The notes under the pieces are model-generated. The model was not told the DNA's origin. It ran no database searches and saw only the letters and a program-made list of their open reading frames with translations. A stretch of 64,000 nt of DNA from Armatimonadota bacterium (GTDB lineage Bacteria; Armatimonadota; Zipacnadia; Zipacnadales; UBA5352), in the NCBI GenBank assembly GCA_050942735.1, contig JBMNNW010000013.1, forward strand, positions 73-64,072, written 5' to 3'. Shown one piece after another: positions 1 to 64,000 of the stretch (the stretch's first letter is position 1; every line of letters starts with the position of its first letter). The translations under genes and the position numbers were made by a program.

Positions 1-3000
1 CCACCGGGTTCGGATCGCCCGCGGGCCCCTCGGTGATCGTCACCTCGTGTGCCGGGCCGGCCGCTTGTTTCGGCTGGCGATCGGCCGTCAGCAGGCCCCA
101 GTGGGGCCCGACATCGTATCCGTCCAGGATATCCTCCCTCCACGGCTGATCGAAGGCCGCGAACCTGCAGAAGCCGATAGCACCGGCCGCGCCCTGCAGT
201 TCGGAGAAGAAGTCGCGCTGCGCCTCCTCCGTGCACCACGGCGCGCCTGCGGTCGCCCACCCGGTCTCCTTGAACCACGCGAGCGTGGTGCCGATCGCGG
301 CGGAGAGTTCCTGATAGCGCGCGACGGTCCACCTCGCCCCGGCCACCGGGTCCTGATAGCCCGCCCGGAGCGGATGGCAGGTGGCAAATACCAGCGGCCC
401 GCACCTATCGCGCAGGTCCGCGTTGCTCAGGTACTCGGACCACGGCTCAGAGGTCACTACGCACAGATCGGTCTGCTGCCGCATCCACACCATCGCGTCG
501 TGGACCTGCTGCACGGTGTAGTCGCCGCGCACCAGGCCCTCATGGCCGACGCAGTAGCCGGTCACGTGCGCGGCAGCCGCTGCGGCCGCGCTCAACTCCG
601 CCTGGCTGAGCGGGTCGCAGATTCCCTGGATGACCACCTCGAAGCCGTTGGCGCGTGCAATGCGCGGTATCTCGGCAAGCATGCCGTCGCTGCCGTAGGT
701 GACGATGCCCCCGAAGCCGAGGTCGCGAAGCGTTCGGAGATCATCCGCGATGCCGGCCTCGGTCGGCTCGATGCCCTGGCCGGGATCGTAGTTCGTGGGC
801 GAGTAGCAGATTGTGGAGACACGTGCCAGCGCGTCGTAAAGCCTGCGCGGAGTCTGGTTGTCGTGAAGCACCGTCGCCCCGCGGTCTTGCAGCCCACTTA
901 CCACGCGCCACGCAGGTGAGCCCTCGCTCAGATCGGTCCAGTTCCACTCCACCGACAGCCACTGCAATGCCGTCAGTGGCGCCAGCGGTGTGAGTTCACT
1001 GATCCGATTGCTCCCCAGGTCCAGCTCGACCAACGCGGTCAGGTTCGCCACCGGGGTGACGTCGCCGACCTCGTTGCTGCGCAGATCCAGCCACTCCAGT
1101 GCCGTCAGACCCGCCAGCGCTGTCAGGTCGCCGATCTGATTCAGGCTCAGGTCCAGCCACTGCAATCCTGTCAGTCCCGCCAGCGGCCCGAGATCACTGA
1201 CCTCATTGCAGTGCAGACTCAGCCTCTTCAGCGCCGTGAGGCCGGCCAGCGGCGTGAGGTCGCTGATCCGGTTGATCCCCATGCCCAGCCATTGCAGTTG
1301 CGTCAGGCCCGCCAGCGGGGTGATGTCACTGATCTGATTGAGCGTCAGGACCAATTCCGTCAATGCCGTCAGGCCCGCAACCGGCGTGAGGTCACTGACC
1401 GCGTTTTGATCCAGATACAGCCCTTTCAACGCGGTCAATCCCGCCAGCGGCGTCAGGTCACTGATCTGGTTGTCCACCAGAACTAGATGGTTCAGAGCCG
1501 TCAGGGCCGCGAGGGGTGCAAGGTCACTGACCGCGTTGCGGTAAAGCTGCAGCCGCTCCAGTGCCGTCAGCCCTGCCAGCGGCGTCAGGTTGCTGATCTC
1601 GTTGTGATCGAGGTAGAGCTCCGTGAGACCGGTGCAGTGCTCGAGCCCGGTGAGATCCGAGATGTCCGCGTTCTCTGCCGAGAGGAACACCAGGCCCGTC
1701 AACTCATGCGCGTAGATATCGCCGGCGGGCTTGCCGATTGCATCCCTGATCACTGCGTCGAGTCTAGTGTCGGGGAAGTTGACTACGGTCCCGCTCTTTG
1801 ATGCCTCGGCGGTGCCGCCATGGGCGCCCATGTTGATTCGCCCGCCATTGGGCCACGGCTCATCGCCTACCGGCGTGGCAGGGTCGCCGGCGTCAATGCA
1901 CGGGCTGTGCACGGCATCGGTGACCCAGCTCCCGCCGACCGGGTCCCGTCGGCCGCCGTACGACTTGAGGTGGAAATCGCCGTTGGCCGCGTCGGCAAAC
2001 AGAGGATCGGCGGAGATATTGCCGCTCGTCCCCGTGGGGTCGGGCATGCCGACGTACTCCCCGTCGACGTTACCGTAGACGTTGGAGTAGGTCAGAACGG
2101 GCGCGGCGCCTGACTCCACGTGAACCCCCGCGCCCTCCGTGTCGAGGAATATGATGTTATTGGTCACGACCGGAGGCCCCCCGACAGGGCAGTCGGCAAA
2201 ATGCAGGCTCCCGCCGGCAGCGGTCCTGTTGTGGCTCACGGTGTTATTGCTGATGGCAGGCCCGCTCAGAGCGCAGTAGATTCCCCCACCGTGCCGGACT
2301 GCCGTGTTGTGGCTGACGATGTTGCCGGTGATGATTGCTGTCCCGTATGCCGAAAAGATGCCGCCGCCATCTGGAGCGGTGTTGGCGGCGACGGTGTTGC
2401 CGGTGATGGTGGGCGCGCCATGGCGGCAGTAGATACCGCCTCCCTGCGAACTCGCATGGTTGCCCACGATGACGTTCTTGCTGATGGTGGGGTGTGAGTC
2501 GGCGCAGAAGATACCGCCGCCCTGCTCAGCACTGCCCCCCTTGATCGTGAGGCCCCTCAGAACGGCGTCCGGGGTCTCGCCGGAGTCAAACCTCACCACC
2601 GAGCCGTTCCCTCCGCCATGGATGATGGTAGCGGCCACGGTGTCCGGGTCGTCCGGGGCCTCGCTGCGCACGGTGATGCTCTTACCCCCGAAGTTGATGC
2701 TCTCGTAGTACGTCCCCGGCGGCACGGCGACCGTCTGGCCGTGTCCGGCGGCATTGATGGCGGCCTGAATGGAGGGATGCCGCTCGCCGGTCTCAACGAT
2801 CAGGACCCCGCTGGCCTGGGCCCGTACGATCTGTACCCACCCGGTCCTCTCATAGGGCGCGGCAAGCTCGCTGGAGTAGATGCGCAGGCTGGCCGGCCCG
2901 GTGGGGGCGGCGGTAACCTCGAAGACCGCCACGATGGTGTGGTTTCCGGTCCGAGCCACCGACGTCGCCTGCACCTCAGTTCCATCGGGAAGCACGAGCA

Positions 3001-4290
3001 CAGGCGTGTACGAAGCATCGAAGCCGCCGGTCAGCGTCAACTCACACGGCCCGTCGTTCGCCACGCTCTCCGGACTCACGCTGTGGATGGGGTTCGAATC
3101 GACGAACCGCCCGGTGAGGCGGGCGCTCACGTTTCGGATCGCGAGCAGGCGCTCGCCCTGGGGGTAGACGCCCTCCAGCCCCTGATAGTATCCGTAGTCG
3201 GGCAGCGTCAGGGTCTCTCTCACGCTGAAGTCCGGCGCCAGGCGGTAGAGGTGGAACCAGTCGCCGGCGTCGCTGGCGGCGACGAAGCTGTGCCCGTCGA
3301 AGTCGCCGTACTGGCAGCGCGCCGTCAGGTGTCGCGGCGCCGCGTCGAGCGGCACGCCGTCCGTGCCCACGCGCATCATGTAGGTGCCGACGCCGTCGCC
3401 GCCCGACCACCAGACGTGGTAGGCGCCGTCGTGGAACCTGACCCAGACCCGATCAGTCGCCGAACTCGCAGCGGTCAACTGCCGGTTGCCGAGCAGCGTC
3501 CCCGTGGCCCCCTCGACCAGGGCGGTTCGCATGTAGCCGTCGCTGCGTCTGTAGGCGATCAGGTAGTTCGTGCCATCCGTGCCTACGGCAGGGACGCCGT
3601 AGCTGAACTGCGTTCCCCCCTGGTCCGCCAGCACGCGCCGGATCAGCGCGAAGTTGTCCCCGGCATCGACCAGCACATAGCCGATGGCACTGCGCGGGAG
3701 CGTGGTGTATTGAATGCGGCTCGCAACCAGCACGCTTGCTCCGTTGGTCGCCACTCCAGACGCGCAGCTCCCACCGTTGACATAGCCGGGATAGAGCGTG
3801 CAGTCGTCGACGCATACGGGAGCCGAGACGGTGCCCTCCGGGGTCACTCGGAGCAGGTCCGCATACCGAGGCTGGTCTCCCACCAGGCCCGCGACCGGCC
3901 CGAGACGATTGTACACGACGTAGTAATCGTGCCTGTCGGTGCACACACCAAAGCCGAAGGTATTGCCGCGGATCATCACATTGAGCAGAAGACCATTGGG
4001 ATCAAGGACGGTGCCGTCCTTCGCCATGCGGACCACATACAGGGGCGACGGCGAGTTGGTGATCGGCTGGCACGCCAGTATGAGGTTCTGGTCCTCCCCC
4101 GAGGCGAAGCACCTCGAGGCGGCGAAGGCTCCTCCCGAGTTGGAGGTACTTCTCGTGCTGATAGTAAAATCCGACCCGTCCCACTGCATGGCCGTGGCGG
4201 GGGTGCCGATAGTGATCGCCAGCAGCGCCCCAACACATGCCAGCACGGCCCCAAGCCTGATGCGGCTCCCATCTGCCCTTCTCATCGCTC
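1..4290 (-). CDS. giant secreted multidomain protein (signal peptide; right-handed beta-helix repeats; ~16 internalin-like 22-aa leucine-rich repeats; C-terminal GH17/GH5-like TIM-barrel glycosidase-like domain); C-terminus lies beyond window start (partial)
   Basis: Manual translation of minus strand from ATG at 4290 (MRRADGSRIRLGAVLACVGALLAITIGTPATA = signal peptide) stays open to nt 1. Beta-helix motifs GGGIFCADSHPTISKNVIVGNHASSQGGGIYC...ISNNTVSHN; LRR units LTPLAGLTALQWLDLSLNQISD repeated ~16x (nt ~1700-960); then ICYSPTNYDPGQG...GYCVGHEGL...DQPW TIM-barrel-like region. Absent from ORF track only because no stop occurs inside window; the + ORFs 47..919 and 2618..4564 are its antisense. 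Confidence 0.75.
960..1700 (-). repeat. tandem 66-nt (22-codon) LRR-encoding repeats, ~11 units near-identical at nucleotide level
   Basis: Recurring ...gccgtcag(a/g)cccgccagcg(c/g)tg(a/t)ggtc(a/g)ctga(c/t)c(t/g)g(a/g)tt... every 66 nt on + strand (antisense of LRR codons). Confidence 0.7.
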
Positions 4291-4449
4291 TCTCCTCCTT
4301 GCGTCCGTCTCGACCGTGCATGGAGAAAGGCTTCGGGGCTGCAGGAAGAAGGCGTACTGCGCCGGTTCGCAGGAGCGTCTACTGCGATGGTGCGCGTTTC
4401 TTCGGAAGTGGTGCTCTCTTCTTGTTCATAGTGTCAATCGGGCCAACGG

Positions 4450-5535
4450 TCACGAACCGGCGTTCTTCGAGTTCTCGTGCGATACTGATGACCTGCTCGG
4501 GACCTGTCGCACGATGACGTCCAGGTTGCCGGTGTCGATCACCAGAACCTCGCAGGTGGCCTGAGCGCTGCCGGTGGCCGTGCTGCCGATCACCGTGACC
4601 GTGCAGGTCCCCGCCCCCCGTGGCGTCACCAGGCCGGTCTCATCCACCGCGGCAACGCCGGGATCGTCAGATTGGTAGCTCAGCGCGGCGTACTCGATGG
4701 GCTCGTCGCGCTCATCGAGCGCCACGGCGACGATCATCACCTCGTTGGGAGTCCCGAACCGGTAGAGCGTCGCCTCCGTGGGACTAAGGTTTACCGAGGC
4801 AACGGGGCGACTCACCACGTCTACGTCAAGCGTGGCCTGCTGTCCGCTCTTCGCATCGCTCACGGTCGCCCGATATTGACCATCCACCATCGGGTGAACA
4901 GCCACCACCGAACCCGTAAGCGGCGAGAGGTTCAGCCCCTCGCCCTCCCAGCGGAAGTCCACGTAGATCGTCTCGGCGGCGTCATAGTCCCAGCCCTTTG
5001 CCTGAACGTGCCTGTACTGGGTCGGCTCCAGCTCGACGGAGACAAGTGGCGGCGGGCGATCTCCGCCGGGCATCGGCACGGGGTAGATCTGGACACTGGC
5101 CGCCAGGCGATCGGTGACCATGGTCACCCTGGCTACCTGCCGCGCGCGGACCGCGTGAATTGAACTGGCCTCGGCAACGAGGTTGCCTGTGGCGCCGAAG
5201 CCGTCGAAACAGGTGGCCGTGATGAGCACGTACCCAGCAGGCACGCTGTCGATCTCGCACCTGACCACGTTCCTGCGGGCAGGCCGATCGATGATCCTCT
5301 CGCGGGACCACGGGGACGCCGCATCGTCGGTGGTCTCGACCCGGATTCGCACCGAGTTAGTGACCCGGGGCATGGAGCCGTTCGCAGAGGTGCCCGTCTG
5401 CTCGTCGCGCGGAGGGAAGGTCACGGCCAGTCCGATGCTCCCCAGCGTCGTAGGGGAGCCGCCGCCACAGCCGAGGAAGCCCGCCATCATCAGCAACACG
5501 AGCAGACCCGGAATCGTCCTCAGACACCGTGCCAT
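4450..5535 (-). CDS. lipoprotein with bacterial Ig-like (Big_2) domain
   Basis: ORF 4450..5616; start chosen at MARCLRTIPGLLVLLMMAGFLGCGG (lipobox LGC) preceded by GGAGGaatcgagg; C-terminal VASVNLSPTEATL...GAGTCTVTVIGSTATGSAQATCEVLV is classic Big_2. Confidence 0.7.
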   Translation of the reverse strand: MARCLRTIPGLLVLLMMAGFLGCGGGSPTTLGSIGLAVTFPPRDEQTGTSANGSMPRVTNSVRIRVETTDDAASPWSRERIIDRPARRNVVRCEIDSVPAGYVLITATCFDGFGATGNLVAEASSIHAVRARQVARVTMVTDRLAASVQIYPVPMPGGDRPPPLVSVELEPTQYRHVQAKGWDYDAAETIYVDFRWEGEGLNLSPLTGSVVAVHPMVDGQYRATVSDAKSGQQATLDVDVVSRPVASVNLSPTEATLYRFGTPNEVMIVAVALDERDEPIEYAALSYQSDDPGVAAVDETGLVTPRGAGTCTVTVIGSTATGSAQATCEVLVIDTGNLDVIVRQVPSRSSVSHENSKNAGS

Positions 5536-5578
5536 CCTCGATTCCTCCATGCTCGAGAGTACCGAGTGCCGCGCCCGA

Positions 5579-7342
5579 TCAGGGCGCAAGCGACCCGAAG
5601 CGCTTTGCGACGCCAAGCATGAACCCGGCTTCTCCCTCCCGGGTTATGCGCACCCCGGCCAGACCGGTCCACCCCTCGCACGCCTCCCAGTACCCGGCAC
5701 CTGACCAGACCGAGTCATAGCCGTCACGGTCGGCATACTCGACGAAGAGATCGATGTCCGAAGAGCGGTAGAGCCCGGGGAGGTAGAGTCCAACGGTGCT
5801 CAGCTCCCGTCCCTCGGGGTCCTTTCCGAGCTCGAAGTACAGGTCCGTCTCCCCGGGGAACATGGGCAGCGAGGCATCGATGCTCCAGCCGAGATTGTCG
5901 TGCGAGAGAAGCAGATTCGCGCCCAGCAGTCCACCTCTGACCTCGCCGGAGACGCGCCCCAACCAGCCGGAGCGCCTGACCGGCGGGTCGCCCCAGCCCG
6001 AAAACTCATCCACCCAGGCAACTGTGGCATGGAGCGCGCCACCTGTGCCGTCGACCGAGAGTCCGTCGAAATGCGTGACGCCAAAGAGCGATCCCAATCC
6101 GCTGTTGTTGACCGGTCCCTGCAGCCATCTCTGGCGTCCGACGGTGATGTCCGTGTTACCGTGCCGGTTCACGATGAACGACTCGCTGAGGCGCAGGTCA
6201 TCATCGCCGTCGAAGTCGGTCAGCGCCTGCAGACCGACCTCCGCGTAGTAGTCCTCGTAGATGCCGGAAGTGCGGAGCCAGCCGCCGCCAAGCGCGCCGT
6301 CATCGGAGGCCAGCGCGACGAGGTCGACCTGGTACCACGGTCCGAAGAAGTGCCTGCCGAGCAGCTCCTGGTGGCGCACCTGCCCGAGCGCCGCGAGCCC
6401 AAGCGCCCCTGCCACGAGGTCTAACGAAGACGCCGGTCCGGCAGCCCCTCCCACCGCACCCGCCGACTGCACGACGATGTCGAGGGCACCCTGGGGCGGC
6501 CCGGTCACGAACCTGCCGGTCACATGTCGCGACGCGGACCGGGCGGCTCGGAAGGCCGCTCCGGCGATGCTGCCGGGGGTGACTGCAACACTGCTGCCCG
6601 AACTCCATCCTGCGTAGAACGGCTGATGTGAGCCGGTTCCGAAGCCATGCGGAAAGGCCGGGAAGGTCTTGAAGTCCTCGGGACCGAACAGGCCGCCCGT
6701 CTCCGGGGCGAGCGGGACCATGCCGAACGGACCGCTGACATCCACGGGACCGAGCCACGCCTGCACAAAGACGTGGCCGCCACCTCCGATTTGCCGCGGG
6801 ACACCCGGGGCCGGGGCCGACGGCACCTGGGCCAGCGAGTGAGAGCCGAGGGGCAACTCGGGGTCGGTCGCGTACCACTCCTCAGCGGCAGGGTCGTCGG
6901 GATCGGGAAGCGAGCCGTCGTCCCGGACCTCGAGCGTGAGATCGGTGCCCCGCACGGCCGCCGTGATGGTCGCGCCCTGAATCTGCGCACCGCCGGTGCC
7001 GGCGACCACCTGTGCGAACACCTGGCCGGCAACGACTCTCGCGCGCTTGGTGTCAGGGTCGGTGATGACCAGGTCGCTGCCCGGCCCCATGCGCACCTTC
7101 GTACCATCGGGGAAGGCCAACTCACAGCGGGCGCGCTTGCCCGTACGCACCCGACTGCCGGGCGGGAGGCTCACACCTACCGTGCTGGCCGCCCACGCCC
7201 CTGAGGGACCAAGCCGATGCTGCACGTCGAGAATCGTCGCCGTGATCCTCACGGACGCCGCATCCGCGGACGTGCATCCAATCACCAGCGCGGCCGCGAT
7301 GACGCCGATGGCTGCCGCGATGCTCCTCCTCAGAGCCAGCAT
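5579..7342 (-). CDS. FecR-domain-containing secreted protein (C-terminal beta-rich domain of unknown function)
   Basis: ORF 5579..7366; start MLALRRSIAAAIGVIAAALVIGC preceded by GGGAGGAGcgaat; FecR-like SVRITATILDVQHRLGPSGAW...RCELAFPDGTKVRMGPGSDLVI. Confidence 0.65.
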   Translation of the reverse strand: MLALRRSIAAAIGVIAAALVIGCTSADAASVRITATILDVQHRLGPSGAWAASTVGVSLPPGSRVRTGKRARCELAFPDGTKVRMGPGSDLVITDPDTKRARVVAGQVFAQVVAGTGGAQIQGATITAAVRGTDLTLEVRDDGSLPDPDDPAAEEWYATDPELPLGSHSLAQVPSAPAPGVPRQIGGGGHVFVQAWLGPVDVSGPFGMVPLAPETGGLFGPEDFKTFPAFPHGFGTGSHQPFYAGWSSGSSVAVTPGSIAGAAFRAARSASRHVTGRFVTGPPQGALDIVVQSAGAVGGAAGPASSLDLVAGALGLAALGQVRHQELLGRHFFGPWYQVDLVALASDDGALGGGWLRTSGIYEDYYAEVGLQALTDFDGDDDLRLSESFIVNRHGNTDITVGRQRWLQGPVNNSGLGSLFGVTHFDGLSVDGTGGALHATVAWVDEFSGWGDPPVRRSGWLGRVSGEVRGGLLGANLLLSHDNLGWSIDASLPMFPGETDLYFELGKDPEGRELSTVGLYLPGLYRSSDIDLFVEYADRDGYDSVWSGAGYWEACEGWTGLAGVRITREGEAGFMLGVAKRFGSLAP

Positions 7343-7776
7343 ATTCGCTCCTCCCTCGACAAACACGACGTCGCGCGGCTCCGGAGGGCCTCGCGCCTGA
7401 GCCCTCCGGGGGCGCGAACCATCCCGGGGGGCACGTCAGACGGACAGGAGATCTTCTGCAACACTTTGGGCAATAGTTCGGGGATATCGCCCTGCTTTCC
7501 TCGTTAGTGAGATTATTTTCTCACTCTTTCTTGCCGCCCTACCGTCGCGAGTCCGGGCGCTAACACGGGCGGCCTGCGTGGCAGTCTGCTCGCGTCCGGA
7601 GGCCACCGGCGTGGTGAGGAAGGAGAAAGTCGCGGCGGAGGGGTCGTGGGACCCGAGGAGGACACACGCGCGGCGTCTCTGAGGCGGCACACGATTCGCC
7701 CGTGGACCCATCTGCGCACGAGGGGCCCGCGCGCTGCGTTGGGCCAGACGTGGCGATGGCCGGCGCGGCCACGGTG

Positions 7777-9762
7777 TCACTGCGCAGGGTCGACCGGCCG
7801 TGACGGAGGCGTCATCTGCGCCGCCGCGGGCGGGTCCACGCTGAACACATCGATCGGCTCGGCGAGGCCCCTCACCGGGATTCGACCGAGACTGCGGGGG
7901 GCGTAGTCGGGTGCAATCAGCTTGGCGGTGACGTCGCTCATCAGAATGGACGTGCCCAGTTCCTTGTTGGCGCTCTCCAGTCGCGACGCCACGCTCACCG
8001 TCTCGCCCATCACGGTGTACTCCAGCATTCTCTCCGAGCCGACGTCGCCTGCGACCAGTTCCCCGGTGTGCAGGCCGATGCGCACGATGATCGGCCACTC
8101 GTCAGGAGCCGCCGCGGCGCGCAGATGCGCGATCCGTTCCTGGATCTCCAGACTCGCGGCCACAGCGCGGGTTGCGTGATCATCGTGCGGCACCGGGTCG
8201 CCGAAAACCGCCATCACGCCGTCCCCGATGAACTTGTGCACCGTGCCACCGTGCGCGAGGATGACCTCCGTGACAACGCTTAGGTAGCGGTTGACCTGGT
8301 TCACTACCTCCTCCGGGGCAGACGTCGAGCAGAAGGTCGTGAACTCCTGCAGATCGGAGAAGAAGACGGTGCCGATGACCCTGCGCCCCGCGACCCTGGC
8401 AAGCTCCGGATCGGCCAGGATCACCCGCAGCACCTCGGGGGCCACGCGCATGGACCAGGCGCGCCGCAGCCGCCGCTCAGCATGCCACGAGGTGAGCTCC
8501 AGATACACTGTGTCAAGCACGAATGTCAGCGTCACTCCGAGCAGTAGCGGTACCAGCGGCAGCCACATCCGACGCGTCCACATCGCCTCGAAGGTCAGGA
8601 TCAGTGCCAGTGCCACCAGGGGCAGCCAGCCCAGAAGCAGGCCCCTGAGTGGGCGCAGCCAGCACACCAGCGCGCCCATGAGCATCGAAAGCACCGCCGT
8701 GAGCAGTATCGCCATCCAGACGGGGGCAGGCACGATCCAGGCGCTGCGCAGGATGGTATCCGTGGCGGCGGCGATGACCTCAACCCCCGGCATCGCCGCG
8801 ACCTTCTGGCTCGTCCCGGGGATGCCCCGAAGCGACACGGGTGTGGCGTGCAGGTCCTGCAATGAGCGCGCGGTGGCGCCAAGCAGCACGATCCTGTCCG
8901 CCACCAGCGCATGGTCGAACTCGCCGGAGAGCACACGGTAGTAGGGGATGCGCACAAAGCCCTGACCGACTGGGGCGCGGTAGTTGATCAGAAAGTCTTC
9001 GAGGGGCAGCGCCGGATGGTCCGAGCGCGCCGCCACCAGTATCCGGGCGGCCAGTTCGGCAGGGCCCACGCCCGCGCGCAGCGCCGCGAGGCACACCGCC
9101 ATCGAGGGCCAGACCGCGTCCTGATGGGTGACCGAGGTCAGGTAGCGCCGAACCGTGCCATCGAGGTCCGCGGGCAGGCTGACCGCGCCCAGCGCAAGGG
9201 ACGCCTCCTCGAACTCAGGCAACGGGAAGTTGGCGACAATCAACTCCCCCGCGGCGCCCGTCCCCGCCACCGCCTCATGCACCACCTCAAGAGCAAGCAC
9301 CACGTTGCCCGCGGCGCGAAGGCCCGCGACCAGGGCCTCATCGTCGGGCGACAGCGGTGGCGTCCAGAGGAACGGGTCCTCGCCGGGCGGACACTCGGGG
9401 TCGCCGGAGACGCCAGCGAGGATGATGTCCATGCCGATGACGCGGGCACCGGCGTCGCCGAGCCGCCGCAGCACGCGGGCGTGGAAGCGGCGTGGCCAAG
9501 GCCACATGCTCAGCTCAGGCTGCGAAAACGACTCCTCGTCGATGGTGACGAGGGTTATGTCGCGGCTCGGAACAGGGCCGGATTGCCCGTGATCCCCGGG
9601 GGCCCAGGCAAGGCGGTAGTCGTACAGACTAAGCTCAGCGCGGTACAGGACCTGGGAGAGCAGCCCTGCGGGGGTGCTCGGGTCACAGAGCCACGCCGCG
9701 AACAGGCCCGCCCCCAACCCGATCGCGATCCCGATGACGCGGAGGCCGTGCTGCCGGCGCAT
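7777..9762 (-). CDS. CHASE2 sensor domain / class III adenylate-guanylate cyclase
   Basis: ORF 7777..10020; internal start MRRQHGLRVIGIAIGLGAGLFAAWL (GGTGGAG 6 nt upstream) begins with TM helix, CHASE2-like periplasmic region, 3 TM helices, then cyclase motifs FFSDLQEFTTF...HKFIGDGVMAVFG...GLHTGELVAGDVGS...YTVMGETVSVASRLE. Confidence 0.8.
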   Translation of the reverse strand: MRRQHGLRVIGIAIGLGAGLFAAWLCDPSTPAGLLSQVLYRAELSLYDYRLAWAPGDHGQSGPVPSRDITLVTIDEESFSQPELSMWPWPRRFHARVLRRLGDAGARVIGMDIILAGVSGDPECPPGEDPFLWTPPLSPDDEALVAGLRAAGNVVLALEVVHEAVAGTGAAGELIVANFPLPEFEEASLALGAVSLPADLDGTVRRYLTSVTHQDAVWPSMAVCLAALRAGVGPAELAARILVAARSDHPALPLEDFLINYRAPVGQGFVRIPYYRVLSGEFDHALVADRIVLLGATARSLQDLHATPVSLRGIPGTSQKVAAMPGVEVIAAATDTILRSAWIVPAPVWMAILLTAVLSMLMGALVCWLRPLRGLLLGWLPLVALALILTFEAMWTRRMWLPLVPLLLGVTLTFVLDTVYLELTSWHAERRLRRAWSMRVAPEVLRVILADPELARVAGRRVIGTVFFSDLQEFTTFCSTSAPEEVVNQVNRYLSVVTEVILAHGGTVHKFIGDGVMAVFGDPVPHDDHATRAVAASLEIQERIAHLRAAAAPDEWPIIVRIGLHTGELVAGDVGSERMLEYTVMGETVSVASRLESANKELGTSILMSDVTAKLIAPDYAPRSLGRIPVRGLAEPIDVFSVDPPAAAQMTPPSRPVDPAQ

Positions 9763-10134
9763 AGCGACTCCACCAGTCACTTGAGATGCCCGCGGAAGGA
9801 TTTCGGCCGCCAGTGGCGCGAAACCTGCAAGTGGAGAGCCGAAGGTGTCCCACGCGGGCGGGACATCGGGGCCTCTGCGACCTGACCGGATACCGTCGCC
9901 CGGCTCTGACAAAATAAACTGAGCCCTGCAAAGGTAAAGTAGAAATGTCTGGTTCTGAGCAAACGCCCACCCACCCCAACTCCTCAGACAAGTCGGAGGC
10001 AGTCGCCGCTGTTTGGCCATCGTCGTGACGAGTCCTCGTCTATCAGGGGGAGTACGGTCATGGGGGACCGCCTACGCCGCATCGAAGCGGGGTATACTGC
10101 AGGCACACCGACGGTCTCAGTGAGGGATGGCATC

Positions 10135-10869
10135 ATGCGCATGCTACCGGGCGTCTGGGCTGTACTGCTGTGGGTGTCGGCAGCGATGGTCTGCGGTGCC
10201 GACGGGCCGGCCGATCGGGTCATGTTGTCGAGACAGGAGGCGAGTGCGCTGACGGCGGGCCTGTCGCCCTCGGCGCGCCGGAGTCTGGCGGGGACGATCA
10301 CGCCCCGGGAGCAGCTCACGGCGATTCAGACGCAGCCCGCGATGGCACGACAACTCCGGCGTCTGAGACTCAGCGGCTCAGGAGGCAAACCCGACGACCC
10401 GGCATGGATGACCGGCATCACGCTCACCCCGCTGGAGGCCACGTATCCGGCGGATGGTGACTACATGAACTTCAGCCTCGCGCTGACGACTCGGGCCGCG
10501 TATCTCAGCCAGGTGACGCCCCTGCCGACGGCGGCCCAGGAACCGCCGCTGCTGTGGCTGTATGTCCCGAGCAGCAACACTCCGTTGCTGTCGATCGAGG
10601 CGAAGTGGCCCATGCGCGGCGCCTACTTGATCACATTCGTCCTGAAGGACGTCTGGGCAGCCTCGGTGGCGAGACCGCGAGTCCATGTGAACGGCGTGAT
10701 GCAGCAGGTGTACGCCGACAGCGAGGTCGGCTGCGATCGCTGGACCGTCGTGTGCCTCGCTGAGGACGCTCAGAGTCTCTACCACACGATCACCGTCTAC
10801 CCGGCCGAGATCGGCTTCACACTGTGCTGCCTGTCGAAAGTGGTCGTCAGCAAGGTGTGGCTGGAGTAG
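10135..10869 (+). CDS. hypothetical secreted protein
   Basis: ORF 10060..10869; start MRMLPGVWAVLLWVSAAMVCGA (signal peptide) with GAGGGA 7 nt upstream; no recognisable domain. Confidence 0.5.
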   Translation: MRMLPGVWAVLLWVSAAMVCGADGPADRVMLSRQEASALTAGLSPSARRSLAGTITPREQLTAIQTQPAMARQLRRLRLSGSGGKPDDPAWMTGITLTPLEATYPADGDYMNFSLALTTRAAYLSQVTPLPTAAQEPPLLWLYVPSSNTPLLSIEAKWPMRGAYLITFVLKDVWAASVARPRVHVNGVMQQVYADSEVGCDRWTVVCLAEDAQSLYHTITVYPAEIGFTLCCLSKVVVSKVWLE

Positions 10870-11004
10870 AACTCCCCAACCGACAGGGATGGGGCCATCC
10901 GCCGGTGGCGAAAGCCAGTTCGACAGTCTGCTGCGGCCCACAGCGATCCGGCCGCGTGCAGGCGGGATGGCACGAGACAGGCTGTCTCACAATGTGGCGG
11001 AAGA

Positions 11005-11841
11005 ATGCCCGTGCCGCGCAGTCGGCGGGAGCATGGGAGGGCGCTCGATGGCTGGGTTCAGCTCGACCATCGGTGGTCGCAACCACGGTGGGGATCGCGG
11101 GGAGGGCGCCTCGCAGACGACGCCTGGGGCATGCTGCTGGAGCGAACCGGCAGCACCGTCAACCCGCACACCTACGTGGGCCGCGAGCGCTACTACCGCA
11201 TGCCCAACGCGGCGATGTACCACCTCGGCTTCCGCGACTACGCGCAGGGGGTGGGAAGGTTCATGACGGTGGATCCGGTGCGGGACGGCCTCAACTGGTT
11301 CGCGTACGTGAGGAACGGGTCGACAGCCATGGTTGATCCCTCCGGTGCGGCGCCGTGGTGGTGGACGTTCCTTGAGCAGAACCCGCCGACGCCGTCCACA
11401 CCGGATGGAACTTGCGTTGTAATCAACTGCGACAGATGGATGGACCGGATGGAGAAAAGGATCGGCCACGCGATGGTGGGCTCCGTCAACTGGTGTGTCG
11501 ATCAATTCGTCTCGGTCGACGACTGCAGACCGAGCTGTATGAGTCTGATGCGCTTCCTGAGAAGTCTGGGTGTAATGCGAGGAGAGGGGGAACCCCCCAA
11601 CGTAGTCTGGGTGGAGCCGTGGCCATCAGATCCGCTGGACCAGCATCCCATCTTTAAGACATGTCTCGCTGGGTGCTGGGGCGGCCGCAATGCGTTTGCA
11701 CTCGCATGCACTGTTATCGCGCCCATCGCGATATGGACCGCCTACGTGTTCTTGGGCATGATGTACGGGCTCTGTGTCCATACGTTCGGCCATGGCGACA
11801 ACCGCATCCGCTGGCCTGACGGAGGCGACAGAATCGGGTGA
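11005..11841 (+). CDS. orphan Rhs/YD-repeat C-terminal cassette 1: ~50 aa of Rhs repeat-associated core (..TVNPHTYVGRERYYRMPNAAMYHLGFRDYAQGVGRFMTVDPVRDGLNWFAYVRNGSTAMVDPSG) fused to a Cys/Trp-rich variable C-terminal domain with one predicted TM segment; lacks N-terminal Rhs body
   Basis: ORF 11005..11841; RYYxP...GRFxxxDP...DPxG motif typical of Rhs core / toxin junction; tail WWWTFLEQNPP...CVVINCDRWMDRMEK...LACTVIAPIAIWTAYVFLGMMYGLCVHTFGHG; no upstream YD repeats in any frame. Confidence 0.6.
   Translation: MPVPRSRREHGRALDGWVQLDHRWSQPRWGSRGGRLADDAWGMLLERTGSTVNPHTYVGRERYYRMPNAAMYHLGFRDYAQGVGRFMTVDPVRDGLNWFAYVRNGSTAMVDPSGAAPWWWTFLEQNPPTPSTPDGTCVVINCDRWMDRMEKRIGHAMVGSVNWCVDQFVSVDDCRPSCMSLMRFLRSLGVMRGEGEPPNVVWVEPWPSDPLDQHPIFKTCLAGCWGGRNAFALACTVIAPIAIWTAYVFLGMMYGLCVHTFGHGDNRIRWPDGGDRIG
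11118..11276 (+). repeat. direct repeat copy 1 (Rhs core-encoding ~155 nt, ~90 % identical to 12676..12832; 90-nt stretch 11161..11250 vs 12718..12807 nearly identical)
   Basis: aacccgcacacctacgt(g/c)ggccgcgagcgctactaccgcatgcccaacgcggcgatgtaccacctcggcttccgcgactacgcgcaggggg shared. Confidence 0.8.
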
Positions 11842-11942
11842 CGGGGCCAGAATCTCGTCGCTCTCATGCGCAGTCCGTGACGCCATCACGAATGGATTGC
11901 CACTTGTCAGCTCAGTTGCTTGTGCCATGGGAGGTTCGTGCA

Positions 11943-12374
11943 ATGCGCGTGCTCGTACGAACAGCAGAATTCCTGCTGTGGCTGGTCGTGGCTCACTTAT
12001 GTTGGTGGGTCCTGGTGTACTGGTTCCCCACCGCTGTCTTGGGATGGCGCGGTCCAACGTGGGCGATCGTGGCCTTCGCGGTCATCCTCATGCCGCTCCC
12101 AGTCGCTCTTTCCGCAGCCTTCGCGTACAGGCACGGGCGGCGGTCCTCGGCTTCGGCCAGGGCACTGGCCTTAGCTGTGATGCTCGCCACTTCTCTGGCA
12201 CTATCAGCAGTCGGGGCGATGCTCTCCTTTCGCCCGGCCGGAGAGCCACTGGATCGGGGCGACGTGGCGCAGGGTGTGATCATGGTAGTGGTGGTGGGAG
12301 CAGCGGCCTGGTTAGCCGCCGCTCTCGGCACGCAACATCAAACCGACAGGCGAAAAGCCAGCTCACGGGAGTAG
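11943..12374 (+). CDS. small 4-TM inner-membrane protein; candidate immunity protein for Rhs cassette 1
   Basis: ORF 11838..12374 overlaps cassette 1 stop (ATGA-type overlap at 11838); preferred start MRVLVRTAEFLLWLVVAHLCWWVLVYWF with GGGAGG 8 nt upstream; four hydrophobic helices; position immediately 3' of an Rhs-CT is the canonical immunity slot. Confidence 0.5.
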   Translation: MRVLVRTAEFLLWLVVAHLCWWVLVYWFPTAVLGWRGPTWAIVAFAVILMPLPVALSAAFAYRHGRRSSASARALALAVMLATSLALSAVGAMLSFRPAGEPLDRGDVAQGVIMVVVVGAAAWLAAALGTQHQTDRRKASSRE

Positions 12375-12441
12375 GTGCGTTGCGATCGACTTCGCGGCGG
12401 GCGGGAATAGCTACTACGACTACGATGCTGACTCGAAGCGC

Positions 12442-13422
12442 GTGAGCCAGCGGACGGCGGATGGCTACCGGAAGTTCGTCTACCAGGGGCCGGATATGCT
12501 GGCGCTGCAGATGGAGCGGGACGAGAGCGAGGCGACGGTGGCGCATTACACCATGGGCGCGGGGCTGGAGGCAATGCGCAGGGACAGCGCGAGCAGCTTC
12601 TATCACTACAACCACCTCGGAACCACACTCGCCCTGACCGGGGCGGATGAGGCGGTCACGGACACCTACCGCCACGACGCGTGGGGAGTGCTGCTGGAGA
12701 GCACGGGAAGCACGGTCAACCCGCACACCTACGTCGGCCGCGAGCGCTACTACCGCATGCCCAACGCGGCGATGTACCACCTCGGCTTCCGCGACTACGC
12801 GCAGGGGTTGGGGAGGTTTGTGACGGTGGATGCCCCGACACGTCGACCACCTGTCCGCGGCACCGGCGGCGGCGGGGATGCGCCCGCTCCCCCTCCCGTG
12901 CCCACTCATGACGGCCGATCCCTGTATGAGTGGATCCAGTTGCTCGATGCGCCTGAGCTTGACACCCGGATCGCGGCGGCGAACGCTCTCGGCGCTATGG
13001 GCGAGGACGCCGTGCCCGCCATTGGGCCGCTGAACCGCGCGCGCCTGCATGACGCGCACGAATCCACGCAACGGCAGGCGGCGCTTGCGCTGTGCAAGCT
13101 GCTCACCGGCGCGAACCGCGCGGCCACAACGATCCGGCAGGTTGTCTCCGGCCAGCCGCAGACCATTCATGTCGACTCCACGGCAGGTTTTGGTGACGGC
13201 GACGAGTACTGGTATCATGATGTGCAGCCAGGCGACGAGGTCGTAGTCCACGCCCGAGCCAGCCTGTCACGCACTGCAGCCGACACGTATCGCGTCGAGG
13301 CCAACGCCGCGGTGACCATCGAAGCACAGGGCACGGTTTTCTGGCGCATCGGCGACGGCGAATGGCGCGCGGCCCAGGGCGCCGTTCCGGCGGACGCTGA
13401 GGTCCGGATCGGCATCCGGTAA
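12442..13422 (+). CDS. orphan Rhs/YD-repeat C-terminal cassette 2: YD repeats + Rhs core, then non-canonical C-terminal region with HEAT/PBS-lyase-like repeats and a beta-rich tail; no obvious start codon (frame open from 12316; GTG at 12442)
   Basis: Frame contains ...NSYYDYDADSKRVSQRTADGYRKFVYQGPDMLAL...SFYHYNHLGTTLALTG...TYRHDAWGVLLESTGSTVNPHTYVGRERYYRMPNAAMYHLGFRDYAQGLGRFVTVD then LDTRIAAANALGAMGEDAVPAIGPL..QRQAALALCKLL. Confidence 0.55.
   Translation: MSQRTADGYRKFVYQGPDMLALQMERDESEATVAHYTMGAGLEAMRRDSASSFYHYNHLGTTLALTGADEAVTDTYRHDAWGVLLESTGSTVNPHTYVGRERYYRMPNAAMYHLGFRDYAQGLGRFVTVDAPTRRPPVRGTGGGGDAPAPPPVPTHDGRSLYEWIQLLDAPELDTRIAAANALGAMGEDAVPAIGPLNRARLHDAHESTQRQAALALCKLLTGANRAATTIRQVVSGQPQTIHVDSTAGFGDGDEYWYHDVQPGDEVVVHARASLSRTAADTYRVEANAAVTIEAQGTVFWRIGDGEWRAAQGAVPADAEVRIGIR
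12676..12832 (+). repeat. direct repeat copy 2 (Rhs core-encoding)
   Basis: see copy 1. Confidence 0.8.
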
Positions 13423-13563
13423 GGCCGACAGAGAGGGCGGCGCGGCGTGAGTGCCTGCAATCGGGTGGATGCTGTAGCCCTGCGCTTGACGCGGCGAGGT
13501 CGGTCGCGAGGCATGAGCCTCAGTTGCCCTCATCTGATTGATCGATGACAGGAGTGGATACTG

Positions 13564-15510
13564 ATGCGGACACCGACACCGGTTGAGGTCATGCGCGTGA
13601 TCGCGATCGCAGCGGTCTTTGCAGCTATCCCGGGGGCTCGAAGCGCCACAGCCCAGACCCACGCTCTCGGGAACGGCTTTCACGATCATGGGCCCTTCGC
13701 GGATGTGCTGGTAAGCCGTGGCCTCGTCAGCACAAGCGACGGAGACGGCAATGACGTTGTCGTCGCCCTCGTGCGCGCCAGCGGGATCGCTGAGGCGGTG
13801 GTGATCGATGCCCGGACAGGTGAGGTGGAGCAGATACCGTTTCCCGGTCGCGCGGACTGGCCGTTCGCCTCGATCCTGTCGAGCCGCGGCCTCTACTACA
13901 CCTACACCGGCGGCCACTTCATGGAGTTTGACCCGAAGGTGCGCGACTTCACGTTCGTGGAGCAGGGTCCGAATCGCTGCTCCATGAGCATGACCGAGGA
14001 CGATGACGGGGTGATCTGGTCCGCGCTCTACCCCGACGCCCATGTGCTCAGCTTCAATCCCGAGACGCGCGAGCTTCGGAACTACGGGGCCGTGAGCGAG
14101 CACCCGTCGCTTCAGTATCCCCGCTCCATCGCAGCCGACGATCAGGGCTGGGTCTACATCCGAGTTGCCGGAACGGTTGGGCAGATCTTCATGCTCAACC
14201 CTGAGACCGCCGAGGTCAGGACCGCGATCCCCGAAGACAAGGTCGTTGGTGGGGGCGGTCTGCACGTCTACCGTGACCTGAATGGGAAGGTGTACGGGCA
14301 GCTCGAGTATGGAGATCGGGGGAGGACGTGGTTCGAGCTGTACGATGGCGAGGCGGCCATAATTGACGCGCCACCGGAGCCGAACCGCAAGCTGATCATC
14401 GCGGGCGGTCAGGGCCTGCGACACTACGATCTGCCCGGCGGCGAGCGCATCACCAACCTCGACCTCGTCGAGGGTGTGATGGCCATCGAGAATCCGGAGA
14501 CCGGCGCGACGCGCGAGGTGAGGTTCGAGCTGGTCGGCGGCGGCTCCAGCCTGATGCAACTGGCGGTGGCTCAGAACGGCACAATCTCCGGCGGGACCTA
14601 TCATCCCAAGCGCGTCTTCAGCTACGACCCGCGAACCGACACATGGGATCGTCGCGAGGGCTACGGGCAGTGGAATACGGTCGTGACCACCGAGGACCGC
14701 TTCTACATAGCCAGCTACACCGAGGGCGTTCTGCTCGAGTGGGATCCCACGCGCGAGTGGGTGCCTACCGAGATCGACAACCCCGACAGCAACCCGCGCT
14801 ACCTTGAGCAGACCGTCGGCCAGCCTCACGTGGGCAGGCCCTACGCGATGGTGGCGCACCCCGACGGGCGACACATCATCTACGGCGGCACCCCGCACTA
14901 CCACCACACCGGGGGCGGCCTTGTGATCTACGACATCGAAACCGAGACGGCTGAGATCATCAGCCACGAGGACCTCGTCCCTCTGCACTCCCATTCCAGC
15001 CTCGTGACCCTCCCTGACGGCAGGATCGTCGGCGCGACGTCCATCGAGCCGGCGATGGGAGGTGTGCCTATGGCTGAGGTGGCCGAACTGTACATCTTCG
15101 ACATGGACAGCAGGACGGTCGAGTGGCGAGCGGCGCTGATCGACGGTGTCGAGCGCTACAACGACATGATCGTCGCCCCGGACGGAAGGGTCTTCGGGAT
15201 CGCGGATCGGACGGTGCTGTTCGTATTCGATCCACAGGAGCGGGAGATCGTGCATACCGCCGATCTCTCCGAAGACTTCGGGCGCGCCGTCCACCAGCAG
15301 GGCCCGCGAATCTTCATCGAGGTGCCGGACGGTCGCATCTTCGTCCTCTTCCAGGAGGGCATCGCGCAGTTGAACCCGGAGACATACGAGATGACCATGA
15401 TGGCCGAGGCGCCGGTGAGTCTGGGGAACGGCGGGGCGTACTTCGAGGGTCGGCTCTACTTCGCCGGTGGCTCGAACTTGTTCTCGTGGGAGGTCCCGCC
15501 GGCGGAATGA
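13564..15510 (+). CDS. secreted beta-propeller-like protein, paralog A (unknown family)
   Basis: ORF 13564..15510; AGGAG 9 nt upstream; signal peptide MRTPTPVEVMRVIAIAAVFAAIPGARSATAQ; ~70 % aa identity to next gene; repeated blade-like segments (..DGVIWSALYPDAHVLSFNPETRE.., ..DGRHIIYGGTP.., ..DGRVFGIADRTVLFVFDPQERE..). Confidence 0.75.
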   Translation: MRTPTPVEVMRVIAIAAVFAAIPGARSATAQTHALGNGFHDHGPFADVLVSRGLVSTSDGDGNDVVVALVRASGIAEAVVIDARTGEVEQIPFPGRADWPFASILSSRGLYYTYTGGHFMEFDPKVRDFTFVEQGPNRCSMSMTEDDDGVIWSALYPDAHVLSFNPETRELRNYGAVSEHPSLQYPRSIAADDQGWVYIRVAGTVGQIFMLNPETAEVRTAIPEDKVVGGGGLHVYRDLNGKVYGQLEYGDRGRTWFELYDGEAAIIDAPPEPNRKLIIAGGQGLRHYDLPGGERITNLDLVEGVMAIENPETGATREVRFELVGGGSSLMQLAVAQNGTISGGTYHPKRVFSYDPRTDTWDRREGYGQWNTVVTTEDRFYIASYTEGVLLEWDPTREWVPTEIDNPDSNPRYLEQTVGQPHVGRPYAMVAHPDGRHIIYGGTPHYHHTGGGLVIYDIETETAEIISHEDLVPLHSHSSLVTLPDGRIVGATSIEPAMGGVPMAEVAELYIFDMDSRTVEWRAALIDGVERYNDMIVAPDGRVFGIADRTVLFVFDPQEREIVHTADLSEDFGRAVHQQGPRIFIEVPDGRIFVLFQEGIAQLNPETYEMTMMAEAPVSLGNGGAYFEGRLYFAGGSNLFSWEVPPAE

Positions 15511-15794
15511 GCGCATCCGCGTGCTGGCTGTGATAATACGCGGCAGGCGGTTCGAGATACCCGGAGAAGCAGGTCAAACGTATCCGGCAGCACATCTGTC
15601 AGGAGTAGCATTCATGGATTCCGTGCAACCTGGACGCAGCGGCTGTCGCGTTTCAATCTACTGGACGCTTGGATCCGACGCGTGACATGCGACACGGTCA
15701 ATGGAGGTCACCAGGCCCGCTCGTGCTCATACCGAGCGTGGGCGGGCCTGAACTGCTTCCGGTAGCAGGCCGTGACCGACGGGAGATGATGGAG

Positions 15795-17750
15795 ATGGGC
15801 CCATTGACGCTGACGCGGGTGAAAGAACTGAAGGTGATTGCGATCATGATGGTGCTGGTCGCAGCCCCATGCGGCCAGAGCGCGTCCGCGCAAAGCGTTG
15901 ATCTCGGCGGCGGCTTCATTGACCACGGGCCCTTCGCCGACGTGACCGTCAGCCGGGGCACGGTCTGTACGGTCGATGGCGAGGGCAATGACGTCGTTCT
16001 TGTGTGGCTGTTCGACAACCGCTACGCCTACGCGCTGGCGGTGATCGACGCGCAGACCGGAGAGATCGAGGAGATCCCCCGGCCCATCGAGCGGGACTGC
16101 CCGTTCGCCTCGATACTGGCCAGCAACGGGCGATACTACACCTACATGGGCGGGCACTTCATCGAGTTCGATCCGCTGCAACGCGAGTTCACATTCGTGC
16201 AGGAGGGTCCCTCGCGCGCCGCAATGAGCATGACCGAGGATGACAACGGCGTGATCTGGGCGGGAATCTACCCCAACGCCGACGTGGTCAGCTACGATCC
16301 CGCCACGGGCGAGTTCCGGCACTACGGTGAGATCAACCAGCATCCCGCGCTGCAGTATCCCCGCTCCATGGCGGCCGATGACGAGGGCTGGGTGTACATC
16401 GCGATCGGCATGGCGGTCGGGCAGATTTTCATCCTCAATGCGGATACCGGCGAGGTCGCCACCGTCGTCCCGGAAACCGACGTGGTCGGAGAGGGCGGCG
16501 TGTCGGTCTTCCGCGGGGTGGATGGGAAGGTCTACGGCTACGCGCCGGTCGGTGATGAGGGCCGGCAGTGGTTCGAGCTTCACGGCGGGGAGGCGACGCC
16601 GATCGACGACAGCCCGGGCGTGGCCCGCAAGCAGATCATCGCCGGCAGCCAGGGCCTGCGCCACTACGATCTGCCGGGCGGTGAGCGGGTCCGCGAACTC
16701 GACCTCGTGGAGGGCCGGCTGGTGATCGAGAACCCCGAGACCGGCGACGTGCGCGAGCTTGAGTTTGAGATCAGCGGCGGCGGCGCCTCGAATATGGGCC
16801 TGACGGTCGCCCACGACGGCACGATCGCCGGTGGCACCTATCATCCGAAGCGCTTCTTCAGCTACAATCCGCGAACCGACGAGTGGATTCGCCGTGACTG
16901 TTACGGCCAGTGGAATGTGGTGGCCACGACCGAGGACCGCTTCTACATCGCAAGCTACACCGAGGGCGTGCTTCTGGAGTGGGATCCGCTGAGCGAGTGG
17001 GTCCCGACCGAGCGCGACAACCCCGACAGCAATCCGCGCTACCTGGCGCAGACATACGGACACCCGGACGTGGGGCGACCCTACGCGATGATCGCGCATC
17101 CCGACGGACGCCACATCATCTATGGCGGCACCCCCGGCTACGGCTACACCGGCGGCGGGCTGGTGTTCTACGACATCGAGACCGAAAAGGCTGAGATTAT
17201 CGACCATGAGCAGCTGATCCGCTGGCACTCACAGGCGAGCCTGGTGGCGCTGCCCGACGGCTCGATCCTCGGCGGGACCACCACAGCGCCGGGGATGGGA
17301 GGGACGCCGCGAGCCGAGGTAGCGGAGTTGTACATCCTCGACATGGAGACGAGGCAGGTGCAGTGGCACGGCGCTCCCATCGAGGGTGCGCAGCGGTACA
17401 ATGACCTGATCGTTGGCCCCGACGGCCTGGTCTTCGGCATCATAGATCGCAACCGGTTCTTCGTCTTCGATCCCGAGACCCGGGAGATCGTGCATCTCGC
17501 GGAGACCCCCGAGGAGTTCGGCCCCTCGGTGCACCAGCAGGGGCCGCGCATATTCATCGAGGTGCCTGACGGGCGCATCTTCGCGCTCTTCACCGGGGGG
17601 ATCGTGCTGGTGAACCCGGAGACCTATGAACTGACGATGGTGGCCGAGGCGCCGCGTGGGCTCGGTAACGGCGGTGCGTACCTCGACGGGCGATTGTACT
17701 TCGCCGGCGGCGTCAACCTGCTTTCGTGGCCGGTGCCGCCCGCGGAGTGA
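15795..17750 (+). CDS. secreted beta-propeller-like protein, paralog B
   Basis: ORF 15669..17750; start MGPLTLTRVKELKVIAIMMVLVAAPCGQSASAQS with GGGAG 9 nt upstream; collinear with paralog A. Confidence 0.75.
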   Translation: MGPLTLTRVKELKVIAIMMVLVAAPCGQSASAQSVDLGGGFIDHGPFADVTVSRGTVCTVDGEGNDVVLVWLFDNRYAYALAVIDAQTGEIEEIPRPIERDCPFASILASNGRYYTYMGGHFIEFDPLQREFTFVQEGPSRAAMSMTEDDNGVIWAGIYPNADVVSYDPATGEFRHYGEINQHPALQYPRSMAADDEGWVYIAIGMAVGQIFILNADTGEVATVVPETDVVGEGGVSVFRGVDGKVYGYAPVGDEGRQWFELHGGEATPIDDSPGVARKQIIAGSQGLRHYDLPGGERVRELDLVEGRLVIENPETGDVRELEFEISGGGASNMGLTVAHDGTIAGGTYHPKRFFSYNPRTDEWIRRDCYGQWNVVATTEDRFYIASYTEGVLLEWDPLSEWVPTERDNPDSNPRYLAQTYGHPDVGRPYAMIAHPDGRHIIYGGTPGYGYTGGGLVFYDIETEKAEIIDHEQLIRWHSQASLVALPDGSILGGTTTAPGMGGTPRAEVAELYILDMETRQVQWHGAPIEGAQRYNDLIVGPDGLVFGIIDRNRFFVFDPETREIVHLAETPEEFGPSVHQQGPRIFIEVPDGRIFALFTGGIVLVNPETYELTMVAEAPRGLGNGGAYLDGRLYFAGGVNLLSWPVPPAE

Positions 17751-17796
17751 TGACGATCGACCACATGCATGCACTGGCAGTGATGGAGGCGGGAAT

Positions 17797-20151
17797 GTGA
17801 AATCCGTGGGAGCAGTGCTGATGATCACCGTGCTGACGGGATGTCTGCTGATGGCGGCCCCGGTCGCGCTCGCGGCGGAGTACTACCTCTCACCGGACGG
17901 CGACGACGACTCCGCGGGTGACCGTGAGAACCCTTGGCAGAGCATCGCGAAGGCGAATGAGGCCCTTGAGGTCGGGGACACGGCGACCTTTCTTCCAGGC
18001 GACTACATCGGCACCATCGCTCCGGAAAGGAGCGGGACTGCCGACGAGCCGATCACATTCCGTTCGTCGGAGCCATGGGCGGCGCGTCTCGTGGCCGATG
18101 GCGTGCCCATGCTGATTCAGCTCAACGGCCACGAGCACGTCGTCATCGAGGGCTTCGAGCTTGATGCCCTGCTGACGGGCGGCTGGTTCGCCATCGATGA
18201 CAGCCACCATCTGACCATCCGCGGCTGCAACATGCGCCGCGCCCGGCCGATGCACTTCATCCGCAACTGCACGCATGTGAAGCTGCTGGACAATGTGTTC
18301 AGCAAGGACACTGTGACCGGGGACACGCTCCGGCCGCTCAACTGCTCGCAGATGCTGATCGAGGGCAACTCGTTCACCCGCGTCGGTCACTGCCCGCTCG
18401 TGCTGCAGGAGATGGAGGACAGTGTCATTCGCGGCAATGTCTTCAGGGCCGAGTGGGGGCGCAACTACACCTTCTGGGCCTCGGGACGGCTGCTCATCGA
18501 GGGGAATATCATCACCCGGGCACGGGACAGCGCCTGGTCGGCCGACCCGGTCGCGAAGAACCTGTATGATGAGAGCATCTTCCGGTTCAACCGCGTCTTC
18601 GACAACGCCGGCATGCCGATGAGCACCAGCAGCTACATCTGGACCGGCGTCAGCGCGACCGGCCTGTACCGCTATCCGTTCCGGTCGATGAACTCCCGCT
18701 TCTATCACAACACGTTCACCGAGAACCTCGGGCCCGCATGGTCGCTCGGCGGGGTTAACGTGAGCGCGAACATCTTCCAGAACAACATCTTCTACCGCAA
18801 CGACCCCTACGGAGGGAACGTACAACTCATCCGGAACGACGGGATCAGCAGCGACAATCAGTTCATCAGCAATCTCTTCCGCGGCACCGAGGCGGGCCAG
18901 ACGGTCGTGCGCTACCGCGGCGACTTCTGGACCGCGGAGCAGGCGAATGCGAATACTCGGATGATCGGTGAGTACTGGTCGGAGTTCCACGGCAACATCG
19001 ACGGCGATCCGGCGTTCGTGGACCCGGACAACCGCGACTACCGCCTCAGCCCCGAGAGCGCGGCCATCGACGCGGGCACCCCGCTCGCGGTGGCGATCGG
19101 CGCGGGAACCGGGACCGCGCTGCCCGTGACGGACGGGGTCCCGTTCTACGACGGCTTCGGCATCGAGGGCGAGGAGGGCGACTGGATCGCCATCGGCCGG
19201 GGCGACAACCTCGCGCAGATCGAGCGCGTGGAACTGCGCTACTACCGCCCGGCGCTACTGCACCTCGACCGCGAGGTGACGTGGACCGACGGGATGCCGG
19301 TGAGCCTGCCGTGGGCGGGCGAGGGGCCCGATCTCGGCGCCTACCAGCACGGGGTCCCCCATCCGACCGGTCTGATCGCCCTCGCAAGCCCTGCGGCGGC
19401 CGAGCCCGGCCAGCCCATCCAGTTCAGCCTCGATACCCTTGGCAAGGATGTCGCGTCGGTCACCTGGGACTTCGAGGACGGCACCCACTCCAGTGAGATT
19501 GCGCCGAGGCACAGTTACGCCGAGACCGGGCACTACGGCGTGACGGCGCGCGCGGTCTTTGCCGACGGGCAGCGCGGCGTGGCCGCGCTTTTCATCAACA
19601 TCCCGGAGCGGATCGATCCGGTCCTGCCGCTGGTTGAGATCGACTTTGAGGACGAGACCTATCAGACCGAATGGGGCTGGTACATGAAGTTCTACCGGCC
19701 GCACCAGACCGGGCAGGCACGTGTGGAGCGCCCCGAGGGCGAAGGCAAGTGCATGCACCTGTTCTTCGACGACAACAAGCGCAACTCCACGGCGGCGCAG
19801 ATTGCGCCCGGCGCGTGGGAGATCGACGTCTACCCGCTGGTGCGCTTCGCCTACCGCATCCCCGAGGGCGTTCCGATCGCGATCGAGGTCAACACCTTCG
19901 GCGGCCCCGACCAGCCCGCGGGCTTCACCCTCGGCGGCACCGACGCGCGCCCCGAGCGTGACAATGACCTCGGCACCTACAGGCTGATCGATGACGGACG
20001 GTGGCATGAGATCACGATCGATGTGCGCGCGGCGCGAGAGGCTTTTCCGGAACTGACCCACCTTCGCCAGTTCCTGCTGCGGACGGAGTGGCAGGAGGAT
20101 CAGGGACAGGAATTCTGGTTCGACGAGTTCGCGATCCTCCCGGAGGATTGA
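17797..20151 (+). CDS. secreted right-handed beta-helix (pectin-lyase-fold) protein with PKD domain and a novel ~85-aa C-terminal module
   Basis: ORF 17656..20151; GTG start VKSVGAVLMITVLTGCLLMAAPVALA (GGAGG 7 nt upstream; alt ATG 17821); beta-helix N-terminus YYLSPDGDDDSAGDRENPWQSIAKA..., PKD-like VASVTWDFEDGTHSSEIAPRHSYAETGHYGVTARAVFADGQRG; C-terminal GFTLGGTDARPERDNDLGTYRLIDDGRWHEITIDVRAAREAFPELTHLRQFLLRTEWQEDQGQEFWFDEFAILPED. Confidence 0.75.
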   Translation: MKSVGAVLMITVLTGCLLMAAPVALAAEYYLSPDGDDDSAGDRENPWQSIAKANEALEVGDTATFLPGDYIGTIAPERSGTADEPITFRSSEPWAARLVADGVPMLIQLNGHEHVVIEGFELDALLTGGWFAIDDSHHLTIRGCNMRRARPMHFIRNCTHVKLLDNVFSKDTVTGDTLRPLNCSQMLIEGNSFTRVGHCPLVLQEMEDSVIRGNVFRAEWGRNYTFWASGRLLIEGNIITRARDSAWSADPVAKNLYDESIFRFNRVFDNAGMPMSTSSYIWTGVSATGLYRYPFRSMNSRFYHNTFTENLGPAWSLGGVNVSANIFQNNIFYRNDPYGGNVQLIRNDGISSDNQFISNLFRGTEAGQTVVRYRGDFWTAEQANANTRMIGEYWSEFHGNIDGDPAFVDPDNRDYRLSPESAAIDAGTPLAVAIGAGTGTALPVTDGVPFYDGFGIEGEEGDWIAIGRGDNLAQIERVELRYYRPALLHLDREVTWTDGMPVSLPWAGEGPDLGAYQHGVPHPTGLIALASPAAAEPGQPIQFSLDTLGKDVASVTWDFEDGTHSSEIAPRHSYAETGHYGVTARAVFADGQRGVAALFINIPERIDPVLPLVEIDFEDETYQTEWGWYMKFYRPHQTGQARVERPEGEGKCMHLFFDDNKRNSTAAQIAPGAWEIDVYPLVRFAYRIPEGVPIAIEVNTFGGPDQPAGFTLGGTDARPERDNDLGTYRLIDDGRWHEITIDVRAAREAFPELTHLRQFLLRTEWQEDQGQEFWFDEFAILPED

Positions 20152-20285
20152 GTGATCGCCGCGCTGGGCGTCACATCGTGGGAGCCGATCGGCGCGAGGG
20201 TTCGTGCCCCCGCTGCGGACTCGCCAAGCTCGTCGAGCCCGCAGACCGGATCTGTTCGCGACAGGTGACCGACCTGGCGGAGGAG

Positions 20286-21569
20286 CTATGGCTGCAGTGG
20301 CCGGGTCGTGTCCAGTACCGCCCAATCAGCCGGTGGCATCCCGAAATCGGGAATCGACAGCCGCTCGCCGTCTCGCTTGGCCGATTCATGCGCCACGATC
20401 CCCGGGGCGTTGTAGCGAGCCGCCTGCCATACATGGTTGGGCGGAAGCTTTTGCGCCACGACCGAGCGCACGAAGTCGTTGACCAGGAACACGTGGGTGC
20501 CGTCATGGCCATTAGGCACTCCGGCAAACTCCAGGGGAAGCTGCCAGAATGGCTGGGCAGGCGACAGCCCAAGGAACTTCTTCCCGAGGTACTCCCGTGG
20601 CAGATCGCCCAGATTCTCCTCCGTGACTTCGACGCCGTCAAAGACGCGAATATCGCTGACATCCTCGCGCCGCAGGGCCACCAGATCCCGTGCTTCACGG
20701 TAAGGGATACTGTCTCCCTGGCCGTAGTTCTCGGGAAAATCGAGCCAGGTGAAGACACCCTGTCCGGGCTGTTCCTCATACGCGGCTCGGGTGCCCATGA
20801 TGGTCATACGGCCATCGCCTGCGCCCACCCGACGGAACTCATTGATCCGCGCCATGCCGCCGTCTGAGGTCCGAAAGAGTGCAGACTGGTTACTGAAAAC
20901 GTTCCCCCACAAACTCGTTTCCGCCTGGAACACGCCGTCGTCGTGGCGGTCCACCTGGCCGAAGCACGATACTTCGGTCATGCGAGCGAAGGTTACGCCC
21001 AGAACGAATGCCGTCGAATGCGTTGGGTAGAGCATGGGCGGGAAGCTTGCGGTTGGTTTCCAGCCGTCGCCGCCGCTATGCATGTACGATGCGTAGAAGT
21101 GCGCCATGTCGTGATGGTACTGGCCCTCGCCGTAGACGAAACGGCCGAACTCTCCACGCGCGAACTTGTCGCGGCAGAAGGTCGTCTGCGCGCGATAGTA
21201 GCTGGTCTCCCCGAGCATGTAGATCAGGCCAGTGGACTTGACGGTTTCCACCAGTTCGCCCAGTTCCTCCAGCGTAATGGCAGCGGGCACGGCGCTGTAG
21301 ACATGCTTTCCAGCCTTCAGAGCCTGTACCGCCTGAGGCCCGTGCAGCCAGCGCTGGGTGAAGAATGCCACGCAATCGCAGTCGCTGCGGCACAGGGTCT
21401 CCAGCGAGTCGAAGGTCTTTGCGATGCCAAAGCGGGCCGCTTCGCGGGCCAGACGATCAGGCATCACATCAGCCAGGTAGACTTCTGCCACGTCTGGGTG
21501 ACGCTGGAATACCGGAATAAAGCGTGTGCCAAACTGCCCGGCCCCGCATAGTCCGACCTTAAGCTTCAT
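20286..21569 (-). CDS. Gfo/Idh/MocA family oxidoreductase
   Basis: ORF 20286..21659; start MKLKVGLCGAGQFG (Rossmann GxGxxG) with GAGGGAG 8 nt upstream. Confidence 0.8.
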   Translation of the reverse strand: MKLKVGLCGAGQFGTRFIPVFQRHPDVAEVYLADVMPDRLAREAARFGIAKTFDSLETLCRSDCDCVAFFTQRWLHGPQAVQALKAGKHVYSAVPAAITLEELGELVETVKSTGLIYMLGETSYYRAQTTFCRDKFARGEFGRFVYGEGQYHHDMAHFYASYMHSGGDGWKPTASFPPMLYPTHSTAFVLGVTFARMTEVSCFGQVDRHDDGVFQAETSLWGNVFSNQSALFRTSDGGMARINEFRRVGAGDGRMTIMGTRAAYEEQPGQGVFTWLDFPENYGQGDSIPYREARDLVALRREDVSDIRVFDGVEVTEENLGDLPREYLGKKFLGLSPAQPFWQLPLEFAGVPNGHDGTHVFLVNDFVRSVVAQKLPPNHVWQAARYNAPGIVAHESAKRDGERLSIPDFGMPPADWAVLDTTRPLQP

Positions 21570-21844
21570 TCGTATTGCTCCCTCTGAGTGCGAGGATCCG
21601 ACTCTGAACGCCACCACGTCACCGCTCCCGATGCCTTGTGCCCGACCTGCCGGTCCCACGACAGCCGACCTCTGGAGGCCGCGCTCTGAGCTCCAACCCG
21701 GGCGGCGCTGTCCCTACTTTGCGGTCGGCAGGCTGCTCGCTACCCGCCGCGGCGGTGCCTGTGGCAGAGCCCACGTCGCATTCGCGATCTACGCGACCGA
21801 GTCCTCCATCTCTGTCCAGGCATGTGTGCTCTCTCGTAATCTCG

Positions 21845-22114
21845 TGTGGGGGATTGTCGGCGGGGAAGGCGGTGATCGCCACCGACGTCGGCGGATGCGC
21901 AGAGGCAGTAGTCGATGGTGAGACGGGCCTGATCGTGCCTCCAGAGAACCCGAGGGCCCTCGCGGAAGCGATGCTCGCGTTGCTGGCTGATCGGGAGCGT
22001 ACTCGTGAGATGGGCCGGGCCGGCCGCGAGCGCGTCGAACGCGAGTTCACGGTGGACCGCATGGTTGAGCAGCATCTGCACGTCTACGAGCAACTCGTCG
22101 CAGGCCGGGCCTGA
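21845..22114 (+). pseudogene. 3'-terminal fragment (~90 aa) of a GT1/GT4-family glycosyltransferase
   Basis: GKAVIATDVGGCAEAVVDGETGLIVPPENPRALAEAMLALLADRERTREMGRAGRERVEREFTVDRMVEQHLHVYEQL matches GT4 C-terminal consensus; upstream part of ORF 21638..22114 is non-homologous. Confidence 0.5.
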
Positions 22115-22440
22115 CGGCCTGCCTCCGGCGTGAGAGCCCGCGGCTTGGAGGGAGCGGTCAGTCTCCCTACAGAGTGAAGACCCTCCGGAGCCACCCGGCC
22201 GCGCGCGTTTCCGCCGGTGCTGTCACGACCGGGAAACGACCTGCGTGGCGGATCGCTCACAGCGCCGCGCCGCAAGTGCCGCGCGGAGACTCGCCAGCCC
22301 TGGGCTCCGGGCTTCGCTCCGCTCAGCCCTCCACCCAGGGCTGCCTGACAGGCCACTCAGTACCACACTGCAACTGGCATCACTTGTGGGGGCCGGTCAA
22401 CGCAGAGCATCCCCGGATTGAGGACGCGACCCGTTCCGAA

Positions 22441-22560
22441 GACAGGGACGTCACCGGCACATTCCTCTTCGCAGGACTTCGACGCACTGAACTCTTGAGG
22501 CTGCACGTGCGCGACGTGAATCTCGCTGACGACATCTGGTCGGGCAGCGCGCCGGTCGTC
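22441..22560 (+). pseudogene. short fragment resembling a tyrosine recombinase/phage integrase catalytic-domain N-terminus
   Basis: RDVTGTFLFAGLRRTELLRLHVRDVNLADD (cf. integrase consensus ..tGlRrsELlgLrwsDvdl..); embedded in non-coding-looking ORF 22174..22689. Confidence 0.3.
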
Positions 22561-22622
22561 GCGACGACTACCCGCAGGCGATGCTGTGGAGGCGGTCAGC
22601 CCCTCATGTACACTGCTCATCG

Positions 22623-25600
22623 CTATGCGTCGGCGGGGATCACTCGGAAATGGACAATCGAGTTCCACGCATTGGCGGTGTTGCCGTAGCCATGGAAGCG
22701 CACGTACTCGACTTCGTGTGGATCGAAGCTGTAGGTCTCCATCCCCCCCGACGTGCCGGAGCTGGCGCCGTCAAAAACCTCACGCCACGTAACGCCGTCA
22801 GTGCTGGTCTCGAGCGCGAATTTCGCCTGGCGCGCGGATCCCTGGTGCCACTGGATGCCGATCCCCCTGACTCGCATGGGACGCACGAGTGTCACATCAA
22901 ACTGCACATCCTGCCCCTCAGCGGCCCAGTACTCCCGCCGGCCTGGGATGTCCGTTACCATCGCGCGAAGAGCCTGCAGGTCATGTTCCCTGTTCGCCTC
23001 GATCCACAGCACCTCCGACTGGGGCGCGGTCTGGCTCTGGCTGAGCTGCGCGCATTCTGACGCGTCATCCCGCACCAGGTCGAGACCTGCCACCGCAGCG
23101 AGCACGCTATCGGGGACGAACCACTCCCCGCGTACGCGTAGCACCTCGGCGGGCATCTTGAAGAGATGGCCGTTCAGGCTGAGTTCGCTCTCGTCTGCAC
23201 GGAACAGGGCGGTCCGGTCGCCGACAGTGACGCGCAGGCCTCCGTCCGCCTCGACTGCTTCGATGCCGAGGGTCCTGAAGATTGCGGTTGCGGGAAGCAG
23301 CAGGCAGGTCTCCGCAGTCCGCGTGGGCGGGACTTCGATGAGATTCCCGTTCAGGAACACCCGGTTGGCGAGCGCTGGGGCCGGCGGCGGCATGAAGTCG
23401 GGCGGGGTCTGGAACTCCGTGGCCTCGGGCCTCGCTTCCGGCCGTACGGTGAAGTCACCGCCCGGCACGACGAAGAATGCCGTGTTCTCTTCGGGTTCGA
23501 CCCGAACATTGAATTCGACGGTGTTGTCCTCTGACTGGATGCTCCAGTCCCCGGGGGCCAGGCCAGCGAGCAGCAACTGGTACTCCCCGCCCTCCGGAAC
23601 ACGGACATTGAACGGCTCTTCGATCAGCCGCCCGTCCTTGCTCAGCACAACCACCCGGTCCGCGAGGGTGAGCGCGAAGGTCGTGCGGGTCTCCTCCAGT
23701 GCGACCGGAAGCTCCGGCGCATTCTCGTCCGACATCGCCATTACCGTCAGGAAGAGATCACTCGCCTGCGCCGTCTCGGGGGAGAACATGACGCGGCAGC
23801 CATGCCCCTCCGGCTTCGACGGATTTGGCGCCGTGAAGAGCTGCCCGAAGACGCTGTTGGCCTCTTCGCCCTCGAGGATTTGCACCGAGCGCTCCTCCGG
23901 CTCCGGGCGCAGCATGCGCACGTCTACTCGTCCCGACAGTCCGAGGGCGCTGTTCCTGAGGACCACGCCATCCTCGGTCTGCTCCGGCGGGTTGAGCGTA
24001 TTAACCTGCCAGTACTTGCGGAACTCAGGGTTGGCCGCCGTGACGTTGTCGAGAATGATCAGCGCCGCCGGTGTCTGCTCGTTTCCGAGGTTGAGGAAGC
24101 AGAAGGTGCGCACGTACTCCGTGATCTTCTCGCTGTAGGCGGATGTGAGATCCACTGAGAAGTAGCTGAAGAATGGCCGCTGCGCCACGGGCCCGAAGCT
24201 GGCGGATACCTTCCTGCCGTTAGCGAAAGCGGGGTCATTCATCGTCTGTTCCGCGGTGGTGGGGCAGGTGCGGTTGAAGCGGGTGCCGCCATCATTCGAG
24301 GTCGTGCCCCGGAAGCTCTCCTCCGGGTCCACCACCAGCAGCATGCTGTGCGCGATCGAGCGCTTGCAGAAGTTCATATCGTAGGGGGTGCCATAGAAAT
24401 GATACTGGCCAAGATCGACCGCCTGCAGCCCGCGGTAGTAGATCTGGAAGCTGCCTGCGTCAGAATGCTGATGGTTGCCGAAGTGGTAGCCGCCGCCCTT
24501 CATCTCAACGACAACGTCGGAGGTGTTTGCGCCCATATTCCAGCCTGTTCGGGCCACCATTGAACCCAGAACCGGGCCGAAGTCTATGGTCAAGGGGAGC
24601 GCGTCGAGGCTCTCCTCTGCGGCGAGGTTGGGGTCGTTGAGCAGCAGGAACAGCAGCGGATCGCTGGCCGTGCCGCCCTGGCGCTGGAAGTCGCCTTTGA
24701 TGATCGGGTCACCGGTGTAGGCGTAGGCGAGCAGCGGCGTCAGCCCCAGGTTCACCTGCCGGCCGTCGGAGAAACCGTCGCCATCGCGAAGCATCTGCCC
24801 GATGGGCAGGCGCATGTAGAGCCAGAACTTGTAGACATCGCCGATGTTTTCGTCGAAGACCGGCTCTCCGGTCATGCGCTGGAAGAGCAGAGCGGCGTGC
24901 AGGTCCCAGCCGAACCGGTAGGGGCCGTAGCTGATGCCCTGGTTGTGGCGCGGCGACTGGTACTCGAAGCGGCGCATCGGCACCAGTTCCTCGAGGATGC
25001 GGTAGGCGCAGTAGCGATACGGCTGGGGGTCCTCGTCGTAGATGGCGATGGCCATGCTGAGAAGGTCGCGGTTCACCTGCGCCTCATTGCCGTGGCCGTT
25101 GACGATGAACTGCCGGAACGGAGGCCAGCCGATCTCCATGTCATCGGCCAGGCGCATCAGGTTGACTCGAATGCTCTCCCGCTCCTCGGGCGTCATCAGG
25201 TCGTAGCACCAGTCATAGACCAGTGATCCAGAGTAGATGGCCCTGCCGATCTCGCGGGTGATGTCGAGGAGGTTGCCAAACTGCACTGCGGCCAGGTAGG
25301 TGCGCATCAGGGCCACGGCTTCGAGGCCGCGCTCCCTGTCACCGGTCATCAGGGAGACGAAGGCTTTCCTCGCGGCGGCCTGCTCCAGCGAGGCGTTGTA
25401 GCTTATCTCGGTATCAGGCGGCACGCTGAACTCGAACGGCATCTCCGCCTGCGCTCGCACCCGCGCCCACACTTCAGCATTCTCGCCCTGCTCCAGACTG
25501 GCCCGCACTTCCGGGAGCGATTCGTCGTTCACCCACAGTCGCGGCCGGGAATCGGGCGGCACGATGCTCGGCTCGTAGGTGGCCGCCGCATCGGGCACCG

Positions 25601-26147
25601 CCGGGGGCACATAGGGGGCAACCTGCAGGTAGTCCAGCCGCACACCCTCCGGCAGCCAGACCCGAATCTCCTGCTCCTCACCGGTGAAATCGAACTTGCC
25701 TGTGTGCTGGACGCAACTGCCTGGCTGGCTCCAGGGCACGAAGACGACGCGGCTGGTCGGGCGACTGCCATCAATGGAGATCATCAGCCGAAGGGAGTCA
25801 TGTTTGCCCGAAGCCACCCGCATCGCCTCGGTCCCGATCGCATCCGTGGCGGCGTGGGTGCGGATCCAGTACCGACCTGCCTCCGGAGCCTGCACCGTGA
25901 AAACGAGGTCGGGCGAGCTGTCGGACCGGCCCACGTTGCTGGCTACCCCCGCTCTGAGCGACACGCCCTGCTTGCTCGCGAAGGTGTCCTGCTCCACCAC
26001 TTCCGCGCGATCCGCGCTGATCTGCGCGCTCTCGGCCTCAAGAGTGATCGGATCACCGGGCGCGGCCGCAGCGTCCTGCCGCGATCCACCCAGTGCGGCC
26101 ATCAGGATCAGGCATGCAATCCCCACCATTAGTCTCTCGATCAGCAT
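22623..26147 (-). CDS. secreted heparinase II/III-like polysaccharide lyase with N-terminal alpha/alpha-toroid, Cu-amine-oxidase-N-like domain and C-terminal F5/8 type C (discoidin) domain
   Basis: ORF 22623..26249 (TTG); start MLIERLMVGIACLILMAALGG with AAGGAGG 6 nt upstream; GGGYHFGNHQHSDAGSFQIYYRG (heparinase II/III His motif); C-terminal GIGIQWHQGSARQAKFALETSTDGVTWREVF...VEYVRFHGYGN discoidin-like. Confidence 0.8.
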   Translation of the reverse strand: MLIERLMVGIACLILMAALGGSRQDAAAAPGDPITLEAESAQISADRAEVVEQDTFASKQGVSLRAGVASNVGRSDSSPDLVFTVQAPEAGRYWIRTHAATDAIGTEAMRVASGKHDSLRLMISIDGSRPTSRVVFVPWSQPGSCVQHTGKFDFTGEEQEIRVWLPEGVRLDYLQVAPYVPPAVPDAAATYEPSIVPPDSRPRLWVNDESLPEVRASLEQGENAEVWARVRAQAEMPFEFSVPPDTEISYNASLEQAAARKAFVSLMTGDRERGLEAVALMRTYLAAVQFGNLLDITREIGRAIYSGSLVYDWCYDLMTPEERESIRVNLMRLADDMEIGWPPFRQFIVNGHGNEAQVNRDLLSMAIAIYDEDPQPYRYCAYRILEELVPMRRFEYQSPRHNQGISYGPYRFGWDLHAALLFQRMTGEPVFDENIGDVYKFWLYMRLPIGQMLRDGDGFSDGRQVNLGLTPLLAYAYTGDPIIKGDFQRQGGTASDPLLFLLLNDPNLAAEESLDALPLTIDFGPVLGSMVARTGWNMGANTSDVVVEMKGGGYHFGNHQHSDAGSFQIYYRGLQAVDLGQYHFYGTPYDMNFCKRSIAHSMLLVVDPEESFRGTTSNDGGTRFNRTCPTTAEQTMNDPAFANGRKVSASFGPVAQRPFFSYFSVDLTSAYSEKITEYVRTFCFLNLGNEQTPAALIILDNVTAANPEFRKYWQVNTLNPPEQTEDGVVLRNSALGLSGRVDVRMLRPEPEERSVQILEGEEANSVFGQLFTAPNPSKPEGHGCRVMFSPETAQASDLFLTVMAMSDENAPELPVALEETRTTFALTLADRVVVLSKDGRLIEEPFNVRVPEGGEYQLLLAGLAPGDWSIQSEDNTVEFNVRVEPEENTAFFVVPGGDFTVRPEARPEATEFQTPPDFMPPPAPALANRVFLNGNLIEVPPTRTAETCLLLPATAIFRTLGIEAVEADGGLRVTVGDRTALFRADESELSLNGHLFKMPAEVLRVRGEWFVPDSVLAAVAGLDLVRDDASECAQLSQSQTAPQSEVLWIEANREHDLQALRAMVTDIPGRREYWAAEGQDVQFDVTLVRPMRVRGIGIQWHQGSARQAKFALETSTDGVTWREVFDGASSGTSGGMETYSFDPHEVEYVRFHGYGNTANAWNSIVHFRVIPADA

Positions 26148-26500
26148 GATCGTCCTCCTTCTTCTGAATGCCCAATCCCCCGCAGGACAGGGTGAAACGG
26201 TCTGGACGCAGTCTAAGCCTTCGTCAGCACTTTTGCGCAACTCGTTCAACAGAGTCCGTCCATTCGCGCGCTACGGACTGACGCGGTGGCCGGGCAATAT
26301 AGACTGTTTCGCCGCGATCTGCGGCAGCACCTATGAGTACCACGGTGCAGTGCGCGGTCGTATATCACATCCCGTACCGCTTCTCGCCTTCATCTCACAC
26401 CACGTCACCAGACACCATTGCGTTCGGGAAGAGCGCAGTGCCGCGCGCTCCAACGGGTGCTTTCACTTCGCTCTCTCGAAATCGCGTGCTTCGGGGTCAC

Positions 26501-29038
26501 CTACTCCTCGAAGTACGGCTTGAGCATGATGTAGTTGAGCGCGATCTGAGTTCCCGGCTCGGCCTCGGCGTCGGTGAAGGTGACTGTGACCGACGGGGCA
26601 ACAGCGCGGAACCGGACGTGATGGAGGTTAACCCGCGCCAGTCCGTCATTCTCCTTTCGACCGGTGTTGCGGGTGTCCACGAAGACGTACGACTTCTCGG
26701 GAATCACCTCGGCGCCGGCGTCGAGCACCGCGTTCATCCCGAGCTGCTTCGGGTCGAAGGCGCCCGTGACGATGTCATCGTAGTCGGCGGTGACGAACTG
26801 GAGTGTGTAGATCCTGCCCGGCGTGAGGCCCGTGGCGGTCTGGGTGAGCGTGCTCGGGTCTCCGTCGCCGCGGGTGAATACACAGAAGGTGTCACCCGTC
26901 CCGCTCGGGGCGCCCCAGCGCCGCTGGCTGCCCGATCCATAGCCCGGGAAGCTGTCGGCCCGGAGGGCATCCGGTGGATCCGCGACCCAATGCTCGAGAC
27001 CATCCACGAAGTCGCAGTTCTTCAGGTGACCGGGCGAGTAGACGTAGCCGTAGTCCTTCGACAGCATCTCCGTGTTGCCCTCGACGCAGTAGTGGCGCAG
27101 CAGCTCGAACGACCAGCGGTAGAGTTCCTCATCGTCGTAGTAACTCCCCCAGTACCCGGTCACGCCGAGGTCCTGGAAGATGGGGTGGGTGGCGACAAGG
27201 TTGAGCTGCATGTCGAGGTAGTACTTGAAGTCCACCTCCGGGTTTACGTCGAGGGAGATGATGGGGATCTGGTTGAAGTTGCCGAAGATCATGCCCGTCC
27301 CCGGGCCGGCGTTCGGGAAGTAGTCGCTGAACTGCGCCATCGTGTCGACGACGCGATCGTTGAGGTAGCGGACGGCGTCCTCCTCGCTGGGGCGGCTGTG
27401 GCAGTAGGCCTCGAAGAGCAGCCGGCCACGCCCCCGCGACGCATTCAGCGACGCGCTCATGAAGTCGTTGTGCATGCCGGGCAGCGACGGCTTGCCGACA
27501 ATCCAGGTGTAGATCAGCCGGTTCTCAGGGTTGTCGAGGAGTCGGATAGCCTCGGTGTAGTAGGCCAGGTTGGGGCGACCAAAGAACTGCTCGTCGGCGG
27601 TGAACCCGTCGTACTGCGGCGCGGTCATGCCCGGGCTTTGGGACATCCGCGCGACCAGATCCGCGGCGTCAGTGGGGCTCGTTGTGCCGACGTTCGCCAG
27701 CCACTTGAGGCCCATTTCGCGCAACTCGGGTTGGTGCTCCTCGGGCACGGAACCGCCGTTCAGGACGGTCACGGCGGGGAATACGTGCCTGACGTGGAAG
27801 TCCCAGTCATAGCTTCCGTTCTGCGGGACCTGGCTGTTGCGGCAAGCCGGGTAGTTGAAGATCTCGGAGATCGACCGCACTACGATGCTCCCGCCGGAGG
27901 CCGCACCGCTCACCACGAGGTCGTGTGTGCCGCCGGGGATCTCACGGAACGCCTCAAGGCGATCCGTCTCGGCAGTGATCGCCGTATCGTCCGTCCCCAG
28001 GACGACGCGGAGTTCGGGGTCCTCCTGCTCGGTCTCCACCTTGATGAAGACCCATCCGTCCCTGGTGGTGCTGAACTCGAACTCCTGCAGCGCGGCAGTG
28101 GCCTGCAGCGGCTGCGCCAGCACCTCGATCACCAGATTGTTCAGCCGCCGGTGCGCCGAGGTATCCACCTCGGGGGCCTCGGCCAGGGTGATCGTGTAGG
28201 AGTCCTCGAGGATATCCTCCCCGGTGTCACGCTCGACGATCGCGACATCGAGCCTGTGATCGCCCGCGGCGAATCCGGACAGATCCACGCTGTTGAGTTG
28301 CGGCGTGAGGGGAGAGGTGCGGACCGTCTCACCGTCGATGGTGTACACGCAGTCATACTCGGAGTGGGGCAGGTCCACGAGACCGAAGAAGTGGAAGGTC
28401 ATCGTGGGATCGGCGAGGGCGATCTCGTTGAGCAATGGCTCCCAGGCGACGAGCCGGGGACGCTGCTGCTCCAGCAAAACCGGTGATACCGAGCTGCCCT
28501 CCAGCGCGCCTTCGCTGATGGCCTCGAGCTTTGCCCCGGCAAACTGGATCTCGCCGACGTAGTTGACTGCAAAGATGGCCACCCCGTAGGCGTCGTTGTT
28601 GCTCTCCGGCAACTCGAAGGTCTGCTCCACATACTCCCAGCCGTCGGTGTTCTCCGGGAGCGACCTGATTCCGGCCTCCTTGTGCCAGCCGTTGTTGTGC
28701 ACGATGACGCCGCAATGGCCGCTGCTGAAGCCCGTGGACTTGACCCACGCGCTTATCTTGTAGGTCTCGCCCGCGACGATGTGCAGGTCGTGCTGGCGGC
28801 AGGTGGACCTGACGCCCTCCAGCCCGTCCGGGTTGCTGAAGACGACGACGCCAATGCCGTCCGGCCCGCCGGTCGGGTCGTAGCTGGTGTGTTCCCCGCC
28901 CTTCTGCCAGAACATCGGGAAGCCAAGCTGCTCGGTCTCGAACGATCCGTTGATCAACAGGTTCTCTCCGGGCTCCACCGCCGCCAGGGTGATGCCTGTC
29001 GAGAGCAACAATATCAAGGGCATCAGTTTCCTCATCAT
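26501..29038 (-). CDS. secreted carbohydrate-binding-module (CBM4/9/galactose-binding-like) containing protein, probable accessory glycan-degrading enzyme
   Basis: ORF 26501..29038; AAGGAGGaagac upstream; signal peptide MMRKLMPLILLLSTGITLAA; NLLINGSFETEQLGFPMFWQKGG jelly-roll CBM motif; second jelly-roll near C-terminus. Confidence 0.7.
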   Translation of the reverse strand: MMRKLMPLILLLSTGITLAAVEPGENLLINGSFETEQLGFPMFWQKGGEHTSYDPTGGPDGIGVVVFSNPDGLEGVRSTCRQHDLHIVAGETYKISAWVKSTGFSSGHCGVIVHNNGWHKEAGIRSLPENTDGWEYVEQTFELPESNNDAYGVAIFAVNYVGEIQFAGAKLEAISEGALEGSSVSPVLLEQQRPRLVAWEPLLNEIALADPTMTFHFFGLVDLPHSEYDCVYTIDGETVRTSPLTPQLNSVDLSGFAAGDHRLDVAIVERDTGEDILEDSYTITLAEAPEVDTSAHRRLNNLVIEVLAQPLQATAALQEFEFSTTRDGWVFIKVETEQEDPELRVVLGTDDTAITAETDRLEAFREIPGGTHDLVVSGAASGGSIVVRSISEIFNYPACRNSQVPQNGSYDWDFHVRHVFPAVTVLNGGSVPEEHQPELREMGLKWLANVGTTSPTDAADLVARMSQSPGMTAPQYDGFTADEQFFGRPNLAYYTEAIRLLDNPENRLIYTWIVGKPSLPGMHNDFMSASLNASRGRGRLLFEAYCHSRPSEEDAVRYLNDRVVDTMAQFSDYFPNAGPGTGMIFGNFNQIPIISLDVNPEVDFKYYLDMQLNLVATHPIFQDLGVTGYWGSYYDDEELYRWSFELLRHYCVEGNTEMLSKDYGYVYSPGHLKNCDFVDGLEHWVADPPDALRADSFPGYGSGSQRRWGAPSGTGDTFCVFTRGDGDPSTLTQTATGLTPGRIYTLQFVTADYDDIVTGAFDPKQLGMNAVLDAGAEVIPEKSYVFVDTRNTGRKENDGLARVNLHHVRFRAVAPSVTVTFTDAEAEPGTQIALNYIMLKPYFEE

Positions 29039-29206
29039 GTCTTCCTCCTTGTGCGTGGGAGTGAGCCGACGCCGGGTCTCTATCCAGCCTGGCTGCGCTC
29101 TCGTCGAGTTAGGCCAGATTGTTCATGAGGTGAAAGAAAGGAAAATCGGAGAGACGCGGAAATGCTTCATTGGTTGAAGACGAGGTCGTTCCCGGAGGTC
29201 TCTCCG

Positions 29207-29460
29207 ATGGTACAGACTGTTCCGCGGTTCGAACCTGGAATCCTCTCTGGTCGCGAGATCATCGGCAGCTTCGACGGCGGCGATATCTCCTCCGACGGCG
29301 GGGTGATACTGGTCGCCGAGGCAGAGCGCAAGTTGGGGCTGATTGGCCGACTGGCATTGGTGATCGACGATGAGCGTGATCCGGTCAAGGTGCGCCACGG
29401 GATCTCGGAGATGCTCGCCCAGCGCGTCTTCCCCGCGGGAGGATTCGGCGGGGCGAGGGT
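29207..29460 (+). pseudogene. IS1380-family transposase N-terminal fragment (~85 aa, degenerate after that)
   Basis: FDGGDISSDGGVILVAEAERKLGLIGRLALVIDDERDPVKVRHGISEMLAQRVF matches IS1380 N-terminal signature (FxGGxxxSDGGxLLLREx...RDPxxVxH...QR); ORF 29162..29638 loses homology and overlaps the next gene. Confidence 0.55.
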
Positions 29461-29564
29461 GAAGGTCCGCTGCGTGGGGCTGCGCCTCCTCGGCGTCGGC
29501 AGCGATCTTTGCAAGTTCAGACCGATTCGCCTGTTGGGAGAGAGTGCCAGTGCGCGGAGTCATC

Positions 29565-32500
29565 ATGTTGGCCGTGATCATGCTCTTGAGTGCGTGCGTG
29601 TGGGCGCAGGACGCGATCATGAGTTCCGACTTCGATAACGGTCTGGAGGGCTGGACCACGCGTCTGTCTGAGGGCGTCGGCGAGGTCCGGCTCACAGACG
29701 ATGGTGCGGGCGGCCAATGTGCTCTGCTGCACAAGACGGTAGCGACCAGAGAGCACACTTCCGTCGGTATCCGGCGGACGGTCACAGTCGAGCCCAACAG
29801 CGTCTACGAGATCTCGCTTCGCCAGAAATGCGTCCTCAAGGAGGGCATCGTCGGCTACGCATTCCGCGTCTTCCTGACCGGTGGCGATCTGAGCGAGCAC
29901 CGCTCGATACCACCGTCAGCGGACTGGAAGCTGTTCACCTGGCGCTTCAGCACCGGCCCCGAAGCCGCCGATCTCGACGTGCTCATCGCGCTCACCTACT
30001 CCTCCGGCGACGCATGGGTCGACGACGTCACTCTGCGCAAGGTCGGCGCCTCGATCGAGGCTGAAGACCTCCCGGAAAGGGTGTCAGCCCAGATGGTCAC
30101 CGACGGTGGCCTGAGCGGCGAGAAGGGCCTGCGCATGGGCCCGGACGGCTCCGTGAGCACCACACTGCCCCTGCAGGCCGGAGCGTGGGAGGTGCAGGTC
30201 TACGGTGAAGGCGATGCTGAGGATGGTTTGACTGCCCGCGCGGTCACGGTCAGCCTCGGCTCAGAGAGCCACACCGTCGATCTGTGCTCCACCTCCACCA
30301 ATCTGCACGGGCGAAACGCGCTCTTCCAGCTCGACGAGCCGGGCCCGGAGACGCTGACCATCGCCCGTGCGCCCGGGTATACCGGAACGCTGGTACTCGA
30401 CCGGATCGCGTGGCGGGCGCATGACGGCCCCGCTCGCCTGAAGAAGCTCTACATCGACACGACAGTGGTCCGCGACGGCCAGCCCAATGCGGTGATCATC
30501 GTCTCGGACGACGCCGCCATGCAGGCGGTCGCCCGCGACGTGCAGGCCGCAATCCGCGGCGCCTCCGGTGCCACGCTGCCGATCGTCGCCGACACCCACT
30601 GGATGGCGGGCGACTACCAGGCGCAGAACGCGATAGCCGTCGGCAATCTGCTGCAGAACAAGCTCTCCGAGCGCCTCTACTGCCTCTGGTACACCTATGA
30701 GGACCGCTGGTACCCCGGCGAGGGCGGGTGGGTGGTGCGCACCATCCATGACCCGTGGGGCACCGGCAACAACGTCATCGTGGCAGCCGGGAGCGACGAG
30801 GCCGGCACAGCCGAGGCCGCGCGGCAGCTCGCCGGCCTGCTCGGCCGTGGCCAGACGCTCACGATCGGGCACACGATCGCGGTAGAGATGGCGCCCGAGG
30901 TTGCCGCCGGTATCGAGCGCGCCGTCGGCAGGCCCGATCCGGAGTACGCGCGCAGCAACGTTCCTCGGCGCAACCAGCGCAGCCTGATGAGCAGCACGGC
31001 GCGGGCCGGCGTCTCCTACCTCTACTCAGGTGACCCGAGGCGCGCCCGGATGGCCGTCATCTACCTGCTCGGCCACAAGCGGAACCCGGAACTCGGTCAT
31101 GACACGCACATGGAGCTGTGGAAGACGATACGCGCGTGGGACAACATCGAGGAGTGCCCGGAGTTCACCGATGACGAGCGGCTCGAGGTGACCAACTACC
31201 TCCTGCACGTCCTGCGCTCCGAGGAGGGCGTCAACCAGGGCATGTTCGTCAGCGCCCTGGCTCACTCGACCGTCAGGCACAACCACCACATGCTCGCCGC
31301 CATGGACGCGTACTACGGCGGCCGGTACTTCGAGAAGTACTACCAGCTCCCCGAGACCGAAGATTGGATGGCGAAGGCGCGGTTCATCTTCTCCACCCAG
31401 GAGTCTGAGGACAAGGGCCAGGACGAGTCCGGCAACTACGAGCTGTCCACGGCCCTGAGGCCGCTTCTGCCCTTCGCCTACACCGAGCCGGACTACCAGT
31501 TCCTGCCCGGCGGAGCGGCGAAGCGCTTCATCGACCGCTGCGTCGTCTCGCTCGACAACCGCTTCGCCAGTTCCGGCCACGGCGACTGCTGGGATGTGGA
31601 CTGCTTCTGGCCGGTGCCCTTCGGGGTCGGCGCGTGGTACTACGCCGACACGGGCTACCAGTACATCCTCGAGCAGCGGCGCGCGATGCGCCCCAGCGAG
31701 CAGAACGCGATGCAGATCCAGCCACCCTTCCGGATGGATGGCGTGGTACCGGCCGAGCGCCCGGCGCGCTTCGAGGGCGTAACGCTCGCGCCGCTCAATC
31801 AGGCGCACTACGACCTCTACCACGGCGGCCAGAACCTCAAATGGAATGTCCCCTGGGAGGGTACTTTCGATAAGATCTCGTTTCGCACGCGGTTCGAGTC
31901 GAGCAGCCAGTATCTGCTGCTCGACGGCATCTCGTGTGGCTCGCACGGCCACTCCGATGCGAACTGCCTGATCCGCTTCACTGATAACGATCGCGTCTGG
32001 CTGGTCGACGACTCATACACTGAGGGCCCGTTCCTCAACGATCACAACGGCGTGGTCGTCACGCGTGACGGGATCGCAGACAGGATGCCGGCCTGCGCCC
32101 GCCTCGACGCCGCCGTCGACTTCGGCGACATCGGCCTGACCCGCACCACGCTGCCCGATCACTCCGGCGCCGACTGGGAGCGCAATGTCATCTGGCTGAA
32201 GGAGAACTGCTTCGTGGTGCTCGACCGCATGAAGGCACTGAGCGCCGGCAACTACGGCTTCCGCTGCCTGTGGCGCACGCTCGGCACCGCGAACCTCGAC
32301 GGCAATACGCTCGTGACGCGGCAGATGAAGAAGACGCCGGAGCGCCAGGACGCGATGTACCTTGTCAGCGGCGGAGATACCGGCGTGACGGTGACGCCCG
32401 AGACCGAGGTCTTCGGCGCCAAGTGGCGCAGCTACGAGTACGCCGAGCCGGTCGTCAACATCTGCAGTCAGGACGTCTCGCGCGACCTCGAGGCCGGCCA

Positions 32501-34058
32501 GCAGTTCACCTTCGCCAACCTCTTCTATGCGTCAAACACCGACGAGCCGCACAGCTTCGACCTGACGAAGCTCGATGAAAGGGCCTCGCTGATCACGGGC
32601 GATGAGACCATCCTCGTCGGCGTTGCCGATGGCGGCTACCGCATCGGCGGGCTCTCGATCGACGGCGGCACCTTCGCCCTGCGCCAGGGCAGCCTGAGCG
32701 TCGCCGACACCAGGGCGGTCACGCTCGACGGCACGGCCATCTACTCGGGCGACGCCCCGGTCTCGCTGCGGCTCGACCTCGAGGGTGGCCGGCTCATTAC
32801 GGAGCCGGCGGCACGCACCTACAGCAACGAGACCGCGCCGGCCGGCAAGTTCCAGCAGCGGACCGAGGCGACCGTCGCCCTCGGCGACCGCACGGACTTC
32901 GCCGCTGAGCTGCAGCAGGCGAGCAGGCTGGCCGCCGCAGCGGCGGGCGGGGCGCAGCAGCAGGCGGCGCAGACGACGCCCAACGTTACCGCCGCCTGGC
33001 AGTTTGACGCCGGCTCGGGCGTCCGCGCGCTGATCGTTGACGGCGACCGCATCGCGCTTGGCACTGAGGGTGGCGCCGGGGTCGTCCTGGACGCGAACGG
33101 CCGGGAGCTATGGCGCGTCGACTGCGGCGGCCGCGTCAATGCCGTCTCCGCGGGCGACATCAACGGCGATGGCTCCAATGACCTCGCCTTCGCGTCCGAT
33201 GACGGCAAGGTCAGGGCCGTCGATTCCAGTGGACACGAGCTGTGGACGCACTCCTTCGTGGGCGATGTGACGCACGGCGGACGCACCGGCGAGGTGCGCG
33301 ACGTGCTCTGCAGCGACCTCGACGGCGACGGTCGCGCCGAGGTGGCCGCCAGCCCCAGGAATGGCTGGATGTACATCCTCAGCCCCGACGGCGAGGAGCT
33401 GACGCGCTTCCAGGGCAGCGCCGGCTACGCGGTCCTCGACGGCCTGCAGGCGCTCGACGTCAACGGCAACGGCCGCAAGACCGTCTTCTCCTTCAGCTCG
33501 AGTGGCAGCTTCGGCTCGGGCTGGGATTGCGAGCTTGACGGCACGTCCACCCGCTTCAGCACCGATGGCTGGCCATCTCAGATCCGCGATGTCGCGATGG
33601 TTGACTTCACGGGCGATGGTGGCGTCGGCTTTGCGCACGGGACGAGCCGCGGCAACGTCTACTACCGCAAGCCCGATGACGGAGTGCTGGGCAACCGCAG
33701 CGTCTTCGCTGCGGGCTCCGGGCTCAGCGCCGTGGCGGGCCTCAGCCGCGCGGGCCAGCCGGGGCTGGTCGCGGTCGGCCTCGAGATGTCCTACGTCCAC
33801 GTCCTCGACGCCGACGGCAACCTCGTCTGGAGCGCGCCCACTGGCGCCCCGGTCACCGATCTCGTCTTCACCGGCGGCGACAACTCGATGGTCATTGTCG
33901 GGACCGCCGGCGGCATGGTGCTCTTCTTCGACGATGCCGGCAGGCAGCTCGGCCGGTTCGTCGCGGGCGATCGCGTCAACGTCGTCGCGGACGGTAACGG
34001 TGGCGTACTGGCCGCCGGCGCGGACGGCATGGTCCGGTCGCTCCGGGTGAGCCGGTGA
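29565..34058 (+). CDS. large secreted protein: N-terminal CBM-like jelly roll, heparinase II/III-like lyase core, C-terminal FG-GAP/VCBS-repeat beta-propeller
   Basis: ORF 29544..34058 (GTG); preferred ATG 29565 MLAVIMLLSACVWAQD (GGAG 5 nt upstream); ISCGSHGHSDANCLIRFTDNDRVWLVDDSY (heparinase His motif); repeats DINGDGSNDLAFASDDGKVRAVD / DLDGDGRAEV / DFTGDGGVGF. Confidence 0.75.
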   Translation: MLAVIMLLSACVWAQDAIMSSDFDNGLEGWTTRLSEGVGEVRLTDDGAGGQCALLHKTVATREHTSVGIRRTVTVEPNSVYEISLRQKCVLKEGIVGYAFRVFLTGGDLSEHRSIPPSADWKLFTWRFSTGPEAADLDVLIALTYSSGDAWVDDVTLRKVGASIEAEDLPERVSAQMVTDGGLSGEKGLRMGPDGSVSTTLPLQAGAWEVQVYGEGDAEDGLTARAVTVSLGSESHTVDLCSTSTNLHGRNALFQLDEPGPETLTIARAPGYTGTLVLDRIAWRAHDGPARLKKLYIDTTVVRDGQPNAVIIVSDDAAMQAVARDVQAAIRGASGATLPIVADTHWMAGDYQAQNAIAVGNLLQNKLSERLYCLWYTYEDRWYPGEGGWVVRTIHDPWGTGNNVIVAAGSDEAGTAEAARQLAGLLGRGQTLTIGHTIAVEMAPEVAAGIERAVGRPDPEYARSNVPRRNQRSLMSSTARAGVSYLYSGDPRRARMAVIYLLGHKRNPELGHDTHMELWKTIRAWDNIEECPEFTDDERLEVTNYLLHVLRSEEGVNQGMFVSALAHSTVRHNHHMLAAMDAYYGGRYFEKYYQLPETEDWMAKARFIFSTQESEDKGQDESGNYELSTALRPLLPFAYTEPDYQFLPGGAAKRFIDRCVVSLDNRFASSGHGDCWDVDCFWPVPFGVGAWYYADTGYQYILEQRRAMRPSEQNAMQIQPPFRMDGVVPAERPARFEGVTLAPLNQAHYDLYHGGQNLKWNVPWEGTFDKISFRTRFESSSQYLLLDGISCGSHGHSDANCLIRFTDNDRVWLVDDSYTEGPFLNDHNGVVVTRDGIADRMPACARLDAAVDFGDIGLTRTTLPDHSGADWERNVIWLKENCFVVLDRMKALSAGNYGFRCLWRTLGTANLDGNTLVTRQMKKTPERQDAMYLVSGGDTGVTVTPETEVFGAKWRSYEYAEPVVNICSQDVSRDLEAGQQFTFANLFYASNTDEPHSFDLTKLDERASLITGDETILVGVADGGYRIGGLSIDGGTFALRQGSLSVADTRAVTLDGTAIYSGDAPVSLRLDLEGGRLITEPAARTYSNETAPAGKFQQRTEATVALGDRTDFAAELQQASRLAAAAAGGAQQQAAQTTPNVTAAWQFDAGSGVRALIVDGDRIALGTEGGAGVVLDANGRELWRVDCGGRVNAVSAGDINGDGSNDLAFASDDGKVRAVDSSGHELWTHSFVGDVTHGGRTGEVRDVLCSDLDGDGRAEVAASPRNGWMYILSPDGEELTRFQGSAGYAVLDGLQALDVNGNGRKTVFSFSSSGSFGSGWDCELDGTSTRFSTDGWPSQIRDVAMVDFTGDGGVGFAHGTSRGNVYYRKPDDGVLGNRSVFAAGSGLSAVAGLSRAGQPGLVAVGLEMSYVHVLDADGNLVWSAPTGAPVTDLVFTGGDNSMVIVGTAGGMVLFFDDAGRQLGRFVAGDRVNVVADGNGGVLAAGADGMVRSLRVSR

Positions 34059-34423
34059 CAGGCCGAGATGGCGTCAGCGCAGGCGAGCCGGTCGAAGCAG
34101 GCGGCGCCTCGGCAGTTGCGCGGGCACGGGCAGGCAGTGCTTGGACCCTGGAACTGCTCGTTCACCCAGTCGCTGCAGTTTCCTCGTGGCCTCGCCTTTC
34201 CACCTGGACCGGAGGAGCCGTCCGACCTGGATCTTACGTATCATGCACGTGCCGCGGGACGCCCTCGATGACACCTTCCGTATCGGAGGAGACGCTGAGG
34301 CCCCGCTCTCCCCGCAGTGACTACCGCAGGCCGCCTGCCACCGGGAGTTGCTCTACCGACGAGGTGCCGGGCTATGTCGCCGGTGTCGCCGGGCATGTCG
34401 GCCGCGGGCGTCGCCTCACTCGT

Positions 34424-36412
34424 CTACCGCGGGGGCAGTGTCGGAGGTGGCGCCTCTCCGCCGCGCGGGTCGCGGGTCGCCACCCACAGGCTGCCGGTCG
34501 TGCGTGTCACGGGGCAATCGAAGGTGCCGCTGAGCTTCCAGGTACCATCCGGTTCGACGCTGAAAGTCCCCGTGTACGTCTGGTTGACGCGCGTGCGGAT
34601 GAACGTCACCGTGCCATCGTCAAGCACCCGGCCATTCTCTATGGGGACACCGAATACGGTGCCGGTGAGTCGGTTGCCTTCGTGTTGCAGGGTCAGTACG
34701 CTCCGAGAGTTGTTGGCATTGATCTTCCAGTCGCCGCTCAGGTTCGGCACTGAGACGACCGCCGGAGTTGTTGTCGGCGCGGGTGTCGCCGGAGCTGTTC
34801 CAGTCCCGCCGCGGGGAGGCAGCGCGTTGAACAGCAGGTCGTTGCCCCCAATCCCCTCGACCAGCTTCACGATCAGAGCACCGTGAGGCGTGATCGAAGC
34901 GGTCACCGCGACAGTGCCTGCCTGCGGGTCGGTCCATGTCCCTGTGTAGTTGTTCCCCTGCCCCGCTGCTCTCAGGCGCAGCCAGGCGTTGATGCGATCG
35001 TCGAGCGTGCCGACCACCCCGTCGCCATCTCGCCTGACGGACAGCGTCGTGGGCTGCGGGCCGTCAAGCATCGCCATGACCACCCGCCACTCTCCGAGGA
35101 GGGCGTCGATGGGGCTCGGGAGGTCCGGTAGAGCCGGCAGGGCCGGTACAGGAGCCGGTGCGGGTGTCGGCTGTGGCGGATCGATCTCTTCCCGCCGCGT
35201 CCCAATGGTGAATGACTTTCGACCAAGCACAGTCTCGCCGACTGTGATGGTGACCGTGTAGCGGCCCGGCTCCATGTCCACCCCGCCTCTCGTTCGGATC
35301 CCGAACGAGGCCGAGCCGTTGCCGCCTACGTCCTTCTCGCCACGGGCAAACTCCTCGCCATCACACGTCCAGATCGCCACTGCGGTGCTGCCTCGGGGGA
35401 TATTCTCGTAGTCTATCACCGCGATCACCGTGTTCGTGTGATCGAAATGATCTGTAGTGCCGGTGGTCCGGCCGGCCTCGAGGCCGCTGCCCACCGAGAC
35501 ACCGCCGAAGTCGCCGCGTTCGCCTGCATCGACGCCTCCGGCGGGTGTCGGCGCAGGTATCGTCGGGCCTGTCTGCCCACCGGCCGTCGTCTGCCCCATG
35601 GTGAAGGCGGTCCGGACGGGAGTCCTGCCCGGCATGACAAGCTCCACCTCGTAGCGCCCCGCCGGAAGCAGTGGAGCATCGCCGCTGAGCAGTCGGAATG
35701 ATACCCAGCCGTTACCGGCCTGAACATGGGTCACCGACCGCACGATCTCGTCTCCGTCGCGGAACCAGGCGGCCTCGGCCGCTCCGGCGGTCGCGTCCTG
35801 GTAGCGATGCAGCAGCGTGATCTCCGGGAGTTGCTCGAATGCGGTGCCCGCTCCGACCGGCCGGCCGTCCTCCACACTGCGGCAGATCACCACCTGCCCC
35901 GTCAGTGGGGTGGGGGTCTCGCGAGTGGGGATCACGGGCGCGGGCGGGACATCGGGAGCGGCAGGGGCATCGGCGACAGGCGGCCCGTCAAACTCGTCCA
36001 CATCAACCAACTGCGGGATCTCGCCGCCAACGGCTCGATGCAGGCTGAAGCTGCTGGGATCGAAGCCCTCGTTCCAGCGGTAGCCGACCAGCACCCTGCC
36101 CTCACTGTCGAGCGCCAGCAGGGTGTTGAAGCCGCCATGCCCCGCGCCCATCGGCCGCGTCCACTCCGCCTGAAACACCTTCCCTCCATCCTGAAGCCTC
36201 CCGCTGATGGTGCCGGGCGTCCCGTCCCGATCCAGCAGCGGGGTGAAGGTGCCGCTGACCGTTGCGCCGGTCACCGTCAGTTCCACCCGGTAAGAGGCGG
36301 ACCCCCATGTTCCGGACATCTCAGCGGAGCATACCCCGCTCGCGACACCGCCGAGCATGACCAGCACAAGTAAGGCCAGACAGATGCGCGAATCGGTCGC
36401 CGTTGCGCTCAT
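34424..36412 (-). CDS. hypothetical secreted protein (Pro/Thr-rich linkers, beta-rich modules)
   Basis: ORF 34424..36556; start MSATATDSRICLALLVLVMLGGVASG with GGAGGAG upstream; no known domain recognised. Confidence 0.6.
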   Translation of the reverse strand: MSATATDSRICLALLVLVMLGGVASGVCSAEMSGTWGSASYRVELTVTGATVSGTFTPLLDRDGTPGTISGRLQDGGKVFQAEWTRPMGAGHGGFNTLLALDSEGRVLVGYRWNEGFDPSSFSLHRAVGGEIPQLVDVDEFDGPPVADAPAAPDVPPAPVIPTRETPTPLTGQVVICRSVEDGRPVGAGTAFEQLPEITLLHRYQDATAGAAEAAWFRDGDEIVRSVTHVQAGNGWVSFRLLSGDAPLLPAGRYEVELVMPGRTPVRTAFTMGQTTAGGQTGPTIPAPTPAGGVDAGERGDFGGVSVGSGLEAGRTTGTTDHFDHTNTVIAVIDYENIPRGSTAVAIWTCDGEEFARGEKDVGGNGSASFGIRTRGGVDMEPGRYTVTITVGETVLGRKSFTIGTRREEIDPPQPTPAPAPVPALPALPDLPSPIDALLGEWRVVMAMLDGPQPTTLSVRRDGDGVVGTLDDRINAWLRLRAAGQGNNYTGTWTDPQAGTVAVTASITPHGALIVKLVEGIGGNDLLFNALPPRGGTGTAPATPAPTTTPAVVSVPNLSGDWKINANNSRSVLTLQHEGNRLTGTVFGVPIENGRVLDDGTVTFIRTRVNQTYTGTFSVEPDGTWKLSGTFDCPVTRTTGSLWVATRDPRGGEAPPPTLPPR

Positions 36413-36515
36413 CGCCGCTCTTCTCCTCCGTGGGATGCGGCCCTCGCTGACAGTGAGCGTCGTGGATCTGCGTCCATGACCTGCCGAGGTGATGCGGACC
36501 GGGGCGAGGGCCCCG

Positions 36516-38780
36516 TCACGGCGGATCTCCGATCCTGACACCCTGCAGGTATTCACTCGGCAGCAAGCCCCAACCGAAGATGGTGCCGCTGCATCTCTTG
36601 TTCTCCCAGTTGAAGGTGAGCCACAGTTCGCCCCGCCGTCCAGCGCTTTCCCAATGTCCTCTGAAGAGCGCGACGGAGCCTGACTGGACTATCGTCCCGG
36701 TCAGCTCGCCTCCCCCATTCGCCGCGAAGCTCCCGGAAAGCTGATCGCCCTGCTGCGTCAGCGTGAGCCTGCTCAGCGAACTCAAGTTCCACTGTCCAGA
36801 GACGTTCATCACGGCAGAGCTCTCCGGAGTTGCCGGCCCGCTCTGTGGTTTCTCCCCCTCCAGATTCACATCCACCAGCGACTCCACGTGTCCGGGGCGC
36901 ATGACGCGCGGTTCGGTCTCGCGGGCGGAAGGGGCCTCGGGGCGGAACTCCAGGCGCACCTTCACCGGATGCTCGCCGGGCTCGCTGAAGGTGAAGGCGC
37001 GCTGCCAGTCGCCCCGGGCGCCCTGCGTGGAGCCGACCGGGTCCCACGAGTAGTGCCAGTAGACTCCGGCGTCGGAGCCGTAGAGGATGCGGATGATCTC
37101 GTCCATGCGCTTGAGGTGCGTCTCCGGCGGATCCGCCACCGCCGCAGCCGTGCACAGCACCCGCTGCCCCGGCTCGGGATCGTTGGGCAGATAGGTGATG
37201 AGCAGCGTCGAGTGGACCACCTCACTGCGCCGCTGCAGGTACTCGCCCATGAGCAGGTCCCGCTCCCAGCGCCAGGCGTCGCGGATGACGGGCCAGCACT
37301 CCTCCACGATGGCCTGCGCTACATCGGCGTCGGTCTGCGCGTTGACGTCACCCAATCCACGGGTGGCGGCGCGCATCGCCATGAACTCGACACGTCGCTT
37401 GAGGCTGTCCTCGTCGTGGTAGTTGAGCACCAGGTCCTGGACGGTGATGTGCCGGTTCCAGCGGCGATCCGGGTCCACCCCCGCCCGTCCCCACGCGTTG
37501 TAGATGCCGCTCATGAGGTCCCATGGCTTCTGCGAGCCGGCGGCCATCACGATCCCGTTGGCCTCCGCCTCTATCATGATCTCGGTGGTGATGGTGGCCA
37601 GCAGGGCGGGAGGGAAGGTCGATCCGCCGCTCATGGTCAGGCTGAACAGCGCGTTGTTCAACGCCTCCATGGTGTCCCCGCTGCCCAGCGACTGGGCCGT
37701 GGAGCGGGTGGCGGTGGCCAGAACGATGAGCCGCACCGCGTTCTGGGTGCTCACCCAGGTGGGCTTGGCCTCCATGAACCTCTCCATCGCCTCGCCGATC
37801 TTGTTGCGGGCGGCCATCCCGTCCACGATAACCCGCATATAGGCGCGCCTGATGGGGCCAGCATTGTGGTAGCTCTTGAGGACCGCCGCTTCCGCCTGAC
37901 CGCGCATCAGCATCCGTTTCACCTGGATGGCCACCTGCGGGTCATTGAGTTTCTGCGGCTCAACTTCGAGGATTGCCTGCACATTCCTCAGTTGCTGGCG
38001 AAAGGCGTTGTCCATGGGCAGGCGGCTCAGGTCGCGGGCCTTGGCCAGGTCCCGATCCAGCCGGCCGAGGTACTTTGCCAGGCTGCGACTATCGCCCGCG
38101 GCGAACGCATCCATGCCCTTGTACGCCCACTGCCCGCAGGTGTTGGCCGTCCCTTCGATGGTGTAAGTGGGATGGCCTTCGCCGAGGTGCGCCAGCTCCG
38201 CCAGACCGGTGGTGGCCCTGCCGTTGTTCATGTAGAAAAGGCGGCCGCTGGTGCGTTCATAGCTCTGGATGTAGGTGTCGGCGCCCGTGCCGTAGAGGCC
38301 CTCGGAGTACTTCGCCGCCGCTTCGGGTGTCACCGCACCGGTGTGGCCGAGGCTTGGCACGCTGCGCAGCCGCTGGAAATGCTCGACGGCGTCGGAGGTG
38401 TTCTCGACACCTCTCATGAGCTGCTGGGGCGGGTAGAGGTTGGTGCGGCTGAGGATGTCCGGCGCCTGTGCTCCGAACTCCTCCCGGATGAGCCGGGTCA
38501 TCGTCTGGCGGCTGGCCTCCCACTTCGCGCGCAGGGCTTGCTCATTGCCGCTACCCACCACCAGGCGCATGTCGAAGTCCGAGTTCAGGGGGTCGAACCT
38601 CGGACTGCCCATCCATGACCCCACCCCCATGACCGAATCGCCGGTCTCCTCAACGAACCGCTTGGCCACTCTCTGCATCTGCTCGTCGAGAGCCTGCCCG
38701 CACACCGTCGAAACGCATACCATCAGGGCCAGGGTTATCAGTACGCTACGCGAGACACGAAGGGGCATGCCGCTTCTCAT
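36516..38780 (-). CDS. hypothetical secreted protein (large alpha-helical N-region, C-terminal beta domain)
   Basis: ORF 36516..38873; start MRSGMPLRVSRSVLITLALMVCVSTVCGQA with AGGAGG 8 nt upstream. Confidence 0.6.
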   Translation of the reverse strand: MRSGMPLRVSRSVLITLALMVCVSTVCGQALDEQMQRVAKRFVEETGDSVMGVGSWMGSPRFDPLNSDFDMRLVVGSGNEQALRAKWEASRQTMTRLIREEFGAQAPDILSRTNLYPPQQLMRGVENTSDAVEHFQRLRSVPSLGHTGAVTPEAAAKYSEGLYGTGADTYIQSYERTSGRLFYMNNGRATTGLAELAHLGEGHPTYTIEGTANTCGQWAYKGMDAFAAGDSRSLAKYLGRLDRDLAKARDLSRLPMDNAFRQQLRNVQAILEVEPQKLNDPQVAIQVKRMLMRGQAEAAVLKSYHNAGPIRRAYMRVIVDGMAARNKIGEAMERFMEAKPTWVSTQNAVRLIVLATATRSTAQSLGSGDTMEALNNALFSLTMSGGSTFPPALLATITTEIMIEAEANGIVMAAGSQKPWDLMSGIYNAWGRAGVDPDRRWNRHITVQDLVLNYHDEDSLKRRVEFMAMRAATRGLGDVNAQTDADVAQAIVEECWPVIRDAWRWERDLLMGEYLQRRSEVVHSTLLITYLPNDPEPGQRVLCTAAAVADPPETHLKRMDEIIRILYGSDAGVYWHYSWDPVGSTQGARGDWQRAFTFSEPGEHPVKVRLEFRPEAPSARETEPRVMRPGHVESLVDVNLEGEKPQSGPATPESSAVMNVSGQWNLSSLSRLTLTQQGDQLSGSFAANGGGELTGTIVQSGSVALFRGHWESAGRRGELWLTFNWENKRCSGTIFGWGLLPSEYLQGVRIGDPP

Positions 38781-38976
38781 CGTTGATCCCTCCTGCCGCC
38801 GGTAACCGGCTTTGTCCTCGGTCCACCTGGGGCACTCTGCGCCGCATCCGTCTTCTCGCTGAACACCCAACATGCGCGGAAGACCGGACTGCTCATATCA
38901 AAGCTACTCACTCGGCAGGGTGTTTTTCAGGCTATCGGTTCATGCAGAGATGGAAACGATTATACATCATAATTAC

Positions 38977-39876
38977 CTATTCGAAGAAACATGAATGAAA
39001 GTACTCCGGCGTGTTGCACCAATGTCGCGTGCGATCCGCAGTACGCTCACCCGCCAGGAAACATCGAGGCTCAACGACGAGACCGACTTCCGTGGAGAGC
39101 ACCGGGAGGTGGTCGAGAAGGATAATGTACGGTCTCAAGCGACGAACTGGAGGAGTGTCCATTGTGGGCAAGACGGTCTCAGGAACGACGATCGAGTGCG
39201 CCCAGGGAGATATCGCTTCACAGCCGGGCACCGACGCGGTTTTCAACGCCGCGAACGCCGAACTGCGCATGAAATCGTGGTTCTGGCTCGTGTGCCCGTG
39301 CCTGTGCTCGGGATCCTCCACCGACGGCACCCGGTCCTTCGCCGTGGCCCGCTTGATGCTATGGCCCCGCTCCGTCGGCTCGACGTCCTGCCACAAAGGC
39401 ACCGTCGGAAGCTCCGCGGCCTGCGCGATCCGCTCGTCCTCCTCGCTGCCCCCATCAAGCGTCGAGCGTATCTGCCGGGCCATCGCCAGCACCCGCTCGC
39501 CGTTCGCGATCAGCTCCGTGAGGAAAGCCTCCCGCGCGGCCCCGTCATCCCAGTCCACGTCACGGCTGTCATGCGCCTGCAAAAGCAGCGCGATCGCCAG
39601 CATCCCCGGCGGCACCGACGGGCGGCCGAAGCCATCGCAGTGGATGGCGGCGAACTCCTCGTCGGGGAGAAGCTCTCGACCGTGGCGGGCGAGGAAGCCG
39701 CAGAATGTGTCCTCGCCGACGAAATCGAGGTATTGTGTGTCGGCAGAACACAGGCTCTGCTGCGGAGGGCTGCGCCCCATCATGGTGGCGACTCCAACGC
39801 TCGGGATGGCACCGAACTCAGATTCCCGATTCGCGCAAGCGCTTCGCTGGACGCGACTTCCCGGCCGGGTTGCCAT
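38977..39876 (-). pseudogene. IS5/IS1182-family transposase fragment (InsH-type N-terminal domain intact, DDE region degenerate/truncated)
   Basis: QYLDFVGEDTFCGFLARHGRELLPDEEFAAIHCDGFGRPSVPPGMLAIALLLQAHDSR (cf. ..GRPaYhPrmmlklLLlqylyglSdR..) and ..EDPEHRHGHTSQNHDF.. (cf. DPDArwGhKsk..fGYK); only 299 codons and ends in AT-rich DNA 38880..38995. Confidence 0.55.
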
Positions 39877-39948
39877 CCCGTCGGAGCAGCGGAGCCAGAG
39901 GAATGCACGACGGCCGCCGGTGAGTGAGCGACCCGCCGAGCAGGACGG

Positions 39949-41430
39949 TCAATCGTCGCGGAGCGGCAACGTCAGGGTGAATGATATAAGGTCGTCTGGC
40001 GTCTCACCGAGAACCAGATCTCCGCTGTGTGCGCGGATGATCTCTCGGGCGAGACTCAGGCCGAGTCCGATGCCGCCGGTATCTCTGCTGCGGGCCTCGT
40101 CGATTCGGTAGAACCGGTCGAAGATCCGCTCACGGGCCTCGTCGGGGATGGCCTGTCCGGTATTGGCGATTGTGAGCGTCACGGCTGAATCGGTCTCCGC
40201 GAGTCGGACTGTGATCTCGCCCTGCTCCCCGGTGTACTGGACCGCATTGTTGAAGAGGTTCTGCAGTGCCTGCGCGAGGAGATCTCTATCCGCCGTAACC
40301 ACGACATCCGACGTAAGTTCTGCCCTGAGGGCTATCTGCGGAGCCATGGCCTCGACATCCTCACAGAAATCCTGCACAAGTGTGGTGAGGTCGATCCACT
40401 CCGGCGCGATAGGCATTCGGCCAGCATCGGCCTGCGAGAGAAGAAGCAGTTTTCGCATGATCGCCTGCAGCCGTTGCACTTCCTCGAGAAGGCTGCGGTA
40501 GCGGCGCTGCTCCTGAGACCCGAGTTCGGCGCTCTGGATGGCCTGCTCCAATTCGCCCCTCATGATCGTCAATGGAGTACGTAGCTCATGTGCGGCATCG
40601 GCGCTGAAGCGGGTGGCCTGATTGAAGCTGCGTTCCAGCCGGGCGATCATATCGTTGAAGACCGTAATGAGGCGTCGGAACTCAACGTCCTCGCTCTCGA
40701 CTGGAATCCGCTGATCGAGGCCACGCGCGGTGATCTGCTCCGCGGTCTCGGTCAGTGTCTCCATGGGGCGCATGGCCCGCCTTGCCAGCCACCAGCTTCC
40801 ACCCGCGATCACCAGCAGCGCCACCGGCAGCACCACCGCGAAACCCAGCGCTACCCGCGCCATGTACCTCGCATGGGGTATGAGGCTCACGCCAAGAACG
40901 ATCGTCGCTTCGTTGCTCGCCACCGTGAGCATCCGCCAGGGCCCGCGCTCCGAGCGATGCGTCGAGTAGCCCGGGCCGTACAGCGGAGTCTCTTCCCGGG
41001 CAGGCGCCTCGGAGTCGTTGACCGGCTCGTCAGGAGGACGTGGGAACTCGGGAAGCTCTCGCATCGCCTTCGCGCCCGCCGGGAACCTACTCCTCGACAA
41101 TCCCTCAGGCCAGTCGGCTGACTGGTGGACGACCTCCCCCTGTTGGCCGATCACGAGCAGGATGGGCTCAGGTACGCCATCCTCAGCAGCGTGGCGCAGG
41201 CGAGCGTGCTGCTCCACCTCTTCCCAATCAACCTCCGTGGGCCGAATCTGCCCCTCCTCGAAGCGCCGGGACATAGGCCGTAACGGCGGCGGAGAGATGG
41301 ACTGATCGATGCGCGCGATGTCCATGCGCAGCACGAGCCACCACGCCGTAACACCGAAAGCCGTGAGCACAATGCCGGCGACCAGCGCGGTAAGCGCGGC
41401 AACGCGACGCCGGAAGGAGCGGATCTTCAT
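39949..41430 (-). CDS. two-component sensor histidine kinase (2 TM, HAMP, HisKA, HATPase_c)
   Basis: AAHELRTPLTIMRGELE (H-box), QNLFNNAVQYT (N-box), DTGGIGLGLSLAREI (G-boxes). Confidence 0.85.
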   Translation of the reverse strand: MKIRSFRRRVAALTALVAGIVLTAFGVTAWWLVLRMDIARIDQSISPPPLRPMSRRFEEGQIRPTEVDWEEVEQHARLRHAAEDGVPEPILLVIGQQGEVVHQSADWPEGLSRSRFPAGAKAMRELPEFPRPPDEPVNDSEAPAREETPLYGPGYSTHRSERGPWRMLTVASNEATIVLGVSLIPHARYMARVALGFAVVLPVALLVIAGGSWWLARRAMRPMETLTETAEQITARGLDQRIPVESEDVEFRRLITVFNDMIARLERSFNQATRFSADAAHELRTPLTIMRGELEQAIQSAELGSQEQRRYRSLLEEVQRLQAIMRKLLLLSQADAGRMPIAPEWIDLTTLVQDFCEDVEAMAPQIALRAELTSDVVVTADRDLLAQALQNLFNNAVQYTGEQGEITVRLAETDSAVTLTIANTGQAIPDEARERIFDRFYRIDEARSRDTGGIGLGLSLAREIIRAHSGDLVLGETPDDLISFTLTLPLRDD

Positions 41431-41435
41431 CGTGC

Positions 41436-42116
41436 TCAGCCCCCGGTCTCTTCGCGGAATCGATAGCCGACGCCACGCACGGTTTCGATGAACCCGCGGT
41501 CACCGTCTGGGTCGATCTTGTTGCGCACACGCCGTACGTAGACGTCCACCACGTTGCTGTCGGGGTCGAAGTCATACCCCCATATATGTTCGAGCATCTG
41601 TGTGCGGGTAAGCACTCGCCCACGAGAGCGCATAAGATGCTCGAGGACGCTGAACTCGCGACGGGTCAGGTCTGTCTCCTCACCCCCAAGCGAGACCTCC
41701 CGGCTGAGGAGGTTGACGGTGAGGTCGCCTGCCCGAAGGACACTCACGCTGTTGCCAGACGTTCGTCGCGTAACCGCGTGAATTCGGGCGATGACCTCCT
41801 CGACGTAGAATGGCTTGCTGATGTAGTCATCAGCCCCCAACTGCAGGCCTTCGATTCGCTCATTCGGCTCACCACGCGCGGTCAGGAGGATAACCGGTAC
41901 GTCATATCCCTGCTCCCGCAACTGGCGCAGGATGCTCAGCCCGTCACGGCCGGGCAGCATGATGTCGAGAAGGATGACATCGTACTCCTCGGTGCGCGCC
42001 GACGCATAGGCGTCGTCGCCCTTCGTCTGCAGGTCCACTGTGAAGCCCTGCTCCTCCAGAGCAGCCCTCACGAAGTCGGCCACTTTCTGCTCATCCTCGA
42101 CAAGCAGAACTCTCAT
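41436..42116 (-). CDS. OmpR-family response regulator (receiver + winged-helix)
   Basis: MRVLLVEDE..DVILLDIMLPGRDG..; C-terminal ..LTRREFSVLEHLMRSRGRVLTRTQMLEHIWGYDFDPDSNVVDVYVRRVRNKID. Confidence 0.9.
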   Translation of the reverse strand: MRVLLVEDEQKVADFVRAALEEQGFTVDLQTKGDDAYASARTEEYDVILLDIMLPGRDGLSILRQLREQGYDVPVILLTARGEPNERIEGLQLGADDYISKPFYVEEVIARIHAVTRRTSGNSVSVLRAGDLTVNLLSREVSLGGEETDLTRREFSVLEHLMRSRGRVLTRTQMLEHIWGYDFDPDSNVVDVYVRRVRNKIDPDGDRGFIETVRGVGYRFREETGG

Positions 42117-42487
42117 GCCTTCATCGTAGCAGACGCCCTCTGACCGGGCAAGCCGTGGCGCATTACAGTTCTGTCATCCTCGATTCATCCTCCTGTCATC
42201 CGTGCCGGGTAGAGTCCAAGCAGTGCAGAGCCGGACGCAGAGACTTCGGGAGTTGGACGGCGGGATCGTGGGCACAGCAAAGGCGCAACCGGATGCTCTG
42301 CATGGTATCCCGCTCGTGCGGTCGCAAGGCCCGGTCTGACCGGGCCTCCGCGCCATGAGCGAGCCGGCGCGGCCGCGGGCGGTTGACGCGGCCTGGGAGT
42401 GGGCGTCATGCCTCTGCCCACTCCCGGGCACCGGCAGCAGGTCGGTGAGTGAACGCTCTACAGCTTGAACACAGGGAGATGGACCTG

Positions 42488-43174
42488 ATGAGACGACGGA
42501 TGACGTCAACACTCGTGGTCCTGCTGGTGACCCTCTCGGTTGCCGGCTGGGCACAACAGGACGAAGCCCGCATCACGGTGGACTTCCGCGGCGAGACCCT
42601 GGGCCAGGCTATGGGCATGTTCGCGCGAGGCTACGGCCTCGAGTACAGCCTCGGCCAGAATGTCGATGCACAGACGCCAGTCTTCGCGACGCTGGTGGAC
42701 GTTCCGTTGAGCAACGCTTTGACCGTGATTCTGCGATCTGCCGGCCTCACGGCCGTTGAGCAGACCGGTCGCTGGCTGATCACACAACAGCCGCAGCCGA
42801 TGGAACGTCCCGCCACGCAGATCCGTTCTCTTCTCGCCACCGACAGCAGCAGGCAGCCTCCGCTGGCGCGCACGGTGGCCGCGTACGAGCCGCGCCGCGG
42901 CGCGGTGGAGCAAGGCGGTGAGGCCTCGGAAAATGAGGAGCGAGAGGAGATCATGAAGCTGTTCTACGCCGATTTCTTCGCTGTGGACGTTCTGTCCGAG
43001 GTCTTCGGGGGCGGAGTCGTGGAGGCCGGGGGCTACTACGGCTCCGGTAGCTACTCTGGATCAAGCACCTCGTCGAACTACAACAACTCCTGGGGATCGA
43101 ACAAATGGTCTAACACCAACAACTCTGGGAGCAACTGGTCATCGAAAAGGACCTGGAACGACAGGAACTACTGA
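42488..43174 (+). CDS. secreted protein with secretin-N/STN-like domain and W/S/N/G/Y-rich low-complexity C-terminal tail
   Basis: ORF 42449..43174; start MRRRMTSTLVVLLVTLSVAGWAQQ (GGGAG 9 nt upstream); ITVDFRGETLGQAMGMFARGYGLEYSLGQNVDAQTPVFATLVDVPLSNALTVILRSAGL resembles STN/secretin N0 fold; tail GGYYGSGSYSGSSTSSNYNNSWGSNKWSNTNNSGSNWSSKRTWNDRNY. Confidence 0.5.
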   Translation: MRRRMTSTLVVLLVTLSVAGWAQQDEARITVDFRGETLGQAMGMFARGYGLEYSLGQNVDAQTPVFATLVDVPLSNALTVILRSAGLTAVEQTGRWLITQQPQPMERPATQIRSLLATDSSRQPPLARTVAAYEPRRGAVEQGGEASENEEREEIMKLFYADFFAVDVLSEVFGGGVVEAGGYYGSGSYSGSSTSSNYNNSWGSNKWSNTNNSGSNWSSKRTWNDRNY

Positions 43175-43401
43175 CTGCATGATTATGGCGGGCGCCGGTA
43201 TCGCCATCCACGGATCTCGAGCCTTACCGGCACCCGCTGGCGAGTGATCCGGACGATCGCGTGCAATCCGAACAGACCCGACGGACACTTCGCTCACGGA
43301 ACATGGAATCTCCTCGGGGAAAGCAGTGTGCAGAATGTCAGTTGCTGAAGCAACGTCTGCGCGAGCAACCGCACATGGACACAGGAAGCGGGTTGGTTTT
43401 G

Positions 43402-44796
43402 ATGCGAGGGGTACACAGACACAGCAACTTGATGCGATGGGCCACCGCAATGCTGGCGGTTTTCGTGGCACTGACAGTCGCGGCGGGCGCATGGGCACAG
43501 GAGGCGACGGAGCTTCCATCGCCGCTTACGCTCGAGGACGCCCTGCGCATCGCGCTGGAGGCGAACCCCAGGGTGGCCGCCGCGGAGGCACAACTGCGCG
43601 CCCGCGAGGCCGCGTATGACGGCCAGAAGGCACGCAGGCTGCCCACACTGTCGCTGGATATCAGCGGGTCGACAAGTAAGTCGCTCGATCGGACCACTAA
43701 CGTCGATGGCGTCTCCGTCCAGACGAGCGGGGGGACCACCGAGAACAGCGATATCGCAGCGACGCTGAGCTACACCTTCTACCAGTCCGGCCGTGGCGAG
43801 GCGATCGACGCCGCACGCGAGCAGACCCGCGCGAGCGAGGCGAGTCTGGTCAACGCGCAGCGCCAACTGCTCCAGCTCGTCGCGACCGTCTGGCACACGA
43901 TCCAGTCCGAGCAGGAGCTTGCCGGGGTAGCTGAGCAATCGGTGGACAATGCCGAGCGCCACCTCGAACTCGTTGATGCCCGAATCGCCGCCGGAACCGC
44001 GGCCGAGACGGACAGGCTGCCGGTCGAGGCCGACCTTGCCGCGGCTGAGTATGATCTCGTCAGCGCGACAAATGCGGTATGGCAGTCGATCGCCGAGTTG
44101 CGGGAATACCTCGCTCTGCCCCCGGATGTGCTGCCACACCTCGCGGGCGTGCCGGAGCTTGACATAGAGCGCGCTGACCTTGAGGCGTGGATCGACACTG
44201 CCCTGAGCGACCGCCCGGACCTGCAGGCCCAGCAGCGTTCGGTGCGCGTGGCCGCACTGAACGTGGACCAGGCGCAGATCAGCGCGGGCCTGAGCTTCAT
44301 CGCGCAGGGCCAGGCGGACTATGGCCGGCACACCGGCACGAACGGCGAGACCTGGGCGCTCACAGCGGGGGTGAGCTTCCCACTCTTCGACCGGCAGGCC
44401 CGGGCGGGTGTGGATGAGGCGAAGGCGAGCCTCGAAGCGAGCCGTCAGCAGCTTGCGGAGCTTGAGCTGAGCGTGGCGCGTGAGGTGTCGCAGGCCTGGT
44501 ACTCGCTGGCCGATGCGACCGAGCGCGTGACCTCTGCACAAGCCTCGTTGGCCTCCGCCCAGAGCAACCTGGACGCGGCCCGCGAGCGCTACGCGGCGGG
44601 CGTTGCGAACGTCATTGCAGTCACGGACGCGGAGACGACGTGGCGCCGCGCGGCCGGGCAACTCGTGCAGGCGCGCTGCGACCGCAACACCGCATACTAC
44701 CGGCTCCTCGCCGCCACCGGGCGGCTGTCGGTTGAGCCGGATCAGGCGGCGGCGACGGAGGCAACCCAGCAGACACCCCGGGAGGATTCGCAATGA
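43402..44796 (+). CDS. TolC-like outer-membrane efflux protein
   Basis: ORF 43261..44796; start near MRGVHRHSNLMRWATAMLAVFVALTVAAGAWAQE (start ambiguous 43402/43432); LTLEDALRIALEANPRVAAAEAQLRAREAAYDG and second repeat typical of OEP family. Confidence 0.75.
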   Translation: MRGVHRHSNLMRWATAMLAVFVALTVAAGAWAQEATELPSPLTLEDALRIALEANPRVAAAEAQLRAREAAYDGQKARRLPTLSLDISGSTSKSLDRTTNVDGVSVQTSGGTTENSDIAATLSYTFYQSGRGEAIDAAREQTRASEASLVNAQRQLLQLVATVWHTIQSEQELAGVAEQSVDNAERHLELVDARIAAGTAAETDRLPVEADLAAAEYDLVSATNAVWQSIAELREYLALPPDVLPHLAGVPELDIERADLEAWIDTALSDRPDLQAQQRSVRVAALNVDQAQISAGLSFIAQGQADYGRHTGTNGETWALTAGVSFPLFDRQARAGVDEAKASLEASRQQLAELELSVAREVSQAWYSLADATERVTSAQASLASAQSNLDAARERYAAGVANVIAVTDAETTWRRAAGQLVQARCDRNTAYYRLLAATGRLSVEPDQAAATEATQQTPREDSQ

Positions 44797-46643
44797 AGCG
44801 CTCGATAGTAATCGCTGTGGCAGTAGCAGTACTCATCGGAGGCGGGTGGTGGTACCGAAGGGCCGAGCCCCCGCAGCATTCGCAGGCCCGGACCGTCACC
44901 GTCGAGCGCGGGGATCTGCGGGTGACCGTGGAGGCCACGGGCCAACTCGCGCCACTCACCACTATCGAGGTCAAGTCGAAGACCGGCGGTGAGATCGCGA
45001 CGATGTTCGTTGAGGCCGGGGATTACGTGAAGAAGGGCGACATCATCGCGCAGATCGACCCGACCGATCTTCAGAGCGGAGTTGAGCAGGCCCGGGCGTC
45101 AGTGAACTCCGCCGCCGCGAAGGTAACGCAGGCTCAGCTCAACGCCGCCTCGGAGTCGGAGCAGACCCGGACCTCCGTGGCCGAGGCGCGGGCGTCGCTT
45201 GAATCCACGCAGGCGCGCCTGCGGCAGGCGGAGGCGCAACTGCAGCAGACGCGCGAGAACACCGAGCAGAACATCGCCCAGGCCGAGGCGCGTTTGCGCT
45301 CGGCACGAGCCAGCCTCGAGCAGGCCCGCGCGCAGGAGAAGGCTGAGCCGAGGACGCTGCAGGCCAACATCGCCCAGGCCGAGGCGAACCTCGAGAACGC
45401 CCGGCAGAAGCTGGTCGCGCTCGAGGCAGGCAACCGCCCTGAGGAGATCGCGCAGGCGAAGGCATCGGTCGCCGAGCGGCAGGCCACGGTCGAAAACGCG
45501 CAGGCCGAGCTGGCGCGCATGCAGCAGCTCAATGGGAGAGGTTTCGTCTCCGATCAGGAGCTTGACGATGCCCGGCGCGCCGTCCGCACCGCGCAGGCGC
45601 AGCTTGACTCGGCCCAGCAGGCGTACGCGCTGGCGCAGCAGGGCGCGCGCACCGAAGAGATCGCGCAGGCCCGCGCACAGGTGCGACAGGCCGAGGCGAG
45701 CCTCGAGGCGGCGCGCACCCAGCAGGTACAGGTGCATGTGACCGTGCAGCAGCGCGAGGCCGCGGAGGCGTCGGTGGCCGAGGCGGAGGCGGGCCTTGCG
45801 TCGGCGAAGAGTGGGCGCCGCGACATCGAGGTCCGCGAGGGCGAGGTGGATGCGGCGCGGCAGTCCGTCGAGCAGGTACGGGCCACGCTGGAGCGGGCAC
45901 AGGCCGGGTCACTGGGCGTGGCCGCACAGCGGCAGTCGGTGGTCTCCGCCCAGGCGGACCTCGACCGAGCGCAGGCCCAGCTTGATGATGTGGAGTACAA
46001 CTTCGAGAATACGACGGTGAATGCACCGCGGGACGGCGTGGTGCTGGAGAAGCACGTGGAGGAGGGCTCGATCCTCCCCGCCGGCACGGCGGCACTGGCA
46101 CAGGGCACCGCGATCGTCACGATTGCGGATATCACGGAGATGTACGTGATGGCGGATGTGGACGAGGTGGACATCTCCCGCGTGCAGGTCGGGCAGCAGG
46201 TCGAGATCGCGATTGAGACGATCGAGGACGCGACCCTGACCGGCAGTGTGGACAAGATCTACCCGCAAGGCACCTCCGAGGACAACGTGATCTACTTTCC
46301 GGTGCGGATCGTGGTCACGCAGAGCCATCCCGACCTGCGGCCGGGCATGACCGCCGACGTGTCGATCGTCACCGCGGAGAAGAGCGACATCCTGTTGGTG
46401 CCCGACACCGCGATCGATCACACCGGCGACACTGAGACGGTGCTGGTGGTCACGCAGGCCGATGAGCGGCCCGAAAGGCGCGAGGTCGAGATCGGCGTGA
46501 CCGACTACGAGCGGACGGAGATCATCAGCGGCGCGCGCGAGGGCGAGCGGCTGCTGCTGCCCGACGCCGTGTCCGGATCTGCGGCGGGTCCCGGCGGGGA
46601 GCGCGAGGCGGGGCCGCCACCCGGCCCGATGATGCGGGGATGA
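44793..46643 (+). CDS. HlyD/MacA-like periplasmic membrane-fusion protein with unusually long Ala/Gln/Glu-rich coiled coil
   Basis: Overlaps TolC stop (ATGA); N-terminal TM; biotinyl/lipoyl-like GQLAPLTTIEVKSKTGGEIATMFVEAGDYVKKGDIIAQID; ~330-aa coiled coil; beta-barrel domain C-terminus. Confidence 0.8.
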   Translation: MKRSIVIAVAVAVLIGGGWWYRRAEPPQHSQARTVTVERGDLRVTVEATGQLAPLTTIEVKSKTGGEIATMFVEAGDYVKKGDIIAQIDPTDLQSGVEQARASVNSAAAKVTQAQLNAASESEQTRTSVAEARASLESTQARLRQAEAQLQQTRENTEQNIAQAEARLRSARASLEQARAQEKAEPRTLQANIAQAEANLENARQKLVALEAGNRPEEIAQAKASVAERQATVENAQAELARMQQLNGRGFVSDQELDDARRAVRTAQAQLDSAQQAYALAQQGARTEEIAQARAQVRQAEASLEAARTQQVQVHVTVQQREAAEASVAEAEAGLASAKSGRRDIEVREGEVDAARQSVEQVRATLERAQAGSLGVAAQRQSVVSAQADLDRAQAQLDDVEYNFENTTVNAPRDGVVLEKHVEEGSILPAGTAALAQGTAIVTIADITEMYVMADVDEVDISRVQVGQQVEIAIETIEDATLTGSVDKIYPQGTSEDNVIYFPVRIVVTQSHPDLRPGMTADVSIVTAEKSDILLVPDTAIDHTGDTETVLVVTQADERPERREVEIGVTDYERTEIISGAREGERLLLPDAVSGSAAGPGGEREAGPPPGPMMRG

Positions 46644-46682
46644 CGAGCGCGCCACCACCATAAAGGGAGCGATCGAGCGATC

Positions 46683-47411
46683 ATGCTTATCGACATAGAT
46701 GACCTTCAGAAGACGTACACGATGGGCGCGGTGAAGGTCTACGCGCTGCGCGGCATCACGCTGGACGTGGAGGCGGGCGACTACCTTACGATCATGGGCC
46801 CGTCGGGCTCGGGCAAGTCGACGCTGATGAACCTGCTGGGCTGCCTCGACACTCCAACCGCGGGGACATACGTGCTTGGCGGGGAGGACGTCTCGACACT
46901 CAGTCCCGACAAGCTTGCGGATGTGCGCAGCCGTGAAATCGGCTTCGTCTTCCAGCAGTTCAACCTGCTGTCGAAGTCCACGGCTGCGATGAACGTGGAG
47001 CTTCCGCTGGTTTACGCGGGCGAGACCGACCGCCACGCGAAGGCCCTCACCGCCCTCGAGCGCGTCGGCCTGGGGGACAGGGCCGATCATCGGCCGAACG
47101 AGCTGTCCGGTGGCCAGCAGCAACGCGTGGCCATCGCGCGGGCGCTGGTGAACAACCCCTCGATCGTGATGGCAGATGAGCCGACGGGCAACCTGGATAC
47201 GGCAACCGGTGCGGAGATCCTCGATCTGTTCGATGAGCTGAACGCGGAGGGAATCACGATCCTGCTGGTCACCCACGACCCGGCCACCGCAGAGCGCTGC
47301 AGTCGCGTGGTTCGGCTGGTAGATGGCGAGATCGTAAGCGACACGCGCACCGATGAACACACAGTTGATGACGCGCTGGAGGTCGCCGCGGCCGGAGGTC
47401 AGGGAACATGA
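46683..47411 (+). CDS. ABC transporter ATP-binding protein (MacB/LolD-type)
   Basis: Walker [10 protein letters not shown], signature [15 protein letters not shown], Walker [13 protein letters not shown]. Confidence 0.9.
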
Positions 47412-48616
47412 GTCTGTATGAAGCGCTACGCACCGCGCATCTGAGTCTGCTCGCGAACAAGTCGCGCTCGGTGCTCACGATGCTGGGCGTGATCATTGGC
47501 GTGGCGGCGGTCGTGATGGTAGTGGCAATCGGTGAGGGCATGCGCGATGACATCACCAGCCGCATCCAATCGATGGGCTCGAACCTGATCATGGTCATGC
47601 CCGGCGGCGGGCGCCGTGGGCCGGGAGGCACCGGCCAGACCCAGCCGGGGAGACTGGATGAGCGGGACCTCGAGGGAATCGAGGCGAACGTGACGGATGT
47701 CGTCGCCATCGCACCGGTGGTGAACACCAGCGCGACCGCGAAGTATCGCAGTCTTACGCACACGACGTCGGTCGTCGGCAGCAACACTGACTGGCCCACC
47801 GCGCAGTCATTCCAGATCGTGGAGGGTGAGTTCTTCAGCATCGGTCAGCAGCGAGCGAGGGCGCGGGTCTGCGTCGTCGGCAGCGAGATCGTGGATGAAC
47901 TGTTCCTCGGTCGCTCGCCCGTCGGAGAGTGCATTCGCATCGACAACCTGCCCTTTGAGGTCATCGGCGTTCTGAAAGCAAAAGGCGGCGGCTTCGGCAG
48001 CCCGGACAACCAGATCATCGTCCCGATCAGCACCGCCCGCCAGCGCCTGGTGGGGAACGCGGACCTGAACCAGATCATCGTCTCCGCGGCGAACGAGCAG
48101 ATCATTCCCAGCGTGATATCTCAGATCGAGCAGACTCTCTACCGCACCCACCGCGTTGATGCGTCGAACAGGGACTTCGAAATCCGCGACCAGACCGAGC
48201 TTCTTAACACCGTCAGTGAGACCACCGGGCAGATCACGCTCTTCATCGGCGGAATCGCGGCGGTGTCTCTCATCGTCGGCGGCGTTGGGATCATGAACAT
48301 CATGCTCGTCTCGGTGACAGAACGCACCCGCGAGATCGGCGTTCGCAAGGCCGTCGGCGCCCGCCGCTTCGACATCCTCGCCCAGTTCCTGATCGAGGCG
48401 GTGCTGCTGAGCGTCATCGGCGGGGTGATCGGCATCATCCTCGGCTACGCGGGCGCGGGCCTGGTGGGGGACAGGCTCGGCTGGAACACCGTGGTGCCGA
48501 TGTGGTCGGTCGCCGTCAGCTTTGCCTTCGCCGCGGGAGTGGGCGTGTTCTTCGGCTACTACCCCGCGCGCACGGCCTCCATGCTCGACCCGATCGAGTG
48601 CCTCCGCTACGAGTAG
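47408..48616 (+). CDS. ABC transporter permease (MacB periplasmic domain + FtsX 4-TM)
   Basis: Overlaps ATPase stop; N-terminal TM, large periplasmic domain, C-terminal FtsX helices ..ITLFIGGIAAVSLIVGGVGIMNIMLVSVTERTREIGVRKAVGA... Confidence 0.85.
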   Translation: MSLYEALRTAHLSLLANKSRSVLTMLGVIIGVAAVVMVVAIGEGMRDDITSRIQSMGSNLIMVMPGGGRRGPGGTGQTQPGRLDERDLEGIEANVTDVVAIAPVVNTSATAKYRSLTHTTSVVGSNTDWPTAQSFQIVEGEFFSIGQQRARARVCVVGSEIVDELFLGRSPVGECIRIDNLPFEVIGVLKAKGGGFGSPDNQIIVPISTARQRLVGNADLNQIIVSAANEQIIPSVISQIEQTLYRTHRVDASNRDFEIRDQTELLNTVSETTGQITLFIGGIAAVSLIVGGVGIMNIMLVSVTERTREIGVRKAVGARRFDILAQFLIEAVLLSVIGGVIGIILGYAGAGLVGDRLGWNTVVPMWSVAVSFAFAAGVGVFFGYYPARTASMLDPIECLRYE

Positions 48617-48707
48617 GCCGATCGGTTTGATCTGACAGAAACCCGGCCCGGCGGCGAGCGTTCCCCTCCATGCCTCTCCGCTCGCCATGACGCGCCGGGT
48701 CGTCGCC

Positions 48708-48765
48708 GCGGGCGGGGCGCCTTCCACCCCTCACGCGCCCCGCCCGCAGGGGTAGTCCTGTTGTT
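48708..48765 (+). terminator. GC-rich hairpin (13-bp stem gcgggcggggcgc / gcgccccgcccgc, 13-nt loop) followed by T-containing tract; probable terminator of efflux operon
   Basis: Perfect inverted repeat 48708..48720 / 48735..48747, 90 nt after permease stop, followed by ..agtcctgttgttgcc. Confidence 0.45.
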
Positions 48766-49062
48766 GCCTCGGACTGCCGCACTGGGCCAATGCCCGGTGG
48801 AACATCTGGCACCTCAGTCGTTTGCGGCAGGGGCACCATGTCGTGATGATCGACTGCCAATGGTAAGCCTGCCCCGCGGTATTGCCCTCGGTGGATCAAT
48901 CATGTGTGCGTCGAGTCGGTTCGGCGCCCCAGTCTCGCTCGAACGCAGTGGATGATCCTCCTCCCGAGTTCGGTCGCCCAATCGGTCCGTCGCGTGCTCC
49001 GACGGGTCCACACCGAGCGGCACGACGGAGGCCGTCAACCGACTGAGAGAGAAGAGGGCCGC

Positions 49063-49332
49063 ATGACAGGATACTACCTGGTCTTCGAGTCGATCGGCAG
49101 GGCTGTGCTGAAGTCCTTCGAGATCCCGCGGCCTGCGTTACGGTATGTCGCCCGGCAGGGCCTGGTGCGTCTCCTGGGCTGCACACGGGTCTCCGATGCG
49201 GCCATTGACTTCTACCGTGATGTTCAGAAGCCCGGCGTTTCGCCACAGTCCGCTCCGTCGATCTACACGCGTCTCGCTGAGGAAAGGCACCCGCCCCTCG
49301 GAATCGTCTTCGACTGGAGGCAGCTGCAGTGA
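49063..49332 (+). CDS. small hypothetical protein (~89 aa) translationally coupled to downstream oxidoreductase
   Basis: ATG 49063 (MTGYYLVFESIGRAVLKSFEIP...) with AGAGGG 5 nt upstream inside ORF 48904..49332; stop TGA overlaps GTG start of next gene (gTGAag). Confidence 0.35.
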   Translation: MTGYYLVFESIGRAVLKSFEIPRPALRYVARQGLVRLLGCTRVSDAAIDFYRDVQKPGVSPQSAPSIYTRLAEERHPPLGIVFDWRQLQ

Positions 49333-50390
49333 AGCCCATCAGAATCGGGCAGATCGGTGTCGGGCACGAGCACGCCTCGGGGACAATCGATGCGCTCCTG
49401 CGGCTCTCGGACCTTTACGAGGTCGTGGGCGTTGTGGAAGAGGAGAATCCTCGCTGGCGCTCCAGCACGGCCTATGAGGGCGTTGCGCGAATGACCGAGG
49501 AAGAGCTGCTCGACACGCCCGGTCTGCATGCGGTCGCAGTCGAGACGAATATGCCTGAGCTTGTGCCGACCGCCATGCGATGCATGGAGCGCGGGTTGCA
49601 TATGCATCTGGACAAGCCCGGCGGGGAGGCGCTGGAGCCGTTCAGGCGGCTGATCGACGGTTGTCGCGAGAGATCCCTGGCCATCCAACTGGGTTACATG
49701 TACCGGACGAACCCCGCGATCGAGTTCTGCTTCCGAGCAGTGCGCGAGGGGTGGCTGGGAGAGATCTTCCAGGTGGACGCAGTCATGAGCCGGTACGACA
49801 GTGACGCGTATCGGGAGTTCCTCGCCGGCTTCCCCGGGGGCGCGATGTACAACTTCGGCAGCCATCTGATTGATCTCGTGGTCGCGATGCTCGGACGCCC
49901 CGAGAACGTGGTCGCCTTCCAGAAAGCCACCCGCGACGATGGCCTCAATGACAACGGGCTGGCGGTGCTGGAGTATCGTCGAGCAACGGCGACGGTTCGC
50001 TCCTCGATCGTTGAGGCGGATGGCATGATGCACCGCCGCCTCGTCGTCTGCGGGACGAATGGCACCGTGGAGATCTGCCCGCTTGAGTACCCGGGACGCT
50101 ACCGACAGGAGCCTCTGCATGTGCGCCTGACACTACGTGAGGGCACCGCCGGGTACGCCGCCGGCACCCGGACCGTCAACGTGGGTGTGATGAACGGGCG
50201 CTACGACGACCAGTTGATCGAACTCGCCCGCATCATACGCGGAGAGATCGAGAATCCGTACTCGTATGAGCACGAGTTACATGTTCAGGAGACGCTTCTG
50301 GCCGCGGCCGGCTACACAACATGGGAGACGACCAGGCCGCAAGGTGATGGGCCGACGGAGCGTTCTTCGCGAAGGGAGCAGCAGCCGTGA
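49329..50390 (+). CDS. Gfo/Idh/MocA family oxidoreductase
   Basis: MKPIRIGQIGVGHEHASG (Rossmann), ..LHMHLDKPGGEALEP.. typical family motifs. Confidence 0.8.
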   Translation: MKPIRIGQIGVGHEHASGTIDALLRLSDLYEVVGVVEEENPRWRSSTAYEGVARMTEEELLDTPGLHAVAVETNMPELVPTAMRCMERGLHMHLDKPGGEALEPFRRLIDGCRERSLAIQLGYMYRTNPAIEFCFRAVREGWLGEIFQVDAVMSRYDSDAYREFLAGFPGGAMYNFGSHLIDLVVAMLGRPENVVAFQKATRDDGLNDNGLAVLEYRRATATVRSSIVEADGMMHRRLVVCGTNGTVEICPLEYPGRYRQEPLHVRLTLREGTAGYAAGTRTVNVGVMNGRYDDQLIELARIIRGEIENPYSYEHELHVQETLLAAAGYTTWETTRPQGDGPTERSSRREQQP

Positions 50391-51136
50391 GCCTCGAAGG
50401 CAAGGTAGCGATAGTCACTGGTGGCGCCGGATATATCGGTTCGACAACCGCGAGGCGACTCGCTTCTGACGGTGCAGCCGTGGCGGTATGCGATGTCAAC
50501 GGCGATTCGGCCCTGAAAGTGGCCGAGAGTATCAGCGCCGATGGCGGCAGCGCGACGGCAGTCCAGATGGACGTTCGCAGTACGGAGAGTGTAGAGGCCG
50601 TGGTTGCGCAGACGGTTGAGCAGTACGGTCACGTCGATATCCTGGTCAACGTTGCAGGCGGGAGCGCGAGGGAGCGGGCATCGACGGTACACGGCTCCAG
50701 CGAAGAGGTCATCCGGCACGTTCTCGATGTCAACCTCTTCGGGGTGATCTTCTGCTGCCGCGCTGTCGTCGGGCACATGATCGAGCAGGGCGGCGGGAAG
50801 ATCGTAAGCGTGGCCTCTGCACTTCCGCTTCAGGGCCAGCGCGGACACGCGGATTACGCGGCCGCCAAAGCCGGCGTGATCGCATTCTCCAGGACGCTGG
50901 CGATGGAGGTCGCACCGCACAACATCAATGTGAACTGCGTCTCACCCGGGCTGGTGCCACGGCCGGGCACGAACGTCGATGACATTCCAGAGACGAACTA
51001 CCTGGGACAGATTGCGACACCGGAGACTGTGTCCAACCTCATCGCCTTCCTCGTCTCGGACGAAGCGGACTTCGTTGTCGGTCAGAACTACGTGGTGGAT
51101 GGCGGATGGAGTCTTGGTCTCAAGGGACGACACTGA
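50387..51136 (+). CDS. SDR-family oxidoreductase (FabG-like)
   Basis: TGGAGYIGS (TGxxxGIG), catalytic YAAAKAG (YxxxK), NVNCVSPG; GTG start overlapping upstream stop. Confidence 0.85.
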   Translation: MSLEGKVAIVTGGAGYIGSTTARRLASDGAAVAVCDVNGDSALKVAESISADGGSATAVQMDVRSTESVEAVVAQTVEQYGHVDILVNVAGGSARERASTVHGSSEEVIRHVLDVNLFGVIFCCRAVVGHMIEQGGGKIVSVASALPLQGQRGHADYAAAKAGVIAFSRTLAMEVAPHNINVNCVSPGLVPRPGTNVDDIPETNYLGQIATPETVSNLIAFLVSDEADFVVGQNYVVDGGWSLGLKGRH

Positions 51137-51261
51137 CCGCCGACTGAGAGCCACGCGAAGGCAACCTCAGGCGCCCCGGCGGGGTTCCCCCGCGCGAGCG
51201 GATGGCATCCCGACCAACACCGGGCGGAGCAAGGGAGAGATCGGCTTTGCTCACAGCAGAG

Positions 51262-52278
51262 ATGGTCAAGCAGGCCGCGAAGGCGATGGGCGCGGACCTC
51301 GTCGGCATTGGCGAGATGAGCCGCTTCGAGGGCGCTCCGCCGCCGATGGACCCGCGTCACATCTTCCCTGAGGCGAAGGCGATCATCGCCCTTGCATTTC
51401 GCATCCCGCGCGGCTACCTGCGCGGCATCGAGGAGGGCACACACTTCTATCAGTACCCCTCGATGGGCTACGCGAACATCAATGAGGTCTACGCGCCGAT
51501 GGTTCTGCACGAGTTGGCCTGCCTGCTGGAGAACCACGGTTGGGAGGGGGCGGCATTCCGCAACACGGGCGGTCGCATGAGTGTCTCGGACATGACCGGC
51601 AGTCGCGATGAGCCGTGGGAGTATGGCCGGCGCATCCGCTACTCGCGCCCGGTCGCCGAGGACCGGCCCGCCCCGGACGTGATGTTCCACTTCCGCATCG
51701 CCGCCTTCATCTGCGGCCTCGGCGAGTTCGGCTGGAGCAAGCTCTTCCTCACCCCCGAATTCGGCCCGCGCCAGCGCTTCGCCTTCATGCTCACCGACGC
51801 TCCGCTTGAGCCCGATCCGCTCTACGACGGCCCCGCCCTGTGTGACCGCTGCATGGCCTGCGCGCGCGACTGCCCCGTGGGCGCGATCAGCGCGGAGGAG
51901 GCGGTGAACGTCACCGTCGCCGGGCGCGAACTGCAGTGGGGGAAGCTCGCGGAGTGGGACTGCTTCCACGGTTACATGGGCAGCAACCGCGCGACCAACC
52001 CGTTCCTGCCCGACGACGCTTTCGACGGGTTCGCCGAGGCCGCACAGATTCTCGCGGGCGAGGCCCGGCTTACGCCCGAGCAGACGCTGGAGGTGCAACG
52101 CGTGCTGCGCGACTACTACGGCGCGTCGGCCGGCTACAATTCCGCGGTCTGCGGCGGGCGCGGATGCCTGCGCGCCTGTATGGTTCACCTCGAGGAACGT
52201 GGTGTGCTGAGCTATCAGTTCAATGCGCCCTTCCGTCGCCGCACACCCTGGCAGTTGCCGACACGGGGAGATGGATGA
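51262..52278 (+). CDS. 4Fe-4S ferredoxin-domain protein (epoxyqueuosine-reductase/reductive-dehalogenase-like fold)
   Basis: ORF 51202..52278, start MVKQAAKAMGADLVGIGEMSRFEG chosen by similarity to QueG/RdhA N-termini; ..CDRCMACARDCPVGAI.. 4Fe-4S motif. Confidence 0.6.
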   Translation: MVKQAAKAMGADLVGIGEMSRFEGAPPPMDPRHIFPEAKAIIALAFRIPRGYLRGIEEGTHFYQYPSMGYANINEVYAPMVLHELACLLENHGWEGAAFRNTGGRMSVSDMTGSRDEPWEYGRRIRYSRPVAEDRPAPDVMFHFRIAAFICGLGEFGWSKLFLTPEFGPRQRFAFMLTDAPLEPDPLYDGPALCDRCMACARDCPVGAISAEEAVNVTVAGRELQWGKLAEWDCFHGYMGSNRATNPFLPDDAFDGFAEAAQILAGEARLTPEQTLEVQRVLRDYYGASAGYNSAVCGGRGCLRACMVHLEERGVLSYQFNAPFRRRTPWQLPTRGDG

Positions 52279-52435
52279 GGCTCTTCAGCACCGAGGTATT
52301 CGACCGCTATCAACGCTCGGAGAAAGCGCTGGTTTCCGCGCTGGCGGAGATGCAGGTGCAGGGTGTGTCCACCCGCGGGTCACCAATATCACGGAGGTTC
52401 TGTGCTGGCAGTCCTTCTCGGCAGAAGATTCCTGA
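52275..52435 (+). pseudogene. IS256-family (mutator-type) transposase N-terminal fragment with internal frameshift
   Basis: MRLFSTEVFDRYQRSEKALVSALAEMQVQGVSTR | (frame shift) VTNITEVLCWQSFSAEDS matches IS256 consensus ..FERYQRSEqALvlALmEMyvqGVSTRKVsxITEeLCGtxFSkSxVS..; only ~50 codons remain. Confidence 0.55.
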
Positions 52436-52478
52436 CACCAGACCAACTCCTCAGACAAGTCGGAGGCTCCACGGGCAG

Positions 52479-54902
52479 CTATCTCGGCGGAGGGTTCCAT
52501 GCAACGGCCGCAAGCGTCTCCAGACCCGCCCAGCGTCCGCCCCAGCTCGTGTACAGCAGTCCGGTGCAGTTCATGCCCTTCCGTCGCGCCTCATCGGCCA
52601 CGATCCCCCAGTTGTGGCAGCAGGTCGTGTCATCCCACGGGGAGCCCGTGAAGGTGAAGCCGTAGCGATCGAAGTGCTCGAAGCTGCTCCGGCCCCGTGT
52701 CAGGGGATCATCCGGGCCGTAGAACCAGATGTTCTGCACGACGTCCTTCGGCACCAGGTCAAGCTGCGCCTCATTCTCCCCGCTGAACCACGTGCCGTTG
52801 TGATAGGGGTTGAGGGCATCGGCCCACATCATCAGCGTGACGTCCGCGTCAACCGAGTGCGCGAAGTCGTTAAGCCGCGCGATGTCCTCGGCCAGCAGCT
52901 CTCCACCGGTCATCCCGCGCCGCTGGCAGCGGCTGTCGGAATTCACGATACGGGGCTCGTCGTGGCCGATATGCACGGTTCGCGGGCCAAGGTGGCGAAT
53001 CGTGTTCTCAATCGCCGGGAACATGATCTCATAGACCGCCGGCTCCGACGGGCAGTAGGGGATGTTGCGGCTGCCCATCTTCACCGCGTGATCGTAGGAG
53101 GCCAACACCGTGGCCCCGTCCGCGATCCTGCCGCCCTCGATTCGCCGGATGCGCCAGGGCTCGGCATCCGCCACGTAGGGGAACTCAGTGACGCCCTCGA
53201 TCACCTCGTAGTCCTCGCCCTCAACCCAGGTGGTCGCGCCGTCCGCGCTGGTGATGACGATTTCGGTCGCGTCCGTGCGCAGCACGTTGCGGTGCTCGAG
53301 TTCCACCGGCTCGGTGCCGGTCAGCACCAGTTCCTCGTCGCGCTGCCAGGCACCCTCGACACAGTGCGGGTTGCGCGAAAGCTGCGGGGCCGCATGTCCG
53401 AGGCTCTGCAGCTCCGGGATCGGCTCGATCCCCCACGCGCGCAGCGTGTCGAATGAGGCCCGCGTGCGCTCCCGCACGTCGGGGTCGTCGAGCTGGTAGA
53501 AGACGCCGCTCTCCATCACCACCGCATTCATCTTCAGCCGCATGAGCTGCCGGCAGAAGTCGGCCAGTGCCTCACCGGACGGGACGCCCGCGCGGTAGGT
53601 GCCGCGGAAGGGCATCGCCGGCCAGTCCGTCACCTCGCATTCGGGGACCCTCCCGCCGCCGGCCTCGGCCAGGTCGAGCAGCGTCATCAGCCCGTGCACG
53701 GCGCCGGTGGCCGTGGGCGCCGTGATCCGCACACCATCCGTGTCGGCGCGCAACTCGTAGCGCTCGCTCTCCGGCCAGCGCACGGCCTCGCCGGTGACCC
53801 GCACCTCGATGGTGTCGCTTCCGCGCACCGCCATCTGATTGAGGTGCTCCTCCACCAGCGCGACGGCGTTGCGCAGGAACGGGTCATCATCGGTGGCGCC
53901 GATTGCCCCCGGCGTGCAACCATCCGACAGCGCGCCGAGGCGTACCTCCCGCGGGGGGATCGGCAAGGTGGCCTCACCGACGGTGATATTGTCGATCAGC
54001 GCGGTCCCTCGCCCTTCCACGGAGATGCGCACTCCCGCCGATGCGTCGGGAGGGACGGCGAATCCGAGGTGCGTGGGGACGAAGCCGCGGGCACCGGGAT
54101 CAACCTGCCGACGGCGCTCGGCGACGATCTCACCTGTCCCGGCATCGACCGCCGCGAGCGTGATCCAGCCCTCGCTCATTCCCTCGGTGTTCACTTCCGC
54201 CGACAAAGTCGCGAGGTGGTCGCGGGGAGCCCTGATCTCGCGGGTGATGGTCACCGGTCCGGTGCGCGGGAGCACCGCCAGCGATCGCGCGCCAAGCCTC
54301 GCATCAGGCGGGCGAATGCTCGACGTGCTTCGCAACTGGGCGCCCAGACCGTCGTCTGTGACGCCGTAGACCTCGGCGTAGGCGCTCCCCTGAAGGTCTT
54401 CGCTGTCCGCCCGGACTTCGAGGCGGTAGTCGGTGTTCGGCTCGCAGGCGATGTCCTGATAGACGCGGCTCATGCCCTCCGGCTCCGTGCGGGTGATGCG
54501 GATAGCGCCGGAGCCTGTACGGTGGTCGCCGTCCCAGAAGATCGTCCTCCCGATATCATCCTGGCCCCAGCCGGTGATGCGGTGGCCGTCGTGTTCGCGG
54601 AAGCTTGCGTTCTCAATACGCAGGCCGTCGAGATCGACGCTGCTGAACCAGACGGTTCCGGTGCCGCGCTGGATTCGGAGGTAGACGCGGATGGTGTCGT
54701 ACTGGCGGCTGTTGAAACTCGCCACGAGACGCTGCGGCCCGCCAGTCGAGCGCACACGCGCCCATCCCTCAGCGTCATCGACCACCCAGCCGCCCTCCTG
54801 CAGTGTCGCGACTTCTTCGAAGTCCTCATGCAGCCACGTGTCGGCGGTGGCGAGGGTCGTCGTCAGGACGAGGACGGATACGATGACGGTGATGCGGTGC
54901 AT
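52479..54902 (-). CDS. secreted GH20-family beta-N-acetylhexosaminidase-like protein with N-terminal CBM-like domain
   Basis: ORF 52479..54938; start MHRITVIVSVLVLTTTLATA with AGGAGAAGGGAG upstream; GH20b-like VRITAPTATGAVHGLMTLLDL; catalytic region MPFRGTYRAG...VHIGHDEPRIV (cf. HIGGDE). Confidence 0.7.
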   Translation of the reverse strand: MHRITVIVSVLVLTTTLATADTWLHEDFEEVATLQEGGWVVDDAEGWARVRSTGGPQRLVASFNSRQYDTIRVYLRIQRGTGTVWFSSVDLDGLRIENASFREHDGHRITGWGQDDIGRTIFWDGDHRTGSGAIRITRTEPEGMSRVYQDIACEPNTDYRLEVRADSEDLQGSAYAEVYGVTDDGLGAQLRSTSSIRPPDARLGARSLAVLPRTGPVTITREIRAPRDHLATLSAEVNTEGMSEGWITLAAVDAGTGEIVAERRRQVDPGARGFVPTHLGFAVPPDASAGVRISVEGRGTALIDNITVGEATLPIPPREVRLGALSDGCTPGAIGATDDDPFLRNAVALVEEHLNQMAVRGSDTIEVRVTGEAVRWPESERYELRADTDGVRITAPTATGAVHGLMTLLDLAEAGGGRVPECEVTDWPAMPFRGTYRAGVPSGEALADFCRQLMRLKMNAVVMESGVFYQLDDPDVRERTRASFDTLRAWGIEPIPELQSLGHAAPQLSRNPHCVEGAWQRDEELVLTGTEPVELEHRNVLRTDATEIVITSADGATTWVEGEDYEVIEGVTEFPYVADAEPWRIRRIEGGRIADGATVLASYDHAVKMGSRNIPYCPSEPAVYEIMFPAIENTIRHLGPRTVHIGHDEPRIVNSDSRCQRRGMTGGELLAEDIARLNDFAHSVDADVTLMMWADALNPYHNGTWFSGENEAQLDLVPKDVVQNIWFYGPDDPLTRGRSSFEHFDRYGFTFTGSPWDDTTCCHNWGIVADEARRKGMNCTGLLYTSWGGRWAGLETLAAVAWNPPPR

Positions 54903-55304
54903 CGGCTGCAACTCCCTTCTCCTGTTCGTGCTGGTCACCGTGCGGGCCGTTTCGCGACAGGATAGCCGATCCGGGCATGTTCACCAACCTGTGAGCGTGA
55001 GAGGGTTGCGACACCGTTCGCCTGTCGCCGCCGGTTCCCCTCCCGCACCGTCGGGCAGCCCGGTCGGTGTGAGGCGGCAGGAGGACCCGTCTGAACGCTC
55101 TGTTCCACATCTGCCTGTCAGAGCGATCACTCACGGACTTGCACCGCAGGCGGGCCACCGTCCTCCTCGCGTACCGCCGCCGCCCGACACGTCGCGCGCC
55201 GGAAGGTGTGCGGTTATGCCGCATTGAACCATCTTTCACCGGCTGCGGGCGGGGTGTGCCTCGCTCGGGCCGCCGTAGCAGGAACAGACGGCACAGGCGC
55301 GGAG

Positions 55305-57389
55305 ATGAGGGTCATGGAGGCTCGTGCATCCGGCGTGTATTGGACCGGCGTTCTCGGAGTGCTCGCCACGCTGCTGTGGGCCGGTGGACCGGCATCCGGA
55401 CAGCCGACCATCACCGTCGATCCACAGGAGTGCACCATAGTCGTTCCCGAGGCGGCCGGAGCCGAGCAGAATGCTGCGGCGGAGGACCTGCAGGTGCACA
55501 TTGCGCTCATCACGGGAGTTGAGGCCCCGATCATCGTCACACCCGCTGAAGGCCTCGGGTATAGCTTCCACGTTGGCATCCGCGCGCCGGATGACGACCT
55601 GCCGCTTGATCCGGAAGAGGCTCGCTGGACCGTCACGCCCGAGGCGGCCTGGCTCTACGGAGACGACGAGCAGGGGAGAGGCTCACGCTTTGCCGTCGCC
55701 TCTTTCCTCGAGGATCAACTGGGCGTCCGCTGGCTCTCCCCGGGGCAGCGCGGGACGTCGTGGGCTCCGCAGAGGCAACTGTCTCTGACCGCCGGAGCGT
55801 TCTCGTGGGCGCCGGAGCTTCTCGCCCGCGGGATTCGGGTTGACGCACGGCGAGGGCGCTATCCCCAACCGACCTCCGGCATCGAAGAGTACTGGGGCTT
55901 CAGCCGCAGTCATGAAGAACACGATCGGTACGCGGCGGATGTGCTGGACTGGCGGGTTCGGATGCGCATGGGGAGCCACTCGCCGCTCGATTACGGGCAC
56001 GCGTTCACCGACTGGTGGGACAGGTACGGAGAGGAACGTCCGGACTACTTCGCTCTGACCCGCTGGGGCCATCGCGGGCCTGAGCCCCTGGCTGAACCGG
56101 CCTTCGACCCGCCGGCGTTTACGGACAAGGAGAGGCGCACCGTCAAGCTGTGTGTCAGTAACCCCGCCGTGGCCGAGCAGATCGTGGCCGACTGGGTCGC
56201 CGACGGGACGCGCGGGGACTGGGTCAACGTCTGCATGAATGACCTGCGGTGGGGCTTTTGCCGGTGCGACGGGTGTGTGGCACTTGACGTGCGCCGCGAG
56301 GGCGAGGAGCTCGAGGATCATCTGACCGATCGGTACGTGCATCTGGCGAACACGGTGGCGCTCCTGGCGCGAGAGCACAAGCCAGAGGCGGGCGCGGTCA
56401 TGTATGCCTATGGGGCCACGGAGCAGCCGCCCCGGCAGATGCGCCTCGAACCCAACGTCGTGATCGGCATCGTGCCGACCACTGTGGACCTCGAAGAACT
56501 CGGGTCGCTGTACGACGGCTGGGCGGCGATGGGCGCCATGAAGACATTCACACGTCCGAATCTACCGCACTACTACCACACCATGGCGGTGCCCATCGGC
56601 GCGGAACGGCAGATGTTCGACGTCCTTCAACTGGCGATCGCGCACGGAGCCATCGCCGCCGACTACGACTCTCTCACCGGGATGTGGCCGGTCTGCGGGA
56701 TGGCCGACTACGTTCTCGCACGCGCCATGTCCGAACCCGGGAAACCGTTCGAACACTGGGAGCAGCACTTCTGCGCTGGCTTCGGCGCCGCCGCCGATGA
56801 CGTCGCGCGCTATTTCCGCCACTGGCGCGAGGACGTCTGGGAGGCGCGCCTGCTCCCCGACCTCGGCGCGCTCATCGAGAAGGGCAAGTACTACAACTTC
56901 GCCCGCGGGCTTATGTGGTCGCTGGGCGACTACTACACCGCCGACGACTTCGACCGCACCGGGGCGATCCTGCAGAAGGCCGCTGAGCACCGGCTCTCGC
57001 CCGCACAGAGAGCGCAGCTTGACCACCTGATCCTGGCGAACCAGCACGCTCACCTGACCTTCCTGGCCGTGACCACCACCGGCGTCGCGAAGCTCGAGCA
57101 TTCGCGAGCCCTGCTTGAGTTCCGCGAGCGGCATCGTGACGACCTGCAGATGTCCTGGATCAGTCTGTTCGCGAATGAGACGCGCTTTGGGGACATCACG
57201 GGCCTGAGGACCGCCGAGGCGCTGAGAGACTACCCGCTCCCGTGGTTCCCGACCGCGCTGGCGTGGCGGTTCAAGCTCGACCCAGATGACGTCGGGCCTT
57301 GCCGCGGATCAGATGGGCGCCTGGGAGCTTCTGCGCACCGACGCACACAGGGAGAACCCCTGCGGGGGCGCGCCCAATCCCTCAGATGA
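55305..57389 (+). CDS. DUF4838-like secreted protein (glycosidase-associated); reading frame appears to continue in +1 frame at ~57290-57390
   Basis: ORF 55206..57389; start MRVMEARASGVYWTGVLGVLATLLWAGGPASGQ; frame-0 tail after ..AWRFKLDPDD is low-complexity (VGPCRGSDGRLGASAHRRTQGEPLRGRAQSLR) while frame +1 encodes a conserved domain (next feature). Confidence 0.6.
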   Translation: MRVMEARASGVYWTGVLGVLATLLWAGGPASGQPTITVDPQECTIVVPEAAGAEQNAAAEDLQVHIALITGVEAPIIVTPAEGLGYSFHVGIRAPDDDLPLDPEEARWTVTPEAAWLYGDDEQGRGSRFAVASFLEDQLGVRWLSPGQRGTSWAPQRQLSLTAGAFSWAPELLARGIRVDARRGRYPQPTSGIEEYWGFSRSHEEHDRYAADVLDWRVRMRMGSHSPLDYGHAFTDWWDRYGEERPDYFALTRWGHRGPEPLAEPAFDPPAFTDKERRTVKLCVSNPAVAEQIVADWVADGTRGDWVNVCMNDLRWGFCRCDGCVALDVRREGEELEDHLTDRYVHLANTVALLAREHKPEAGAVMYAYGATEQPPRQMRLEPNVVIGIVPTTVDLEELGSLYDGWAAMGAMKTFTRPNLPHYYHTMAVPIGAERQMFDVLQLAIAHGAIAADYDSLTGMWPVCGMADYVLARAMSEPGKPFEHWEQHFCAGFGAAADDVARYFRHWREDVWEARLLPDLGALIEKGKYYNFARGLMWSLGDYYTADDFDRTGAILQKAAEHRLSPAQRAQLDHLILANQHAHLTFLAVTTTGVAKLEHSRALLEFRERHRDDLQMSWISLFANETRFGDITGLRTAEALRDYPLPWFPTALAWRFKLDPDDVGPCRGSDGRLGASAHRRTQGEPLRGRAQSLR

Positions 57390-57590
57390 ACTGCGCGCAC
57401 GACTGAACGACTACGACGGCATCGGCTGGTACGCCACCCGTGAGGCGATTCCCGAAGAGTTCGAGGGGCGGGAGATCTACCTCTACTTCGGGGCGGTTGA
57501 CGAATCGTGCCGGGTGTTCGTGAACGGCCGGTTGGCCGGAGAGCACCTGTTCGGACAGCCCGACGACTGGACCACGCCGTTCGAGTCGTG
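57286..57590 (+). pseudogene. GH2-type sugar-binding (galactose-binding-like) domain encoded in +1 frame relative to upstream DUF4838-like ORF; frameshift or authentic disruption
   Basis: ..RARLNDYDGIGWYATREAIPEEFEGREIYLYFGAVDESCRVFVNGRLAGEHLFGQPDDWTTPFE.. matches GH2 N-terminal jelly roll; codon bias good to ~57590, then decays. Confidence 0.45.
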
Positions 57591-57679
57591 CTGGCCTGCT
57601 CGCCTACTGCGCGGCCTTGTGGATCGTCAGGTCGCCGTTCTGGAGACAACGCCGACACAGGCCTGCCCTGGCGCCTCAG

Positions 57680-58761
57680 TTAGCCGGTGGCCCTTCGGGG
57701 AACCAATAGCACGACCTCCCGCCTGTCGTCGCGCTGCCCCATGCAGGCGATCGTCCCGGGGTTACTGATGGCCACCGCCTCATCCAGATGCCAGCCCTGC
57801 AGCGGGTCTATCCGCTTGTTCAGATCGATCATCTCGTCGCGGCGCCAGAGCATGGCGATGCTGCCGCTGGCTGCAGACTCAAGGCCGACGATCTCCCCGC
57901 GGTCATTGACATCTCTGGCCGCGCTGAACCCCACAACACCGGAAGTTCCGAGGATCTGGATCCCCTCTTCGCTGTCCCATCGCAAAGCGCCGTGCGCAGG
58001 AGAGTACCCTACGACCACCCCCTCGTTACTGATGGCGGACGGCCTCATATTGACGGCGAGATCGCCGGTCAGATCGACGCGACGCCAGCCTCCGCCCCCC
58101 GGCATCCACAGGCGGGTCAGATGCTCCCCGTTCTCCAGAACCAATTCGCCGACGATCGTTCCGCCATCGTTGATACTCACCGCACAGCCCGGAACCGTCT
58201 CGAGCAGGCTCAGGGAACCTGTCTCATCCCAGATACAGGGGAACCCATTGTCTTCCGGCCGCCCCACGGTGCCCACCGTGGCACCCGCAAGGTTGGCGCC
58301 GCAGGCTCGGGACCACCAGGACGGATCGGGAATCTCGAGATCCACCTGCTTCCCATCCGGCAACACCGTGACGGCGCTCATGGAGCGCCGTCCTCCGCTC
58401 CGGCGGTGGACGTTCATAACGACACGACCGAAACAACCATGCCCCACCGCCCAACCCTGCATCGGGCCCAGGCGCAGCGATGCCGGTGCATCCGGTCCCC
58501 AGACCGTCGCCGCCGACGGAGAAGCCGGGGGGTACGCCCGGCTCCGAATACCCAGCCATCGTCACTGATTCCGCAGACTCTACTCCCTGCGCCCCACCCG
58601 AGAGGCATCACGTCGTACTCCACCGAGCAACCTGCGCCTCTCTCAAGGCTAATCCAGCCCTCCAACTCATCGAGTGAGACCCCGGACATCCACGCGAGCA
58701 GCCCCGCGACGACTGCAACAGCCAGAAGCACCTCTGACACTGTCACCGCCAGCGTTCTCAC
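57680..58761 (-). pseudogene. HAF-repeat extracellular protein gene split across at least two frames (ORFs 58414..58761 and 57680..58462); frameshifted
   Basis: N-terminal frame MRTLAVTVSEVLLAVAVVAGLLAWMSG...GISDDGWVFGAG; C-terminal frame ..INDGGTIVGELVLENGEHLTRLWMPGGG..NEGVVVGYSPAHGALRWDSEEG..NDRGEIVGLESAASGSIAMLWRRDE (HAF repeats); G6 homopolymer at ~58524. Confidence 0.45.
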
Positions 58762-58818
58762 CGGTCTCGCCTCCTTGCGTCTATCTCAGCCCGGCACGGT
58801 GCCGGGTCGATTCTGGTC

Positions 58819-59730
58819 TCAATCCAGCCACGGTGACCAGCTCGGCTGGGAGCCTGCCGCCAGATCGCGCGGCTCGCCGCCCGCCGCGGCCACAATCATC
58901 AGCCGCTCTCGGGTCCCGTTTGCGTCCGTCACTCGCGCCCCGAACACGAGCGTGGATCCGTCCGGAGACCACGAAGACGCCCCCACCAACATCTCCGCCG
59001 CGCACACCACCGGGCGCGCCCGCCCCGTCGGCCGTCCCTCCGCGTCCACGCTCAGCAGCATCAGCGAGGGCCCGTTCGCGCAGGCGAGGCGCGCGCCGTC
59101 GGGGGCCCAACTCGCGTGTGTGCCCGGGATCAGCATGCGCGCCTGGCCGCCCTTCGCGGGAATGATGTAGAGGCCGGGCGGGCGGCCGAATGCGCGGCGG
59201 AAGACGATCCAGCGGCCATCCGGCGACCACGCCGGTGAGACGTCCAGCCGCTGCTCGCGGGTGAGCGGGCGCGCCTGCCCTGATGGGACATCGAGCAGCC
59301 AGAGATCGTCGGCGTGATGGTCGCCGCGCGCGAAGGCGATGGTCATGCCGTGGGGCGCCCAGCACGGCTCGTAGTCCTCGGCCTCCGCCGCGCCGGTGAG
59401 CTGTCGCTGGTCAGAGCCGTCGCGCGCCAGGAGCCAGAGGACGGCATGGCCGGTGCGGTTGGAGGTGACGCAGATGCTGCGGCCGTCGGGGTGCCACGCC
59501 GGTCCCCAGTTGTCGCCCTCGCCGGGGCCGCCGGTGAGCGCGCGCAGGTCGCTGCCGTCCGGGCGCAGCGTGAAGACCTGCTCGCCGCATCGGGAGAGCT
59601 GCCGGGTGCAGGCGATGCGGGAGGTCCCCGCAAGATCCAAGCAGAGGGCCGCCTGCCGGTCGCTCATCGCTCGCTCACCGTCGTCGCTGCCCGGCCCTCC
59701 CCGCCGTTGGGCGCCAGAAGAATTCATCAC
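58819..59730 (-). CDS. PD40/TolB-like WD40-type beta-propeller repeat protein
   Basis: Repeats PAWHPDGRSICVTSNRTGHAVLWLL, PCWAPHGMTIAFAR, SPAWSPDGRWIVFRR, ASWAPDGARLA, SSWSPDGSTLVFGA; start ambiguous (59730 or 59667). Confidence 0.6.
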   Translation of the reverse strand: MMNSSGAQRRGGPGSDDGERAMSDRQAALCLDLAGTSRIACTRQLSRCGEQVFTLRPDGSDLRALTGGPGEGDNWGPAWHPDGRSICVTSNRTGHAVLWLLARDGSDQRQLTGAAEAEDYEPCWAPHGMTIAFARGDHHADDLWLLDVPSGQARPLTREQRLDVSPAWSPDGRWIVFRRAFGRPPGLYIIPAKGGQARMLIPGTHASWAPDGARLACANGPSLMLLSVDAEGRPTGRARPVVCAAEMLVGASSWSPDGSTLVFGARVTDANGTRERLMIVAAAGGEPRDLAAGSQPSWSPWLD

Positions 59731-59840
59731 TCCGAGCAGCAGGTGAAGTGTGGCGCTTCATAGAAGGATTCAACCATACTGTTTCAGCTGTCCTCGCGGG
59801 TGATATTCTTTTATCACCCTTTGTGGGCGGGGTGATTGTG

Positions 59841-61073
59841 ATGAATCCATCCCGTGCCCTGGGGACCTTCCTGCGCCGCTGGCGTTGGGAGTGGGCGGGC
59901 CTGAGCCGTGCGCAGTTGGCCCTCGCGGTGGACGCGATGTGCGGCCATGAGCGCGTGACCGAGGCGGTGGTGCGCGCGTGGGAGAAGGGCCAGCCGCCGG
60001 CGAGCACCGAGGAGCTGGACGGGCTGCTGGCGGTGATGCGCCGGCACGATATGAGCGAGCCCGAGATCGGCTATGTGCGCCGCGCGGTCTTCGCCGCCGT
60101 CCTCGACCGCCATTACCCCGACCTGTTCATCGCCGAGGAGTTCGCGCAGCTTCCCGACGTGGACGAGCTGGCCGAGCAATCGCCGGGTGTTTGGCCGCGT
60201 GCACCCGCATCGCAGAGCCCGGTGGAGCTGGTGGCCCGGCTTGACTCCCTCGAACGGGAAGTCGGTCGCGATGTCGAGCCCGCGAGACCCGGCTCCCAGC
60301 ACCGGCGGCAGCAGGTGGCGTTAGCCCTCACCCGCGACACCATGCGCTGGTACTGCGAGGCGAGCTGCCGCCCCGGGCTGGCCGCCGGGCATGCCGCGGC
60401 GAACCTTCGGTTTCTGGAGGACTGCTTCGGAGAAGGCGGCATCGGATCGTCGTTGACGCCCATGATGCAGCGGCTGTCTCGGATATTCGATGGCGCCATG
60501 TGCATGCAGACGACCGTGCCGGTTGCCGACCTGCTCGACCTCTCGCGTGCTGCTGAGGAGCGGGGGAATGCATGGATAGCTTCTCAGATCTTCGTCATGG
60601 CCTTCATGCTCATCCCCGCACCTGCGTCGGCGGACCTGCGCGAGGCCCTGTGGCCCGACGTCGACCGCCATCTCGACTCCGTCGGCAGGGATCCGGCGAC
60701 CGTGGCTATTCTCCTGCCGGGGGCGGTCGCGGACGGGCAGTGGGCCCGGGCGGAGCGCCTCGCGACCGAGCTCGAGCCCTGGCGACACGGCCCCCCAATG
60801 CTGCGGCAGGGGTGGGAGGCCGACATGGCGATATTCGCCTTCTACCGCGGAGACCTCGACGAGGCGCAGGAGCATCTCGATGCGTGCCTGAGTCTGTCCC
60901 TGGAGGCGGGCCTGCTGTACAACATCATCGCCATGCCGGCGCTCTTGCGCATGTGTGAGGAAGCCCGCAAGCGAGCCCGTTACGATCCAGACGAACTCTG
61001 GGCGGAAGCTGAGCGTGAGGCGAAGCAGCAGATGCGCTACACCCTCAGATGGACCGGTCCGCGGCGGGGGTAG
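59841..61073 (+). CDS. protein with N-terminal XRE-like helix-turn-helix and large C-terminal alpha-helical domain (putative regulator)
   Basis: ORF 59748..61073; start MNPSRALGTFLRRWRWEWAGLSRAQLALAVDAMCGHERVTEAVVRAWEKG (HTH). Confidence 0.55.
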   Translation: MNPSRALGTFLRRWRWEWAGLSRAQLALAVDAMCGHERVTEAVVRAWEKGQPPASTEELDGLLAVMRRHDMSEPEIGYVRRAVFAAVLDRHYPDLFIAEEFAQLPDVDELAEQSPGVWPRAPASQSPVELVARLDSLEREVGRDVEPARPGSQHRRQQVALALTRDTMRWYCEASCRPGLAAGHAAANLRFLEDCFGEGGIGSSLTPMMQRLSRIFDGAMCMQTTVPVADLLDLSRAAEERGNAWIASQIFVMAFMLIPAPASADLREALWPDVDRHLDSVGRDPATVAILLPGAVADGQWARAERLATELEPWRHGPPMLRQGWEADMAIFAFYRGDLDEAQEHLDACLSLSLEAGLLYNIIAMPALLRMCEEARKRARYDPDELWAEAEREAKQQMRYTLRWTGPRRG

Positions 61074-61313
61074 TGTGGAGCCTCGACAGGCTCGCCGTCA
61101 TACTCGAGCAGGCCGACGAGTGCGGGATTGCCGAGGACGGACGTGAGCGAGGCGCGCGTCCCCCGCGCGCCTCACCTCGGTGTGGCAATGCCGCGATCGT
61201 TGAGTTGCCGGCTGATCGAGCGGAGGCTGCCGCCAGAGCAGCATCCCGGCGACCGCGTGCTGGAGCGACTGACGGAACTGTTCGCTCAGCGCGGCGCCCC
61301 GGATTGCATCAGG

Positions 61314-61571
61314 GCGACCTTCTCGGCGCCGGATCGGCCGAGCGGCTTCACGCTCGGCGGGACACCGACGCGCGCGACGCGCTACGACGACCTTGACGCC
61401 TACTCGCTGACGGATGACGGCCGGTGGCACACAGTCGAGATCGATGTGCGGCAGATGCGGGAGGCCTACCCCGAACTGCAGCACCTGCGGCAGTTCATCT
61501 TCTACACGAACTGGCGGGAGGCCGAGGGGCAGAAGTTCTGGTTCGACAACTTCTTCATCCAGCCTGAATGA
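61314..61571 (+). pseudogene. stand-alone remnant of the ~85-aa C-terminal module found at the ends of the two beta-helix proteins
   Basis: TFSAPDRPSGFTLGGTPTRATRYDDLDAYSLTDDGRWHTVEIDVRQMREAYPELQHLRQFIFYTNWREAEGQKFWFDNFFIQPE vs 17797..20151 tail NTFGGPDQPAGFTLGGTDARPERDNDLGTYRLIDDGRWHEITIDVRAAREAFPELTHLRQFLLRTEWQEDQGQEFWFDEFAILPED; upstream part of ORF 61128..61571 is non-homologous. Confidence 0.5.
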
Positions 61572-61750
61572 GCGCCACACTCAGACCGGCTGCGCGGATG
61601 ACCTGAAACAATCCGACGCCCGGTACAGGCTCCGGGAAGCACCGTGGCCCGGCGGTGGCATCTGATGCACGCTTCCCTGCATCGCTCCGATCGCGGTGGC
61701 CTCATCGTGAGCCGCGTCCGCGCTCCTGCCGTTAAGGTGCCGTCATCGCC

Positions 61751-64000
61751 TCAGGGGCCGATGATCACCTCATCGAGTTCGTACCAATGGCCCTCCTTCA
61801 CGTTCTCGCGGGGTGCGGCGCCGATCCGCAGCCCCTCGAGCACCTGCACCTCCGGATTGATCTCCCGGATCACTCGCGCGTCGATCGCAAGCTCATGCCA
61901 CTGCTCGTCATCGCGCAACAGATCGCCGGTGAGCCAGCGATCCTCACTCACGGACGCGGCCGGGCTCGCCGCAGCGATCAGGCTCGGGCCGCTGAATGCC
62001 CGCAGTTCGATCGAGATCGGCGTGCCCTCGCCTACCCGGTAGCGAATCAGCACTCGCGGGTAGCGGTCTATGTCCCAGCCGATTGGGTGGATCTGAGCGG
62101 GCAGCCAGCCGCGATCCTCCGGAGCGACCACGTGTCGGTGGCCGCGCCCGGTCTCCGCGTCCACGCGATCCTGATAGCGCGCGGGGAAGGGGCGATAGCT
62201 CTTCCACAGCCACCACGCGCTGTCGTCGTCCCGATCCCACGTGGTATGCACGAGCGGCTGCGACGGATCGACTGTCTCCGCGACTACCACATACCCCGCG
62301 CCTCGATGCACCCGGCCGTCCTCATCGACCACGCGGACGCGGATCGGGTAGTCGTACTCCTCGGCGTAGCTGTGCGTGACCTCAAACCCCACGGCGAGCG
62401 TTCCATCGCCGAGTTGCCAGCGGACCTCCCGCGGCGCGGCGTTGCCGTGGACGATCGCCCGGAGGGTAACACGCTCGCCGGGGCGCGCCTCGAATGGCTC
62501 GGCGACCACCTGCACGCTCGCCCTGCCGTCCGCCCCGTGCTCGAAGGCCCCGATATCGGGCGCTTCGCCAGACCACGGCAGGCTCACGGGATCGCCGTCG
62601 CTCCAGCTCAGGACGCGATCGAGCACGAGCGCGCCCGCTTGATGATCGACCTCAACGACGCGGGCGGTCCGCCCCGGATCGCCCACCGCGATCAGATCGC
62701 CCTGCTCGCCCTCGATCCCGTAGCCGTCGTAGAAGCCCCAGGGGTCGGTGACCGCCAGCCGGGTTCCCTCCCCGGCGCCGACCGCGTGTGTCAGTGGAGC
62801 GCCGGCGTCGCGCAGCGGGCTGTCGTCGCGCAGCGCGTGGTCGTAGAGTGCGGGGTCGGCGAAGCCGGGCTCGACCTCGAGGTTGCCCCGGTAGCGCTCT
62901 CCGTGCTCGGCCGCAAGCGCCTCGAGGGTGAAGCGTGCGCCGTAGTCCTGCACGAGCGGCAGGCCCTCGTGGGGAGCATGGAAGACGTTGTGGATCAGTC
63001 GGACCTGCTCGGCGGTGCCGCCGCCGAGCTGAAGTTGCCTGTGCGATCCGTATTGGTCGTTTCGGCTGAAGACATTGTTCGCGAAGACGACGTTCTCGAC
63101 GCGGCCCTCCGCTCCGGAGACCTTGTGCCCGTCGTGAGCGTTGTGATCGAAGACGTTGTTGTAATAGCGGGCGTTGCGGCACTGCTCGGCGTTGAGGGCC
63201 CCGCCGTGGTTGTGAAAGACTCGGTTGAAGCGGAAGATCCCCGGCGTCGGCCAGAACTTGGCGTAGGAGCTTGCGGAGCGGCCGCTGTTGAATGCGTTGG
63301 TGACGACGTTGTGCTCGAAGAGAATGTGCTCGACCTCGCGGAGCGCGAAGTTGCGGCCCCAGCCGCTGTGGAAGACATTCCCGCGGAGCACGACGTAGCT
63401 GTTGGAGCCGTCTGGGAAGAGCTGCAGGGGGCAGTGGCCGGTCCGGGTGATCGAGCAGCCCTCGATCAGCACGCGCGTGCTCTCGGCGATGCGAGCCATG
63501 TTGCCGCCGTAATGCTCGCGGATGACGCTGTCGATGATTCGGAGCTGCTTGCAGCCCTCGATCTGCAGCGGGAGTCCGGCGCCGGCCTTCTCCATGAGGC
63601 AGTCCTCGATGCTCAGGTGAGAGGTGTCGGCGGCCAGCAGCCAGCGTCCATTCACCGGGTCGGGCCGCAACCACAGGCCCTCCAGGCGCACGTGAGCGGC
63701 GCCGTTGATGCTCACCGCGAAGCCACCATCGCCGTCGGAGGTCAGGCGTGCGGTGCGGCGCTCCGCGGCCCTCACCACCACCGGCGCGTCGGCAGACGCC
63801 TGGGCGGAGATCGCGAGGGTGCCCGGATACTCGCCGGGCATCAACACGAGCGTCGTGCCGGGCGCGAGCGCCTCGGAGGCCCTCTCGAGGCTGCGCCACG
63901 GGGCCTGCTCGGTGCCTGCAGCGGCGTCATCGCCGTCCGGTGCGAGGTAGTGCGTCTGCGCCGGGGCCTCCGCCGGGCTGAGAATGATCGCGACGAGTGC
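61751..64000 (-). CDS. secreted right-handed beta-helix protein, paralog of 17797..20151 (~40 % id), with the same C-terminal module; N-terminus (signal peptide) beyond window end
   Basis: ORF 61751..63847 begins at internal GTG; frame stays open to nt 64000 (..ALVAIILSPAEAPAQTHYLAPDGDDAAAGTEQAPWRSLERASEAL.. collinear with paralog N-terminus); C-terminal ..DEQWHELAIDARVIREINPEVQVLEGLRIGAAPRENVKEGHWYELDEVIIGP. Confidence 0.75.
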   Translation of the reverse strand, partial: ALVAIILSPAEAPAQTHYLAPDGDDAAAGTEQAPWRSLERASEALAPGTTLVLMPGEYPGTLAISAQASADAPVVVRAAERRTARLTSDGDGGFAVSINGAAHVRLEGLWLRPDPVNGRWLLAADTSHLSIEDCLMEKAGAGLPLQIEGCKQLRIIDSVIREHYGGNMARIAESTRVLIEGCSITRTGHCPLQLFPDGSNSYVVLRGNVFHSGWGRNFALREVEHILFEHNVVTNAFNSGRSASSYAKFWPTPGIFRFNRVFHNHGGALNAEQCRNARYYNNVFDHNAHDGHKVSGAEGRVENVVFANNVFSRNDQYGSHRQLQLGGGTAEQVRLIHNVFHAPHEGLPLVQDYGARFTLEALAAEHGERYRGNLEVEPGFADPALYDHALRDDSPLRDAGAPLTHAVGAGEGTRLAVTDPWGFYDGYGIEGEQGDLIAVGDPGRTARVVEVDHQAGALVLDRVLSWSDGDPVSLPWSGEAPDIGAFEHGADGRASVQVVAEPFEARPGERVTLRAIVHGNAAPREVRWQLGDGTLAVGFEVTHSYAEEYDYPIRVRVVDEDGRVHRGAGYVVVAETVDPSQPLVHTTWDRDDDSAWWLWKSYRPFPARYQDRVDAETGRGHRHVVAPEDRGWLPAQIHPIGWDIDRYPRVLIRYRVGEGTPISIELRAFSGPSLIAAASPAASVSEDRWLTGDLLRDDEQWHELAIDARVIREINPEVQVLEGLRIGAAPRENVKEGHWYELDEVIIGP

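Follow-up and report, generated by a model that had tools for sequence, protein, structure and literature searches.

The segment at about 10870–13422 of the window, i.e. the whole stretch of 64,000 nucleotides that was analysed, probably consists of two orphan 3'-end cassettes of an Armatimonadota family of Rhs polymorphic toxins, located amid chromosomal genes and with no shell gene in reach. We consider this reading likely as a whole, including the mechanism proposed below, with a first cassette that is potentially usable and a second one that is decayed. The initial annotation had pointed to Rhs 3'-end fragments here, and the orphan rhs-CT cassettes are confirmed as genuine. The two plus-strand ORFs are present as it described them: ORF1 at 11005–11841 (278 aa, from ATG) and ORF2 at 12442–13422 (326 aa, from GTG, in a frame that is open from 12316). 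The displaced orphan architecture that it proposed is supported as well, both ORFs carrying 5'-truncated rhs 3' ends, with Rhs homology setting in at 11117 and at about 12385, respectively. As had been stated, the C-terminal extensions differ, the tips of ORF1 and ORF2 being unrelated to each other.

Cassette 1 is separated from the stop of an unrelated 245-aa gene by a plus-strand junction or leader without Rhs homology (10870–11116), which includes the ATG at 11005. A long YD-repeat ORF reading into cassette 1 from upstream would have spoken against the orphan character of the cassettes. No such ORF exists: the frame upstream of 11005 is closed by a TAG at 10867–10869, and the ORF preceding this stop is full-length and belongs to a conserved family of about 245 aa that is unrelated to Rhs. 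GC3 prefers no frame at 10900–11000. A 372-aa Rhs cassette from a relative (its M1 is the ATG at position 5908 of locus L006, in an ORF listed from 5590) was used as tblastn query and gave no match before 11119. That the cassettes interrupt a native gene, of which the upstream ORF and the C-terminal part of ORF2 would be the two halves, was ruled out since every homologue of the upstream ORF is complete, with a length of about 245 aa. Synteny around these homologues is not conserved. Ordinary single-copy genes flank the cassettes on both sides, and the gene that follows ORF2 begins at 13564. Promoter and terminator scans, a tRNA search and Rfam found nothing.

The two cassettes share a 158-nt plus-strand direct repeat that encodes the Rhs-associated core, with copy 1 at 11117–11274 in ORF1 and copy 2 at 12674–12831 in ORF2. 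The copies show 13 mismatches (92% identity, blastn E-value of 1e-60) and are the only two in the 64-kb window; the longest identical run between them is 72 nt (11179–11250). The shared core noted previously is thus real as a repeat, but in ORF2 it is truncated before the cleavage motif. Across the family the 158-nt core is 88–96% identical. Copy 1 is 95.6% identical to the core found beside a homologous toxin in the L021 locus, and is closer to it than to copy 2, while the closest relative of copy 2 among the fetched loci is that of L019 (94.3%). Both copies resemble cores from other metagenomes more than they do each other, which marks them as separate cassettes and led us to rule out local duplication as the origin of the two cores. 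Profile searches, which the initial annotation had suggested, were partly positive. TIGR03696 (NCBIfam Rhs_assc_core, 76 positions, cut-off of 32.5 bits) matches ORF1 with 45.4 bits over positions 2–75, but ORF2 with 21.2 bits, below the cut-off, and over positions 2–50 only. Nothing significant was obtained with PF03527 and PF05593; the Pfam RHS_repeat and RHS profiles gave E-values of 1.4 and 0.34 on the N-terminal side of ORF2 and none on ORF1.

ORF1 is composed of a 38-aa leader, the core (aa 39–114) and a 164-aa tip. The Rhs homology starts abruptly at DAWG (11117). The leader is unique: it does not resemble the conserved pre-core sequence of all the family members, and it is not conserved in the one relative of the tip. 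The core is complete and keeps both motif aspartates (D90 and D111) as well as DPSG. The best match of this core among solved structures is the TcC/Rhs core of YenC2 (residues 636–699), and the PDB matches comprise TcC and teneurin-like Rhs cores. The cleavage motif at the end of Rhs cores has been described as DP(I/L)GxxGGx5Yx8D(P/S)xG(L/W) (PMC11461821). In ORF1 the core ends with TVDP...VDPSGA, with Ala in place of L/W, and the first half of the motif (DPVRDGLN) departs from DP(I/L)GxxGG. The putative toxin domain that follows DPSG, CT1 (11347–11838, plus strand), has a GC content of 0.60 versus 0.66 for the window, which suggests a foreign origin. This tip is Cys-rich and has a hydrophobic C-terminal helix (hydrophobic segment at aa 230–258). 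Its one known relative is P0002, the toxin of the L021 locus, which is 47% identical and in which all the Cys are conserved; among more than 5.8 billion proteins, only these two members of the family are known. An exhaustive HMMER search of 1.84 billion representative proteins with CT1 returned only CT1 itself, and searches of Pfam, NCBIfam and the PDB gave no match to any toxin or immunity family; PADLOC returned nothing. An AF2 model of ORF1 built from a two-sequence alignment reached a pLDDT of 42.8, too poor for a fold search. The previous statement that there is no convincing start codon has to be qualified: ORF1 does possess an in-frame ATG, but no Shine-Dalgarno site precedes it. Both IMG and NCBI call ORF1 a gene, already labelled RHS, with an internal Met as start in the NCBI version. 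Given the in-frame ATG and these gene calls, some stand-alone expression of ORF1 is possible.

Between ORF1 and ORF2 lies a gene that was missed in the earlier account of the cassettes. This candidate immunity gene (11943–12374, plus strand) would encode a 143-aa membrane protein with about four hydrophobic helices according to hydropathy. A Shine-Dalgarno sequence, GGGAGG, is found at 11929–11934, 8 nt ahead of its ATG, while both rhs fragments are devoid of such a site, and GC3 backs its frame at 11920–12100. The 143-aa protein shows end-to-end homology (28% identity, E-value of 7e-10) with a 142-aa ORF of the L021 locus. As this ORF comes after the homologous toxin, the linkage of toxin and membrane protein is conserved in a second locus. 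On the basis of this one conserved neighbour pair, and by analogy, we read the CT1 tip and the 143-aa membrane protein as a putative toxin/immunity pair. A membrane-embedded immunity protein together with the hydrophobic C-terminal helix of the tip gives a weak hint that the cassette 1 toxin could be membrane-directed.

The Rhs fragment of cassette 2 (12385–12831, plus strand) starts about 10 nt past the stop of the preceding gene and comprises the last ~100 aa of the pre-core shell and the first two thirds of the core. It is 70% identical over 160 aa to residues 214–372 of the tblastn query from the relative (E-value of 2e-68). The core ends after RFVTVD: the second aspartate and the cleavage site are gone, and no DPxG is found after TVD in ORF2. 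The fragment continues into a Pro/Gly-rich linker, after which come HEAT-like repeats and, at the C-terminus, a beta-rich segment. The HEAT-like region matches Pfam HEAT_2 below the cut-off (E-value of 1.4e-4) and alphaRep/HEAT chains of the PDB (E-values from 9e-8 to 6e-3). A word-index search of 5.8 billion proteins with the last 196 aa of ORF2 (CT2) retrieved only the query itself, and the single-sequence structure model of CT2 (pLDDT of 54.6) was too poor for a fold search. No ORF of immunity size fits between ORF2 and the next gene. We read ORF2 as a decayed chimera, in which a cut core was fused in frame to unrelated HEAT-like and beta-rich sequence and which has no immunity gene. The GC1/2/3 pattern of ORF2 is consistent with coding in its frame; with such a coding-like GC3 and an open frame of 196 codons, its C-terminal part may not be dead.

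No cage-length YD region is present in the 64-kb window, in agreement with the initial claim that neither a full-length rhs gene nor an N-terminal shell is nearby. Given this, and given that ORF2 keeps only ~100 aa of pre-core sequence, the two ORFs are fragments and not Rhs proteins. When Rhs shell proteins from relatives were compared with the 64 kb by tblastn, nothing beyond the two cassettes was detected, and the 164.8-kb JGI version of the contig revealed no further protein with a core. A search with a degenerate core pattern yielded nine stretches from GTDB genomes and nine from JGI metagenomes, none of which stems from the present organism or sample. Outside the window's own contig, the nearest NCBI core is that of P0044, which comes from another MAG and is a truncated-core chimera, cut after GVGR. 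In MAGs of related Armatimonadota, such cassettes form arrays behind a complete Rhs. In these relatives the Rhs cage is encoded by two adjacent genes, split at a conserved point, and the upstream of the two genes corresponds to the mid-portion of single-chain Rhs cages (7q97 and 8h8a) in alignments. The proposal of an array of swappable toxin tips is plausible for cassette 1 only, which combines an unbroken core end with a conserved putative toxin and a candidate immunity gene, but not for cassette 2, which lacks both DPxG and an immunity gene. Two cassettes are a minimal 'array', and they could serve as a 'reservoir'. The recombination partner is hypothetical since the searches retrieved no complete rhs gene from this organism.

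This organization closely resembles the orphan rhs-CT/rhsI modules of Enterobacteria (the rhsC locus of Dickeya dadantii, Yersinia, Salmonella; Poole et al. 2011, PMC3150448). As in these, rhs fragments are 5'-truncated and without good initiation signals, the core is kept and available as homology for recombination, the tips differ, and, here in cassette 1, a small downstream gene brings start signals of its own. Nevertheless, there are differences: a complete rhs is absent from the 10.8 kb upstream and the 50 kb downstream, the host belongs to Armatimonadota and not to Proteobacteria, the core sequence is a variant (NPHTYVGRERYYRMPNAAMYHLGFRDYAQG...DPSG), and cassette 2 has neither core end nor immunity gene. 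For such modules, PMC11461821 refers to the 'C-terminal displacement' of Jackson et al. 2009. Orphan rhs-CT/rhsI modules have been described as analogous to orphan cdiA-CT/cdiI modules (Poole et al. 2011, PMC3150448), and in the E. coli EC93 example of the latter an initiation codon is missing from the toxin fragment while the immunity gene is equipped with a Shine-Dalgarno site and a start (Poole et al. 2011, PMC3150448). Both types comprise displaced toxin tips with cognate immunity genes, the CDI modules having fragments without start codons and expressed immunity genes (PMC3150448). There, however, the delivery protein is CdiA with its VENN motif, and nothing CdiA-like is found here. Tc (ABC) toxins, with TcC subunits such as YenC2 and TccC3, offer another comparison. 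The best structure matches of the ORF1 core are TcC Rhs cores, which end with DPxG(M/L)AP, and the cage of the relatives is encoded by two adjacent genes like TcB/TcC. However, neither genes nor domains of TcA or TcB were detected, fragments are all that the window contains, and the upstream gene of the relatives corresponds to the mid-portion of single-chain Rhs cages and not specifically to TcB.

In the proposed mechanism, the immunity gene of cassette 1 would be translated alone and would guard the cell against the matching toxin delivered by neighbours. The toxin part would be silent or nearly so, as it has no cage, no delivery domain and no ribosome-binding site. It could be reactivated only via homologous recombination of its core with a complete rhs gene.

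Other explanations were considered for the same data. Cassette 1 could be a stand-alone expressed toxin-immunity pair, similar to a toxin-antitoxin system or self-contained and without Rhs cage, with ORF1 translated from the ATG at 11005 or from an internal Met. The in-frame ATG, the intact frame through the conserved tip and the gene calls of IMG and NCBI would fit, and a study that reports on orphan rhs of Salmonella describes RHS elements, one orphan included, as acting as type II toxin-antitoxin modules (PMC7043789). This is nevertheless unlikely: ORF1 has no Shine-Dalgarno or promoter-like site upstream, its unique leader is not shared by the relative of the tip, it keeps a core self-cleavage motif that depends on a folded cage, and it has no signal peptide despite a Cys-rich tip that suggests an extracytoplasmic fold. 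It is also improbable that the whole segment is a non-functional fossil, in which the principal rhs was deleted and both cassettes and the membrane-protein gene are decaying. The shell gene is indeed missing from the 64 kb, and apparently from the 164.8-kb contig; cassette 2 is clearly degenerate; and truncated-core chimeras such as P0044 exist also in relatives. However, the ORF1 tip keeps its open frame and all the conserved Cys, and the candidate immunity ORF, still with its start and Shine-Dalgarno site, has full length relative to the homologue. Moreover, two population samples differ in the region by a single SNP with no disrupting changes, although this covers a short interval and argues weakly against decay.

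We regard as extremely improbable an assembly artefact in which the conserved core repeat caused contigs of different Rhs loci or strains to be falsely joined. The core is highly similar across organisms, MAG assemblies are frequently interrupted or mis-joined at such repeats, and short contigs harbour many of the family members. However, the same gene order and the same junctions are found in two independent assemblies, a 64,448-bp NCBI/IMG contig and a 164,801-bp JGI contig, which share 99.84% identity over 20.8 kb and, in the region of the cassettes, differ by one substitution, and the genes on both flanks are ordinary and single-copy.

With these cassettes, the orphan architecture of Rhs polymorphic toxins is extended to the phylum Armatimonadota; a full-text search covering 8 million papers returned none that links Armatimonadota to Rhs. 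A previously unclassified toxin tip with its putative membrane-immunity partner also becomes open to experimental test. The understanding of Rhs systems is unchanged, displaced rhs-CT/immunity modules and their decay being already well documented. The more interesting lead comes from the relatives and not from the window: there, two coupled genes share the coding of the Rhs cage, and the point of the split is conserved. A quite improbable scenario starts from these translationally coupled genes, of which the 3' gene carries a Shine-Dalgarno site and an ATG of its own and would be what is duplicated and exchanged. Stranded pieces such as ORF1 and its membrane partner could then be, rather than silent, an independently expressed, cage-free pair of a Cys-rich membrane-directed toxin and its immunity protein, representing a new family.

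The plus-strand open reading frames ORF1 (11005-11841, 278 aa) and ORF2 (12442-13422, 326 aa) have in common a direct repeat of 158 nt, located at 11117-11274 and 12674-12831, respectively. The two copies differ by 13 mismatches (8 silent and 5 amino-acid-changing, in 4 codons), with 72 nt as the longest identical run and a blastn E value of 1e-60; no third copy was found by blastn within the window. The peptide common to both ORFs is the Rhs-associated core, which bears out the initial annotation on this point. ORF1 matches NCBIfam TIGR03696 with 45.4 bits (positions 2-75 of 76; cut-off 32.5 bits) and ORF2 partially, with 21.2 bits over positions 2-50 only. The profile check thus succeeded for ORF1 with this model, but the Pfam models initially proposed gave no significant match on either ORF. 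Among solved structures, ORF1 is best matched by the Rhs core of the TcC subunit YenC2 (residues 636-699), in an alignment spanning ...VDPSGAAPWWW and ...TDPDGMAPLDW, respectively. Copy 1 shows 95.6% identity to the core beside the homologous toxin in the related locus L021 and 91.8% to copy 2, whose closest core is that of another related locus, L019 (94.3%). Since the copies are nearer to these cores than to each other, the cassettes are separate, and local duplication as the origin of the two cores is ruled out. Judged by sequence comparison, the core is a predicted recombination handle, conserved family-wide and carried by both cassettes.

ORF1 shows an abrupt onset of homology to Rhs proteins at DAWG (11117). 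The 38 aa leading from ATG 11005 to this point have no similarity to any other sequence, and every other family member presents a conserved ...FYHYNHLGT.LALT...TDTY.H ahead of DAWG. The core of ORF1 is complete: TVDP and VDPSG supply both aspartates and the terminal D(P/S)xG of the self-cleavage motif described for Rhs cores (PMC11461821), with alanine at a position where leucine or tryptophan is usual. It is followed by CT1 (11347-11838, plus strand), a putative toxin tip of 164 aa that is Cys-rich, contains a hydrophobic stretch (aa 230-258) and has a GC content of 0.60 versus 0.66 for the window. The sole relative of CT1 is P0002 (JGI 3300037504), with 47% identity and every cysteine kept; an exhaustive HMMER search gave no further homologue among 1.84 billion representative proteins. 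A candidate immunity gene located between the cassettes (11943-12374, plus strand) encodes a protein of 143 aa with about four hydrophobic helices. In L021, the gene after that of P0002 encodes a membrane protein of 142 aa, which aligns end-to-end with the 143-aa protein (28% identity, E 7e-10 with composition adjustment); the next gene opens with MSQRNVFYYDQ... and is thereby recognizable as the beginning of a further Rhs 3' gene. Mainly because this linkage of toxin and membrane protein is conserved in L021, we infer that CT1 and the 143-aa protein are a putative toxin/immunity pair, as yet unclassified.

In cassette 2, Rhs homology begins at about 12385, some 10 nt past the stop of the candidate immunity gene, with 70% identity to the last ~160 aa of the relatives' conserved region (tblastn, E 2e-68). 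The core of ORF2 stops at RFVTVD, short of the distal third that holds the second aspartate and DPxG. Past this point, the open frame runs through a Pro/Gly-rich linker and HEAT-like repeats to a C-terminal end that a low-confidence model predicts to be beta-rich. The repeats match Pfam HEAT_2 below the cut-off (E 1.4e-4) and alphaRep/HEAT chains in the PDB (E 9e-8 to 6e-3). The last 196 aa have a coding-like GC1/2/3 pattern, and a search of 5.8 billion proteins returned only the sequence itself. No immunity-sized ORF fits between ORF2 and the next gene at 13564. We read cassette 2 as a probable chimera formed by deletion or illegitimate recombination, for which tip release by the normal route would be impossible. 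The family protein P0044 is also core-truncated, so ORF2-like chimeras recur in the family. P0044 (140-1441 of its locus, in Ca. Zipacnadia MAG contig JALGST010000010.1) is an Rhs fragment whose core breaks off after GVGR, giving way to unrelated sequence rich in Arg; an ORF of 1349 aa overlaps the end of the fragment.

A complete rhs is visible in two related loci, L010 (2328-7258, minus strand; 1097 aa and 546 aa) and L006 (785-4722, plus strand; at least 771 aa and 540 aa). The 1097-aa ORF contains nine Pfam RHS_repeat stretches, and its equivalent in L006 is the 771-aa ORF. The TGA of the first ORF overlaps the ATG of the second (ATGA in L010, TGATG in L006), with GAGGAGG just upstream of this ATG. 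The two products are colinear with single-chain Rhs cages, residues 454-831 of 8h8a corresponding to the first ORF and 821-1037 to the second, which bears core and tip. In these Armatimonadota MAGs, two ORFs, translationally coupled as judged from sequence, together encode the complete Rhs cage. This split is more unusual than the cassettes of the window; it resembles that of TcB/TcC, although no Tc components are present. Different classes of the phylum share the position of the split, M[AS][HQ]RN[TV]FYYDQ, and the same gene starts occur in L016, L020 and L021 (from 1575). The second gene of L006 has been duplicated whole as an orphan (92.7% identity); the window fragments are far shorter than such a unit.

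The 51 core-bearing protein matches are all of 470 aa or less, with the core 14-330 aa from the called start and then varied tips of 60-240 aa, several Cys-rich and some with HExxH. In genomes, the degenerate core pattern was found only in Armatimonadota-type MAGs (Ca. Zipacnadia, Armatimonadia and one labelled WS1), besides a few metagenome contigs. Cassette arrays are common in the family. In L001 (ENA ERZ25039495 contig_58773), at least five cassettes, e.g. at 8157-9275 and 18021-19343, are spread over both strands, close to transposase (IS) and resolvase genes; L004 has three, the second and third each keeping less upstream Rhs sequence than the first. Metalloprotease-like HExxH motifs (HEAGH, HELAH) occur in two of the L001 tips, and Cys-rich tips are numerous in the family as a whole.

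Around the cassettes, tblastn with the relatives' shell proteins found no other Rhs shell sequence within 64 kb, and in the family search the 164.8-kb contig version yielded no further protein with the core. This supports the initial view of orphan rhs-CT cassettes lacking a complete rhs nearby. No tRNA, Rfam match or mobile-element gene adjoins them. The upstream neighbours are indeed unrelated to Rhs: a secreted-protein gene (10060-10869), whose homologues are all complete at ~245 aa and have no Rhs linkage, and farther upstream a CHASE2-cyclase, a FecR-domain protein and an Ig-like-domain protein. Immediately downstream lie two tandem paralogous secreted propeller-like proteins (13564-15510 and 15669-17750; 67% identity over 647 aa, weak DUF5074, Kelch and SGL matches), and also a beta-helix/PKD protein, glycan-active enzymes, a histidine kinase and an efflux set. 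In the latter, consecutive genes (43261-48616) encode an outer-membrane efflux protein (OEP), a HlyD-type adaptor and a MacB/FtsX permease. The three would make up a tripartite system for efflux or secretion and thereby imply a diderm envelope; nothing was found to connect this set with the cassettes.

The cassettes are a real feature, correctly read initially. In the best-supported mechanism, in which toxicity, expression, protection and recombination are all inferred, cassette 1 would have an expressed, protective immunity gene. The toxin part would be silent, to be reactivated only via core recombination with the 3' gene of a complete rhs, and cassette 2 would have decayed. GGGAGG lies 8 nt ahead of the ATG of the candidate immunity gene; sequence inspection found no Shine-Dalgarno site before ATG 11005, and a promoter scan no sigma-70-like promoter for ORF1. 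Stand-alone, toxin-antitoxin-like expression of cassette 1, for which PMC7043789 offers a comparison, is less likely. The start-signal pattern proposed for cassette 1 is the same as that of the orphan cdiA-CT/cdiI pair of Poole et al. 2011, a fragment without initiation codon beside an immunity gene with one; orphan rhs-CT/rhsI modules were described there as analogous (PMC3150448). This kind of orphan is already known; here it occurs in an under-studied phylum and with an unclassified putative toxin/immunity pair. A pure fossil is also less likely as a reading of the two cassettes.

Mis-assembly is likewise less likely. The source of the window is a 64,448-bp contig of an uncultured Armatimonadota bacterium MAG, and the same region is found with 99.84% identity on a 164,801-bp JGI contig (3300053716, Ga0534105_00839). 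The lone substitution in the cassette region, 11213 C/A, gives Ala70 or Glu70 in the ORF1 core, and the family has both (NAAMY, NAEMY). NCBI proteins at the cassettes are MGI5817294-96 (locus tags ACOX9R_04275 and ACOX9R_04285). ORF1 is labelled 'RHS repeat-associated protein' in IMG and 'RHS repeat domain-containing protein' in NCBI, there with an internal Met start (236 aa), and ORF2 'hypothetical'. Elsewhere, single G/C insertions set the JGI version apart from the window, at 6332 (GT), 6745, 6947, 7721, 14480 and 14686. These break ORFs that are intact in the window, the 648-aa ORF at 13564-15510, for example, becoming 382 and 249 aa; an assembly or sequencing error in one version or the other is the probable cause.
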